DNA from: Balanoglossus misakiensis
Taxonomy: Eukaryota; Animalia; Hemichordata
DNA length: 64,000 nt
Assembly (NCBI GenBank): GCA_040954595.2
Contig: CM082590.2
Location: 4,774,001-4,838,000 of the forward strand
Direction of reading: 5' to 3'
Below, piece by piece: positions 1-64,000 of the stretch. Made by a program: the position numbers and the translations under genes. Within the stretch, counting starts at the first letter, position 1, and each line of letters opens with the position of its first letter. Under the pieces are notes generated by a model, which searched no databases, was not told where the DNA came from, and saw only the letters and a program-made list of their open reading frames with translations.

Positions 1-1678
1 GTCTCAAAGATAGGATTGGCATCGACCGTCATGAGTCAACACCTGCCTGTACAACACCTGACCCGATAGAAGGAGTAGTTTTGATTCAAAGGACAATGAC
101 AAATTATATGGCACCTCCTTATGATCAATTGTATTAGGTGACAGACAGGAGTTGGCAGATGCTGGAGGCCGACAGACAATCGCCCTATCTGATATACTCC
201 ACATCACTAAAAGTGGAGATAGAAAGTCTCAAAGATAGGATTGGCATCGACCGTTATGAGTCAACACCTGCCTGTACAACACCTGACCCGATAGAGGGAG
301 TAGTTTTGATTCAAAGGACAATGACAAATTATATGGCACCTCCTTATGATCAATTGTATTAGGTGACAGACAGGAGTTGGCAGATGCTGGAGGCCGACAG
401 ACAATCGCCCTATCTGATATACTCCACATCACTGAAAGTGGAGATAGAAAGTCTCAAAGATAGGATTGGCATCGACCGTCATGAGTCAACACCTGCCTGT
501 ACAACACCTGACCAAATAGAGGGAGTAGTTTTGATTCAAAGGACAATGACAAATTATATGGCACCTCCTTATGATCAATTGTATTAGGTGACAGACAGGA
601 GTTGGCAGATGCTGGAGGCCGACAGACAATCGCCCTATCTGATACTCTCCACATCACTGAAAGTGGAGATAGAAAGTCTCAAAGATAGGATTGGCATCGA
701 CCGTCATGAGTCAACACCTGCCTGTACAACACCTGACCCTATAGAGGGAGTACTTTTGATTCAAAGGGCAATGACAAATTATATGGCACCTCCTTATGAT
801 CAATTGTATTAGGTGACAGACAGGTGTTGGCAGATGCTGGAGGCCGACAGACAATCGCCCTATCTGATACTCTCCACATCACTGAAAGTGGAGATAGAAA
901 GTCTCAAAGATAGGATTGGCATCGACCGTCATGAGTCAACACCTGCCTGTACAACATCTGACCCGATAGAGGGAGTAGTTTTCATTCAAAGGACAATGAC
1001 AAATTATATGGCACCTCCTTATGATCAATTGTATTAGGTGACAGACAGGTGTTGGCAGATGCTGGAGGCCGACAGACAATCGCCCTATCTGATACTCTCC
1101 ACATCACTGAAAGTGGAGATAGAAAGTCTCAAAGATAGGATTGGCATCGACCGTCATGAGTCAACACCTGTCTGTACAACACCTGACCCGATAGAGGGAG
1201 TAGTTTTGATTCAATGGACAATGACAAATTATATGGCACCTCCTTATGATCAATTGTATTAGGTGACAGACAGGTGTTGGCAGATGCTGGAGGCCGACAG
1301 ACAATCGCCCTATCTGATACTCTCCACATCACTGAAAGTGGAGATAGAAAGTCTCAAAGATAGGATTGGCATCGACCGTCATGAGTCAACACCTGCCTGT
1401 ACAACACCTGACCTGATAGAGGGAGTACTTTTGATTCAATGGACAATGACAAATTATATGGCACCTCCTTATGATCAATTGTATTAGGTGACAGACAGGT
1501 GTTGGCAGATGCTGGAGGCCGACAGACAATCGCCCTATCTGATACTCTCCACATCACTGAAAGTGGAGATAGAAAGTCTCAAAGATAGGATTGGCATCGA
1601 CCGTCATCAGTCAACACCTGCCTGTACAACACCTGACCAAATAGAGGGAATAGTTTTGATTCAAAGGACAATGGCAAA
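1..1678. repeat. 225-bp tandem repeat (about 7.5 copies visible, continues off the left edge), intronic to ankyrin gene 1
   Basis: Unit starting gtctcaaagataggattggc recurs at 1, 226, 451, 676, 901, 1126, 1351 and 1576 with few substitutions; the ORF track shows the same 225-bp period. Confidence 0.97.
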
Positions 1679-1930
1679 TAGATACATTGTATCCTCAACA
1701 CAATTTACGACAAAAACTACAATGGAAAGAAGACCATTGTGCAAACTCATACTGTTTTAGGAGTGCTTGGTTAAAATAGTGTTCAGGCATTTTCAAGACT
1801 TTTTATAAAATTGTGCATTTCAAATTCAAAGATTATGAAGATTAACTACTTGAGAAAATGGGAGTTGATCAGAACACATGGTGTAGGTCTAGAGTGTCAT
1901 GGAATAAAATATAAAAGTGGAAGATTGTAC

Positions 1931-2044
1931 CTTATTTTTGCAGTCAATATCAGCTCCATATTGCAACAATAGTTTCACAACTTTTCCATAATCCTTCCGA
2001 GACTCTTCACCCATTGCTGCCATGTGAAGTGCTGTGTCGCCATC
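1931..2044 (-). CDS. Ankyrin exon, gene 1 (DGDTALHMAAMGEESRKDYGKVVKLLLQYGADIDCKNK)
   Basis: 114 bp, tatag|GAT...AAG|gtacaa, phase 0-0; ankyrin consensus with a 5-aa insert. Confidence 0.88.
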
Positions 2045-5000
2045 CTATACAAGAAACAAAAACAGACAACATCATGTAAGAGGTACAACAAGAAAAGTTC
2101 TGCATAAACAGCTCAACCAAACATACAACCAACGTTAACACTGAATTGATAATTAACCTCTAGTTTTTCAACAGTATTTAGGATGCTTATATCATTTTTG
2201 AGTTGGATGTCTCCACGTCAATGTAGCTTTAAATAATTGAGTTGAATTCAATGAATGCATTGTGTGTATTTCGTCCACCATGTCAGAATGTTGAATTTCA
2301 GACAACAGATAAATTTCCTCATAACGATGAACAATTTAAAGAAAATATGGGTAGTAGATTGTGCCTTTATTCATCTTGACAGTTTTGAGGGAAAAACTGA
2401 TTTGGATCAATTTGTAAAGATCTGCATAAGACCAGAAAATTTACATGGATGGGAAATCTTTATTTAGACAAAAGACTAGAGATGACATTGATGACCATTA
2501 ATGTTCAGAAAGTGTTTGTTTGAGTAAAATACTGTGTTTTGATTCGCATAGAGCACCTAAGTTACTGGTATCATTATCAGAGGTACAGAACTTGTCTGTG
2601 GTCATCCATTATTATGAAGCAGTTTCCTTGTGAGTAATTTCTTGCCAACACCGTTCTGGTGAGTATTTCTGTATGTAATGGAGGAGGAGCATGAGAACAA
2701 TAACATTTGAAATGTTCTGTGAGGTTTCCTAAACGAACAAACAAACAAACAAACAAATATTCCTATACCGATAGAATTAACCTGCAGAAGCCAAGGTTGG
2801 TATTTACCTTGTTTTGTATGGTCACATCAGCTTTGTGTTCCAATAACAATCTGAGACCGCCTTCATTGTTATACTTTGCTGCATGATGCAAAGGGGTGTT
2901 TCCATCCTGTTTGTAATGGAGGAGGAGCATGAGAACAATGTCATGACATTTGAAACATACTGTTAGGTTTCCTAAACAAACAAACAAACAAACAAACAAA
3001 TAAATGTTTCTATACTAATAGAATGAACCTGCAGAAGCCAGGTTGGTATTTACCTTGTTTTGTATGGTCACATCATCTTTGTGTTCCAATGACAATCTGA
3101 CACAGCCTTCATTGTCAGACCTTGCTGCAGAGTGCAAAAGGGTGTCTCCTCTCTGTAAGTAATGAAGGAGGAGCTTGAGAACAATGTCATAAAATTTGAA
3201 ATGTAATGAGAGGTTTCTTAAAACAAACAAATAAATATAAAAATGTAATGTGAAGTGTAAACAAACAAACAATATATAAACCAACATATAAATAAATAAA
3301 ACTATCAAAAGTATCAGCCATATTGCAAAAACAACCAAGAATGGCATACTGACTGATTTGAAAGGATAATCCACAGTCCTTCAACACAAAATGAAAATTG
3401 CCGACTGTTAAAGTGAATACAGATTCAAGTATGACAGTGAAGAATCTCAATTGATTCTAACAGCGAGGAAAACACTTTGATCGGTGATATAGTTTTTGAA
3501 ATTGGATGTTTTAGTCTCCATAGCTTAGTTAGGGGTGGACCATTTGATATTCAGGGTGGGAGAGATCTGGAAGTTTAAAAAAAAAGATTGCCAGTAAAAT
3601 TTTAGAGATGGCTTGAAAACACAAACCACAAAAAAAATCCATAGAAATTTATTAATTTCTGGAACATATTTATTCATTCAGGCACAAACTGTGTCAACTT
3701 CTCTGGCCAAATTGTAAAGAGAGTTAAATTTAGAGTACAATGTTTCCTACTGTCCTTCCTATGGCTGGATCCCAAGGCTATCATGGTTATTAAAACTAAA
3801 TCAGTACGGGTAATAATTTTTGGATTTTCCCTCTTCTTGTTCAGGGGTTAGCTTGTTTCTTCCCACTGAATTTGGATCATGCAAAGTAATTTTGGAGGAA
3901 AATAAGATAGTGTTGTAATTAGGTCTTTTTAAAAGGCATTTTATAAAATTATTCATTTATGTTGCCACGTTATCCAAATGAAGTAATAAGTCAGTTCATG
4001 TACCTCATTCTTCGCATTGACATCTGCACCATGGCTAATCAACACCCTGACAGCATCCAATTGACCTCCCCAGGACGCTACATGCAATGCTGTGGAACCA
4101 TTCTGGAATGAAGACGTTTAAAGTTGGAATAAAAATGACATCACCAATCTGATACTTGAAATGTGGCAACCGCTCAATCTAATATTCATTTCTTGTTAAC
4201 AACAAGAAATGAATATTCACACACTCCTAGCAGCAAGATAAAGAATTTGACTCTACAAATAAATGTTTCATGATTTCCATCTGACTGTCAATTAAAGAAT
4301 CATCAAAAGTTTCCAATGTGGTCATGAAGTTGTAAGTACACGTGTAGCCACGTTATCCATCATGAATATATATTCCTTGCTGAAAAAAGAAATAGAATCT
4401 AATGATCTGTCAGTGAAAAGCTGTAAGGGGTTGTCAACAGATGGGGCTGCTGTCATGGTTGCCAGTAGAAGTGGTGTTGCAAGCAAATTTAAGTCTGACA
4501 ATAATTTGATCATTAGTGTGCATTGTGTTTGCCACAGGTTGGCATTGGCTTGTACTGACAGTAATACAAACATAAAGTATGTGAAGGATGTGTCCATAAT
4601 AATTTGGCAGCTTTGGCAGTTCTTTGAAAATTCCCCAAAGAGGTTAACAGCATTCCTGAAATGCAAGAAAAGCTTGCAAAAATAAAGTTAACCTCTGACA
4701 AGACAAGAGTCAGAAAATTGTCATGCACAGACTTAAAAAAGCTGGCAACACCAGGTGGTTGAGTTTCAATCTAGCTGTAGAGGCAACTCTGAGGGATTTG
4801 GAGGCATTGCTCCTTACTCTGAATGACTTTGAAGATGATGCACTTGCATGTGGCCTGCTCAAGAAAATAAAGTTGGTTAAATTTGTTGGCACATTGTATA
4901 TATTGCAGTCTGTATTGTCCATTTTGTCAGAGCTGTCTCTTGTGTTTCAAAGAGATCAAGTTAACTTCTCCCTCATTGCAAGCATGGTTTCAGCAACTAA

Positions 5001-6963
5001 AAATAAACTGAAACAGATTCTCAGACAATGTGCCAATAAAGAAGTTTGTGTCTGATATTGACTCATTCACAAATATATCTTCTGAGCTATGTTTCCAGGG
5101 CAGCGGCAAGCTTGATCTTGAAAGTCTGATGAGAAAGTACATTGGTGCTCTCATAGAGAATATAGATAGTAGGTTTGCTGAGTCATCTCCAGTGCTCACT
5201 GCACTGTCTGTCTTTGACCCATTGAGTATGCCAAGTAAAGAAAATGCAACTTTTAGTTCATATGGGGAAGCACATATCAAAGTACTTGCTGATCACTTTT
5301 ACCAAAATGAGGAAGTTGCTGTAAAAGAAAACAAAACACAGAAATTAGTGAAAGAGTTTACACAACTTAAATACTACTATGTAGATTACATGAAGGCAAA
5401 TATGCCTACTGATGTTGAGGAATGTAAAGGCACTGTTACACCAACTCAGTGGCTCTTGACTGAGTTAGTGAGATGTGACAGCTTAACCCCATTTTTCCCA
5501 GAGATAACTATAATAGCTGAAGCTGCACTCTGTGTTCCTGTGAGTAATGCTTGGCCTGAAAGGGGTGCAAGCACTTTGAAGAATGTCAAAACTAGATTGA
5601 GAAGTAGACTGTCAAGTGAAATGTTAGAATCTATAATGCATGTCCCCCAGTTGCCAGTGCTGAGGCAGAACAGATAATATCTCGAGCTGTAGAACAGTGG
5701 GAACAAGCCAAAAGTAGAAGATACCGCACAAAAGTACAGGTGCATGTACCATCATCATGTGTAGACAGTGACTCTGATGGTGCTCCAGGTGGGGCCATTT
5801 ATGCTGATGCTTCAGTGCAGGTTGATATTGAGGTTGAGACTGAGGAGGAAAGTGTTTCCATACAACATGAAGTTACAGAAGTGTCAAGTGCTTTAGGGTT
5901 ATCAGAGAACTCAGACCCAGATAGTGATTTTGAATTTGATTGAAGACTGTATTGTAACATGATACATAACTAGTGCTGTAATAAAAGGTTGAAACACTCA
6001 AATGAGTTTACGTGTATGTGTTTGTGTGTAGAATGAATTGGGGGGGGGGGGGGTTCAAAGGTCAACATGTCCCTGGCCCCCGCATGATTGGCCCCCTACT
6101 TTGCAACTATGACCCTCTACAGTGAAGCTTAGGAATAGCTTTCCAACTGCACCAACACTGGGTCAGCTCTGTTTAAACACTGGGTCAACTCTGGGTTGGC
6201 ACCCTATTGGCGCTCTAATTAGCACCTATTGGGCTTGTGTTTAACTGGGGTGTGCCAAAACAATAGGGTGCCCCAAGATTTCACACTGAACAATGCCAAG
6301 TGCCAGGGCCAACAGATTCACACCTTTGTAACACTTGTAACCCATGGGCTAACACTGTGCTGACCCATTATAAACACCATGTCAGCAAGTTGTTAGCAAA
6401 TTGGAAAGCTATTCCTAAGCTGTACTGTACTTCATATTTTAGTGAAACCCCTGTGAATTAATTAGTCAGTTCACGTACCCTATCCTGCGCATTGACATCT
6501 GCACCATGGCTAATCAACTCTCTCACAGCATCCAATTTACCTCTCCCGGACGCTTCAAGCAATGCTGTATAACCAATCTGGAATGAAGACGTTTAAAGTT
6601 GGAATAAAAATGACATCACCAATCTGATACTTGAAATGTGTCAACTGCTCAATCTAATATTCATTTCTTGTTAACAACAAGAAATGAATATTCACACACT
6701 CCTAGCAGCAAATGAAAGATCAAATTTGACTCTAGAAATAAAAGTTTCATGATTTCCATCTGACTGTCAATAAAAGAATCATCCAGTTTCCACTGTGGTC
6801 ATGAAGTTGTAAGTACACGTGTAGCCACGTTATCCATCATGAAGTAATAAGTCAGTTCACGTACCTCATTCTTCGCATTGACATCTGCACCATGGCTAAT
6901 CAACTCTCTCATAGCATCCAGTTGACCTCCCCTGGACGCTTCATGCAATGCTGTGGTACCCAT
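1931..6963 (-). CDS. Ankyrin-repeat gene 1 (partial, 3' end off-window), probable paralogue of the ROCO gene at 20351-38070; six phase-0 ankyrin exons
   Basis: Exons 6865-6963, 6479-6577, 4004-4102, 3054-3152, 2808-2906 and 1931-2044 are all AG/GT bounded, open, one ankyrin repeat each. Exon 4004-4102 shares TCCACAGCATTGCATGTAGCG (STALHVA) and HGADVNAKN with exon 33623-33721 of the ROCO gene. Confidence 0.8.
2808..2906 (-). CDS. Ankyrin exon, gene 1 (DGNTPLHHAAKYNNEGGLRLLLEHKADVTIQNK)
   Basis: 99 bp, acag|GAT...AAG|gtaaat, phase 0-0; TPLH motif. Confidence 0.9.
3054..3152 (-). CDS. Ankyrin exon, gene 1 (RGDTLLHSAARSDNEGCVRLSLEHKDDVTIQNK), tandem duplicate of 2808-2906
   Basis: 99 bp, ttacag|AGA...AAG|gtaaat; 246-bp exon+intron period; some framework changes (P>L, L>S, A>D). 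Confidence 0.8.
4004..4102 (-). CDS. Ankyrin exon, gene 1 (NGSTALHVASWGGQLDAVRVLISHGADVNAKNE)
   Basis: 99 bp, ttccag|AAT...GAG|gtacat, phase 0-0. Confidence 0.92.
4363..6453 (+). mobile_element. 5'-truncated, decayed hAT-superfamily DNA transposon (ZNF862-like transposase) in an intron of gene 1
   Basis: ORF fragments 4362-5943 with motifs STDGAAVM, HCVCHRLALAC, TRWLS and PVSNAWPERGAS...KTRLRSRL (hAT C-terminal dimerisation region), broken by stops and frameshifts. Right end ...gtgaaacccctg (CAGGGG terminus) at 6453. The empty site is visible in the sister intron near 6835-6860. Confidence 0.9.
6120..6427. mobile_element. MITE with TA target duplication (Tc1/mariner-pogo type) nested in the hAT 3' end
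   Basis: TA|cagtgaagcttaggaatagctttccaa...ttggaaagctattcctaagctgtactg|TA; 27-bp TIR with 2 mismatches. Confidence 0.85.
6479..6577 (-). CDS. Ankyrin exon, gene 1 (IGYTALLEASGRGKLDAVRELISHGADVNAQDR)
   Basis: 99 bp, ttccag|ATT...AGG|gtacgt, phase 0-0; cassette copy of 4004-4102. Confidence 0.9.
6865..6963 (-). CDS. Ankyrin exon, gene 1 (MGTTALHEASRGGQLDAMRELISHGADVNAKNE)
   Basis: 99 bp, ttccag|ATG...GAG|gtacgt, phase 0-0; 386-bp period from the previous cassette. Confidence 0.9.
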
Positions 6964-7342
6964 CTGGAATGAAGACGTTTAAAGTTGGAATAAAAATGAC
7001 ATCATTAATCTGATACTTGAAATGTGAGTCAACTGCTTGATGAAGAAGCTCTAGGAATTTCATCACAATGAGCTTCAGTCACTCTATAAAAAATCGCGTC
7101 AAGGACACGGTGGTCCCATTTAGGGATTACACAGAAGAAGTCTACATCGGATTACATATACAGACAGACGCACACACACACATAGAGAGATCAACAGGCA
7201 AACACTGACTGACCCATAAGCTGCCAATGGTGTCCTGTACATACACCAAATAGAACAGCTGGTCTCTTTAATACTTAGCCAGTTATGTAAACATGCAGGA
7301 ATTTGTTGTGTGTACAAATGACAGTAGGGGTGCCTCTCTTAA

Positions 7343-8000
7343 GTGCCTTTCTCACGTGCCGTCAACGCCGCCCCAGCGGCTGCCCTAGGGCGGCGTTAAT
7401 TTGTAAGTGCCACGTGTGAAAAGGTGAGAGCGGCCCTGCGCCGCTCTTTTTTTGTGACGGTGTTGAGGGGTGGGACCTGGGTCGGGGCGCCGCACTAAAC
7501 AGCGATTCAAATCACGTGTGAACAGAAACACCGCACTAAACGCCGATCTAAACGCACTCTGCCGACGCGGTTTGTCTCATTAAGCGCTGCATTAAGCGTT
7601 GAGGTTCACTTTACTAAAACAATGGCCGAAGCAGTGTCTCGAGGCAACAATTGGAGTGACGCGGAAATGGCCAAGGCACATACAAAGGAATTGCAAACTC
7701 GACCTCCGACGACGATTTAGTAGCATGGACTGCAGTCTTCCAGGCGCAACCTCCAATGAAAGGTTACCATAAACCGGTATCGGTTCATTCAAATGCCCAT
7801 GAAATCGGCGTCGGCGACGTTTAAAAAGCAAATTCAGGAGTACCATATACAGTAGCTCTGGACTTATTCGCTGTTTGGGTATAAGTCCAGAGCTACATAT
7901 ACAGTAAACACATCACTGAATCCGCCATTGTCACCTTTAGCCACGCTGCTGTGGACGCATTGAGTGCGGTGATCCCGTCCCTTTTATACACATGTGAATG
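7343..8000. mobile_element. GC-rich probable non-autonomous DNA element remnant (Harbinger-like end, tentative)
   Basis: Abrupt CpG-rich block starting taa|gtgcctttctcacgtg, with recurrent ca(c/t)gtgtgaa-like motifs (about 7410, 7513, 7990); no clear right TIR. Confidence 0.3.
7853..7895. mobile_element. 43-bp miniature inverted-repeat insertion with 9-bp target duplication
   Basis: catatacag|tagctctggacttat-13 nt-ataagtccagagcta|catatacag; perfect 15-bp TIR. Confidence 0.8.
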
Positions 8001-8628
8001 CAAAACTATTTGAGTCGCTGATAAGAAATGTTTACCAACTTTTATAATCCCAAAAAGGGCGCCCTAATCATTGCACTATGTAGTGGTAATTGCTCTTCAA
8101 GAGATAAAAAAATTTGCGGTATAAGACAAAATATCCTACAAAATATAGAAGTTCCAAATTACCTATGATATGATTCAATAATATTTCTAAAGAAGCCAAT
8201 CCCATTAACTTACGACTCAAATTTTAAAATAATCAGCCATACAGTGTACACTTTCTGAGAAATATAATTTTTTACCAAAATTCAAAAATACGCACAAAAA
8301 ATACAAGATATTGTCCCCACAAAACATTGACACTTTAATCATAGGTTTTGTAAATCATCATGAGAACTCACCCAGGAAAGTAATGGGGATAGAGGGTCTG
8401 AGAAAGAGTATTGACCGAAAATGGCAAAAATCACTCCAAAAATATACTATTGAATTCTTCACCTTGATTTGAAAAACATACATGCAAATCTTACCAAATT
8501 TCAATGCAATCTGACAAGCGGTTTTAGAGGGAAAAAAAATTACCAAAAAAGGCAAAAATTGCTCCAAAATTATAAATATGCAAATTTTGCAACAATTTAA
8601 ACAAAACTATAGTAACTCAGATCACCTA

Positions 8629-10238
8629 CAGTAAAACCTGTCAAAACCGGACCCTGGTAAAGCGGACCACTGTCCATACCGAACGATTTTTTCAGTCCCT
8701 GCCCACTCCCATAGACGCCCTGTGTTAAAAAACCTCTGCAGACCGGCCACTGTCTACTGTGGAAACCGGACGGGATTTCGAGCGAAAACCGGACGGAACG
8801 ACTTTTTGAAGACGGCATCTTTTCAAGTTTCTTTGTTCTTGCTACATTAAAGATATGATGAATCACTGTCTTTTGTCTTTGAGTTTTGTTTTGACCAATT
8901 TAACAAGCAATCAACGGCGTGGAGCTGTCACTCAAGCAAGGCGTGAACGCATTCTATTGTTCGACTCGTTTGTCGCATATTTTTGACAAGTGGAGTGTCA
9001 CCGCAGTAATGAGCTCTGTTGCCGGCTGATCAAACATAACGTTTCCCGGTGTCATTTTTTTCGGACGGTCAAAGCTATGAAGGCACATTCAATCAGAGTG
9101 ATGTGTGAAATTTTCGGGACATCAAACATACAGGAATGATAAAAGGAGACCCATTCCTTCGAATTTCACCACTTCGTGTTCGTTCACTGTACGAATCACA
9201 ACGCCGTCTCGCTCTCCATCAAACGTATTCAAATCAAATGATGTCTGCCCCACCAGCGAAGCGTAGAAGAAGAGAACTTACTCTTTCTGATAAGATTAAG
9301 CTTATCAAAGAGGCCGAGTCATCATCGCTGACGATGAAGAAATTAGGCGAAAAGTATAACATCGGAAAGTCAACCGTGTCCGACATCATCAAGAAGAAAG
9401 CCGAGTACGTCACGCAATTTGAAGCCAACGCTGATGCCAATCGACAACGCCTCCACCAGACAGAGAAGTTCCGTGAAGTAAACAGTTTCACGTGGGACTG
9501 GTTTCAGCAAGCGAGGGCCAAAAATATTCCAATTTCTGGTCCCTTGCTGCAAGAGAAAGCTTTATTTTTTGCCAGCAGGTTGCAGGTCCCCGACTTCAAG
9601 GCTTCGAACGGATGGTTGGAGAGTTGGCGAAGTCGCTACAACGTCAGGTCACTTAAGGTCAACGGTGAAAGTGCTGACGTCTCACAAGATGTTGTGGACG
9701 ATTTCCGAACGCGCCTGCCCATGCTGTGTGAAGGATTTGCACCGAGTGACATTTATAACTGCGATGAAAGTGGTGTGTTCTACAGGGCATTGCCAGATCG
9801 GACTTTAGCTTCCAGAACTGAAGATTGTAAAGGCGGTAAAGTGTCTAAAGAACGCCTTACAGTGCTGTTTGCCTGCAGTTTAACGGGTGACAAACTAACG
9901 CCGCTCGTGATCGGTAAAGCCGCGAAGCCACGCTGTTTTCGCAACATCGACATCGGCTCTCTACCTGTCACAAGAAAGCCTGGATGACAACCGTTCTATT
10001 CACCGAGTGGTTGCAAGATGTCAACTCTATGATGCGAAGGCGGAAAAGGAAGATTCTGATGTTTCTTGACAACTGTACGTCCCACGCTCCAGACATCAGA
10101 TTATCGAACGTAACTTTGAAATTTCTGCCTGCCAACACCACCTCGCGCTTACAGCCCCTCGACCAAGGAATCATCAGAGCTTTTAAGGCACGCTACCGAA
10201 AACACCTCCTACGGTCTGTTATCGCCAAGATTGACTCT
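8629..10238 (+). mobile_element. pogo/Tigger DNA transposon, 5' part (HTH_psq/CENP-B-type HTH + DDE_1 transposase, frameshifted near 9980, 3' end lost)
   Basis: Left end TA|cagtaaaacctgtc; NLS PAKRRRR; motifs LTLSDKIKLI, PISGPLLQEKA, FKASNGWLESW, IYNCDESG, KERLTVLFAC, LFLDN-like MFLDN, LPANTTSRLQPLDQGII. Confidence 0.93.
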
Positions 10239-11469
10239 GATTATTTAGTCATTATTGATTATTACTCAAAGTTCCCAGAAGTAATAAAGCTTCCAAACAA
10301 AACAGCGAATGCAGTTTTATCCACAACAAAATCTCTATTTGCTCGTGAAGGAATCCCTGATACTGTCATTAGTGATAAAGGTCCATGTGATGACAATCAT
10401 GTGTACCGTAAATTTGCTCATGATTGGGAATTTGACCACATCAAGATCAGCCCAGGTTATTCACAATCCCATGGTCAGGTTGAAAATGCTGTAAAATCAG
10501 TCAAACGTCTGATGAAAAAGGCATATAAAAGTGGTCAAGACCCCTATGTTTCATTGCTAGAGTTTCGCAATACTCCCCTAGATGGAACAAATGGTTTATC
10601 ACCCAGTCAATTGCTTAAGAGCAGAATCCTGAAGTCCAAACTTCCTACGGCGGAAAACTTGACAAAACCTCACATAGTTCCTCCCATGACAAATCACTTG
10701 AAAGCTAGACAGCTCAAGCAGAAATACTATTATGACAGAACAGCACGTCATAATATTCCACAGCCAGTCCCAGGTCAACCAGTCAGATTTCGTAACCCAC
10801 ATGCTAAATGGGAATATGGTGTTGTAAAGGAAACACTTCCACAGCCCAGATCTGTGTTAGTTGAAAGTCAGTCTGGAAAGGTGTACAAAAGAAATCGCAG
10901 ACATATGTATCCAACATCTGAAAACCCACCACTACCAGATTTACCTGATGTTGATGAATATCTGCAGGAATCTTGTTCCAAACCTGTACGAGTTTCCAAC
11001 CGTCTTTCTGAATCCACATTTTCACTCTCCACATACCACCCCACTCAACACTACTGCCCACACAAAACTCAAACATGATCAAGTGAAAATCCGACCGGAT
11101 ATCACTACTCGTTATGGCCGAGTATCAAAAGGAAAAGTTCAATTAGATTTGTAGTTTTCTGTGTTACAAAGAATTGACTTGCATTGTATTTGAGATACAA
11201 CTTCTTTGTATTCTTGTTCTGAACTATTTTCTGATTTCCAGAGTTATATAAGAAAAATGTCCACACATTGTCAAACATCCTGAATTGTTCACACTTGTAT
11301 TACCAGTCACCCATTTGTAAAAAAAGGGGCGTGTAATGTATGTTACTTTGAATGCCTTGTACATTACTATCTGTAATACTGCCCTCTATGTTGACTTATG
11401 GTAATGAAGTGAGTTGCCTCGTTTTGGCACTCTGTTGACTAGACAGGCGTGCGGAGTCCCAATACAACA
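10239..11469 (+). mobile_element. Gypsy/Ty3 LTR retrotransposon 3' fragment (integrase, PPT, 3' LTR)
   Basis: Integrase core YLVIIDYYSKFPEV...GIPDTVISD...QSHGQVENAVK...FRNTP...SPSQLL; typical terminal TRYGRVSK in a shifted frame ending 11154; polypurine tract aaaaaaaggggcg, then a TG...CA candidate LTR at 11332-11469. Confidence 0.88.
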
Positions 11470-11794
11470 CAGGGTCAATGACAGTGAAACAGCAGACTGA
11501 TGAATTTACTGTATCCTGATTTTTTTTTTAAATATACACTTTGCTTTGTTAAGATTATTTTTTTATTGTATGCATTTCAAAGATGAAACTTTTGGTAAAC
11601 CATTATGAGATGTTATAGAATATTGAAAAGTTTACACTATTAAGATTGGACACCATTAATTATTTCAAACAATGCTGCAAAATAGACTGAAATAACTCCC
11701 ATTGACTTAACATGTATAAAAACAAAAGAATAAGTTTTTGGGGACACTTGGAGATTTGTTTTTATGTTGAAAACTCGGCGAAAAACGGGTTGTT

Positions 11795-12135
11795 TTATGC
11801 TTATTCTAACGAATATCTTACAATCCAATATATGTTTTTTAAGCTCAGATTCTGGGCTCTCTAACCCTGAAAACAGTTTTCCAAAAACCATAGAAATAAA
11901 TTCAGAGAGCCAACGATTACAATTTGTTACGATCGTATTTTGCACTCACTTCCGGGTTTCGGCCAATTGCAGACAAATACTTTTTGTTTTATGCTTATTC
12001 TAACAGTTATCTAACAATCCAATATATGGTTTTAAAGCTTAGAATCTTGGCTCTCTAACCGCTAAAACCGTTTTTCAAAAATCGTAGAATTGAAATCAGG
12101 GAGCCACCGATTACCATTTGTTATGGTCTTTTTTC
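11795..12135. repeat. Two diverged copies of a roughly 190-bp unit
   Basis: tttatgcttattctaac...caatccaatatatg...ctctctaacc at about 11795 and about 11988. Confidence 0.7.
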
Positions 12136-12215
12136 GTGTGTAGGGTTAAGTACTTAGGGATTTGGGCGACAGGCAAAATCCTCAGTTTTTTAGGTTAAGT
12201 TTACATCACTTCTGA

Positions 12216-14115
12216 CTCACTTAGAGTGGGCCGATCTTTAAAGTGTAACGTGTTTTGCAATCGTCAATTACTGTTCTAAAACATGTTAAAGACTCGAGTT
12301 GGTATCTTTTAGAATAAATTAATAGGTTTGCTAAAAATAAAGTGATGTTTAAGTGATTCTTTTGTTTTTATGCATGTTAAAGAATAGGAGAAATTATAAT
12401 ATTTGTGACCCTATCCTGATTTGTACAATGAAAGTAGCTTGAGTACTGTTTTTTTCAGGATGTATAGACATTTGAATTCTCTATGCTATAGTACATTATT
12501 TTCTTTTTTATGTAGACAAGAAGTTATGAAACTGTAATTATGAAAAATAATGTCAGTGCCCCATAGGCTTTACCCTGTAGACAACAGGGTGTCATAGGTT
12601 AAAATTTTGGAAAGTAAGAAAACATGTTGTTTAAAGCTGGTTATTTTCAGAGTGTGTAAAGAACATGATGGGATACTCCATACATTTTTTTTAAGTTGTT
12701 ACATGTACAGCAATGCCAGTAGCTATTGAGTCAAAATAGGTAATTCATATATCTCATAATGACATTTTTGTTATATTGCCATGTGTTTGCAAAGTTGCTA
12801 TAAACACTTAGCATTGTCCAATTTAAAAACAGTTTTCTGTTTTGAAAAGGATATAATAAACTTCATAACAGATTGAAGAATCAAATTGATTGTGTTAGGA
12901 ATAAGGAAGCCGCATTGTTCCAAGAAAGGCGCTGTCAATCGACAAAGTAGACAATGCTGTTTGACCCCTTTAACAGCATATATTATCACACAAAATTGAC
13001 ATTGTTTGTACCACTCTGGTTTCTTATTTATTCAGCAATGAAGTTCTCACTTTAACAATATATTAAATACATAATGTTCTTTATAATACATATGAAACAG
13101 TTTTAAAATAGGATGATTCTAAGTGTTTAAACCAACTTTGCAAACATATATTGCAATATAACAAAAATATCATTGTCAGATTTATGAATTGCCTATTTTG
13201 ACTCAATACCAATTGGCATTACTCTTCATGTAACAACTTTAAAAAACATGTATGGAGTATCCCATCATGTTCTTAACACATTCTGAAAATAACAAGCATT
13301 AAACAACATGTTTTCTTACATTCCTAAACTTTTACCTATGACACCCTGTTTTCTATATTGTAAAGCCTATTGTTCACTGACATTTTGTTTCATAATTATA
13401 CTTTTATAACTTCTTGTCTACATTGTCTCATTTAGAGTGGGCCGATCTTTAAAGTGTAATCTGTTTTGAAATCGTCCACTACGGCTCTAAAACATATTAA
13501 AGACCTGATGTGGTATCCTTAAGAATAAATTAATATTTGTGCCAATAAAAAATTGATGTCTAAGTGATTCTTTTGTTTTTATGCATGTTAAAGAATAGTA
13601 CAAATGATAAAATATAAGACCCTACCCTAAGATATACAGTGGAGATTAAGTACTGATTTTTTCATGAATAATAGACATATAAATTCTCTATTCTGGAGTA
13701 CATTAATATTTAATCAATGTAGACAAGAAGTTATAAAAGTATAATTATGAAACAAAATGTTTGTGCCCCATAGGCTTAACACTGTAGGAAACCAGGTGTC
13801 ATAGGAAAACATTTAGGAAAGTAGGAAAACATGTCGTTTAAAGCTTGTTATTTTCAGAGACTGTTAAGAACATGATGGGATACTACATACATTTTTTAAA
13901 GTTGTTACGTGTACAGTAATGCCAGTAGCTATTGATACAAACTAGGTAATTCATAAATCTCACATGGACATTTTCGTTATATTGCCACTTTATTTTTGGC
14001 ACACCAGTTGATTTATTCTTGAAGATTTCACATCGGGTCTTCAATATGTTTTAGAGTAATGATTGGCGATCTCCAAACAGGGTACACTTTTAAGATCGAC
14101 CTACTCCAAGTGTGT
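12216..14115. repeat. Cluster of direct and inverted copies of a roughly 570-bp AT-rich repeat
   Basis: 12216-12790 matches 13426-13990 directly (ttagagtgggccgatctttaaagtgtaa...); 13135-13422 is an inverted copy of about 12500-12795; 14020-14115 is an inverted copy of the unit start. Confidence 0.8.
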
Positions 14116-14197
14116 AAAATCTGATTTAATAACATGCATCCACTGTTCATGTAATACATGGGCAAGTTTAAATTAGGGACCAGTGTTTATCACTTAC

Positions 14198-14218
14198 CTT
14201 AGCTTCATTTCTCTTCAT
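14198..14218 (-). CDS. Candidate start-codon exon of gene 1 (MKRNEAK, phase-0 donor)
   Basis: 40-nt exon 14198-14237 bounded by tctacag and a consensus donor AAG|gtaagt; in-frame ATG preceded by an in-frame stop; phase compatible with the ankyrin exons. Confidence 0.35.
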
Positions 14219-14369
14219 GATTGCATTGATTCATTTCCTGTAGATTATTGTGCATGTTACAACAGATTGACTTCAAAAGTACTGTATATTAAAGTCGCCA
14301 GTACTTAGGAAGTACACCTATTGGGCAGCACTTTAAACCACTGCATCTTCTTCAAAACATGTATGTATT

Positions 14370-15530
14370 TATTGAGTGATTGGCTAATCAAGCTAACAAG
14401 GCGTTGACCCTGCTGTCAGTTGCCAGGTGGAAACTAGGGTATTTGCAATTTGAATGTCACTTCAAGGTGTTTGATGCCATGATCTTACCAATTCTCTGTT
14501 ACGGATCGGAGATTTGGGGTTTTCAGTTTTATGACATCATAGAAAAAGTGCAAAGAACATGGTGCAGAATTTTTCTAGGTGTGCCAAGGAGCACTACCAA
14601 TGAAGCTGTGATTGGAGAATGTGGGCGGTTGCCAGTGTATGTTCACACAATGAAACGTTGTATTCGTTACTGGGTGAAACTTTTTGAGATGCCACAGGAA
14701 AGACTCCCTAGGCAAGCATATTTAATGCTATGTAATCTTGACCGTTTAGGCCGTCACACCTGGGCAACATCGGTGAAACACATTTTATTTTCATATGGGT
14801 TCGGGCACGCCTGGATTTCCCAGGAAATAGGCAATAAGCGTTTGTTCCTTTCAGCATTTGAGACAAGAATTTCAGATATTTTGAAGCAACAATGGAAGTC
14901 CCACTGTTCGTCCAAAACCAAACTCCGTACATACACACTTTTTAAATCATTGTTACAGCCTGAAAAATATCTCAATGTCAACTGTACATGAAATGTCAAA
15001 CAAATTTTTGCATGTTTTCGCTGTTCTGCCCTTCCTCTTGCAATAGAGGAGGAAAGAGATCTGAACGTGGACGTTTCAGAGAGACACTGTAGGCTATGCT
15101 CTGGTGAACAAATAGAAGACGAGTATCACTTTTTACTTGTTTGCCCCTTATATGATAATCTTAGAAAACAATATATTGGTGACATTAAGAATATTAATCC
15201 TCACTTCCAAATGTTTGTAAACTTCATGAGTGCATCAGAATCCTCCAAGATTCTTTCGCTATGTAATTATGTTTACAATGCTTTTAAACTTAGAGAAACT
15301 GTGTTAAAAAAACATGAATGCATACAATAAGCTGTTAAGTTCCTCACTTTGTATCCTGAGTATGTAATTCCACACATTTGCTTTTTGATGTTGTCACTTG
15401 TACTATTTGAGTACATGTATTATTTAATTCATTTTTGTACAATCTTCTGATTACCTTTATACCCCCTTGCTTATGGGCTGGAGGCCTTGGAAAGCAATAA
15501 ACGTGCACTGTTGTGCACCTGAACTGAACA
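14370..15530 (+). mobile_element. 5'-truncated non-LTR retrotransposon (RTE-X-like LINE), ORF2 C-terminus and 3' UTR
   Basis: FDAMILPILCYGSEIWGF...ECGRLP (post-RT region); C-terminal CCHC finger ERHCRLC...EDEYHFLLVC; stop at 14991; 3' end aataaa followed by ctgaactgaac. Confidence 0.85.
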
Positions 15531-15791
15531 ACAACAACAACCAGACAAACAAACAATCAATCAACAACAAAAACATAATTATTCACCCCAGGAAAATCAG
15601 TTTAGAGCCAAAAGTACTATTTCTTCTCTATAATCAGAAAAGTTGTTTGTACTTAGTTGAGTCATCAGCCTTTATATTCTGGTTTAGAAAACCGGAACAT
15701 ACGAGCATGTTTCCCCATTCTGAGCGTTTATGGCCTTTAAATTTTCACAATTGATGGTGCTGGACATACACTGAATAAATTCAGACGTTAC

Positions 15792-16202
15792 CTGCATCTG
15801 CAGTGCAGTTCTTCGTCCCTGCCTGAGCAGCAGTGGTACCAAAACCAGCACAGGCCACGTTGCTGGTGACGTCATCATCCGTCACTGTGATTGAACCACA
15901 GACTTTGGTGTAGGCGGCGCACTTAGCAGCGTCGAGGGTAAGTGACGCGACTAGATCGGCGTAGCTTCCGGACACCGTTACTGCTGTCCCGCCAGGTGCT
16001 TTGCTCCCAGTCGCGGTCACTTCGGTTGATTTCGTGGAGCCATCGGCATTGCTGAAATACACTTTGACGTCACTAGGCGACCCGCCATTTCCAGTTACTG
16101 TATATGCCAATGTGAAAGTGGTGGGGACGGCTTCTCCAACGCGGAATACCCCACTTGCAGGAGCAGGCGATGTTACCGTCAATGTCGAAGCAGCAATATC
16201 AT
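15792..16202 (-). CDS. Orphan phase 1-1 exon encoding a 137-aa Thr/Ala/Ser/Gly-rich beta-sandwich-like extracellular-type domain with 4 Cys
   Basis: Polypyrimidine acceptor tcttcctttttag|AT GAT ATT, donor G|gtaacg; 411 bp open and GC-richer than its flanks; motif KCAAYTKVCGSITVTDDDVTSNVAC...GTKNC. Confidence 0.75.
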
Positions 16203-16445
16203 CTAAAAAGGAAGACACGGTGTTGCTCAGTTACTTTGCACTTTCATTTGTGTTTCAAATTTAAATGGAGAAAGTCTCTCTCTCGCCGCCATCGTACCAA
16301 TTTGCACTGGTTTGGTCTGAGGGTCTCGTATAGGCCCTACTGATTAACACACACTTGGCAGTCTAACAGGCCTGGAAGCCAGGATTCTAGGCACCCTGGA
16401 AATCAAACCAGTTTCAACCGACTTGGCAGTGTTAGGGTTAATTAA

Positions 16446-17826
16446 AGGGACAAAATCACTCTCTCGATGCCCTTTTTTCCATTAATTATGTTTGATACAC
16501 CGTTTATGTTATTCTATATGTAGTGCAGGAGCTAAACCCCATATTTTGACATAATTGTGCACTTTGGGTTAAAAGCATGAAACTTGGTACACTTATGCAT
16601 TGACCCATGGCGGCCATTTTCTGATATGGATCCAAAATTACAGCGCCCTCTAGTGGCCAGAAACAGACATTCATACTTTAAAATTGTGCACTTTGGGTTA
16701 AAAGCATGAAATTTGGTACAATTATTCATTGACCCATGGCGGACATTTTCCAATATGGATCCCAAAAGACAGCGCCCTCTAGTGGCTAGAAACTGACATT
16801 TACACTTTTCCCTCCATTAATGACACTTTTTGGGCAAGTTTAACACTCAGAGACAGGAATGTGGGTTGTAAAACATGCTTGCTACCATACATTCCTTTGA
16901 ATATTATCCTAATCCTGATGAACATGCATCAGATCAATCTTGTATGTTACTAATTGAATGATTTGTTCTTCGAAATATCAACCAGTTTAATACACAAAGT
17001 CATGCAAAGGGGTAATACAACACCTCTTCTCCAGAAAGTCAAGGGTTCTCGAGAATACAGGCAGCTCCTAAAGAACATGTGCTGTGAGAAACCTAGCAAA
17101 GCTATATCAAACCAACAGAATCCCAGTGGAAATCAAGTTGGACAACTCTTAGTCAAGCCCAAGAAAAGAGTCAACCTCAGGAAATCAGTGGCCAAAAGTC
17201 ATGCACATGTTTCTGTAGGTGCTTTAGGTCTAGTCTGACAGCAGTGGTCATTGTTACTGTGAAGGAAGATGTAATCAAGATTGATCTGATACATGTATAT
17301 CAGGATTAGGATAATATACACATGAATGTATGGTAGCAAGCATGTTTTACAACCCACATTCCTGTTTCTGAGTGTTACAAATGACCAAAAAGTGTCATTA
17401 ATGGGGGGAAAATGTGAATGTCAGTTTCTAGCCACAAGAGGGCGCTGTCATATTGGATCCATATCAGAAAATGGCCGCCATGGGTCAATGCATAAGTGTA
17501 CCAAGTTTCATGCTTTTAACCCAAAGTGCACGATTTTTTTTGTTAACTGCCCCACTAATGTGGATATATAGTGAATAAACGTTCAACCACACACATCTTC
17601 CATCCCGTTTGAAAGATAGGAGAGTAAAAATCTCGCCAAAATGTATAAATGGTAAACACTGATTATTCATTTTGGTGAGTTTTTCACTCGCGTGTCTGCA
17701 AGTGGGATGGAAGTTGTGTGTGGTCGAACGTTGATTCACTATATATCCACATGTAGAATAATATAAACAGTGTCTCTTATCAAATATTAATAATGGAAAA
17801 AGGGCAGCGATGGACACTTTGTCCCT
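16446..17826. mobile_element. Kolobok-type fold-back MITE interrupted by a second inverted-repeat element
   Basis: ttaa|agggacaaaat...actttgtccct; same family as 25009-25352. Confidence 0.75.
16521..17557. mobile_element. Non-autonomous element with roughly 260-bp inverted arms and a 3-bp target duplication (atg)
   Basis: atg|tagtg...ccacta|atg; 16680-16942 is the reverse complement of 17277-17535; the left arm has an extra copy of about 128 bp; the empty site is seen in sister MITE copies. Confidence 0.75.
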
Positions 17827-20350
17827 TCAACAAAGTTTAAAGATAAAACGTCCACCAAGTTCACGTAAAGCAAATGTTGAAGTTATCAATGCAGATATTT
17901 AACAGAAAGACCAAAGCATCTGATCCATCACGGCGATACTAAGTATCACGACAGTGGCGATATTTCGTTATGACAGCTGCAGTATGGTACCTAAGCAAAA
18001 CAACTGGATTTTGAAACCTACCCCATTTGTCAGCTTCAGTGTTACAACCAGTGATGTATTTGGAAGTTGTCTTCAATGCAGAAGTGCGCGAACTACTGAG
18101 ACGATAGCAACAGAACTCTATATAGATAAACAGTGCAACAAAGGCACGTGATGAAAGCGTTTTGCATAACAAGACTGATTGGTTCGTTGCCCGAGATATA
18201 CTTTCTGGGTTATACCGTACTATAAAGTGCACCTTTGAGTTTGGTGACCGTGATTACAATTATGAAGTCGCGGTTTGATGAGCACGTCATTGTAAAAGAA
18301 ACCGCGCCAGGCTCAACAAACACCATTGTTTGAAATGCATTGTTTTGTGAGATAAACCACACAGATGACTGACCTTCATCAAAAGAATGACCGACAACAC
18401 ATACAGAAAGAATGAAAAAAGTAGTTCCTTTCAATACACCGCATCACTCATAAAGATAACTTCTGTACGGCACAGATCACGCGCAGAGGTCATGAAGTTC
18501 TACATATTCTTCTACATGTTCTTTGTCTCTGGCGTTCCATGCGTCAGATTTCGCCAGTAGAGAAGTTGTATTCAGCTAAACACATTCTTCATGGCTTTAT
18601 CAATTGAGTCTGTGTTTTCTATTCAATTGATGTTAATGGTGTTCGACTAGAAACAGTTCTACACCACCTGCACAAGATGATTGGTTTAGAAAACAAGAAT
18701 GCAGTCAGCTTCATAATGCTAAAACATAACAAAAAGTATCAATCAGATATAAGTCGTTTGTTTTTTTAATTTACATTACTTTCGTCAGATTCATTAAAGG
18801 CACATAAGCTGCAACTTTTTGGGATAATTATCATAATTTTTGTTTCACACTGTACTACCATTAGTCCATGCAGATGAAGGCAGTGAACTATACACAGGCA
18901 TCATGAACCCTAAATATGAGTGCATGTGCAACCAGCGAATAAATGATATGTGGCGAAGAATGGAGGGGGTGGGTGTGGGAGGGGGTGTCCAGAATAAAAG
19001 CTATCCCATTACCCATTAATCACCTGCTAACGACTTAATCTGTGTTCCCCATCCACGGATTAAATTGATAAAGTAAACATCGGTCAGCGAGTACTGGGTA
19101 TACTTTATCCACTATAAAGAGCTCTGTATTTAATAAAATTTTCTAACATGGGAGGGGGGCACCCACTCCCAAACCCACCCTACCAATTCTACTAACTATA
19201 GTAATGACGTGTCCTTTTAATTTTTTCATATATTAATTTAATTATTTTAATTTATTCACGTATGCACATTTCCATTGTAAGTCATTCACCACCAGAACAT
19301 CTGATTTTTTTGGCTCAATTTCTCATATTGTCAAGACTAACAGCAATATTGCATTTTCCTTTAAGATATATAGTCCCATTCGTTTCTACAACTACCAGTG
19401 TCGCTAGTACTTTAAAAAACTACATTTCAACCCACATTAAATCTGTTCTGGCTATTGAAACAAAAACCATATTCACGGCCAAAAACGAATATCACTCACA
19501 ATTTTTCTAATCTTTAAATAAATGCCATTACTACTAAAAGCGAACACATCACATACAGTTATTCTAATCCTTGAATACATATGTTATTACAAATAAACAT
19601 GAAAACATCAGCTAAAATGAAAATTTACAAAAACGAGGGAATTTCCCTAAATCCGTCATTTCAAGACTGAAAACAAAAAAATGCCCCTCGTACGGCAGAT
19701 TTTGATGATCAAGACTAAAAATAATGATGTACAGCTCTTTGTTGTAAACAATAATTTGAATGACAAAAAAAATTATAACATTTTGTTGTAAAAAAAAACA
19801 GAAAAAATAACAAAGTGATCCACTTTATTTCTCTATAATAAGCACTGATGTATATTGCTGATCATTTGTTGTGGCTTGTAAACTCAACATGCCACTTTCT
19901 TTGTATTTAACCAATTACACTCACTTCATTTGGCCAATCTTGTGATGTTGACATGGCGTCATTTTCGTCAGTCATTTTCTTTGCAATTATCCAGTAAACC
20001 CACTTTTATTGGATGCAGCTTAAATGTTTTTCTTTGATCTTGTCGTCTTCAGTTGTGTCATCTCTATCAGCATTTTCTCTCATTTGGCTTTTGGAACATT
20101 TTCTGTGTCAATAACGTTTCTGTAGCTTTATCCGTCAACTTCAAATTCTCTAATTCAACCGTCGTAACATTTTCTGAATGACGTTGTTTGTTTAAGATTT
20201 ATATCCTTGGTCTCGTATCGTGTTATCTTCAGTTGTGTCACCTCTACCGATATTTTCTCCCATTCAACTGTTGAAACATTTTCTGTGTCAATGTTGTTTG
20301 TATGGCATTATCATTCTTCCACTCCAACATCCTTATCTTCAACTCCATAA

Positions 20351-21589
20351 CTATTCCAGAGAGTCGTAATCTGTGGCTGCTGATTGTTCCTTGCTATGGC
20401 TTGACACACCCAGCCTTTTGAACATTTCATGGATTACACCCTGGGCATCTGGTCTGCTTCTTTCTTTCTGGTTCAATGCTGACAACAAAGAGGAGAAATT
20501 ACTCCGATAGAATTTCTTTCCTTCTGTTGACACTGCACTACGGAGTGTACCATCTGCGCTCCTTTTAGACCACTCGGATATGACGAACAGTGTCATTGAC
20601 ATCGGTTTGTCTTCCCAACCTTCAACTTCCTTGTACCAGATCCCCAACATGTCTGCCAAAGCTTTGTAGTCAAAACCAATGGGTCGTCTGACATCCATTA
20701 ATATGGCGAACTCTTTGAGGGCATCCTTCAGCATCCACTTGACATCACTTTCATATCCATATTTATGGAGGAATGTGATATCATATCCAGCACAGAGCAA
20801 GTCAGTGACAGCTTCTTCTTGACCTGTTTGCTCATCATACACTCCACTTCCATTCTGCTCAGCTTCTGTGATTTTCTGCATTGGGTAGAATCTGACATTC
20901 TCTGGGTTGCTGTGAATTCGCAGCGAGTGGGCGCTGAGAATATGGGTGTCGACCTCGATACCCGGACAGCAGATCTCTATGACGTCATAGATATCATTGG
21001 TCACCATTTCCAGTAACTGGTAACACGCCCCTATGTCTTCTCCCTTTTCTGCTCTGACACAGGTGTGGATTGCCGTCCATCCATCTGTCATGTACACCAA
21101 TCCTTCTACGATGTGGCAGACTTTGATACCATTCTTCCATATTCCACTGGGAGGGTAACCCATTTCCTCAAAGTGACGGTAGAGCCTGGTCTGTAGGCGT
21201 GGGAACAAACCTGGTGTGAAGCTGTCTGTTTCATCATGGCATTCGATTCTTCTACCAAAATAGTGATGCTTAGTTGGACCCGATTCCCATTGATTTGCTG
21301 GCATTTTATCTTCCAAGAGTCCAGGGATGATGTAAGATTTTGGATTGGACTCATCTTCATGGAGAAGCTCAAAATGCTTGAGAAGAGCCATGACTAAGTT
21401 GGCATCACCGTAACCACTGAATACTCGAGCGATTTCCTCCTCGTTGTAGAACTTCTGATTTTTCTGCAGTTTGTCGCTGTATTGAACGAAGATATCAGTT
21501 GCCATCAGTCGACCCAAGATTTCTGAACACAACCATTGACCATCAAGAACAATGATATCATCACCAAGTGGATTCTTGACAAAGATAAT
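20351..21589 (-). CDS. ROCO terminal exon: COR domain and death domain (412 aa + stop)
   Basis: ORF 20351-21610; acceptor ttgcag|ATT; WLCSEILGRL, YIIPGLL, FGRRIEC, death-domain helices. Confidence 0.95.
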   Translation of the reverse strand: MIFVKNPLGDDIIVLDGQWLCSEILGRLMATDIFVQYSDKLQKNQKFYNEEEIARVFSGYGDANLVMALLKHFELLHEDESNPKSYIIPGLLEDKMPANQWESGPTKHHYFGRRIECHDETDSFTPGLFPRLQTRLYRHFEEMGYPPSGIWKNGIKVCHIVEGLVYMTDGWTAIHTCVRAEKGEDIGACYQLLEMVTNDIYDVIEICCPGIEVDTHILSAHSLRIHSNPENVRFYPMQKITEAEQNGSGVYDEQTGQEEAVTDLLCAGYDITFLHKYGYESDVKWMLKDALKEFAILMDVRRPIGFDYKALADMLGIWYKEVEGWEDKPMSMTLFVISEWSKRSADGTLRSAVSTEGKKFYRSNFSSLLSALNQKERSRPDAQGVIHEMFKRLGVSSHSKEQSAATDYDSLE

Positions 21590-24500
21590 CTGCAACAAAC
21601 AAGAAGACAATGAAATAAACTTAAGATGTTAACAAACGTTGATTGAAAGAAAATAGTATATTGATCGATGAGATGTAAATGGTGGATGACCGAATAAATC
21701 AATGAATAATGATGGTTGATGTATGTATGTATGTATGTATGTATGTATGTATGTATGTATGTATGTATGTATGTATGTATGTATGTATGTATGTATGTAT
21801 GTATGAATGTAGTATGTATGTATGTATGTATGTATGTATGTATGTATGTATGTATGTATGTATGTATGCATGTATGAATGTAGTATGAATGTAGTATGTA
21901 TGTACGTACGTATGTATGTATGTATGTATGTATGTATGTATGTATGTATGTATGTATGTATGTATGTATGTATGTATGTATGTGATGGTTGGTGGTGGAT
22001 GGATGGTTGGATGGGATGGGTCAAAGGGATGGACGGATTGAGTGATTCATTGATATATGTCTGACTGACTGTCTGGCTGGATGTATAATATGCATTAAAT
22101 ATGTGAGGTGTAATGACAGACACTGATTGGGTGGCCGGATTGGTGGATGAACTATTTGCTGTGTATCTACATTTACCTCGCCAATGCTATCCAGGTAAGA
22201 TGTAGCTATTCTCAGAAAGGGCTCTTTAACCAATGGATCAATTTCCTTTACTTTTTCCACATACGTCTTCCAGTACTGGACAGGAAATTTAAGAAGCTCG
22301 TTACGCCATATTCGCTTCTTGTCCACAATTTCTGCACATAACCTTGGTATTTTTTCTTTCTTCTGTAATGCAATGAAGGAATGGAAAATTTTGAAGAATA
22401 GCCATATTTTCAAATCATACATTCAATGAACTCAGCCATGGAAAATGGGACCAAAGACCATTCCTAACATGTCACATGCAATATAAAAGATATATTGCCG
22501 TCAACATGCCATTACATAATGCTTTTTCATCACTTCTGAACATCTGGAAACTTTCAGTAATCATACCTGTGTTGGTAAGTGTGTATACAACCATCACCAA
22601 CACCAAGAATATGCCCTTAGTATTTGGTGCATTTATATATTATGTTACTACATAACTTGGTTCACTGAGTGAACATGTGGTAAGCAGAAAGGGGATGAAA
22701 GTAGGGAGAAATATTTACAGGAAAAACTGCATACAGATGAAGATTTGATCGGAGTGAGTAATCTAACCTGGCCAATTGTTGTGAGAAATGTTGGATCGAT
22801 CACTCCCATTGAAATTATCATTCTGCTGTAGTGTTTTTATCATTTTTGATTTGACAGATATTAAAATCAATATGATATAAAAATAGTTATGCATTTATGT
22901 TAAACTCACCTTGAACCCACGTAAGATCACACGTAGTCTGCCCATTGCTTCACTTTGAGATTCATGACAATTTACCAAAACTGTCTCATCCACAATATTC
23001 AAATAATCGCCAAATTTCTTCTTCAACTCTTTGCGTACCTTTTCTACAACCCATTTGGCTATAATAGAAAACATAAAATAAACAAATGGGTTATGGTAAT
23101 TACGGATGTACGTGCAAAACGTAAACTGGTAGACTGCGTGAACTTATGGGCATGTCACCATTCCTATGAAATAGAAAAAAATGGGTATTGGGATTTAACT
23201 AGTATTCAAAGTAGGCACCTTCTGACTAAAAGATTGTAAGTAATTATGTCAGATCTTTTGTAAAAAAAAACATTATCGTGCATCTCCTTACAATGTACTG
23301 CTACTTATTGAATAAATACCATCAACATTTGAATGCAGAGACAGATTTGACCAAATTAATATTGGTTTTACATGTACATGCTAGATGGTGTGTGTGCATG
23401 TACCAGTGTGTTTAACAGTATATGCATGTTGTAACTGCAATCAAACTAATTTACTTACCACTCTCTTGTTGAGATTCATCCAACATATCAGCTCTACTTG
23501 CGATCAATATCACAGTTGGTTTGGTGTCTTCACTCCGAGACGAAGCATCATCACTCTTTGGGATGCTGCTTATCATGCCTTTGAAGAACTGGGCCCATAA
23601 GTTGGTCTGTAAATTATCACAATTAATTAATTTCCCAATTACAATCAATCAATCAATCAATCAATCAATCGATCAATGCAATTAATTAATCAATTAATGT
23701 TTTGTGTAATGCAAACATTATTTATAGCTAATGGGCTAGTTTAAATGTAACACAAGTATTTATTTATTAGCCATTCTCAAATGACTAGTTCCATATTTGG
23801 ACATGCATGTAGTCGGTTAAATTTGACATACTTTACAGTTTCTATTTCGTTCTGGTGTGTTTGTGTGTGAAGGGTCATGTCTCACCTCTTTCAGTGCTTG
23901 TTCCAACATCTCTATAGGCTTCTTCAAATGTTTTGGGTCATCTTTCCCCATTTCTGTTATTTTAAACAGAAGCATAAACACAGCATCTTCTGCTCTCAGG
24001 AAAATGTTGTGTGTCACGTAGTACTCACACTGTCCAGCAAAATCCATGACAATGTATTCTCCAACGTTTGGTATGTCGACAGTTTTTACATCAATACCTG
24101 GTGTTGGTGTGTACTCAGTCTTGTCCGGTGGAGGCGGCTTTTCTTCAGCTCGTCGAGTGAAATACGCTTGCCAGAAGCCCTGTATGAAAGTGGTACACAC
24201 AAAACTGCAGTAAGCGTTTGTGTTGACAGTGACTCTGATGGGCGAGTAACACCATCTGTATCATTTAAAGGGACAAAGTCTCTCTCTCGCTGCCCCTTTT
24301 CTGTGAATTATGTTGGATACAAGACACCGTTTATGTTATTCTCCATGTGGATATATCGTGAATCAATGTTTGACAACAAAAATTTCATCCCGTTTGTTGG
24401 ATATATGAGCACAAACTTTGCCAAAATGAATAAATGGTAAAGACCATTTATTCATTTTGGCGAGATTTTAACTCTCATATTCTACAAACATGATGGAAGG

Positions 24501-27500
24501 TGTGTGTGGTCAAACGTTGATATAAAATATATCCACTTGTAGAATTTTAGAATATTACAATATTCAGAAAAAAGTTCATAAGTGAATAATTTCATAGCAT
24601 CATTGCAATAGATAAATAATAAATAAATAACAAACTTGAAACATTGATGAATCAGTCGAAGTGGAAAACAGTGACAATAAAATGTTTGACAAAGATATAA
24701 GTTCAAATATGAAAATCATTGTTACCCGTTGCAAAGATTTCACAAGGGTTGTCTTTCCAACACCACCAAATCCACAGACATGAACTCTGCTACTATTTCG
24801 GGTGATGCCTGGTTCTCTCATCAAAACACTGAATTCAATTTTCCTCTGTTCGGCCTGATGTTAACAAAAAGAACAACATTAACAACAGTCAACAGCATTC
24901 TCAGAAGACTGGCCGAATATTGTCAAAATGGAATGTGATATCAAATGAACACTACACTGCATTAATGACAAAATTTGGCTATGACAGCCTCGTATTTAGT
25001 GTACTTAAAGGGACAAAATCTCCCTCACTGCCCCTTTTCCATTAATTATGTTTAATACAAGACACTGTTTAGGTTAATGTACATGTGTATATGTAGTGAA
25101 TCAATATTCGACCACACACACCTTTCATCCTGCTTGTAGACACGAGAGTGAAAAACTCGCCAAAATGAATAATTGGTGTTTACCGTTGATTCATTTTGGG
25201 GAGATTTTTACTCTCATATCCTACAAAGGGGATGGAAGTTGAGTGTGGTCGAACGTTGATTTAAAATATATCCACTTGTAGAATAACATAAACGGTGTTT
25301 TGTATCCAACAAAATTAATGGAAAATGGCAGTGAGAGAGAGACTTTGTCCCTTTAATTCAAAGAACCAAGTAGAGTGATAAGTCTGGTGTGTAATGCATA
25401 TGTCAAAATGCAGCGATTATGAATTGTGGATGAAACACTCAATAAGAACGATGATACATGTATGTATCATTTATTGGTAACAGAAAGTTGAAAGTAACAA
25501 TAGTATTGTCAGTATTGTCAACAAGTGAACAAGTTCCTATTAAAATCACCAAAGTAAGGAGTACAATATTTTAGACCAACCAATTAATGTAAATTAAACG
25601 AACATATAGCCACAGCAATGGTTTCACTTTGAAATTTAAATTAGAGTGTACAAAGAGGTAAAAACTAATCTCCACTCTCCAAATTGTTTCTTTCAGTTTT
25701 TGTTCTGGATATGAATTACCTGATCTCATTGATGGTTGTATTACAAGTAATAGTGTTCCTTTTGAATATGACAGTTACTTGTATTTATAGGAAATATTAC
25801 CTTCAGCAGGGATTTGACTCTTCTGTCGTCTGCATAATCCATAGGTGTCTTTCCTACCTGTAATGTGGAGTAAAGATTTTAAGCCCATTGATATGATTTG
25901 GTTAAAACTGCTTCATGACGTTTTATGTACAACGGAATCTTCACAAATCTACTATTTGCAAAATATGCTTTGAGTATCGGAATGTGACAGTCGGGACAAT
26001 TTTCATGGTTTTCTAGTGTTACACTTTAACGAGTCTCGTGGCGTTGAGATTGTGCGCGAGGGTGTCTACTTTGATTAACACATTTCTCAGAATGCCTCAC
26101 TAATCTCTGCAAATAAAAATGGCTGCTATGGATAATAGTTAAGCGAGTTTCACTGACAGTACAGTTTCTACTAGTATAATGGTGACAGTACATATTTTGT
26201 GCGAGAGAGGGTGGTGTCAGAAGGACTGACATGAGACGACATTATGAAAGTGATAGTTCGACTCGGCGAGCAAACGTGATAGTACACGCATCATATCATC
26301 AGTAGGAATGCCGCATTCGAGCCGTTTGGATCCCTGATCCAAGTCGCACCCACAATGCACTGCTGTTGAAGTGGGGCGGCATAACAAAAAATTTCATATC
26401 GATTGTGCATTTTGTGATAAAAGCTCAGATGGGTGTTAATGTGTAATTAACTCCATCGGCCATGTAACGCCGGGGACACATAGACTTGTATGCAGGGCTA
26501 GGAACACACATTCATGTACGCACAGACACATACAACACAACCCAACTCAGAACTCAGCACTCGGCATGAATTGAACGAAGAAATAGCTCCAGCAAAGCCA
26601 AAGGGATGACCGTATGTACATGTATACTCATACACATTTGAATGTCAAGTTTGCATTGTTTTTACGGCCGCCAAGCAGAAAATTCGTTTCGGGATTTTGA
26701 CAAATAACATCGGAGAGGGCAAGTGACAGGCAAACATCAGAAAACAGATTATGTCTCATGACACACAGGGACAGTGTGATTTTCAACATTACCTACACAG
26801 TCATAAATTTCGACAACGTGTGGTGGGAAAGTATTTATAATAAAATTAGACATGACCACAGCAACACGTGGCAAAGGCAAGCCAAGTTCTGACATGAATA
26901 TTGCGATCGTACTGGTGAATTTTACGGCTTCCCAGCAGCCAGCAATCTAGACTTATCAACTGAAGACCCATCTCCGAAAAAGTTATTATTTTCAGAAATT
27001 TGCACTTAGTTTAATTCCACTTTCCTCATGCAACGGAAGATGTGGAATGTTTTAAAAAATCTATGCTTTTCACTAGCTTCCGCCCATTTGCATAATACGC
27101 CCTTTACGGTAACAACAAACTGTACCCGGAAACGCATACACTAAATGATTTCATGTCTTCTTAGAAACACAGAGAAAAAACTGCCAGATTTGATCACCCT
27201 GAAATTTTACCCATCCTAAATGCAAAATACATAATTAATTCATCAAGCCATCGACCGACCTCATTATGGCAAGTTTCTACGGCAGTTTTAGCCTAAGTCG
27301 CGAAACTTGGATTGAGCATTGTTTGAATCGTGAACTGGTAGCATAGGTCACACTATATAGAGATTACTCGATACTAGTATACTCATGTCATCAATGGTGC
27401 AATTCAATTGCTGTCATGCCCGTCTACGCTATGGTGGGCTGTTTCATTCATTCTAAAAATGAATCTTAAAATCTAACTTCAGGGATTTGTGGGTACATTT

Positions 27501-30500
27501 TCATCAACAAACATTTAGCGGCAAGACGAGTGCTTCCGTTTACATGTAAAGTTTTATAACCAGTATATTTTAATACAAGATGGCAGGCTAAATATTTATT
27601 GATCAGTACTGAAATAGAGGATTTCTTCCATGCTTATATCAGTGAGAGGGGTTCTGATGTATTTGACCTAGACTATGATACATATTAATATTTACAATAA
27701 TATAAATCTGCTGAACTTGATCTCACATTCAACAAAACAAACAAATTAATTTCACTTTTTAAATCATGACAAACTGTGCTTTTAAACAAACAATACATTG
27801 AAATATATTTTTTTACAGAATCCATAATTAACAAGACAGGCTGTCATTGGTAAAAATAGGTTGTAAAGTTTGAGTCGTTGGAAACATGGCAGAGGGATAG
27901 TCGTCAACTATTTTTATATTGAACTAATTTCAAAAATGTGTGATAATGATAATAAGCCGTGTCAACTGATGTGTGAGTGTAGAATAGAATTAGCGTGATT
28001 ACAGTAACTTACTTTATCCTTCACATCGATGCTGGCATTGGATTGCAGTAGAAGTTTCACCACGCCACCACGGCCATATCGTGCTGCATGGTGTAACGGT
28101 GCCCAACCATACTGTGGGAATACAACAAAAAGGTGTCACTGAAAATCCCTGACTATAAGTGTATAATGGAACACGCAATGTTTCATTAAGCATGCACTGT
28201 TACACACATTCTGAAACATTCATTTTAGAGATGGCATAACATGTTTTGCCGACGACTTTTTTTTTTTTTGGGGGGGGGGGGTAAATTGATAGTAGGATAC
28301 ATCCCAGTCCCCCACGTAATGGACATAAATGCATGATGTGGTGATAGGGCTCTGACCTTTGAGGGTACATTAACATCACAGGTATTCGTTTACTTGAGAT
28401 TTGTGATACGCGCGTCTGTTGTTTTCAGTTGAAGATACCCTCTGTACAATACCTCAAACTGACAATGATCTAAATATTATAAAAGACTAGACAGCAGTTT
28501 CATTACCCTTTGAAAGAGCATTGAGATGAGCCAATCAAAGAACACCAATTATGAATCACAGGTAAGAAATATGCGGAACCACTGTTGACATTCAAATGAT
28601 TATGGTGGACTTCAGCCTGACAGCTTTTTTTAGTCTTGCCAGCCAGACCTCTCTCTCTGTCATTCAATGGCATAGCCACACGAAGTGCGCCACGAGCGGT
28701 GAAGACACACGAATCGAACATCGGAGACAACGTCGCCGCTTGTGGCGCCCTTCGTGTGCCTGGCCGCGACGTCGACGGATAGCGAGGTCTGTCAGGCAAG
28801 TAGTCTCGGTTATCCAGAGCCCTTTGCTTCTTCCGTTGGGCACTGCAAATAGAGGGTCTGGGGAAATACCATAGACAAATCTGCGCCGGGCAAAGATGGC
28901 CGACTTGAGACAAAAAGCGATGCAGAAGCGGTCCAGAAATATCATGCAAGGGGTGGAGGGAACAGCGTTCAGCCGTCTCGATGGACTCTTGCACGCTCAA
29001 ATGACGGATGCAACGCACTGAGTGTGTAATGTGTTGAAAACTGCATCTGCTGGCTCTGAACCTTTAGCGCAACCAAAGTAATCTAAGTAATTAATGCATC
29101 GGTACACACAAACATACGACACAACCCAACACAGAACTCAACACTCGGCATGAACTGAAAGCAGCAAATGCTCCAGCGAAGCCAGAGTTATGACCGTATG
29201 TACATGTAGACTCATACACATCTGAATGTAAAGTTTGTATTGGCTTTATGGCTGCCAAATGGAAAGTTTTTTTAAGGGTTTTGACAAATATCTTTGGAGT
29301 AGGCAAGTGACAGGCGCGCATCAGGAAACTAATTATATCTCATGAAACGCGGTGACAGTGGGATTTTCACCATTACCTACACAGTCATCAACTTCGACAA
29401 CATGTGGTGGGAAGGTATTTAAAATAAAATTAGACATAACCACAGCAACACGTGACAAAAGGCAAGCCAAATTCTGACAGGATCATTGCGATCGTACTGT
29501 TGAACTTGTAGGGCTTCATCCTCCCGCCGGTGGAACAGCTGCATTTCCACAGCTACTGAAGATACAACTCCGAAAAAGTTGGGTTTTCAGAAATTTAATT
29601 CCACTTTCCTCGTGCAACAGAAGATTAAGAACGTGTTTTGCTTTCCAAAAATCTACGCTGGACGCCCATTTGTATAATACGCCCTTTACGGTAACAATTA
29701 ACTTTACCCGGAAACGCCTACACTAGATGATTTCATTTCTTCGTACAAACACAGAGAAATAAACTGTCAGGTTTAATCCCCCTGAAATTTTTCCTTGCCT
29801 CAATGCAAAGTACAGAATAATTTTTCAAGACATCGACCGACCGTGTTATGGCAAGTGTTCACGGCTGTTTAGCCAACATCGCGAAACTTATTATAGGCTT
29901 ATATTGAGCATTCCATTTGTGAACAGATAAACTGTTAGGCGTGGGTCACACTATAAATGGCTCACTCGATATACTCAAAAGTGAATTCGTTCGTCTAAAA
30001 ATATATGTAACCCGGTTTACAAAATAAACCATGTGATAGTCATGTGATATACTGTCCCAAGGGAGGATCATTTCCCTCCAAATAGGGTCACGTGATAAAA
30101 GTTTCAGTCACGTAATGACTTTTCCTATATTAAACAATGTGAGACCGACAAGTTTTAGCCCGTTGATGGTTAACACTTCTGTGGACAAAGTGTTTGAAAT
30201 TTGCAGCGTTTCTTGTTAGGGAATGGCCCAGAGACGGTGTGGTTGGTCTTTCGAACAGTTTTATTTGAAACCTACAGGTACGTTAACTCATTCTTTGTGA
30301 TGCAGAATCGAGCATCTCTCTCTCGCTGCCCTTTTCTTATTAATTTTGTTTGATACAAGACACAGTTTACGTTAATGTACATGTGGATATACAGTGAATC
30401 AAAGTTCAACCACACACAACTTCCATCCGGTTTGTAGCATATGCGATTAAAAATCCAGCCCAAATGAAAAAATGGTAAACACTGATTATTCATTTTGGCG

Positions 30501-33500
30501 AGTTTTTCACTTTCGTGTCTACAAGTGGGATGGAAGTTGTGTGTGGTCGTATGTTGAATCACTATATATCCACATGTAGAATAACATAAACAGTGTCTTG
30601 TATCAAACAAAATTATTGGAAAAAGGGCAGCGAGAGAGACTTTGTCCCTTTAAATGTTAAATGACTTGTAAGGTCAAAGCATTGTTATTGCTGTGAAGTG
30701 CCTTTTGTCCTTTGCCGTGTTCGGAGCATATTTGAGAAAACAACCTCGTGGTTTCAGTACCGTAGTTAGTATTGCGGCCGGACTAGGTTATTACCAGAAT
30801 TTTAGAAAGAAAGTTTGAAGTTGTAGTTTGTTTACAGTGTTTATATTTGACCTTCAGTAAAAGATCGGTGGCTTATGTAACGCCATTTTAGTTTGACCTT
30901 TGAACCACAGGCGCTTGTGTAGATGCTATTTCAGTTTTTTATTAATTGTAAAGTGACTAAAAACGATAAATCAGTAGCTTAGACGATCTCCCGAATTTGC
31001 GTCAAACGAGCGCTCTCGCTATGTTCGGGCCTAGCCTGCCTATACCCCACTGACACATAAAGAGATTAAAGGTAGGAAAGCTCTCGCTGGTAAACATTTC
31101 TGAAATCGACGAAATAAAGTGGTTGCTGGCAATTCCAGAGTCTCAAACTTCACACCAAGCATTCACAGTGCTCACAAAATCGATCGACGCCTTCCTTTTA
31201 CCTAACTCACCCAATCGATCCCTAAAAATGCGGAAAAAATCGCTATCTCTCTGTCCAGACAAACTCTGCTTGCCCAACCATTTTCAGGTATATACGGGTG
31301 TCTCAAAACACATTGTGCGACAAGAAAGTGCTAGTCGCACTTTGAGGGAAATGCTATCTGCGACCACTAGCACTTTGATTCTGCGACCACTAGCACTTTG
31401 ATTCTGCGACCACTGGTACTTGCATTGTGCGCTGTGATCATTTGCGACCAACAAGCTTGAATAAAAACCAGTTTCAAAAAGCACAGTCGTATCGATCGAG
31501 GGGTTTTGAAAGTATCGCGACATTCAACTTTCTTTCAAGATGATAACTTGATATGTTGTACTCGTGTCATGTACAAAATACACGATCCACGTAATTTCCG
31601 TTTGGTTAAATACTGACCTTTCATTTCTACTAGATCATATCCAAGTCTGATTTTACACCGACTTTAATAAGAACTCTGGTTTGTCGATTTTTGTAGCTGA
31701 GTAAAACTAGCTATTAAACGAGCGCGAAATGCGCATTTGCGATGCGATGACAACACAATCGCCATTTTTGAATGACATGACCTTTGACATCGTAGAATAT
31801 GGTCAAGGTCGCGCTGCACTCATCAGATGAATCGCTCGATGAATCTGACTACTTGCTTCCGTGATCGGTATACTTGCCTTTAGCGGTTTTATGTCTAAAT
31901 AAAGGTAATATTTTTATGTTGAAAAACGACTGTGTGTATTTCTGTAGCATGAGTGCAGTTAAGTGTTGTGCGCGCCCACATGAACCCGTGACCTTTGCGT
32001 GTTAAAAATAGGACTTCAAGATGCCGATACGATCGAGTACAGTACTTACGTTAATAAACTTTTTCCTTTATTCTGTCTATATAAATAATGTTTTATCAAC
32101 GTTTTCTCATTGCATTGATGTTTTAGTCTGAGAGCAATACGCAGCTATGTACAGTTGTGGTTGCATGTTTGTACAAACAGTACGGAAAGGCGACGCAACG
32201 GCCGGGGCATTTGCTTTGTTAACTCGATCAATGACTGCCGCACTTATCAACGTGACGAACTTGGGATCGGCCGGGAAAGCATCGGGCATTGACGTTGCCT
32301 TGTCGAATCGTTCACACCTCGTTACTGTCAATGGGGTATTAATTGCGCACATAAGTTACACAACCAATAAAAAATCTTGTAGCAGAATGCAAGTGCTAGT
32401 GGTCGCAGAATCAAAGTGCTAGTGGTCGCAGAATGCAAGTGCTAGTGGTCGCAGAATCAAAGTGCTAGTGGTCGCAGAATCAAAGTGCTAGTGGTCGCAG
32501 ATAGCATTTCCCTCAAAGTGCGACTAGCACTTTCTTGTCGCACAATGTGTTTTGAGACACCCATACATAACTCCCATTTTGAAAGGTCATTCACCTAGAA
32601 ACTTGCGCAGGCGCATACCTTCTGTCATAACCATGGCGTCATTTTAGAAACTTTAACAGACTGTTAAAACGCCTGTGAAATCAAGGCGCGTTTTGGAAAA
32701 TGTATTAAAAATAGATTTCTCTAAGGTCCCTAGAAATGCATGTTACGTGACCACTGTATAAAAAAGGTGGTTGGGCACAGTGACTGCGTGTACTTGTTCC
32801 ATATGTAGTATGCGCATGTACACGTTTCTAAGTGAATGACCCATCATCTTTGTTTACAAAATGAGATGTCTTTCGAACAGTTTTATTTGAAATCTACAGA
32901 ACTGTGCTGAGTGTTGAATTCGGAACTGTGGATTGTATACTATTGCAAGCCCGAGTGGGAAGCCCTAGATGCGTGCGTGTGTATAGGAAAATACCCGTTG
33001 CGTGTGTGGAGGGATACTCGTCTACTCGTCTGCAACGTAGATCGTGACAACACAGGCCAGGACTCGCCGGTTGCCAGGGACCGATTTACGATGTTGACAC
33101 AGCCAGATCCGTTCATGGTTTAGCTGAACAGCTAAGTTGAATAGACTATAGGGTTTCTGTTTTGATGAACACTGGACTTATTTCAGTGATAACACAGTGG
33201 ACTAGTGGATTTCTATGCAAGTCATTTATTCAGTGTTTCGATCATTGTAAAGCAACCCATATTTCTGTTAGATAGTTATCTAGTATCATAGCAATAAAAT
33301 AGCAATACTGTTGACTGCTAAAAAATTGTGCGATATCTGTTCTTGTTGTTGACCTTGAATGTTGACTTGTGTTGTGAATAACCAAATCAAACTCTGGGTT
33401 ACATATATAAGAATTCCACATAGTCACGGACCAAAAACTAACCTCAAACTCTTTCATACTCTGCATAATATTAGTATATATGTGTGTCGGTTTATTGCAG

Positions 33501-36500
33501 TAACACTAGTTTCGTGATTGACATCCCGAATGTCGTCAACACTACAAAATATAAGTACAGACAACAGTGTCACCTTTTTGGCCGTTTGGGCTATTGGTGA
33601 GTGAGCATGTAAAGCCACTTACATCATTCTTAGCATTGACGTCAGCTCCATGGTCGATCAACACTTGTGCCGCTTCCAGTTTATTGTTGTAGGCCGCTAC
33701 ATGCAATGCTGTGGATTCATCCTGAAATTGACAAATTCATTTGAATTAAAATAAACACAAGGTATGTTCCAGTGTTGGACTTGTAAGGTGACATGGCTAT
33801 AATTTCACTGCAATCGATTTGTAACTGTAAGTGTTGACTTATATTATGAGTTAAATGTGTGTAGCATCTATAGTTGTTTCAGACCAAAACACTCTATTGT
33901 TTCAGAGAACATTTATAATGTGTCCTATAGACTTTTCTAACAAGTGTAACACTATAAAATTCTAATATAATGTAGCGCACTATACATGTTTATGCACACT
34001 CATAGGTGCAACAGGTCTTAATATTATTTCATAAATTACATTGATATGTTCAAATTTTCAATCACACCAAGTACTCTAACAGATAAACATGGCGGACGTG
34101 AAACACCCGACACACACAATCCCCTGTTTCTCTGTTGATGTAAGTTAATATTTAGGTATAGCCTGCTATGAACCCGACGTTGGTACGTTCAGTACATCAA
34201 TGTTATAATTATTGAATGTTGCTAGGAAACATCAAAAAAAGAATTGTCTAAACCAATCTGGACATTTCTCTTAAATTTGTCTTTTTTAAAAAGCGTTTGT
34301 AGTATCCATTGAATGGAACTGAAATCACATATGTCTGGTTCACTGAATTTATGTGACAATCTGATTAAAATCAGATGTAGAGTTAGGCGTTGTCTTTACC
34401 TATGGTGATCATTTTGGCTGTTCTGTTCTCTGTCTTGGCGGTTCTCGGGTGGATGGTCCCTATCTGAACAGAAAAGCCAAGAATCAGCAATAGTAAAGAC
34501 ACCGCCTAACTCTACATCCGATATAACCAGATAGTTTTGTGACAATCTGAGACGATCCCTAAGCTTACAATGGCACATAATTCATGGGGCACATGTAATC
34601 ACTAGCTTCCTCCACAAATAAATATATCGTCCAAATGGCAACTCTCCAGCCTGCAATGACACAGATTCCACATATTCATCGGGTGTCCGCAAATGAAACA
34701 TTTCAGCCTGGCCTTGTCACGACTCTGATATTCTCCCTGTATTCCCCATAGACAAGCACTATGTCCTTACTCTGGCATTGTTCTATGTCCATCGAGATAC
34801 AGTAACACGTTCATCTCCACACATGTGTGTTTACTCAATCAAGTAATTTCTTCAGCTAAGATATCCATCGAAGAGCCAGAGGAAATAAATATTACAATCA
34901 ATCAACAGCTGACCAACCTCAAAGATTCAAATCACGCCTGAAGAATACACTTGTAATACAAACACCACAGACTAAATAAATCCGCACTTTTCGTTTATAA
35001 GGGCAACCAATGGCACTCTTTTCCATGACCATATTCACCTGAATTTCAGTCGACTTACGACGCGGGATTTTTAATCTCTATGTTGTGTCGCTTTTGTGTT
35101 TTTAATTTTATTGTAAACACTTTCATTTATTATGACATTTGCATCCATCTAGACTTGTCAACAACCGCGCCACAGACTGTTACTGGTCACAATATACTGT
35201 ACAGATACTTGGACATATTATCCAACACTATGTTCTTATTCGTTTCAGTTTCAAATTTTCTTTCTAACCTCAAATTGCTATAAGAGAAACAAAGGAGGAA
35301 ACAAGCTTCATTTTCTCACACAATTTTGCTATTTTAAATGCATTAAGCTGGTATATCAAACACAGGAAAGGCTTTGCGTTCATCAATAAAGTCAAGGTCA
35401 AGACGTTTGCCGCTTCAGATTCGTTACCTGTGTGACTGGGTTGTACGTGTGAAATGTTGAGTGAGGCAGTGTAAATACTTACAACAAGCGAGTATTTACC
35501 CTTTGCATTGACATCGTACCCATCTGCTATCAACGACCGAATCCTTGCAACATCACCATCCCTAGCGGCATTAAAGAGATCCTATAACATTCAGTGAAAC
35601 ATACAATTGTTATTTTTTAATTATTCCTTTAAAAATAAAATTCTTCAGAATTTTAACTGATCTTCGATAATGAATAAACAAAATCACAAACACCAAGATA
35701 TCATACCTAAACTGTTACATCACATTGTATAAACTTTGTGCATCGATGATATGTTAATGTATTCTAATTACACATAAACGTATACGGCTTACACCAAAAT
35801 ATAGATACATGTACTGGAAAATGCCCGGATGAGCCCATGGACTCATGATAAGGCAACAGTCTCAAGAGAACGGTGAAGAAATGCAATGAAAGTATCACCA
35901 TGAATGTTTGTCCAAACTGTGTGGGCAAGTTATTGTGTAGCTGTAGTAGTGTGTGGGTCGCGTGACAGCTTTGTATACCTTGTCGCTGATGTGCTTCCCA
36001 AGAAGCATTTTTGACTGTTTGATAGGGCTTGCATAATTTCCATAAAAGAAATGTGAACAAGGTTATGGTCAATTGACTGTCCAACTACTCTATTGTTACA
36101 GTCTACAGATTTGGGATGTCGTCATGTTGGTCAGAACATGGAATCAACAACCGACGGTCAGCAATGAACGTCACAGCACGGCTGTCACTACACGGCCAAC
36201 GGATAACACTTGTTTCCGTTGTGATCAGCCATAATGCCACGGTCTATGTAGACTAGTTCCTTTCTATCGGTTAGAATGTCTCGCTTTTATAGTAGTTAAC
36301 CGTACGCGCTTAGGGACTGGTCAGTTTCTTCGGCCGGGGGTGGATTCTATTTTGTGGATATCCCCTCCTTCATTGACCATACAAAAGTGGGTGAAACCCC
36401 GCCATCCCCCCCCCCATCACCCAATTCCAAAACAGGGTGACCTCTCCCATGAATACACCGCCCCACCCAAGGCAAAGAAACTGACCAGTCCCTTATTTCG

Positions 36501-38070
36501 AGATTTTGTTAATTCATACACGCGCACAACATCCCTTCATGGAAAAATGTGAATTTTTCTGAGTTTTGATCGCGAATAATAAAACATGGTGCAGACACTG
36601 CTGAAAGGAAACCATTCCATCGGTGAAATTCTGATCACAAAATACTGGAATTCCAACAAAAGGAAAACAATGAACGACATTTCAGGATAACGACAACCGG
36701 CCCATAATGCAATACTGAGCACAAAATGTCTGACTTGTAAATTTGAACAGATGAAGAACTTGCTGGTGTATAACCCCCCCCCCCCCCCCTCGTCTTGTAC
36801 ATGAAGGCAGAAGACAATAAACTGCATTTAAATGTGCTAGTACCTCAATAATTTTGTTTGCAGACAGCTGTTTATTAGAAATAAAAGAACCGATTCATGT
36901 TGTACCTTAATCTTACGCGGAATTGGGATTAAAGCGTTCATTAGCAAACTCTTCACTATGGTATATTAGTGTCACGAGTTTTGGAACAAACATTCTGTGA
37001 TGAAATTATTATTTCTGGTCAGTAAATATCACAACTTTATATTTACACACGCACCGATTTAATTGCATTTCTTTTGGGATTACAACAAATATTGTGTTCT
37101 TGGAGAGAGAGTCAGTGTAAAAACGTCGTGGGGATAAATATTCATTTCTTTTTGTTCTTCCAAACTTAAGTGAGGGGTTTGGGTTAAATGAAAATAGTTG
37201 CATTTGACATGCCTCACGTCATGCATTATTTTCGTGATTTTACTATCAAAGTTCGATTGGTATATTATTAAAAGCCTACTCGTGGGTATGCACACATGTA
37301 TCATCCACCTGTCGTGTCATCTGTCGGCAAAGGATACGGAGAAGATTGAGTCAGCTCATGGGGAATTCATAATTATCCACGACCCCTTATGACCAACACC
37401 ATGCCTGCGTCACCTTGAATGAACTCATTTCGGGTCAAAGGTTATCATCATTTGATATGGCGTCAATCTGACTGCCCCATATATAGACACATTGCTAGAC
37501 ATGGTTACAAAGTAGGCCTAATACACAGACATGGATTTCAATGGGTGTTTTATCTAAAGCTAGAACTCGCTCATAAAATTGTGTTTACTTGGGACTTGCT
37601 CAACCGGTAAAATTATTTTTGAAAAATATCGTTCAATGGAGACTTGGACTTGTGAATGGAAAACATTGTGATTAGTGTGACTTTTTTGTCAACTGGGTAA
37701 TTGTTTATTTATGAATGCACTATCTAGCAATACACACAAACACTAGAAGTTTCTATATTTTCCGTGTGTAGGGCAAGCTGACCCGTTGAAAAATAAAAAC
37801 ACCTATTAGGCGCCGACTAGCGCCACAAGTCTTAACGTAACCGTCATATGTTTTGTGACCAAAATGTCTGGTTAAATTTACGTGCATGGGGTTGAAGGGA
37901 GAAATTTTGAACAACAGTCCTCAGTTCACAAAACAAACAAAATATAAACCACTCATAAAAACAGTCGTCGTACGCGTCACTGCCAGACATCGTTGCATTT
38001 GGTGTGAAATGTCGGTTGTTACAGTTAACAGTTCACTTACCCATGGATCCTTATCTTCTTCGGAAGCCAT
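20351..38070 (-). CDS. Kinase-less DAPK1-like ROCO protein (ankyrin repeats-ROC GTPase-COR-death domain), 11 coding exons, about 842 aa
   Basis: complement(join(20351-21589, 22177-22362, 22910-23058, 23459-23606, 23886-24179, 24726-24854, 25801-25857, 28013-28111, 33623-33721, 35483-35581, 38041-38070)). All junctions are GT-AG with consistent phases and no internal stop. P-loop GFGGVGKTT followed by GFWQAYFTRR (cf. DAPK1 GLLRSFFRRR), TPGIDV, DFAGQ, SRAD; COR GLFPRLQ/WKNG; death domain GFDYKALADMLG...RPDA. Confidence 0.9.
21719..21983. repeat. (TATG)n microsatellite in ROCO intron
   Basis: About 260 bp of tatg repeats with few interruptions. Confidence 0.98.
22177..22362 (-). CDS. ROCO exon (COR N-terminus, KKEKIPRLC...YLDSIGE)
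   Basis: 186 bp, ttacag|...GAG|gtaaat, phase 0-0; YLxxxGE COR motif. Confidence 0.92.
22910..23058 (-). CDS. ROCO exon (end of ROC, KWVVEKVR...VNCHESQSEAMGRLRVILRGFK)
   Basis: 149 bp, tatag|CC...AAG|gtgagt, phase 1-0; not in the ORF track on this strand. Confidence 0.88.
23459..23606 (-). CDS. ROCO exon (ROC G4 region, PTVILIASRAD)
   Basis: 148 bp, ttacag|...G|gtaagt, phase 0-1. Confidence 0.9.
23886..24179 (-). CDS. ROCO exon (ROC switch I/II, TPGIDV and DFAGQ)
   Basis: 294 bp, atacag|GGC...GAG|gtgaga, phase 0-0. Confidence 0.93.
24269..24546. mobile_element. Kolobok-type MITE, right end truncated
   Basis: ttaa|agggacaaagtctctctc...; homologous to 25009-25352. Confidence 0.75.
24726..24854 (-). 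CDS. ROCO exon (ROC P-loop GFGGVGKTT)
   Basis: 129 bp, atcag|GCC...CGG|gtaaca, phase 0-0. Confidence 0.93.
25009..25352. mobile_element. Complete Kolobok-type fold-back MITE (TTAA target duplication)
   Basis: TTAA|agggacaaaatc...gactttgtccct|TTAA; imperfect inverted arms of about 160 bp make up nearly the whole 344 bp. Confidence 0.85.
25801..25857 (-). CDS. ROCO exon (C-cap ankyrin VGKTPMDYADDRRVKSLLK)
   Basis: 57 bp, ttacag|GTA...AAG|gtaata, phase 0-0. Confidence 0.85.
26520..27375 (+). repeat. Roughly 860-bp repeat, copy A (direct copy at 29105-29975)
   Basis: Colinear blocks such as gaactca-cactcggcatgaa, cattacctacacagtcat, taatacgccctttacggtaac and ggtcacactata. Confidence 0.85.
28013..28111 (-). 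CDS. ROCO ankyrin exon (YGWAPLHHAARYGRGGVVKLLLQSNASIDVKDK)
   Basis: 99 bp, cacag|TAT...AAA|gtaagt, phase 0-0. Confidence 0.92.
29105..29975 (+). repeat. Roughly 860-bp repeat, copy B
   Basis: Diverged direct copy of 26520-27375. Confidence 0.85.
30315..30649. mobile_element. Kolobok-type MITE, left terminus missing
   Basis: tctctctctcgctgcccttttc...gagagagactttgtccct|ttaa; same family as 25009-25352. Confidence 0.8.
31293..32565. mobile_element. Non-autonomous DNA element with long TIRs containing 23-bp subterminal tandem repeats
   Basis: tacgggtgtctcaaaacacattgtgcgacaag... is the reverse complement of ...cttgtcgcacaatgtgttttgagacacccata; unit ctgcgaccactagcactttgatt occurs about 3 times on the left and 5 times on the right. 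Confidence 0.85.
32585..32841. mobile_element. Small MITE with roughly 34-bp imperfect TIRs
   Basis: ggtcattcacctagaaacttgcgcaggcgcatac...gtatgcgcatgtacacgtttctaagtgaatgacc; no clear TSD. Confidence 0.65.
33623..33721 (-). CDS. ROCO ankyrin exon (DESTALHVAAYNNKLEAAQVLIDHGADVNAKND)
   Basis: 99 bp, tttcag|GAT...GAT|gtaagt, phase 0-0. Confidence 0.93.
35483..35581 (-). CDS. ROCO N-cap ankyrin exon (DLFNAARDGDVARIRSLIADGYDVNAKGKYSLV)
   Basis: 99 bp, ttatag|GAT...GTT|gtaagt, phase 0-0. Confidence 0.88.
35851..36135 (+). repeat. 285-bp near-identical direct repeat, copy 1 (copy 2 at 39423-39709)
   Basis: aggcaacagtctcaagagaacgg...gtcatgttggtcaga is duplicated with only a few differences. Confidence 0.92.
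38041..38070 (-). CDS. ROCO start exon (MASEEDKDPW)
   Basis: Kozak-like gttaccATGG, 10 codons, consensus donor TGG|gtaagt, phase 0 into the first ankyrin exon. Confidence 0.75.
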
Positions 38071-38149
38071 GGTAACGTCATTCACATTGTGTTGGAATAC
38101 TTCAAGAATCTGGATCAGTCGCACTGCTTTAGAGTTGAACAAGTCAGCT

Positions 38150-38330
38150 TCGTAAATGTTCTATAATGGCGTCGTGGTCAGGTGATGTTGGCAAACAGTT
38201 GGTGAAAACCCCGATAAATAAGGAAGTACACTACAAAGGAAAATAATGACAAGAGTTGGTTCAAAGTTCATAACGCCATAAAAGTGTGGCATATACACTT
38301 CAATACTGTGGTGACGTCACAGCAGAACTC
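38150..38330 (-). promoter_or_regulatory. Candidate proximal promoter of the ROCO gene
   Basis: TATA-like TTATAGAA about 95 bp upstream of the ATG, ETS-like aggaagt at 38221, palindromic CRE/ATF site GTGACGTCAC at 38311-38320; motif matches only. Confidence 0.3.
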
Positions 38331-39422
38331 CTAGATTTCTGTTTAAATCACTAAACTAGTTGGCACATTAAACAACGATTTGATTATTTATGTTTTATAA
38401 CAGTACGAGCAGTGGAATGAAGTGGCCTATAATTCCCACTTCACAAGCTTCAGTACAGGACATAGTCTCGCTTTGCAGACTCTTCTCGCTTCACTAGTTC
38501 GCCACTGTCGGTGTGACAATGCGAGGAGCGAAGCCAAAAGTGTCTGGGGAGAACAAAGTCGCATGAGGATTGTGTTGTGTTTACACAACGATCACCTATG
38601 ACACTTTTCTGTGTCATAGGTGATCGCCGTGTTATACAATTCAACCCCCGTGCGACTGTGGGGGAGAATCACTGCATTCCATTGTGATGACGTACACACA
38701 AGACAGGCAATGAATTCAAATATTACAAAGGACCCTTGACCTAGTTGGCTTTCAGTCAATGCGTGTTGTGCCAGACAGTATGTGACTGACCGACAGGCCC
38801 CGTCGAAGTTGACAGCCCAGTGCAGTATAAGATATCGTATACATGTACTGTGCTGTCAACTACAGCAGTGCCTGTAATCATGTGATTGTGAGTGAATATC
38901 ATTTCACGTCTACGACTACTATCAAGGATTTTGTTTCGTTTGTCAGTTTTGGGTGATTTCCTGTTAGTGTTGAGAAATTTAGTACTTCCCGTCTTTGCAA
39001 ATTGGCATTTTTTTCCAATATGTAGCATTATAGCCAAATACTACATTCTTGCCAACTGTGTCTTTAAATTTGGAATTGTTGCATGAGAGATTGAAAATCA
39101 GAGTATATTATATAAACAAGAATCCACTCTCATACAATCAATTTTAAGTGGTCAATGACCTTTAATGTTCTGTACATTAAATAAAAGATAGAATTCATAA
39201 GATATACAATTGGTAAAGCTTTTCTCAAATATAATTCAAGTGACCATCCAAAATAATCTATAAACTCAAAAATCTCTGGTAGAATGAAGCTGAAGCAAGT
39301 GCTGGCAATTAATGATTTATCTCAAACTTATATTTTTAATCATTTCATCGCTTTGGTTTAGCTTAAATTCATTGTCTTCTACAGTAAAATTGGACCTCTA
39401 TAGAAGGAAATGAGGTTGAAAG

Positions 39423-39709
39423 AGGCAACAGTCTCAAGAGAACGGTGAAGAAATGCAATGAAAGTATCACCACGTGAATGTTTGTCCAAACTGTGTGAGC
39501 AAGTTATTGTGTAGCTGTAGTAGTGTGTGGGTCGCGTGACAGCTTTGTATACCTTGTCGCTGATGTGCTTCCCAAGAAGCATTTTTGACTGTTTGATAGG
39601 GCTTGCATAATTTCCATAAAAGAAATGTGAACAAGGTTATGGTCAATTGACTGTCCAACTACTCTATTGTTATAGTCTACAGATTTGGGATGTCGTCATG
39701 TTGGTCAGA
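39423..39709 (+). repeat. 285-bp direct repeat, copy 2, at the left border of the large array
   Basis: Matches 35851-36135. Confidence 0.92.
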
Positions 39710-39899
39710 CTGGGGTTGAAAGAATTAAGGTAGTCTTGCACCTTGGAAATTAAAATCTTAAATTTAGACCAAAAATGTTGGGTCATGGTGCAAATTTTAA
39801 ATGAGAGAACAAGGCTATACATGTAACCCAAATTTGAAATTCATAGTGGCCACCAATCTCAGTGTAAGCTCTATGGAGAAAGGGTAAAAACCTTGCTTG

Positions 39900-42800
39900 A
39901 TTTTTTGATATAGCTGTTTAGATAATTTTACCATAGGAAAACTATAGCTTGAGGTGTGCAAAAATGCTGACTGAAAACGTAGGATGGGAACACTTTTTTC
40001 ACTCTTCATGCTTAAATTCAAAATATACAAGAAATATGTGGTTTGACGGGTCGCATACAAAATGTAGAGCGGAATATAAAGTAAGGGTAACTGGAGGAAC
40101 CATAGGCAATATAATCTCTACCACGTTGTTTCATGGGGCACTGGACTGACCCATCAGGAGACTAAACTGGCCAGTTTATTACTTTTTGCCTTTAAAACAC
40201 ATCAATAGTTTTCAAGATTTGAAATTCTGGTACTCATACCTATCAACACTTGTTGATGTGGTCAGTGGGGGAAACATTGTAAATTATGTATTTTGATGGT
40301 TTGCTGTAATCCGGATTACAGCAATTATTAATTAGCAGTCAGAATCTTTCAGCAAAACAAACTCTGGAAAAGAAGTTTGCTGCCAGGGTGGAAAGAAATT
40401 AAATGATCCACCTCTAACTATAAAATTCCGCACAATGGGGGAATTGAAGAGGCTTATCAATCTAGAATTTGTAAATTGAGACATATTTGAAGCCCCATGA
40501 GCTGCCAAATTCCACATTATTTCTCACAATAAAATACTTTAAATATTCTCCCTATATCCCCATTACAATTTGCACCATCAAGGCACACTACTTGCATACC
40601 ACACTAGTTGTGTACTCTTTGCATGGAGGCAGATTAAACAGGCATGGCACCCGTTTAATATATCACTTGTTCAAATTGCAACATCCATCCACAATATGGC
40701 GTTGACAAGATGTTCATTTATACCTACCAGTTTAAGCTCATTTAGATGGACCAATCTAAAGTTGGAAAGTAAAATCATGAAAATAGTGCAAAAAGCGGCA
40801 GCTCTTGAGGATTTAAAGAAGGGCAATTGACACATGACCCGCAACAGACGCACTGATAAGAACATCAGTGTAAGAACCGGGTTGGCAAACATTTTTGGGC
40901 AAACATTGACCAGCTGTCATAAAACTGTCGGTTAATTTTATTGCTCTTATCAATAGAGAACGGCCTTCACCTGCATCTGATTACATGTTGGAGTCAGTGA
41001 GACTCCATGTGTACCAGTGTCTTGTGTGTAATTGCTATCAGCACCGCTCAACTGCATTCATACTTTTTAATTGAAATTTCAACTTTGACTATTGTTCCTA
41101 ATTACCAACATCGATTGAACTGTTGTTCATATCAGCGCGTTCACACTCACTCATGTACTATGTAAAGAAGTGTAAATGACATCCGTGCCTACACAAGAAC
41201 ATAAGTTTGGCCTTCCATTCATGAGGTTTCTGTGACTATTGTTTATTGACATGCTGTCTGTTGAGCTTTGTGTCTTAAAGATTAAATCCTGTTTGTTGTA
41301 TTAGCTTTACGCCAGTAGACTTAGACGGAAACCACTCAACACACTTAATATATAGCACAGGGTGTTTGTTTAGTCGGCAGAAAAACACTCCACCACAATC
41401 AAGTAACACACAAACATTTTTCAACCAGATCGCGATAAAGTCAGGAATTATCGTGAGCTACAGCTGTTTGGCAAAATATTGTCGCAACCATGGCCCCTTT
41501 AGAGCAACAATTTCTGAGTTGGCAAAAGTGGCCGTGGTTTATTTTGCATGTTTTAATTATACTAGTTTAGTATCTAGCCGTATTTTGTCCGCTTTGCTTT
41601 CAAAATTATGTCTAGAGTCATGCATGCTACTACATGCCACTGGCCCAATAAAACCTGGGAATTGTGATGTAACTAGCGTCCCTCTGAAGTCAATCCCAGA
41701 CTGTTTTTCCTAGGATTGGACAAATGATATACATGTGTGTAATTAAGGATGGGTTATTTTTTTATGTCAAATTAGCCCCACCTTCACTATAATCTAACGC
41801 CCAATCACCAGTGTTCAGTTTATATGATTGACTACACGGGAACAGATGCTGGTTACATCACAACTTCTAGACTATTCGAGCGCTGGCGAAATGGAACCAA
41901 TCAGAACGTGCGTCTCATAAATGTATCGACATGTAAATTTTAACCGGTACTTTGCCTTGCCGATTGGTATTATTTTTTTCTACCGCGGATCGCTGTCCTG
42001 CGTGAGTGTTGGGTGATTGGTGGTGATTGGCTGCTCTGTTTCGGCGATGGTGTAAATAACAGTCGAGGATTGAGCGTGTGTAAATCCTTTTGCTCGTGTC
42101 CGCTTATTATCCGGAGACTTCAGTGGAATCGCTCAGGTCTGACTGTCAAAAGGTGACACCGCTCGAAAAAGTATGCAGTAAATCATGACATATTGGGTAG
42201 AATATTGTATTTCAAGGGGTATATTTTTTTAGAAAATTGGGCCAGGACAGGTACAAATTTCAGGCCCAGTCAGACGAAATTGTGTCTACAGCACATTATA
42301 TAGCTATGTCAGCCCAGCTGTCACATATATTGTGAAAGGCTGGCGCCATACCTGCATCACCTTGAAGGAACTCATGTCGGGTCAGAGGTCATCATTCATT
42401 TATATTGCATGACTCCGGTCTGCCATGTTTATAGACACACTGTCAGAATGACTACAAAGTAACACAGGCATGTATTTCAACAGGTGTTTTATCTCAAGCT
42501 AGGACCTGCTGCTCATAAAAAGTTGGTTTACAACAAATCAGCGAAAGAGGTAATACGTGTAACCAGAAAAATTGTAAATAAAATGTCGTCAGAGAGACCT
42601 GGACTTCTCTGTTTTTTTGTCACACGTTGGATAACCGCGCGTGTATTGAAAAAACATTAACTAGGTCGTAAGAAGGATAAACGCCAACTTGAAGTAGGTT
42701 AATTTAAGTTGACATATAATATCCATAAATTATAAGACCCACATTGACAAACAGTTTTAGACAGGTCAATCCTATTTTTGATTTCCATCCCTGTACTACT

Positions 42801-45800
42801 GTTGTCCTCCCTCATGTCGCTAACGAGTCAATCGGATCCACCGCCCTAACACGTGTAATGTAGATAAGCAATTGCTTGCAGTTATTATTGTCATAGAAAA
42901 TGGCATTCATCAACACCTTCATCTGATTATATTTGGAGTCAGCGAGATTGCATGTGTACCAGTGTTAATTGTGTCATCTTTATCAGCACCGTTCATTCGC
43001 ATTAATCCTTTTCGACTAGGATTTATTAAAACCGAGACCAGTATTCATAAAATTGTCAGCTAATATTGATTTTATTGCTGTTATCAGCGCTCTCTCAGTG
43101 GTACGAATTAAAGGAGTATGGGGGATATTTGTGACATGACCACTATAAAATGTATTCATAAATTTGACCTTTCAGCTATGATGTTTGGGACTATACGTAC
43201 GTCAAGAATTGTTGTTGTGGATATTCCGATCCGTGGAATCCGTTTTGAAATTAATTGTCATACAAACAATCTATTCAGCTTGTAATCAGAAGAAATTTAC
43301 TTTGGGTCTTAAAAATTAAATACATATATACTGTTTATTGTTTTGGCTTTATGGCATACCGAAACCACTCAACACATTTTATAGCACAGAATGTTTTAGT
43401 TGGTGGAGAAATACTCCGCCATTCAAACACACAATCAAGCAGGATAGAAACACTTCCCAACCAGATCGCGATAACGTCATGATTATCATGAGCTAGAATT
43501 CATACAGCTATTTTGCATTCAACACATTGACGTAAATTATTTCCCACCCCCTTGTACAGTTTCTGCATTGCCAGAGGAGACCATGTTTTATTTCTCATGT
43601 TTAGAATTAATCAATCATTCATCGGCCAGTTACAGAGTTGACGAAACAGAGCCAATCAGAATGTACGTCTCACAAATGTGTCCACATATAAATTAAACCG
43701 TTACTTGTCCAGTACTATTCTATTTCGACTATTCTATTTCTATTAATTCACTTACCGCCGAGTTCTGAATGACACGCCGTCAAAGCCACTGGACGTCGAC
43801 CTGCATACACGGTCAGAATAGTCGCTGAATGACAGAGCAGACAACTTTAATGGAACCGCATTGATAACAGCGTCACTTTGCATGGTTTATTGCTGTCCAC
43901 CACTGCCTTGCACAAATGGAATTCAACTGAAACCACTCGACGTCATTTATTGCAACTAGTGATTACCTTTACACACACAAAATACCCTTGCTGTAAACTA
44001 TCACCACATAAAGTTTATGTCTAAAGTTTTTTCTTGTCTACAAAATGCAAGTATGGATTTTACCAGCTGTTTTGTAATGCAAATTGTCCATTCTTTTGTG
44101 CATATATGTGTTGGAATGTATTAGCGTAGCGGGGGGGGGGGGGGCATCTCTTAAAGATTAAATACTGTTCAATCTATTGGCTGTATGCGTATAGATTTGG
44201 CGCAAACCACTCCACACACTTAATATATAGCACAGAATGTTTGTTTAGTCGGCAGAAAAACACTCCACCACAATCAAGTAACATACAAACATTTTTCAAC
44301 CAGATCACGATAAAGTCAGGAATTATCGTGAGCTACAGGTCATACAGCTGTTTGGCAAAATATTGTCGCAAAAATGACCCCTTTAGAGCACATCTTCTTT
44401 TTAAAATCTCGAATAAATTCAAGAATCCTTGTTGCATCATTTCCAACTTCCACAAACAAACAAATAATTGTAATCTTAGCTGACTTCAGTCGTGAACTGA
44501 ATACACTCAACATAGATTTCTTAATGACACGCCGTCAACGCCACTGGACACCGACCTGCATACACGGTCAGAAAACTCGCTGAATGACAGAGCAAACAAC
44601 TTTAAAGGAACCGCGCCGATAACAACATCGCTTTGCATGCATGGTTTACTGCTGTCCACACCTGCCTCGAACAAATGGAATTCAACTGAAACCACTCGGC
44701 GTCATTTATTGCAACCAGTGTTTACCTTTACGCACAGAAAAACACCCCAGCAAGCCTCGCACAGGTCTCAGCCTCGGACCCCAGACAAATGTTTTCGTCT
44801 CTTTAACGAATGAACTGCGACGTTTTTCCACGTCTTATACATTTTGTTGACGGGTGGACAGAATACAGAGTTTTAGTTGTCTCGTTCAGCTGACTCGAAA
44901 CCATTTCCGTAACTTCCGTAAGCCTAATATCAAGTCTGCTGGCTCGCTCGGGACCAGGCTCGCCAGTTGCAAGCACACATCCACGATCGTAGCGTCGACT
45001 TTTCGAATTCTACCTTTCTCGTATTGATTTTACCCAGCGATATTCTCACGGAACCGTCATTTTTATTTCAAATATGTACAACCACGGGTACAAGCACTTG
45101 TTATTCCGTTTTACAAGAAAGTTACAGCGACGGCCGAATCAGCGAAAATAATTCCGGTTGATGACGTAGAACAGGGGGTAAAATCGGATTTTTTATTCGA
45201 CCTTTTTACGGCACACAGGTAGCTAAACGGGCTAGTTCATGTGATAAACTATACAATTCAGCACAAAGAGGGAACTGAAGAGGCTTATCAATCAAGAATT
45301 TATGAGGCGAGACATGTTTGAAGGGCAATTGACACATGACCCACAACACACGCACTGATAAGAACACCAGTATCAGACCCACGTTGACAAACAGTTTTAG
45401 ACAGGTCAGGCCAATTTTTGATTTCCATCCCTGTACCATGTTGTCCCCTCTCTGGGCGCACACCAAGTCAACCGGATACAACGCCCTCACATGTGCAACG
45501 AAAGTAAATGTTTTTTGTTAGGCAACTGCTTGCAGAATCTGGCCTACACCTTCATCTGAATACATTTGGAGTCAGTGAGACTCCATGTGTGCCAGTGTTA
45601 TTTGTGTCATATTTATCACCACCGTTCATCCATATTAGTACTTTTGACTAAAATTGATTAAAACATAGACCAGCCACTATTCATTCTTATCAGCGCTCTC
45701 CCACTGGTACTAAGTAAATAAGTATGGAGGACATCCGTTCCATCACATTACCACTACAAAATTAATTCACATATTTGACCTTCCAGCTATGATGTTTTGG

Positions 45801-48800
45801 ACATCAAGTATTGTTTTTGTTGATATTCCAATCTGGTGATTTGTTTTTGAATTAATTGTCATACAGCCTATTCAGCTTGTAATCAGAAGCAACTTACGCT
45901 AGGTCGTAAAGATTAAATACTGTTTGTCCTATCAGATTTATGGCATTCGAAACCACTGCAACACATTTAATATGTTTGTTTAGTTGCTAGAGAAATACTC
46001 AACTATTCAAACACACAATCAGGCAGTATAAAGAAACACTTCTCAACCAGATCGCGATAAAGTCAGGATTATCATGAGCTAGAATTCATACAGCTGTTTT
46101 GCATTCAGCACATTGACGTAAACTATTCCCCACCCCCTTGTACAGTTTCTGCGTTGCCAGAAGAGACCATGTTTTCTTTCTCATGTTTAGAATTAATCAA
46201 TCATTCATCGGCCAGTTACAGAGTTGACGAAACGGAGCCAATCAGAATGTACGTCTCACAAATGTGTCCACATATAAATTAAACCGTTACTTGTCCAGTA
46301 CTATTCTATTTCGACTGCAGATCGCTGTCTTACGTGAATGTTTTATGATTGATTTGGGAATTTGTGCTACTCCGTTTCGTACTGTGATGACTGTGCTCGA
46401 ACAAGTAAAATGGTAAATCCTGACACGTTAAGTAGATTCATGAGTGTGAGTACACATATGTTCCACAGTAGATTGCATCGAGGACACACTGTACTGTCTA
46501 CAGGATCGCGCGTCAGAATAGTCAAGTATCTAGTATCTAGCCGTATTTTGTCCGCTTTGCTTCCAAAACTACGTACGTCTAACCACTTTGCAAAGTAAAC
46601 ACAGTGTCGCAATGCAATGTGAACTTGTTCTTTTAAAACAAAAATAAAGCAAATACGTCCACAAATTACAATGATCATTCATTGCAATACTGTTTTAGAT
46701 GTTCAGGATATTAACTGAGAATTTCCATTTGCCAGCCAACATCATCTTTTTATAATGTCAATTAAATTCAAGAAGACTCGTGGCATCATTTCAAAATATT
46801 AATTCCTACATCCAAACTAATAATTGGCAAATTAGCTAACTTTAGTCTTATTACACTTACCGCCGAGTTCTGAATGACACGCCGTCAAAGCCACTGGACG
46901 TCGACCTGCATACAGAATAGTCGCTGTATGACAGAGCAGACAGCTTTAAAGGAACCGCATTGATAACAGCGTCACTTTGCATGGTTTATTGCTGTCCACC
47001 ACTGCCTTGCACAAATGGAATTCAACTGAAACCACTCGACGTCATTTATTGCAACTAGTGTTTACCTTTACACACAAAAAAACCCTGCTGTAAACTATCA
47101 GCATATAAAGTTTAAGTCTAAAGTCTTTTTCTTCTCTATAAAATGCAAGTATGAATTTTACCAGCTATTTAGTAATGCAAATTGTCCATTATTTTGTGCG
47201 TATATGTGTTGGAATGTATTAGCGTAGCGGGGGGGGGGGCATCTCTTAAATATTTAATACGGTTTAATCTATTGGCTTTATGCGTATAGACTTTGACGGA
47301 AACCACTCAACACACTTAATGTATAGCACAGGGTGTTTGGTAAGTCGGCAGAAAAACACTCCACCACAATAAAGTAACATATAAACATTTTTCAACCAGA
47401 TCACGATAAAGTCAGGAATTATCGTGAGCTGCACGTCATACAGCTGTTTGGCAAAATATTGTCGCAAACATGGCCCCTTTAGAGAACAGTTTCTGAGTTG
47501 CCAAACGAGGCTGTGGTTTATTTCGCATTTTTTTTTAATTCTTCATCGGGCAATTCAAGCGCTGGCGAAACGCAACCAATCAGAGCGTGCGTCTCATAAA
47601 TGTATCGAAATGCAAATTTTAACCGTTTGATATAACAATACAAAATCTGAGAGGGAAATGACAGAATATATTTGTATGAGGCCATTTGTGTGTGCGGGCC
47701 ATTTAAAACAGTTATTAGAGCCCTTGACAAGTGATTTTTCCCCTTGCCAAGCACCCACCTTATCAAGCTTCATTCAATATTACATGAGCAAAACAGTTCA
47801 GCATTTCAACTTGGTGTTTGCAAATTGTTCCATTCACCCATATACCAAACCACTGTTCTCCAAACATGCTGCTCGTCATCCACTACACACTGAGAGAGCA
47901 CCAAGTGTCCTTGACGCTATTTTTTGATATAGCTGTTTTATAGATAATTTTACCATAGGAAAACTATACCTTGAGGTGAGCAACAATGCTGACTGAAAAC
48001 GTAGGATGGGAACACTTTTTTCACTCATCATGCTTAAATTCAAAATATACAAGAAATATGTGGTTTGACGGGTCCCATACAAAATGTAGAGCGGAGTATA
48101 AAGTAAGGGTAACTGGAGGAACGATAGGCAATATAATCTCTACCACGTTGTTTCATGAGTCACTGGACTGACCCATCAGGAGACTAAACTGGCCAGTTTA
48201 TTACTTTTTGCCTTTAAAATACATCAACAGTTTTCAAGATTAGAAATTCCGGTACTCATACCTATCAACACTTGTTGATGTGGTCAGTGGGGGAAACATT
48301 GTAAATTATGCATTTTGATGGTTTGCTGTAACCCAGGTTACATCAATTATTAATCAGCAGTCAGAATCTTTCAGCAAAAAAACTTCTGGAAAAAAGTTTG
48401 CTGCCAGAGTGAAAAGAAATTAAGTGGGCCAGCCCTAACTATAAAATTCAAGACAAATGGGGGAATTGAAGAGGCTTATCAATCTAGAATTTGTAAAGTG
48501 AGACATATTTGAAGCCCCATGAGCTGCCAAATTCCACATTATTTCTCACAATAAAATACTTTAAATCTTCTCCCTATATACCCATTACAATGTGCACCAT
48601 CAAGGCACACTACTTGCATACCACAATAGTTGTGTACTATTTGTATGGAGGCAGATTAAACAGGCATGGCACCCATTTAATATATCAGTTGTTCAAATTG
48701 CAACATCCAGCCGAAATATGGCATCGATAAGATGTTTATGTACACATATAAGTTTAATCTTATTTAGATGGACCAATCTAAAGTTGGAAAGTAAAAACCT

Positions 48801-51800
48801 GAAAATAGTGCAAAAAGCGGCAGCTCTTGAGGATTTAAACAAGGGCAATTGACACATGACCCACAACACACGCACCGATAAGACTCAGTATAAGAAACGC
48901 GTTGGCAAGCATTGACCAGTTGTCATAAAACTGTCGGTAAATTGTATTGCTCTTATCAACAGAGAATGGCCTTCACCTGCATCTGATTACATGTTGGAGT
49001 CAGTGATACTCCATGTGTACCAGTGTCCAGTGTGTAATTGATATCAGCACCGCTCAACTCCATTCATACTTTTTAAATTAAAGCTAACACTTTGACTATT
49101 GTTCCTATTAGCCAACATCGATTGAATTGTTGTTCATATCAGCGCGTTCACACTCACTCATGTACTATGTAAAGAAAAGTAAATGACACCCCTGTCCACA
49201 CAAGAACACTATAAAAGTCATAAGTTTGTCCTTCCATTCATGAGGTTTCTGTAACTATTGTTCTTGATATTCCGATGGTTTAGTTTGAAGTTTATTGACA
49301 TGCTGTCTGTTGAGCTTTGTGTCTTAAAGATTAAATACTGTTTGTTCTATTGGCTTTACGCGTATAGACTTTGACGGAAACCACTCAACACACTAATATA
49401 TAGCACAGGGTGTTTGTTTAGTCGGCAGAAAAACACTCCACCACAATCAAGTAGCTACAAACATTTTTCAACCAGATCGCGATAAAGTCAGGAATTATCG
49501 TGAGCTACAGCTGTTTGGCAAAATATTGTCGCAACCATGGCCCTTTAAGAGCAACAATTTCTGAGTTGCCAAAAGAGGCCGTGATTTATTTCGCATGGTT
49601 TAAATTATACTAGTTTAGTATCTAGCCGTATTTTGTCCGCTTTGCTTTCAAAATTATGTCTAGAGTCATGCATGCTACTACATGCCACTGGCCCAATAAA
49701 ACCTGGGAATTGTGATGTAACTAGCGTCCCTCTGAAGTCAATCCCAGACTATTTTTCCTAGGATTGGACAAATGATATACATGTGTGTAATTAAGGATGG
49801 GTTATTTTTTTATGTCAAATTAGCCCCACCTTCACTATAGTCTAACGCCCAATCACCAGTGTTCAGTTTATATGATTGACTACAAGGGGACACAACTCCT
49901 AGACTATTCGAGCGCTGGCGAAATGGAACCAATCAGAACGTGCGTCTCATAAATGTATCGAAATGCAAATTTTAACCGTTACTTTGCCATGACGACCATG
50001 CCGATGGTTATTATTTTTTTCCTACCGCAGATCGCTGTCCTGCGTGAGTTTTTGGTGATTGATGGTGATTCGCTGCTCTGTTTCGGCCAGTCGACGAGTC
50101 GAGGATTAACCGTGTGTAAATCCTTTTGCTCGTGTCCGCTTATTATCCGGAGACTTCAGTGGAGTCGCTCAGGTCTGACTGTCAAAAGGACACCGCTCGA
50201 ACAAGTATACAGTCAATCATGACATATTGAGTAGAATATTGTATTTCAAGGGGTATTATTTTTTAGAAAATTGGGCCAGGACTGGCATAAATTGCAGGCC
50301 CAGTCAGACGAAATTGTGTCTACAGCACATTATATAGCTATGTCAGCCCAGCTGTATGGGGTGCCATGTGTTAACTTATTATTTAGCTAAATTATTTGTT
50401 CAAAAGTCGTTATTTAACATACTTATATGTATGTAATTATAGATTTGCAAACCATTTAAGTCCTGACAATTTATTTATAAATAATTTCAAGTCGCTCTAT
50501 ATTGTGGTCTCCGAGGTCAAAGGTTGGCCGGTCATGGCGATACCATTATTAAAATAGGGGCCAGTCATCAAAACGGTGGCGTATGATTTTTTTAAGTAAG
50601 TTTCCAAATTAAAACGTAAGTGAGCCAAAAAACTACAGGTCAGATAAATTGTTTTCTCGTAAATTCAACATTAGAATCAAATTTGGCGTTGGAAACCCCA
50701 TACAGCTGTCACATATATTGTGAAAGGCTGGCGCCATACCTGCGTCACCTTGAAGGAACTCATGTCGGGTCAGAGGTCATCATTCATTTATATTGCATGA
50801 CTCCGGTCTGCCATGTTTATAGACGCATTGTCAGAATGACTACAAAGTAACACAGGCATGTATTTCAACAGGTGTTTTATCTCAAGCTAGGACCTGCTGC
50901 TCATAAAAAGTTAGTTTACAACAAATCAGCGAAAGAGGTAATACGTGTAACCAGAAAAATTGTAACTAAAATGTCGTCAGAGACCTGGCCTTCTCTGTTT
51001 TTTGTCACACGTTGGATAACCGCGCGTGTATTGAAAAAAAATAACTGAAACATTAACTATAGGTCGTAAGACGGATAAACGCCAACTTGAAGAAGGTTAA
51101 TTTAAGTTTACATATAATATCCATAAATCAAAAGACCCACATTGACAAGCAGTTTTAGACAGGTCAATCCTATTTTTGATTTCCATCCCTGTACTACTGG
51201 TGTCCTCCCTCAACGCCCTAACACGTGTAATGTAGATAAGCAATTGCTTGCAGTTATTATTGTCGTAGAGAATGGCCTTCATCAACACCTTCATCTGATT
51301 TTATTTGGAGTCAGTGAGATTGCATGTGTACCAGTGTTAATTGTGTCATCTTTATCAGCACCGTTCATTCGCATTAATCCTTTTCGACTAGGATTTATTA
51401 AAACCGAGACCAGTATTAGTAAAATTGTCAGACAATATTGATTTTATTGCTGTTATCAGCGCTCTCTCAGTGGTACGAAGTAAAGGAGTATGGGGGATGT
51501 TTGTGACCTGGCCACTATAAAATGTATTCATAAATTAGACCTTTCAGCTATGATGTTTGGGACTATATGTACATCGAGAATTGTTGTTGTGGATATTCCG
51601 ATCCGTGGACTCCGTTTTGAAATTAATTGTCATACAAACAATCTATTCAGCTTGTAATCAGATTAAATTTAATTTGGGCCTTAAAGATTAAATACATATA
51701 TACTGTTTATTGTTTTGGCTTTATGGCATACCGATACCACTCAACACATTTTATAGCACAGAATGTTTTAGTTGGTAGAGAAATACTCCGCCATTCAAAC

Positions 51801-54800
51801 ACACAATCAAGCAAGATAGAAACACTTCTCAACCAGATCGCGATAACGTCAGGATTATCATGAGCTAGAATTCATGCAGCTGTTTTGCATTCAACACATA
51901 GACGTAAACTATCCCCCCCCCCCCCCATTGTACAGTTTCTGCGTTGCCAGAAGAGACCATATTTTATTTCACATATTTAGAATTAATCAATCATTCATCG
52001 GCCAGTTACAGAGTTGATGAAACGCAACCAATCAGAATGTACGTCTCACAAATGTGTTCACATATAAATTAAACCGTTACTTGTCCAGTACTATTCTATT
52101 TCGACTGCAGATCGCTGTCTTACGTGAATGTTGCATGATTGATTTGGGGTTTTGTGCTACTCCGTTTCGGCTTTCTTGATAAGCTCAGTCGAGCAGTGAT
52201 GACAGTGCTCGAACAAGTACAACGGTAAATCCTGACACGTTAAGTAGATTCATGAGTGTGAGTACACATATGTTCCACAGTAGATTGCATCGAGGACACA
52301 CTGTACTGTCAACAGGATCGCGCGTCAGAATAGTCAAGTATCTAGTATCTAGACGTATTTTGTCCGCTTTGCTTCCAAAACTACGTCTAACTTCAATCAT
52401 GCCACTGGCCAAATAAAACCCCATACATTGTTTTGGAAGCAAGGCGAACAAAATACGGCTAGATACTAGACTAGTGTCTGCATGGCCATGGAAAAAGTCC
52501 TCAGATATTCGGTAGATTTTCTATTTTGTCCGATTTGCTTCCAAAACTACGTACGTCTAACCACTTTGCAAAGTAAACACAAAGTGTCGCAATGCAATGT
52601 GAACTGCAATGTGAAGCAAATACGTCCACAGATTACAATGATCATTCATTGCAATACTGTTTTAGATGTTCAGGATATTAACTGAGAATTTACTTTTGCC
52701 AGCCAACATCATCTTTTTATAATGTCAATTAAATTCAAGAAGACTCGTGGCATCATTTCAAAATATTAATTCCTACATACAAACTAATAATTGGCAAATT
52801 AGCTAACTTTAGTCTTATTACACTTACCGCCGAGTTCTGAATGACACGCCGTCAAAGCCACTGGACGTCGACCTGCATACAGAATAGTCGCTGTATGACA
52901 GAGCAGGCAGCTTTAAAGGAACCGCATTGATAACAGCGTCACTTTGCATGGTTTATTGCTGTCCACCACTGCCTTGCACAAATGGAATTCAACTAAAACC
53001 ACTCGACGTCATTTATTGCAACTAGTGTTTACCTTTACACACACAAAAAACCCTGCTGTAATCTATCGGCACATAAAGTTTAAGTCTAAAGTCTTTTTCT
53101 TCTCTATAAAATGCAAGTATGAATTTTACCAGCTATTTAGTAATGCAAATTGTCCATTATTTTGTGCGTATATGTGTTGGAATGTATTAGCGTAGCGGGG
53201 GGGGGGGGGCATCTCTTAAAGATTTAATACGGTTTAATCTATTGGCTTTATGCGTATAGACTTTGACGGAAACCACTCAACACACTTAATATATAGCACA
53301 GGGTGTTTGTTTAGTCGGCAGAAAAACACTCCACCACAATCGAGTAACATATAAACATTTTTCAACCAGATCACGATAAAGTCAGAAATTATCGTGAGCT
53401 ACAGTTTATAACAGGTATTTGGCAAAATATTGTCGCAACCATGGCCCCTTTAGAGAACAGTTTCTGAGTTGGCAAAAGAGGCCGTGGTTTATTTCGCATT
53501 TTTTTTAATTCTTCATCGGGCAATTCAAGCGCTGGCGAAACGCAACCAATCAGAGCGTGCGTCTCATAAATGTATCGAAATGCAAATTTTAACCGTTTGA
53601 TATAACAATACAAAATCTGAGAGGGAAATGACAGAATATATTTGTATGAGGCCATTTGTGTGTGCGGGCCATTTTTAAGACTAAATTTAAAACAGTTATT
53701 AGAGCCCTTGACAAGTGGTTTTTCCCACTGCCAAGCACCCACCTTATCAGGCTGCATTCAATATTACATGAGCAAAACAGTTCAGCATTTCACATTGGTG
53801 TTTGCAAATTGTTCCTTTCACCCATATACCAAACCACTGTTCTCCAAACATGCTGCTCATCATCCACAACACACTGAGAGAGCAGCAAGTGTCCTTGACG
53901 CTATTTTTTGATATAGCTGTTTTATAGATAATTTTACCATAGGAAAACTATACCTTGAGGTGAGCAACAATGCTGACTGAACACGTAGGATGGGAACACT
54001 TTTTTCACTCATCATGCTTAAATTCAAAATATACAAGAAATATGTGGTTTGACGGGTCCCATACAAAATGTAGAGCGGAATATAAAGTAAGGGTAACTGG
54101 AGGAACGATAGGCAATATAATCTCTACCACGTTGTTTCATGAGTCACTGGACTGACCCATCAGGAGACTAAACTGGCCAGTTTATTACTTTTTGCCTTTA
54201 AAACACATCAACAGTTTTCAAGTTTGGAAATTCCGGTACTCATAGATATCATCACTTGTTGATGTGGTCAGTGGGGGAAACATTATAAATTATGTATTTT
54301 GATAGTTTGCTGTAACCCAGGTTACAGCAATTATTAATCAGCGGTCAGAATCTTTCAGCACAAAAATCTCTGGAAAAGAAGTTTGCTGCCAGGGTGGAAA
54401 GAAATTAAATGATCCACCCTTAACTATAAAATTCCGCACAATGGGGGAATTGAAGAGGCTTATCAATCTAGAATTTGTAAAGTGAGACATATTTGAAGCC
54501 CCATGAGCTGCCAAATTCCACATTATTTCTCACAATAAAATACATAAGATCTTCTCCCTATATCCCCATTACAATGTGCACCATCAAGGCACACTACTTG
54601 CATACCACAATAGTTGTATACTCTTTGTATGGAGGCAGATTAAACAGGCATGGCACCCATTTAATATATCAGTTGTTCAAATTGCAACATCCAGCCGAAA
54701 TATGGCATCGATAAGATGTTTATGTACACCTATAAGTTTAATCTTATTTAGATGGACCAATCTAAAGTTGGAAAGTAAAAACCTGAAAATAATGCAAAAA

Positions 54801-57800
54801 GTGGCAGCTTTTGATGATTTAAAGAAGGGCAATTGACACATGACCCACAACACACGCACTGATAAGAACATCAGCGTAAGAACCGGGTTGGCAAACATTT
54901 TTGGGCAAACATTGACCAGTTGTCATAAAACTGTCGGTCAATTTTATTGCTCTTTTCAACATAGAATGGCCTTCACCTGCATCTGATTACATGTTGGAGT
55001 CAGTGAGACTCCATGTGTACCAGTGTCCAGTGTGTAACTGTTATCAGCACTGCTCAACTGCATTCATACTTTTTAATTGAAACTTCAACTTTGGATATTG
55101 TTCCTAATTACGTACCAACATCGATAAAACTGTTGTTCATATCAGCGCATTCACACGCACTCATGTACTATGTAAAGAAGTGTAAATGACATCCGTGCCT
55201 ACACAAGAACATAAGTTTGGCCTTCCATTCATGAGGTTTCTGTGACTATGGTTTATTGACATGCTGTCTGTTGAGCTTTGTGTCTTAAAGATTAAATACT
55301 GTTTGTTCTATTGGCTTTACGCGTATAGACTTTGACAGAAACCACTCAACACACTAATATATAGCACAGGGTGTTTGTTTAGTCGGCAGAAAAACACTCC
55401 ACCACAATCAAGTAGCTACAAACATTTTTCAACCAGATCGCGATAAAGTCAGGAATTATCGTGAGCTACAGCTGTTTGGCAAAATATTGTCGCAACCATG
55501 GCCCTTTAAGAGCAACAATTTCTGAGTTGCCAAAAGAGGCCGTGATTTATTTCGCATGGTTTAAATTATACTAGTTTAGTATCTAGCCGTATTTTGTCCG
55601 CTTTGCTTTCAAAATTATGTCTAGAGTCATGCATGCTACTACATGCCACTGGCCCAATAAAACCTGGGAATTGTGATGTAACTAGCGTCCCTCTGAAGTC
55701 AATCCCTGACTGTTTTTCCTAGGATTGGACAAATGATATACATTTGTGTAATCAAGGATGGGTAAAAAATTTATGTCAAATTAGCCCCACCTTCACTATA
55801 ATATAACGCCCAATCACCAGTGTTCAGTTTATGTGATTGACTACAAGGGGGTGCTAGTTACATCACAACTTCTAGACTATTCGAGCGCTGGCGAAATAGA
55901 ACCAATCAGAACGTGCGTCTCATAAATGTATCGAAATGCAAATTTTAACCGTTACTTTGCCATGACGACCATGCCGATGGTTATTATTTTTTTTCTACCG
56001 CAGATCGCTGTCCTGCGTGAGTGTTGGGTGATTGATGGTGATTCGCTGCTCTGTTTCGGCCAGTCGAGGATTAACCGTGTGTAAATCCTTTTGCTCGTGT
56101 CCGCTTATTATCCGGAGACTTCAGTGGAGTCGCTCAGGTCTGACTGTCAAAAGGACACCGCTCGAACAATCAATCATGACATATTGAGTAGAATATTGTA
56201 TTTCAAGGGGTATTATTTTTTAGAAAGTTGGGCCAGGACAGGCATAAATTTCAGGCCCAGTCAGACGAAATTGTGTCTACAGCACATTATATAGCTATGT
56301 CAGCCCAGCTGTCACATATATTGTGAAAGGCTGGCGCCATACCTGCGTCACTTTGAAGGAACTCATGTCGGGTCAGAGGTCATCATTCGTTTTTATTGCA
56401 TGACTCCGGTCTGCCATGTTTATAGACACACTGTCAGAATGAATACAAAGTAACACAGGCATGTATTTCAACAGGTGTTTTATCTCAAGCTAGGACCTGC
56501 TGCTTATAAAAAGTTACTTTACAACAAATCAGCGAAAGAGGTAATACGTGTAACCAGAAAAATTGTAAATAAAATGTCGTCAGAGACCGAGACTTCTCTG
56601 TTTTTTGTCATTAATCCTTTTCGACTAGGATTTATTAAAACCAAGACCAGTATTCATAAAATTGACATGACCACTATAAAATGTATTCATAAATTTAACC
56701 TTTCAGCTATGATGTTTTTGGACTATATGTACATCAATAATTGTTGTTTTGGATATTCCGATCCGTGGAATCCGTTTTGAAATTAATTGCCATACAAACA
56801 ATCTATTCAGCTTGTAATAAAATTAAATTATATTTGGGTCTTAAAGATTAAATACATATATACTGTTTATTTTTTTTACTTTATGGCATACCGAAACCAC
56901 TCAACACATTTTATAGCACAGAAGGTTTTAGTTGGTGGAGAAATACTCCACCATTCAAGCACACAATCAAGCAGGATAGAAACACTTCTCAACCAGGTCG
57001 CGATAAAGTCAGGATTATCATGAGCTAGAATTCATGCAGCTGTTTTGCATTCAACACATTGACGTAAACTATTCCCCACCCCCTTGTACAGTTTCTGCGT
57101 TGCCAGAAGAGACCATGTTTTATTTCTAATATTTAGAATTAATCAATCATTCTTCAGCCAGTTACAGAGTTGACGAAACGGAGCCAATCAGAACGTACGT
57201 CTCACAAATGTGTTCACATATAAATTAAACCGTTACTTGTCCAGTACTATTCTATTTCGACTGCAGATCGCTGTCTTACGTGAATGTTGCATGATTGATT
57301 TGGGGTTTCTTGCTACTCCGTTTCGGCTTTCTTGATAAGCTCAGTCGAGCAGTAATGACAGTGCTCGAACAAGTACAACGGTAAATCCTGACACGTTAAG
57401 TATATTCATGAGTGTGAGTACACATATGTTCCACAGTAGATTGCATCGAGGACACACTGTACTGTCTATAGAATCGCGTGTCAGAATAGTCAAGTATCTA
57501 GTATCTAGCCGTATTTTGTCCGCTTTGCTTCCAAAACTACGTACGTCTAACCACTTTGCAAAGTAAACACAAAGTGTCGCAATGCAATGTGAACTGCAAT
57601 GTGAAGCAAATACGTCCACAAATTACAATGATCATTCATTGCAATACTGTTTTAGATGTTCAGGATATTAACTGAGAATTTACTTTTGCCAGCCAACATC
57701 ATCTTTTTATAATGTCAATTAAATTCAAGACTCGTTGCATCATTTCAAAACATTAATTCCTACATACAAAGTAATAATTGGTAAATTAGCTAACTTTTGT

Positions 57801-60800
57801 CTTATTACACTTACCGCCGAGTTCTGAATGACACGCCGTCAAAGCCACTGGACGTCGACCTGCATACAGAATAGTCGCTGTATGACAGAGCAGGCAGCTT
57901 TAAAGGAACCGCATTGATAACAGCGTCACTTTGCATGGTTTATTGCTGTCCACCACTGCCTTGCACAAATGGAATTCAACTGAAACCACTCGACGTCATT
58001 TATTGCAACTAGTGTTTACCTTTACACACACAAAAAACCCTGCTGTAAACTATCAGCATATATCAGTTTAAGTCTAAAGTCTTTTTCTTCTCTATAAAAT
58101 GCAAGTATGAATTTTACCAGCTATTTAGTAATGCAAATTGTCCATTATTTTGTGCGTATATGTGTTGGAATGTATAAGCGTAGCGGGGGGGGGCATCTCT
58201 TAAAGATTTAATACGGTTTAATCTATTGGCTTTATGCGTATAGACTTTGGCGGAAACCACTCAACACACTTAATATATAGCACAGAATGTTTGTTTAGTC
58301 GGCAGAAAAACACTCCACCACAATCAAGTAACATACAAACATTTTTCAACCAGATCACGATAAAGTCAGGAATTATCGTGAGCTACAGCTGTTTGGCAAA
58401 ATATTGTCGCAACCATGGCCCTTTAAGAGCAACAATTTCTGAGTTGCCAAAAGAGGCCGTTGTTTATTTGGAATGTTTTTAATTATACTAATTTAGTATC
58501 TAGCCGTATTTTGTCCGCTTTGCTTTCAAAATTATGTCTAGAGTCATGCATGCTACTACATGCCACTGGCCCAGTAAAACCTGGGAATTGTGATGTAACT
58601 AGCGACCCTCTGAAGTCAGACTGTTTTTCCTAGGATTGGACAAATGATATACATGTGTGTAATTAAGGATGGGTAAAATTTTTAATTAGCCCCACCATCA
58701 CTATAGTCTAACGCCCAATCACCAGTGTTCAGTTTATATGATTGACTACAAGGGGACACAACTCCTAGACTATTCGAGCGCTGGCGAAATGGAACCAATC
58801 AGAACGTGCGTCTCATAAATGTATCGAAATGCAAATTTTAACCGTTACTTTGCCTTGCCGATTGGTATTATTTTTTTCTACCGCAGATCGCTGTCCTGCG
58901 TGAGTGTTGGGTAATTGATGGTGATTCGCTGCTCTGTTTCGTCGATGGTGTAAATAACAGTCGAGGATTGACCGTGTGCAAATCCTTTTTGCTCGTGTCC
59001 GCTTATTATCCGGAGACTTAAGTGGAGTCGCTAAGGTCTGACTGTCAAAAGGACACCGCTCGAACAAGTATGCAGTAAATCATGACATATTGAGTAGAAT
59101 ATTGTATTTCAAGGGGTATAATTTTTTGAAAATTGGGCCAGGACAGGCCTAAATTGCAGGCCCAGTCAGACGAAATTGTGTCTACAGCACATTATATAGC
59201 TATGTCAGCCCAGCTGTCACATATATTGTGAAAGGCTGGCGCCATACCTGCGTCACCTTGAAGGAACTCATGTGGGGTCAGAGGTCATCATTCATTTATA
59301 ATGCATGACTCCGGTCTGCCATGTTTATAGACGCACTGTCAGAATGACTACAAAGTAACACAGGCATGTATTTCAACAGGTGTTTTATCTCAAGCTAGGA
59401 CCTGCTGCTCATAAAAAGTTAGTTTACAACAAATCAGCGAAAGAGGTTAAATACGTGTAACCAGAAAAATTGTAAATAAATGTCGTCAGAGACCTGGCCT
59501 TCTCTGTTTTTTGTCACACGTTGGATAACCGCGCGTGTATTGAAAAAAAAATAACTGAAACATTAACTAGGTCGTAAGACGGATAAACGCCAACTTGAAG
59601 AAGGTTAATTTCAGTTTACATATAATATCCATAAATCATAAGACCCACATTGACAAACAGTTTTAGACAGGACAATCCAATTTTTGATTTCCATCCCTGT
59701 ACTACTGTTGTCCTCCCTCTTGTCGCTAACGAGTCAATCGGATTCAACGCCCTAACACGTGTAATGAAGATAAGCAATTGCTTGCAGTTATTATTGTCAT
59801 AGAAAATGGCATTCATCAACACCTTCATCTGATTATACCGGTATTTGGAGTCAGCGAGATTGCATGTGTACCAGTGTTAATTGTGTCATCTTTATCAGCA
59901 CCGTTCATTCGCATTAATCCTTTTCGACTAGGATTTATTACAACCGAGACCAGTATTCATAAAATTGTCAGCTAATATTGATTTTATTGCTGTTATCAGC
60001 GCTCTCTCAGTGGTACGAAGTAAAGGAGTATGGGGGAAATTTGTGACATGACCACTATAAAATGTATTCACAAATTTGACCTTTCAGCTATGATGTTTGG
60101 GACTATACGTACATCAAGAAGTGTTGTTGTGGATATTCCGATCCGTGGACTCCGTTTTGAAATTAATTGTCATACAAACAATCTTTTCAGCTTGTAATCA
60201 GAAGAAATTTACTTTGGGTCTTAAAAATTAAATACATATATACTGTTTATTGATTTGGCTTTATGGCATACCGAAACCACTCAACACATTTTATAGCACA
60301 GAATGTTTTAGTTGGTAGAGAAATACTCCACCATTCAAACACACAATCAAGCAGGATAGAAACACTTCTCAACCAGATCGCGATAAAGTCAGGATTATCA
60401 TGAGCTAGAATTCATACAGCTGTTTTGCATTCAACACATTGATGTAAACTATTCCCCCCCCCCCACCCCTTTGTACAGTTTCTGCGTTGCCAGAAGAGAC
60501 CGTGTTATATTTCTCATATTTAGAATTAATCAATTATTCATCGGCCAGTTACAGAGTTGACGAAACGGAGCCAATCAGAATGTACGTCTCACAAATGTGT
60601 TCACATATAAATTAAACCGTTACTTGTCCAGTACTATTCTATTTTGACTGCAGATCGCTGTCTTACGTGAATGTTGCATGAATGTTTTGGGGTTTTGTGC
60701 TACTCCGTTTTCTTGGCAAGCTCAGTCGAGCAGTGATGACTGTGTTCTAACCAGTACAACGGTAAATCCTGACACGTTAAGTAGATTCATGAGTGTGAGT

Positions 60801-63260
60801 ACACATATGTTCCACAGTAGATTGCATCGAGGACACACTGCACTGTCAACAGGATCGCGCGTCAGAATAGTCAAGTATCTAGTATCTAGCCGTATTTCGT
60901 CCGCTTTGCTTCCAAAACTACGTCTAACTTCAATCATGCCACTGGCCCAATAAAACCCCATACCCCTTCTGGGAATTGTATGTCACTAGTGTCCCTCTGA
61001 AGTCAATCAGAGACTTTGTTTTTCCAATGATTGGACAAAGGATATACATATGTGTAATTAAGGAGGGGAAACAAATTAGCTCTGTCTTCACTATAACCTT
61101 ACACCCAATCACCATTGTTCAGTTTATGTGAGTGACTTCAAGGGGACGCTAGTAACATCACAACCCCCAGCAAAGGGTATGGGGTTTTATTGGGCCAGTG
61201 GCATGATTGAAGTTAGACATTGTTTTGGAAACAAAGCGGACAAAATACAGCTAGATACTAGACTAGTGTCTGCATGGCCATGGAAAAAGACCTCAGAATT
61301 TCGGTAGATTTTCTATCGAATATCGTTAATGTTGTAAAGAAATTGCAGTTGATAGATTATGGAAAATCTATGGAACTTTCTTTAAGGGGTGCACCACTTT
61401 GCAACGTAAACAAAAAGTGTGGCGATGCAATGTGAACTTGTTCTTTTAAAACAAAAATAAAGCAAATACGTCCACAAATTACAATAATGATTTAGATGGT
61501 CAGGACATAAACTGAGAATTTCCATTTGCCAGCCAATATCATCTTTTTATAATGTCAATTAAATTCAAGAAGACTCGTGGCATCATTTCAAACTATTAAT
61601 TCCTACATACAAAGTAATAATTGGCAAATTAGCTAACTTAAGTCTTATTACACTTACCGCCGAGTTCTGAATGACACGCCGTCAAAGCCACTGGACGTCG
61701 ACCTGCATACACGGTCAGAATAGTCGCTGTATGACAGAGCAGAAAACTTTATAGGAACCGCATTGATAACAGCGTCACTTTGCATGGTTTATTGCTGTCC
61801 ACCACTGCCTTGCACAAATGGATTTCAACTGAAACCACTCGACGTCATTTATTGCAACTAGTCTTTACCTTTACACACACAAAATACCCCTGCTGTAAAC
61901 TATCAGCATAAAGTTTGTCTAAATTTACAGTCAGTCAGGAATTATCGTGAGCTACAGGTCATACAGCTGTTTGGCAAAATATTGTCGCAACAATGGCCCC
62001 TTTAGAGCACTACATCTTCTTTTTAAAATCTCGAATACATTCAAGAATCCTTGTTGCATCATTTCCAACTTCCACAAACAAACTCATAATTGTAACATTA
62101 GCTGACTTCAGTCTTGAACTGAATACACTCAACATATATTTCTAAATGGCACGCCGTCAACGCCACAGGACACCGACCTGCATACACGGTCAGAATAGTC
62201 GCTGAATGACAGAGCAGACAAGTTTAAAGGAACCGCATTGATAACAGCGTCACTTTGCATGGTTTATTGCTGTCCACCACTGCCTTGCACAAATGGAATT
62301 CAACTGAAACCACTCGACGTCATTTATTGCTACTAGTGTTTACCTTTACACACACAAAATACCCCTGCTGTAAACTATCAGCATACAAAGTTTAACTCTA
62401 AAGTTTTTTCTTCTCTATAAAATGCAAGTATGAGTTTTACCAGCTGTTTTGTAATGCAAAATTTCCATTCTTTTGTGCATATATGTGTTGGAATGTATTA
62501 GCGTAACGGTGGGGGGGGGGGGCATCTCTTTATAAAAGATTAAATACTGTTTAATCTATTGGCTGTATGCGTATAGACTTTGACGGAAACCACTCAACAC
62601 ACTTAATATATAGCACAGGGTGTTTGTTTAGTCGGCAGAAAAACACTCCACCACAATCAAGTAGCTACAAACATTTTTCAACCAGATCACGATAAAGTCA
62701 GGAATTATCGTGAACCAAAGGTCATACAGCTGTTTGGCAAAATATTGTCGCAAACATGGCCCCTTTAGAGCACTCCATCTTCTTTTTAAAATCTCGAATA
62801 AATTCAAGAATCCTTGTTGCATCATTTCCAACTTCCACAAACAAACTCATAATTGTAACCTTAGCTGACTTCAGTCTTGAACTGAATACACTCAACATAG
62901 ATTTCTTAATGACATGCCGTCAACGCCACTGGACACCGACCTGCATACACGGTCAGAAAACTCGCTGAATGACAGAGCAAACAACTTTGATAACAACGCC
63001 GCTTTGCAAGGTTTACTGCTGTCCACATCTGCCTCGCACAAATGGAATTCAACTGAAACCACTCGACGTCATTTATTGCAACCAGTGTTTATCTTTACGC
63101 ACAGAAAAATACCCTAGCTGTAAAATATAAACATATAAAGAATTTTTAAGTCTGAATCGTTCCTCTCTATAAAGTATAAATTTTATATCCGTCAACTGTC
63201 TTGTAATGTTAATTGTCGATTCGGGTATAGAGACATATGCTGGAATGTATTAGCGTAGCC
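39900..63260 (+). repeat. Roughly 23-kb higher-order tandem array of related 0.6-2.4 kb monomers
   Basis: A 230-bp core (aaaccactcaacac...aaccagatcgcgataaagtcagga...gagcta) occurs at about 41275, 43305, 44150, 45905, 47245, 49323, 51680, 53215, 55283, 56840, 58198, 60220, 61935 (partial) and 62535. A roughly 6-kb super-unit is visible (47245-53215 vs 53215-58198). Confidence 0.93.
50355..50702. mobile_element. 348-bp TIR element inserted at CAGCTG in one array monomer
   Basis: cagctg|tatggggtgcca...tggaaaccccata|cagctg; the empty site cagcccagctgtcac is present in sister copies at about 42310, 56301 and 59206. Confidence 0.88.
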
Positions 63261-63306
63261 CGGGCATGTGTCGAATTTCAGATATAAAAAAACAACTGAG
63301 ATTATT

Positions 63307-63469
63307 ATATATAATCCCATGATATTTTTATTTGTTTGACGTCATCGTATACGAGTGATTTTCGCGGAGCCGTGCAACTTCGAGCCGCAGGCGAGAAGTT
63401 GTACGCCTTCGTGAAAACTACGAGTATACGATGACGTCAAACAAATAAAAATATCATGGGATTATATAT
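63307..63469. repeat. Roughly 160-bp palindromic (fold-back) element
   Basis: atatataatcccatgatatttttatttgtttgacgtcatcgtatac...gtatacgatgacgtcaaacaaataaaaatatcatgggattatatat, with a central gagccgcaggcga. Confidence 0.85.
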
Positions 63470-64000
63470 TTATCACATGAACAGTCTTCTCATTTTTCGT
63501 TAGAAGAGGTAGGATAAAAATATTCCAATATCTTGCTAAAATATTCGAGCGGCCTTGCAGTTTATTTAGCGGGATTACGTTCTTTCCCCTGTGCAACGAT
63601 CTGTGACCCTCACAAGATATGCTAATGATGGAATCACTTTCATTCATAAAGTGAAATCGACTTTCAAGTTTTATACACTTTGCGTCTTGTCTGTAGTCAG
63701 GCGGAGTAATACACTGTTTTATACTTGTTATGCGACACTTGTCGCACTAATACATTGTTCTTGCCCAGTGCGCTTACACTGGACAGAAACACAATGACCG
63801 ATGGGTCGGAAATAAGTCAAATTTTGACGGGTAGTTTTGTTATACAGTTAAGTTAAACGTAGCATGACGGAGGTTTATAAAAAACTATCAATCAGATTCG
63901 CGGAGTCAGTCACATGGGCCAACTTTGACACATTTTGCCTGTCATCATCATCGACTCGCGCTGTGTACGTGTCAACACAACGTCCTAGCAAGTGAGTCAT

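Follow-up and report, generated by a model that had tools for sequence, protein, structure and literature searches.

Tandem ankyrin exon cassettes with a probably selected binding surface, and a neighboring ANK-ROC-COR-death gene, in the acorn worm Balanoglossus misakiensis

Near the start of a 64,000-nucleotide stretch of Balanoglossus misakiensis DNA (contig CM082590.2, positions 4,774,001 to 4,838,000; hereafter the window), a gene that we call gene 1 carries several copies of the same ankyrin exons, and these raise the question of whether the differences among the copies reflect mere drift or selection for new binding surfaces. An earlier note on this sequence had argued for the latter, and we have revisited its counts and placed them against the introns, a complete neighboring gene, related proteins and a second sample.

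Cassette exons and their introns

The relevant features of gene 1 are as follows.

6865..6963, minus strand: ankyrin exon, type A, copy 1 of 3; 99 nt, phase 0-0; Pfam Ank E 1.3e-9
6578..6864, minus strand: complete type-A cassette intron; unit of 99 + 287 = 386 nt
6656..6692, minus strand: 37-nt near-perfect inverted repeat in the type-A intron; predicted hairpin, z -3.9
6479..6577, minus strand: ankyrin exon, type A, copy 2 of 3; Pfam Ank E 4e-8
4367..6463, plus strand: insertion of ~2.1 kb in the intron between type-A copies 2 and 3; splice sites intact
4103..4366, minus strand: residual type-A intron copy, reference for exon 4004; inverted repeat at 4181-4217 too
4004..4102, minus strand: ankyrin exon, type A, copy 3 of 3; Pfam Ank E 8.6e-11
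3054..3152, minus strand: ankyrin exon, type B; lowest score, 21.8 bits against 39.6 for its twin 2808..2906
2808..2906, minus strand: ankyrin exon, type B; tandem unit of 246 nt, 2.3 copies
2669..2700, minus strand: lone type-B acceptor of a third unit; no ankyrin exon behind it, and the frame meets stops
1931..2044, minus strand: long ankyrin exon; 114 nt, longer by 5 residues; gene 1 leaves the window beyond

Our recount agrees exactly with the three type-A and two type-B copies first described, each of 99 nt, in phase 0-0 and encoding one repeat; all five are stop-free, on the minus strand, with AG/GT ends. Together with the long exon, whose type is the final repeat ahead of ROC in two Ptychodera relatives, they make six exons (1931-6963) inside the window, all of them ankyrin repeats with open frames, and the gene extends past the window start. 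Exon 6479..6577 has Leu at codon 7 in place of the conserved His, exon 3054..3152 has framework changes at codons 5, 21 and 26 and is possibly decaying, and the acceptor at 2669..2700 is likely the remnant of a lost type-B cassette. The inverted repeat at 6656..6692 lies ~80-115 nt upstream of the acceptor, and the insertion contains a broken hAT transposase (Dimer_Tnp_hAT E 8e-8) and a small inverted-repeat element.

The divergence figures of the earlier note were likewise reproduced exactly: exons 4004 and 6479 differ at 15 of 99 nt, with 11 of 13 changed codons non-synonymous (10 of 11 for 6479 vs 6865, and 11 of 12 for 2808 vs 3054), and intron 4103-4236 differs from 6578-6711 at 2 of 134 nt. 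These 134 nt are the best-kept part of the intron, and over all alignable intron of this pair 10 of 286 nt differ. The broader claim that the exons outrun their introns holds for the whole exon in the 4004/6479 pair (15/99 vs 10/286, Fisher p=1.8e-4) but not in the 2808/3054 pair (15/99 vs 27/229 in the flanking introns, p=0.47). Neutral change would give much the same shares of non-synonymous codons, and whole-exon pN/pS is 0.9-2.1 in the type-A trio and 3.3-4.0 in the type-B pair, in no case significantly (p 0.08-0.6); because this signal is too weak, we rejected whole-exon dN/dS as proof of selection. Codons 21-30 (LISHGADVNA) are indeed unchanged even at silent sites, but this invariance is uninformative because they offer only 6.7 such sites, which at the intron rate would all stay unchanged with a probability of 0.6. 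We note that the trio diverges somewhat more at silent sites (0.09-0.13) than in the intron (0.035-0.06).

Change at the binding-surface codons

We preset the surface codons from the published ANK-N5C library design (PMC4308713), whose described positions 2, 3, 5, 10, 13 and 33 correspond to exon codons 33, 1, 3, 8, 11 and 31, with codon 12 as a seventh, which varies among the DARPin chains aligned with exon 4004. In the 4004/6479 pair, 9 of the 21 surface nt differ vs 10 of 286 intron nt (p=3e-7); the other two trio pairs give 9/21 vs 4/95 (p=2e-5) and 5/21 vs 7/114 (p=0.02), the type-B pair gives 8/21 vs 27/229 (p=0.004), and a three-way comparison of the trio gives 11/21 vs 7/95 (p=7e-6). 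Across pairs, the surface codons thus show 3-12 times more change than the introns copied with them, by counts rather than a codon model, on five exons whose three trio pairs are mutually dependent. The other 78 nt of each exon change at a rate indistinguishable from that of the intron in every pair (p 0.12-1). The excess stays with the six published positions alone, and with the hairpin left out. Furthermore, the suggestion that changes cluster at library-randomized positions is borne out, as all seven surface codons fall within the 12 variable codons of the trio (p=1.9e-4).

Measured against the silent sites of the exons themselves, surface pN/pS is 3.8, 5.5, 2.6 and 8.4 (p 0.03, 0.009, 0.2 and 0.005, from rounded counts), the nonsignificant value (p=0.2) being that of 4004 vs 6865, and framework pN/pS in the trio is 0.4-0.8. 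Against the older type-A copy in the neighboring gene 2, the surface ratio is just 0.9-1.8. Positive selection on the concave face is indicated by counts against both intron and silent sites, and what stands of the diversifying selection originally proposed is a surface-aimed diversification, above the intron rate throughout and above the silent-site rate in three of four pairs. The excess over the introns is likely to be there because selection favors new binding surfaces. Deaminase-like hypermutation was also considered and rejected, its signature being absent: the surface changes of the trio are 4 transitions, 6 transversions and 1 three-letter site.

A neighboring ROCO gene and the standing of gene 1

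The ROC-COR-death module within the window belongs to gene 2, not to gene 1.

20351..38070, minus strand: gene 2, ANK-ROC-COR-death; complete, 11 exons, 842 aa, no internal stop
38041-38070, 35483-35581, 33623-33721, 28013-28111, 25801-25857, 24726-24854, minus strand: gene 2 exons 1-6
23886-24179, 23459-23606, 22910-23058, 22177-22362, 20351-21589, minus strand: gene 2 exons 7-11
33623..33721, minus strand: the sole type-A exon of gene 2; DNA identity 72-73% to gene 1 copies 4004 and 6865
20393..20752, minus strand: predicted death domain of gene 2; model residues ~12-131

Judged from its sequence, gene 2 is a ROCO gene, with a ROC GTPase followed by COR: P-loop and G3-type motifs lie in an open 842-aa chain (Roc E 0.002 on one exon, below the cut-off), COR-B scores above the cut-off (E 5.5e-7), and the gene matches, exon by exon, relatives that carry full Roc and COR hits. 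The C-terminus is predicted to be a death domain, since its model (six helices, pLDDT 81.7) was compared with 48,161 chains and all 11 matches with Z >= 8 are death domains, the best being that of MyD88 (Z 11.0, rmsd 4.5 over 104); Foldseek gave no match for this model at E <= 0.001, and Pfam Death gave no hit in gene 2. No kinase domain was found in gene 2, whose 10-codon start exon leads directly into ankyrin exons, nor any kinase family in the two relatives scanned.

DAPK1 has the architecture ANK-ROC-COR-death plus a kinase and is a conserved single gene. Gene 2 shares the order of ankyrin, ROC, COR and predicted death domain, and the proteins of Ptychodera, Saccoglossus and Glandiceps that databases call 'DAPK1-like' are 38-59% identical over its last exon, one hit excepted; however, gene 2 is without the kinase domain, its family is expanded, and the repeats of that family are recently duplicated and hypervariable. 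The expansion follows from searches with the last exon, which gave 25 matches (12 among 2727 and 13 among 2289 candidates), all of them named as acorn-worm proteins and 18 as those of Ptychodera flava. A search with the ankyrin region of the Ptychodera protein P0005 yielded generic ankyrin proteins across many taxa (7906/7981 candidates) and was uninformative. The order of repeats in gene 1 (A, B, long) is that of kinase-less ANK-ROC-COR proteins of Ptychodera, and the membership of gene 1 in the ANK-ROC-COR-death family is supported by this order and by repeat type.

Rather than a working gene, this copy of gene 1 could now be a 5'-broken relic or donor pool, its surface diversity selected and the working members located elsewhere, and we consider this unlikely, if the most serious of the alternatives. 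N-cap, start and half-repeat exons of gene 1 were sought in 1-20300 and none was found; between 7036 and 20350 neither a first exon nor an N-cap exon was found, nor any counterpart of the first exon of gene 2, and this stretch holds transposon remains (Tc5/pogo-type, integrase). The framework changes of exon 3054, the lost His of exon 6479 and the orphan acceptor at 2669 point the same way. On the other hand, all six exons retain AG/GT ends and open frames, the framework ratio of the trio is the 0.4-0.8 given above, and a first exon that is short or diverged could escape the search, the N-cap being missing from the gene models of some relatives too. For the unrelated exon near 15790-16200, Atlas look-up scores are all <= 0.80.

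Somewhat less probable again is the same evolution for another task, in which the diversified surface would recognize self and non-self, gametes or symbionts, or act as a decoy or guard, and would not sense pathogens directly. Fungal ankyrin receptors under a like regime are described as serving non-self recognition and cell death (PMC4986451), and non-immune roles are described as numerous among ROCO proteins (PMC11378527). The expansion of the family, the direction of change toward the surface, and a predicted death domain with best matches to MyD88 and Pelle nevertheless fit host-pathogen conflict, and the short charged first exon of gene 2, whose product is predicted from sequence to be cytosolic, is a poor fit to gamete recognition at the cell surface.

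Copies elsewhere, known systems and a possible sensor family

Three DNA sequencing runs of one other sample, from one study, also contain this DNA; the run search listed these and no RNA run. In contigs of that sample (111 and 128 aligned on 427 nt, summed depth not being taken as copy number), 11/21 surface nt are variable vs 7/78 other exon nt and 5/63 nt of the nearest intron, so that the surface has 11 of the 18 variable exon places, in a read table that omits variants below 3% of a summed depth that is higher over the framework. With a uniform cut-off, the surface count is 4/21 vs 5/97 (p=0.052) or vs 7/298 (p=0.003), and three common variants (codons 2, 14 and 32) lie outside the surface set. 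Copies in this other sample vary too, with clustering likewise on surface codons. Two contigs carry the unit head-to-tail with a period of 384 nt, and there are many variant copies, in short contigs in which alleles and paralogues are not separable. Among relatives, 98/184 close-repeat differences in Glandiceps P0007 fall on the seven positions (0.53 vs 0.21 expected), and in Ptychodera P0003 and P0005 the shares are only 0.33 and 0.32.

Such copies could also exchange sequence, and the least probable of the alternatives, which we regard as very unlikely, is that gene conversion among them homogenized introns and framework, or imported short patches of more distant paralogues, with a surface that merely tolerates change and no selection for novelty. 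The many variant copies on those contigs, the interleaving of copy-unique sites along the exon, the somewhat raised silent divergence of the trio, and the description of the library positions as picked partly for variability in all natural ankyrins (PMC4308713) are all consistent with it. However, the surface codons change at 3-12 times the intron rate and 3-8 times the silent-site rate, and tolerance cannot raise a rate past neutral, which argues against mere tolerance; imported patches would bring neighboring silent changes, yet the three type-A copies do not differ at codons 4-6 and 9-10; and conversion that avoided just seven scattered codons would itself require selection.

Among known systems, the brown-algal LRR-ROCO genes of Ectocarpus and Saccharina are described as having same-phase one-repeat exons with tandem gain and loss, alternative splicing of these exons, concave-face selection and a proposed immune role (PMC3341825, PMC11378527). 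The likeness lies in the ROC-COR core behind a repeat sensor and in same-phase one-repeat exons in tandem units (386 and 246 nt here); the exons there encode LRRs, of 72 nt in phase 2, whereas those here encode ankyrin, of 99 nt in phase 0, in an animal lineage and with a predicted C-terminal death domain. The ankyrin NLRs of the fungus Podospora, as described in PMC4986451, share near-identical repeats with positively selected inner-helix and beta-hairpin sites, and theirs change in number, but they are NACHT/NB-ARC ATPases with C-terminal repeats, in contrast to the ROC-COR GTPase of the neighbor and relatives here, with N-terminal repeats, one per exon copied with its intron. Designed ankyrin libraries (ANK-N5C, PMC4308713; DARPins, PMC8229355 and PMC8683736) likewise combine a fixed framework with a variable beta-turn and first helix, positions described as forming the binding surface, but are engineered and randomized in vitro, whereas the diversity here is germ-line and evolutionary. 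ROCO-type immune proteins are also described in bacteria and Aplysia (PMC8195603, PMC9334734), in a different family. In a literature search that largely left out subscription journals, we found neither hemichordate ankyrin-ROCO genes nor ROCO genes with ankyrin exon cassettes described in any paper. The best reading of the gene family is as an ankyrin, animal counterpart of the brown-algal genes.

Taking all this into account, we consider it reasonably probable that gene 1 presents tandem-copied ankyrin cassettes, with a surface likely under positive selection, and that these likely make up the front end of an intracellular sensor of the kinase-less ANK-ROC-COR-death type, whose role is probably in immunity. 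Directly seen are the tandem units (386 and 246 nt), the phase 0-0 exons, the surface-confined excess and the intact ROC-COR neighbor. Unequal crossing-over would gain and lose cassettes, and selection would favor point changes on the concave face, against background-rate drift of framework and intron. A ligand bound by the ankyrin stack may then switch the ROC-COR dimer and expose the predicted death domain to adaptors, a step taken from general knowledge of ROCO and death-domain proteins. A bolder and rather doubtful extension is that acorn worms, and perhaps other ambulacrarians, possess a natural DARPin library, with cassette exons, their binding tips selected, skipped or combined and swapped between loci to give many different intracellular receptors per animal; the intronic hairpin ahead of each type-A exon would perhaps assist exon choice. 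If true, a deuterostome would have an anticipatory immune repertoire built on neither Ig nor LRR, with a common ROC-COR-death switch.

Each cassette carries its own intron and therefore a built-in neutral yardstick, so that selection becomes measurable from few copies, and the positions that natural selection appears to vary here are those that engineers randomize in ankyrin libraries. On the favored reading, a close invertebrate relative of chordates would have an expanded and as yet undescribed family of intracellular sensors, in which the brown-algal design (a ROCO core, one repeat per exon and a selected concave face) would have been reached with a different repeat, and through which ROCO proteins, whose functions are mostly unknown, would gain a testable role in recognition.

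Cassette exons of gene 1

All five ankyrin exons of gene 1, the minus-strand ankyrin gene at 1931–6963 that leaves the window at its 3′ side, lie where the earlier note had placed them, each on the minus strand, 99 nt long, phase 0-0, stop-free and bounded by AG/GT ends. Two further features belong to the same gene:

1931–2044, minus strand: long ankyrin exon, the sixth exon (114 nt), after which gene 1 exits the window
2669–2700, minus strand: intact-looking acceptor without an exon, which the splice from 2808 to 2044 must bypass, its use leading to a stop

Exons 6865, 6479 and 4004 (type A, named by start coordinate) repeat as a 386-nt unit of exon plus intron; a 2.1-kb insertion that contains the remnant of a hAT transposase later interrupted the intron between 6479 and 4004. 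Exons 3054 and 2808 (type B) belong to a 246-nt unit present 2.3 times, its final copy lacking an exon. The type-A intron carries a 37-nt inverted repeat (4181–4217 and 6656–6692), identical in both copies and predicted to fold stably into a hairpin, with z of −3.3 and −3.9; it may influence splicing or be a neutral palindrome. Within the intron past the last visible exon lies a satellite (1–1679; 225-nt period, 7.5 copies, 97% matches).

The neighbouring ROCO gene and the identity of gene 1

The ROC-COR-death module that the earlier note inferred to be fed by these cassettes is present in the window, but is owned by gene 2, the upstream minus-strand neighbour. This gene runs through 11 exons from 38070 to 20351 and encodes 842 aa with no internal stops, in which three complete ankyrin exons plus a half repeat precede ROC and COR, and the C-terminus is predicted to fold as a six-helix bundle. 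Each of the 11 top structural matches to this C-terminal model (Z at least 8) is a death domain, the best being that of MyD88 (Z 11.0, rmsd 4.5 over 104), though neither Foldseek nor Pfam gave a significant death-domain match. The 842-aa chain has no kinase domain, which rules out DAPK1. The 25 database matches listed for the last exon (12 of 2727 and 13 of 2289 candidates) all bear acorn-worm names, with Ptychodera flava accounting for 18, which makes an enteropneust source likely for the window and marks the family as expanded.

Since the repeats of gene 1 agree in type and order with those of gene 2's acorn-worm relatives (type A corresponding to the second repeat and type B to the middle repeats), gene 1 is likely, judging from sequence, the front end of a paralogue in which the usually single type-A exon has been tripled. 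In 2 of the 25 matched proteins, the final repeat ahead of ROC gives a gap-free alignment with the long repeat of gene 1. Among close repeats within relatives, the share of differences falling on the seven surface positions is 0.53 in P0007 (Glandiceps) and 0.56 in P0002, with a weaker lean of 0.32–0.33 in P0003 and P0005 (both Ptychodera), where 0.21 is expected.

Brown-algal LRR-ROCO genes (PMC3341825, PMC11378527) and fungal ankyrin NLRs (PMC4986451) each resemble the present system in how they work, but the former carry LRRs in place of ankyrin and the latter NACHT/NB-ARC in place of ROC-COR; the present system is outside both groups. A literature search covering mainly open-access articles, in their main text, found no paper on an acorn-worm ankyrin-ROCO family.

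Elsewhere in the window, a Thr/Ala/Gly-rich, exon-like frame of ~137 codons with several Cys lies between the two ankyrin genes (15790–16200, minus strand); it has no Pfam match and no useful Atlas match, and is likely a piece of a small secreted-protein gene. By eye, a 203-aa frame (14380–14991, plus strand; no Pfam match) resembles the terminal part of a LINE reverse-transcriptase ORF, and the stretch at ~39480–39700 recurs at ~35870–36130 within the first intron of gene 2. Nested AT-rich inverted and direct repeats at 12200–14130 (570–930 nt, 77–85% identity) are likely foldback or MITE-type elements, and 39500–63100 holds multi-kb segments in 3 to 9 copies, up to 95–100% identical, with few long ORFs.

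Divergence of the surface codons

The counts in the earlier note were exact on recount: exons 4004 and 6479 differ at 15/99 nt, with 11 of 13 changed codons non-synonymous (10 of 11 for 6479 vs 6865; 11 of 12 for 2808 vs 3054), and their introns at 2/134 nt, this stretch being the best-preserved part of the intron. That exons outpace introns holds for 4004 vs 6479, where the exon remains higher against the entire alignable intron (10/286, p = 1.8 × 10−4), but not for the B pair, whose introns differ at 27/229 nt and leave the exon as a whole with no excess (p = 0.47). Non-synonymous sites make up about three quarters of the total, so a share of 11 in 13 is nothing unusual, and whole-exon pN/pS (0.9–2.1 in the type-A trio, 3.3–4.0 in the B pair) is significant for no pair. 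Nor does silent-site invariance serve as a signal, with codons 21–30 holding only 6.7 silent sites and a chance of 0.6 of zero silent change.

A surface set, distinct from the other 78 nt, was defined beforehand by positions 2, 3, 5, 10, 13 and 33 of a published ankyrin library (PMC4308713; exon codons 33, 1, 3, 8, 11 and 31). Codon 12, variable between DARPin chains aligned to exon 4004, was added, giving seven codons (21 nt) that together make up the concave binding face. Codon 12 corresponds to position 14 of the classic library. The proposed clustering at library-randomised positions is borne out: 12 codons vary in the trio, and all seven surface codons are among them (p = 1.9 × 10−4).

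Differences in surface codons and introns (five exons, non-independent pairs, counts-based)
Comparison; surface; intron; p
4004 vs 6479; 9/21; 10/286; 3 × 10−7
Another type-A pair; 9/21; 4/95; 2 × 10−5
Remaining type-A pair; 5/21; 7/114; 0.02
B pair; 8/21; 27/229; 0.004
Trio, three-way; 11/21; 7/95; 7 × 10−6

The other 78 nt evolve at the intron rate in every pair, and the surface excess persists with the six published positions alone and with the hairpin left out. Relative to silent sites in the same exons, the surface codons have a ratio of 2.6–8.4, reaching significance in three of the four pairs, and the trio framework one of 0.4–0.8; against gene 2's older type-A copy, no surface excess was found (0.9–1.8). 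Because a rate above a neutral yardstick is beyond the reach of tolerance alone, positive selection is the best reading of these sequence comparisons.

Three DNA runs from one sample of one study contain part of this DNA (0.45, 0.39 and 0.06 of words matching) and differ from the window, thus representing a different haplotype. Over 427 nt around exon 4004, covered by 111 and 128 contigs, 35 variants are listed, each of which may be allelic or paralogous; 23 lie in the exon at 18 places and, read singly, comprise 18 missense changes, 3 silent ones and 2 that would create a stop, the last two probably accompanying a neighbouring change. Of the 18 exon places, 11 belong to the surface codons (21 nt) and 7 to the remaining 78 nt, compared with 5 variable places in the closest 63 nt of intron (p = 4 × 10−5), in a table that omits variants below 3% of summed depth and so hides rare framework variants; with a single cut-off everywhere, the surface has 4/21, against 5/97 (p = 0.052) or 7/298 (p = 0.003) for the comparison sites. 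Codons 2, 14 and 32 carry common variants too. In two contigs the unit is arranged head-to-tail with a 384-nt period, confirming the tandem unit.

Readings of the locus

Three partly overlapping rival readings were weighed. That gene 1 is a broken relic or donor is rather doubtful, although it draws on the framework damage in exon 3054 and on the stretch 7036–20350, which is full of transposon remains and yielded no start or N-cap exon; there, a broken Tc5/pogo-type transposase (CENP-B, HTH, DDE_1) merging into an integrase fragment occupies 8640–11100, the expected site of the first exons. Recognition of something other than pathogens is unlikely, and conversion plus tolerance is more improbable still, given the surface rates.

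The surface-diversified cassette signal is real: the locus has frame-neutral cassettes, tandem gain and loss, a surface-confined excess and an intact ROCO neighbour. A combinatorial repertoire within one animal seems unlikely. We lean, with some confidence, toward an explanation in which unequal crossing-over would alter cassette number, selection would drive the binding tips, and ligand binding would flip ROC-COR and recruit death-domain adaptors in defence.
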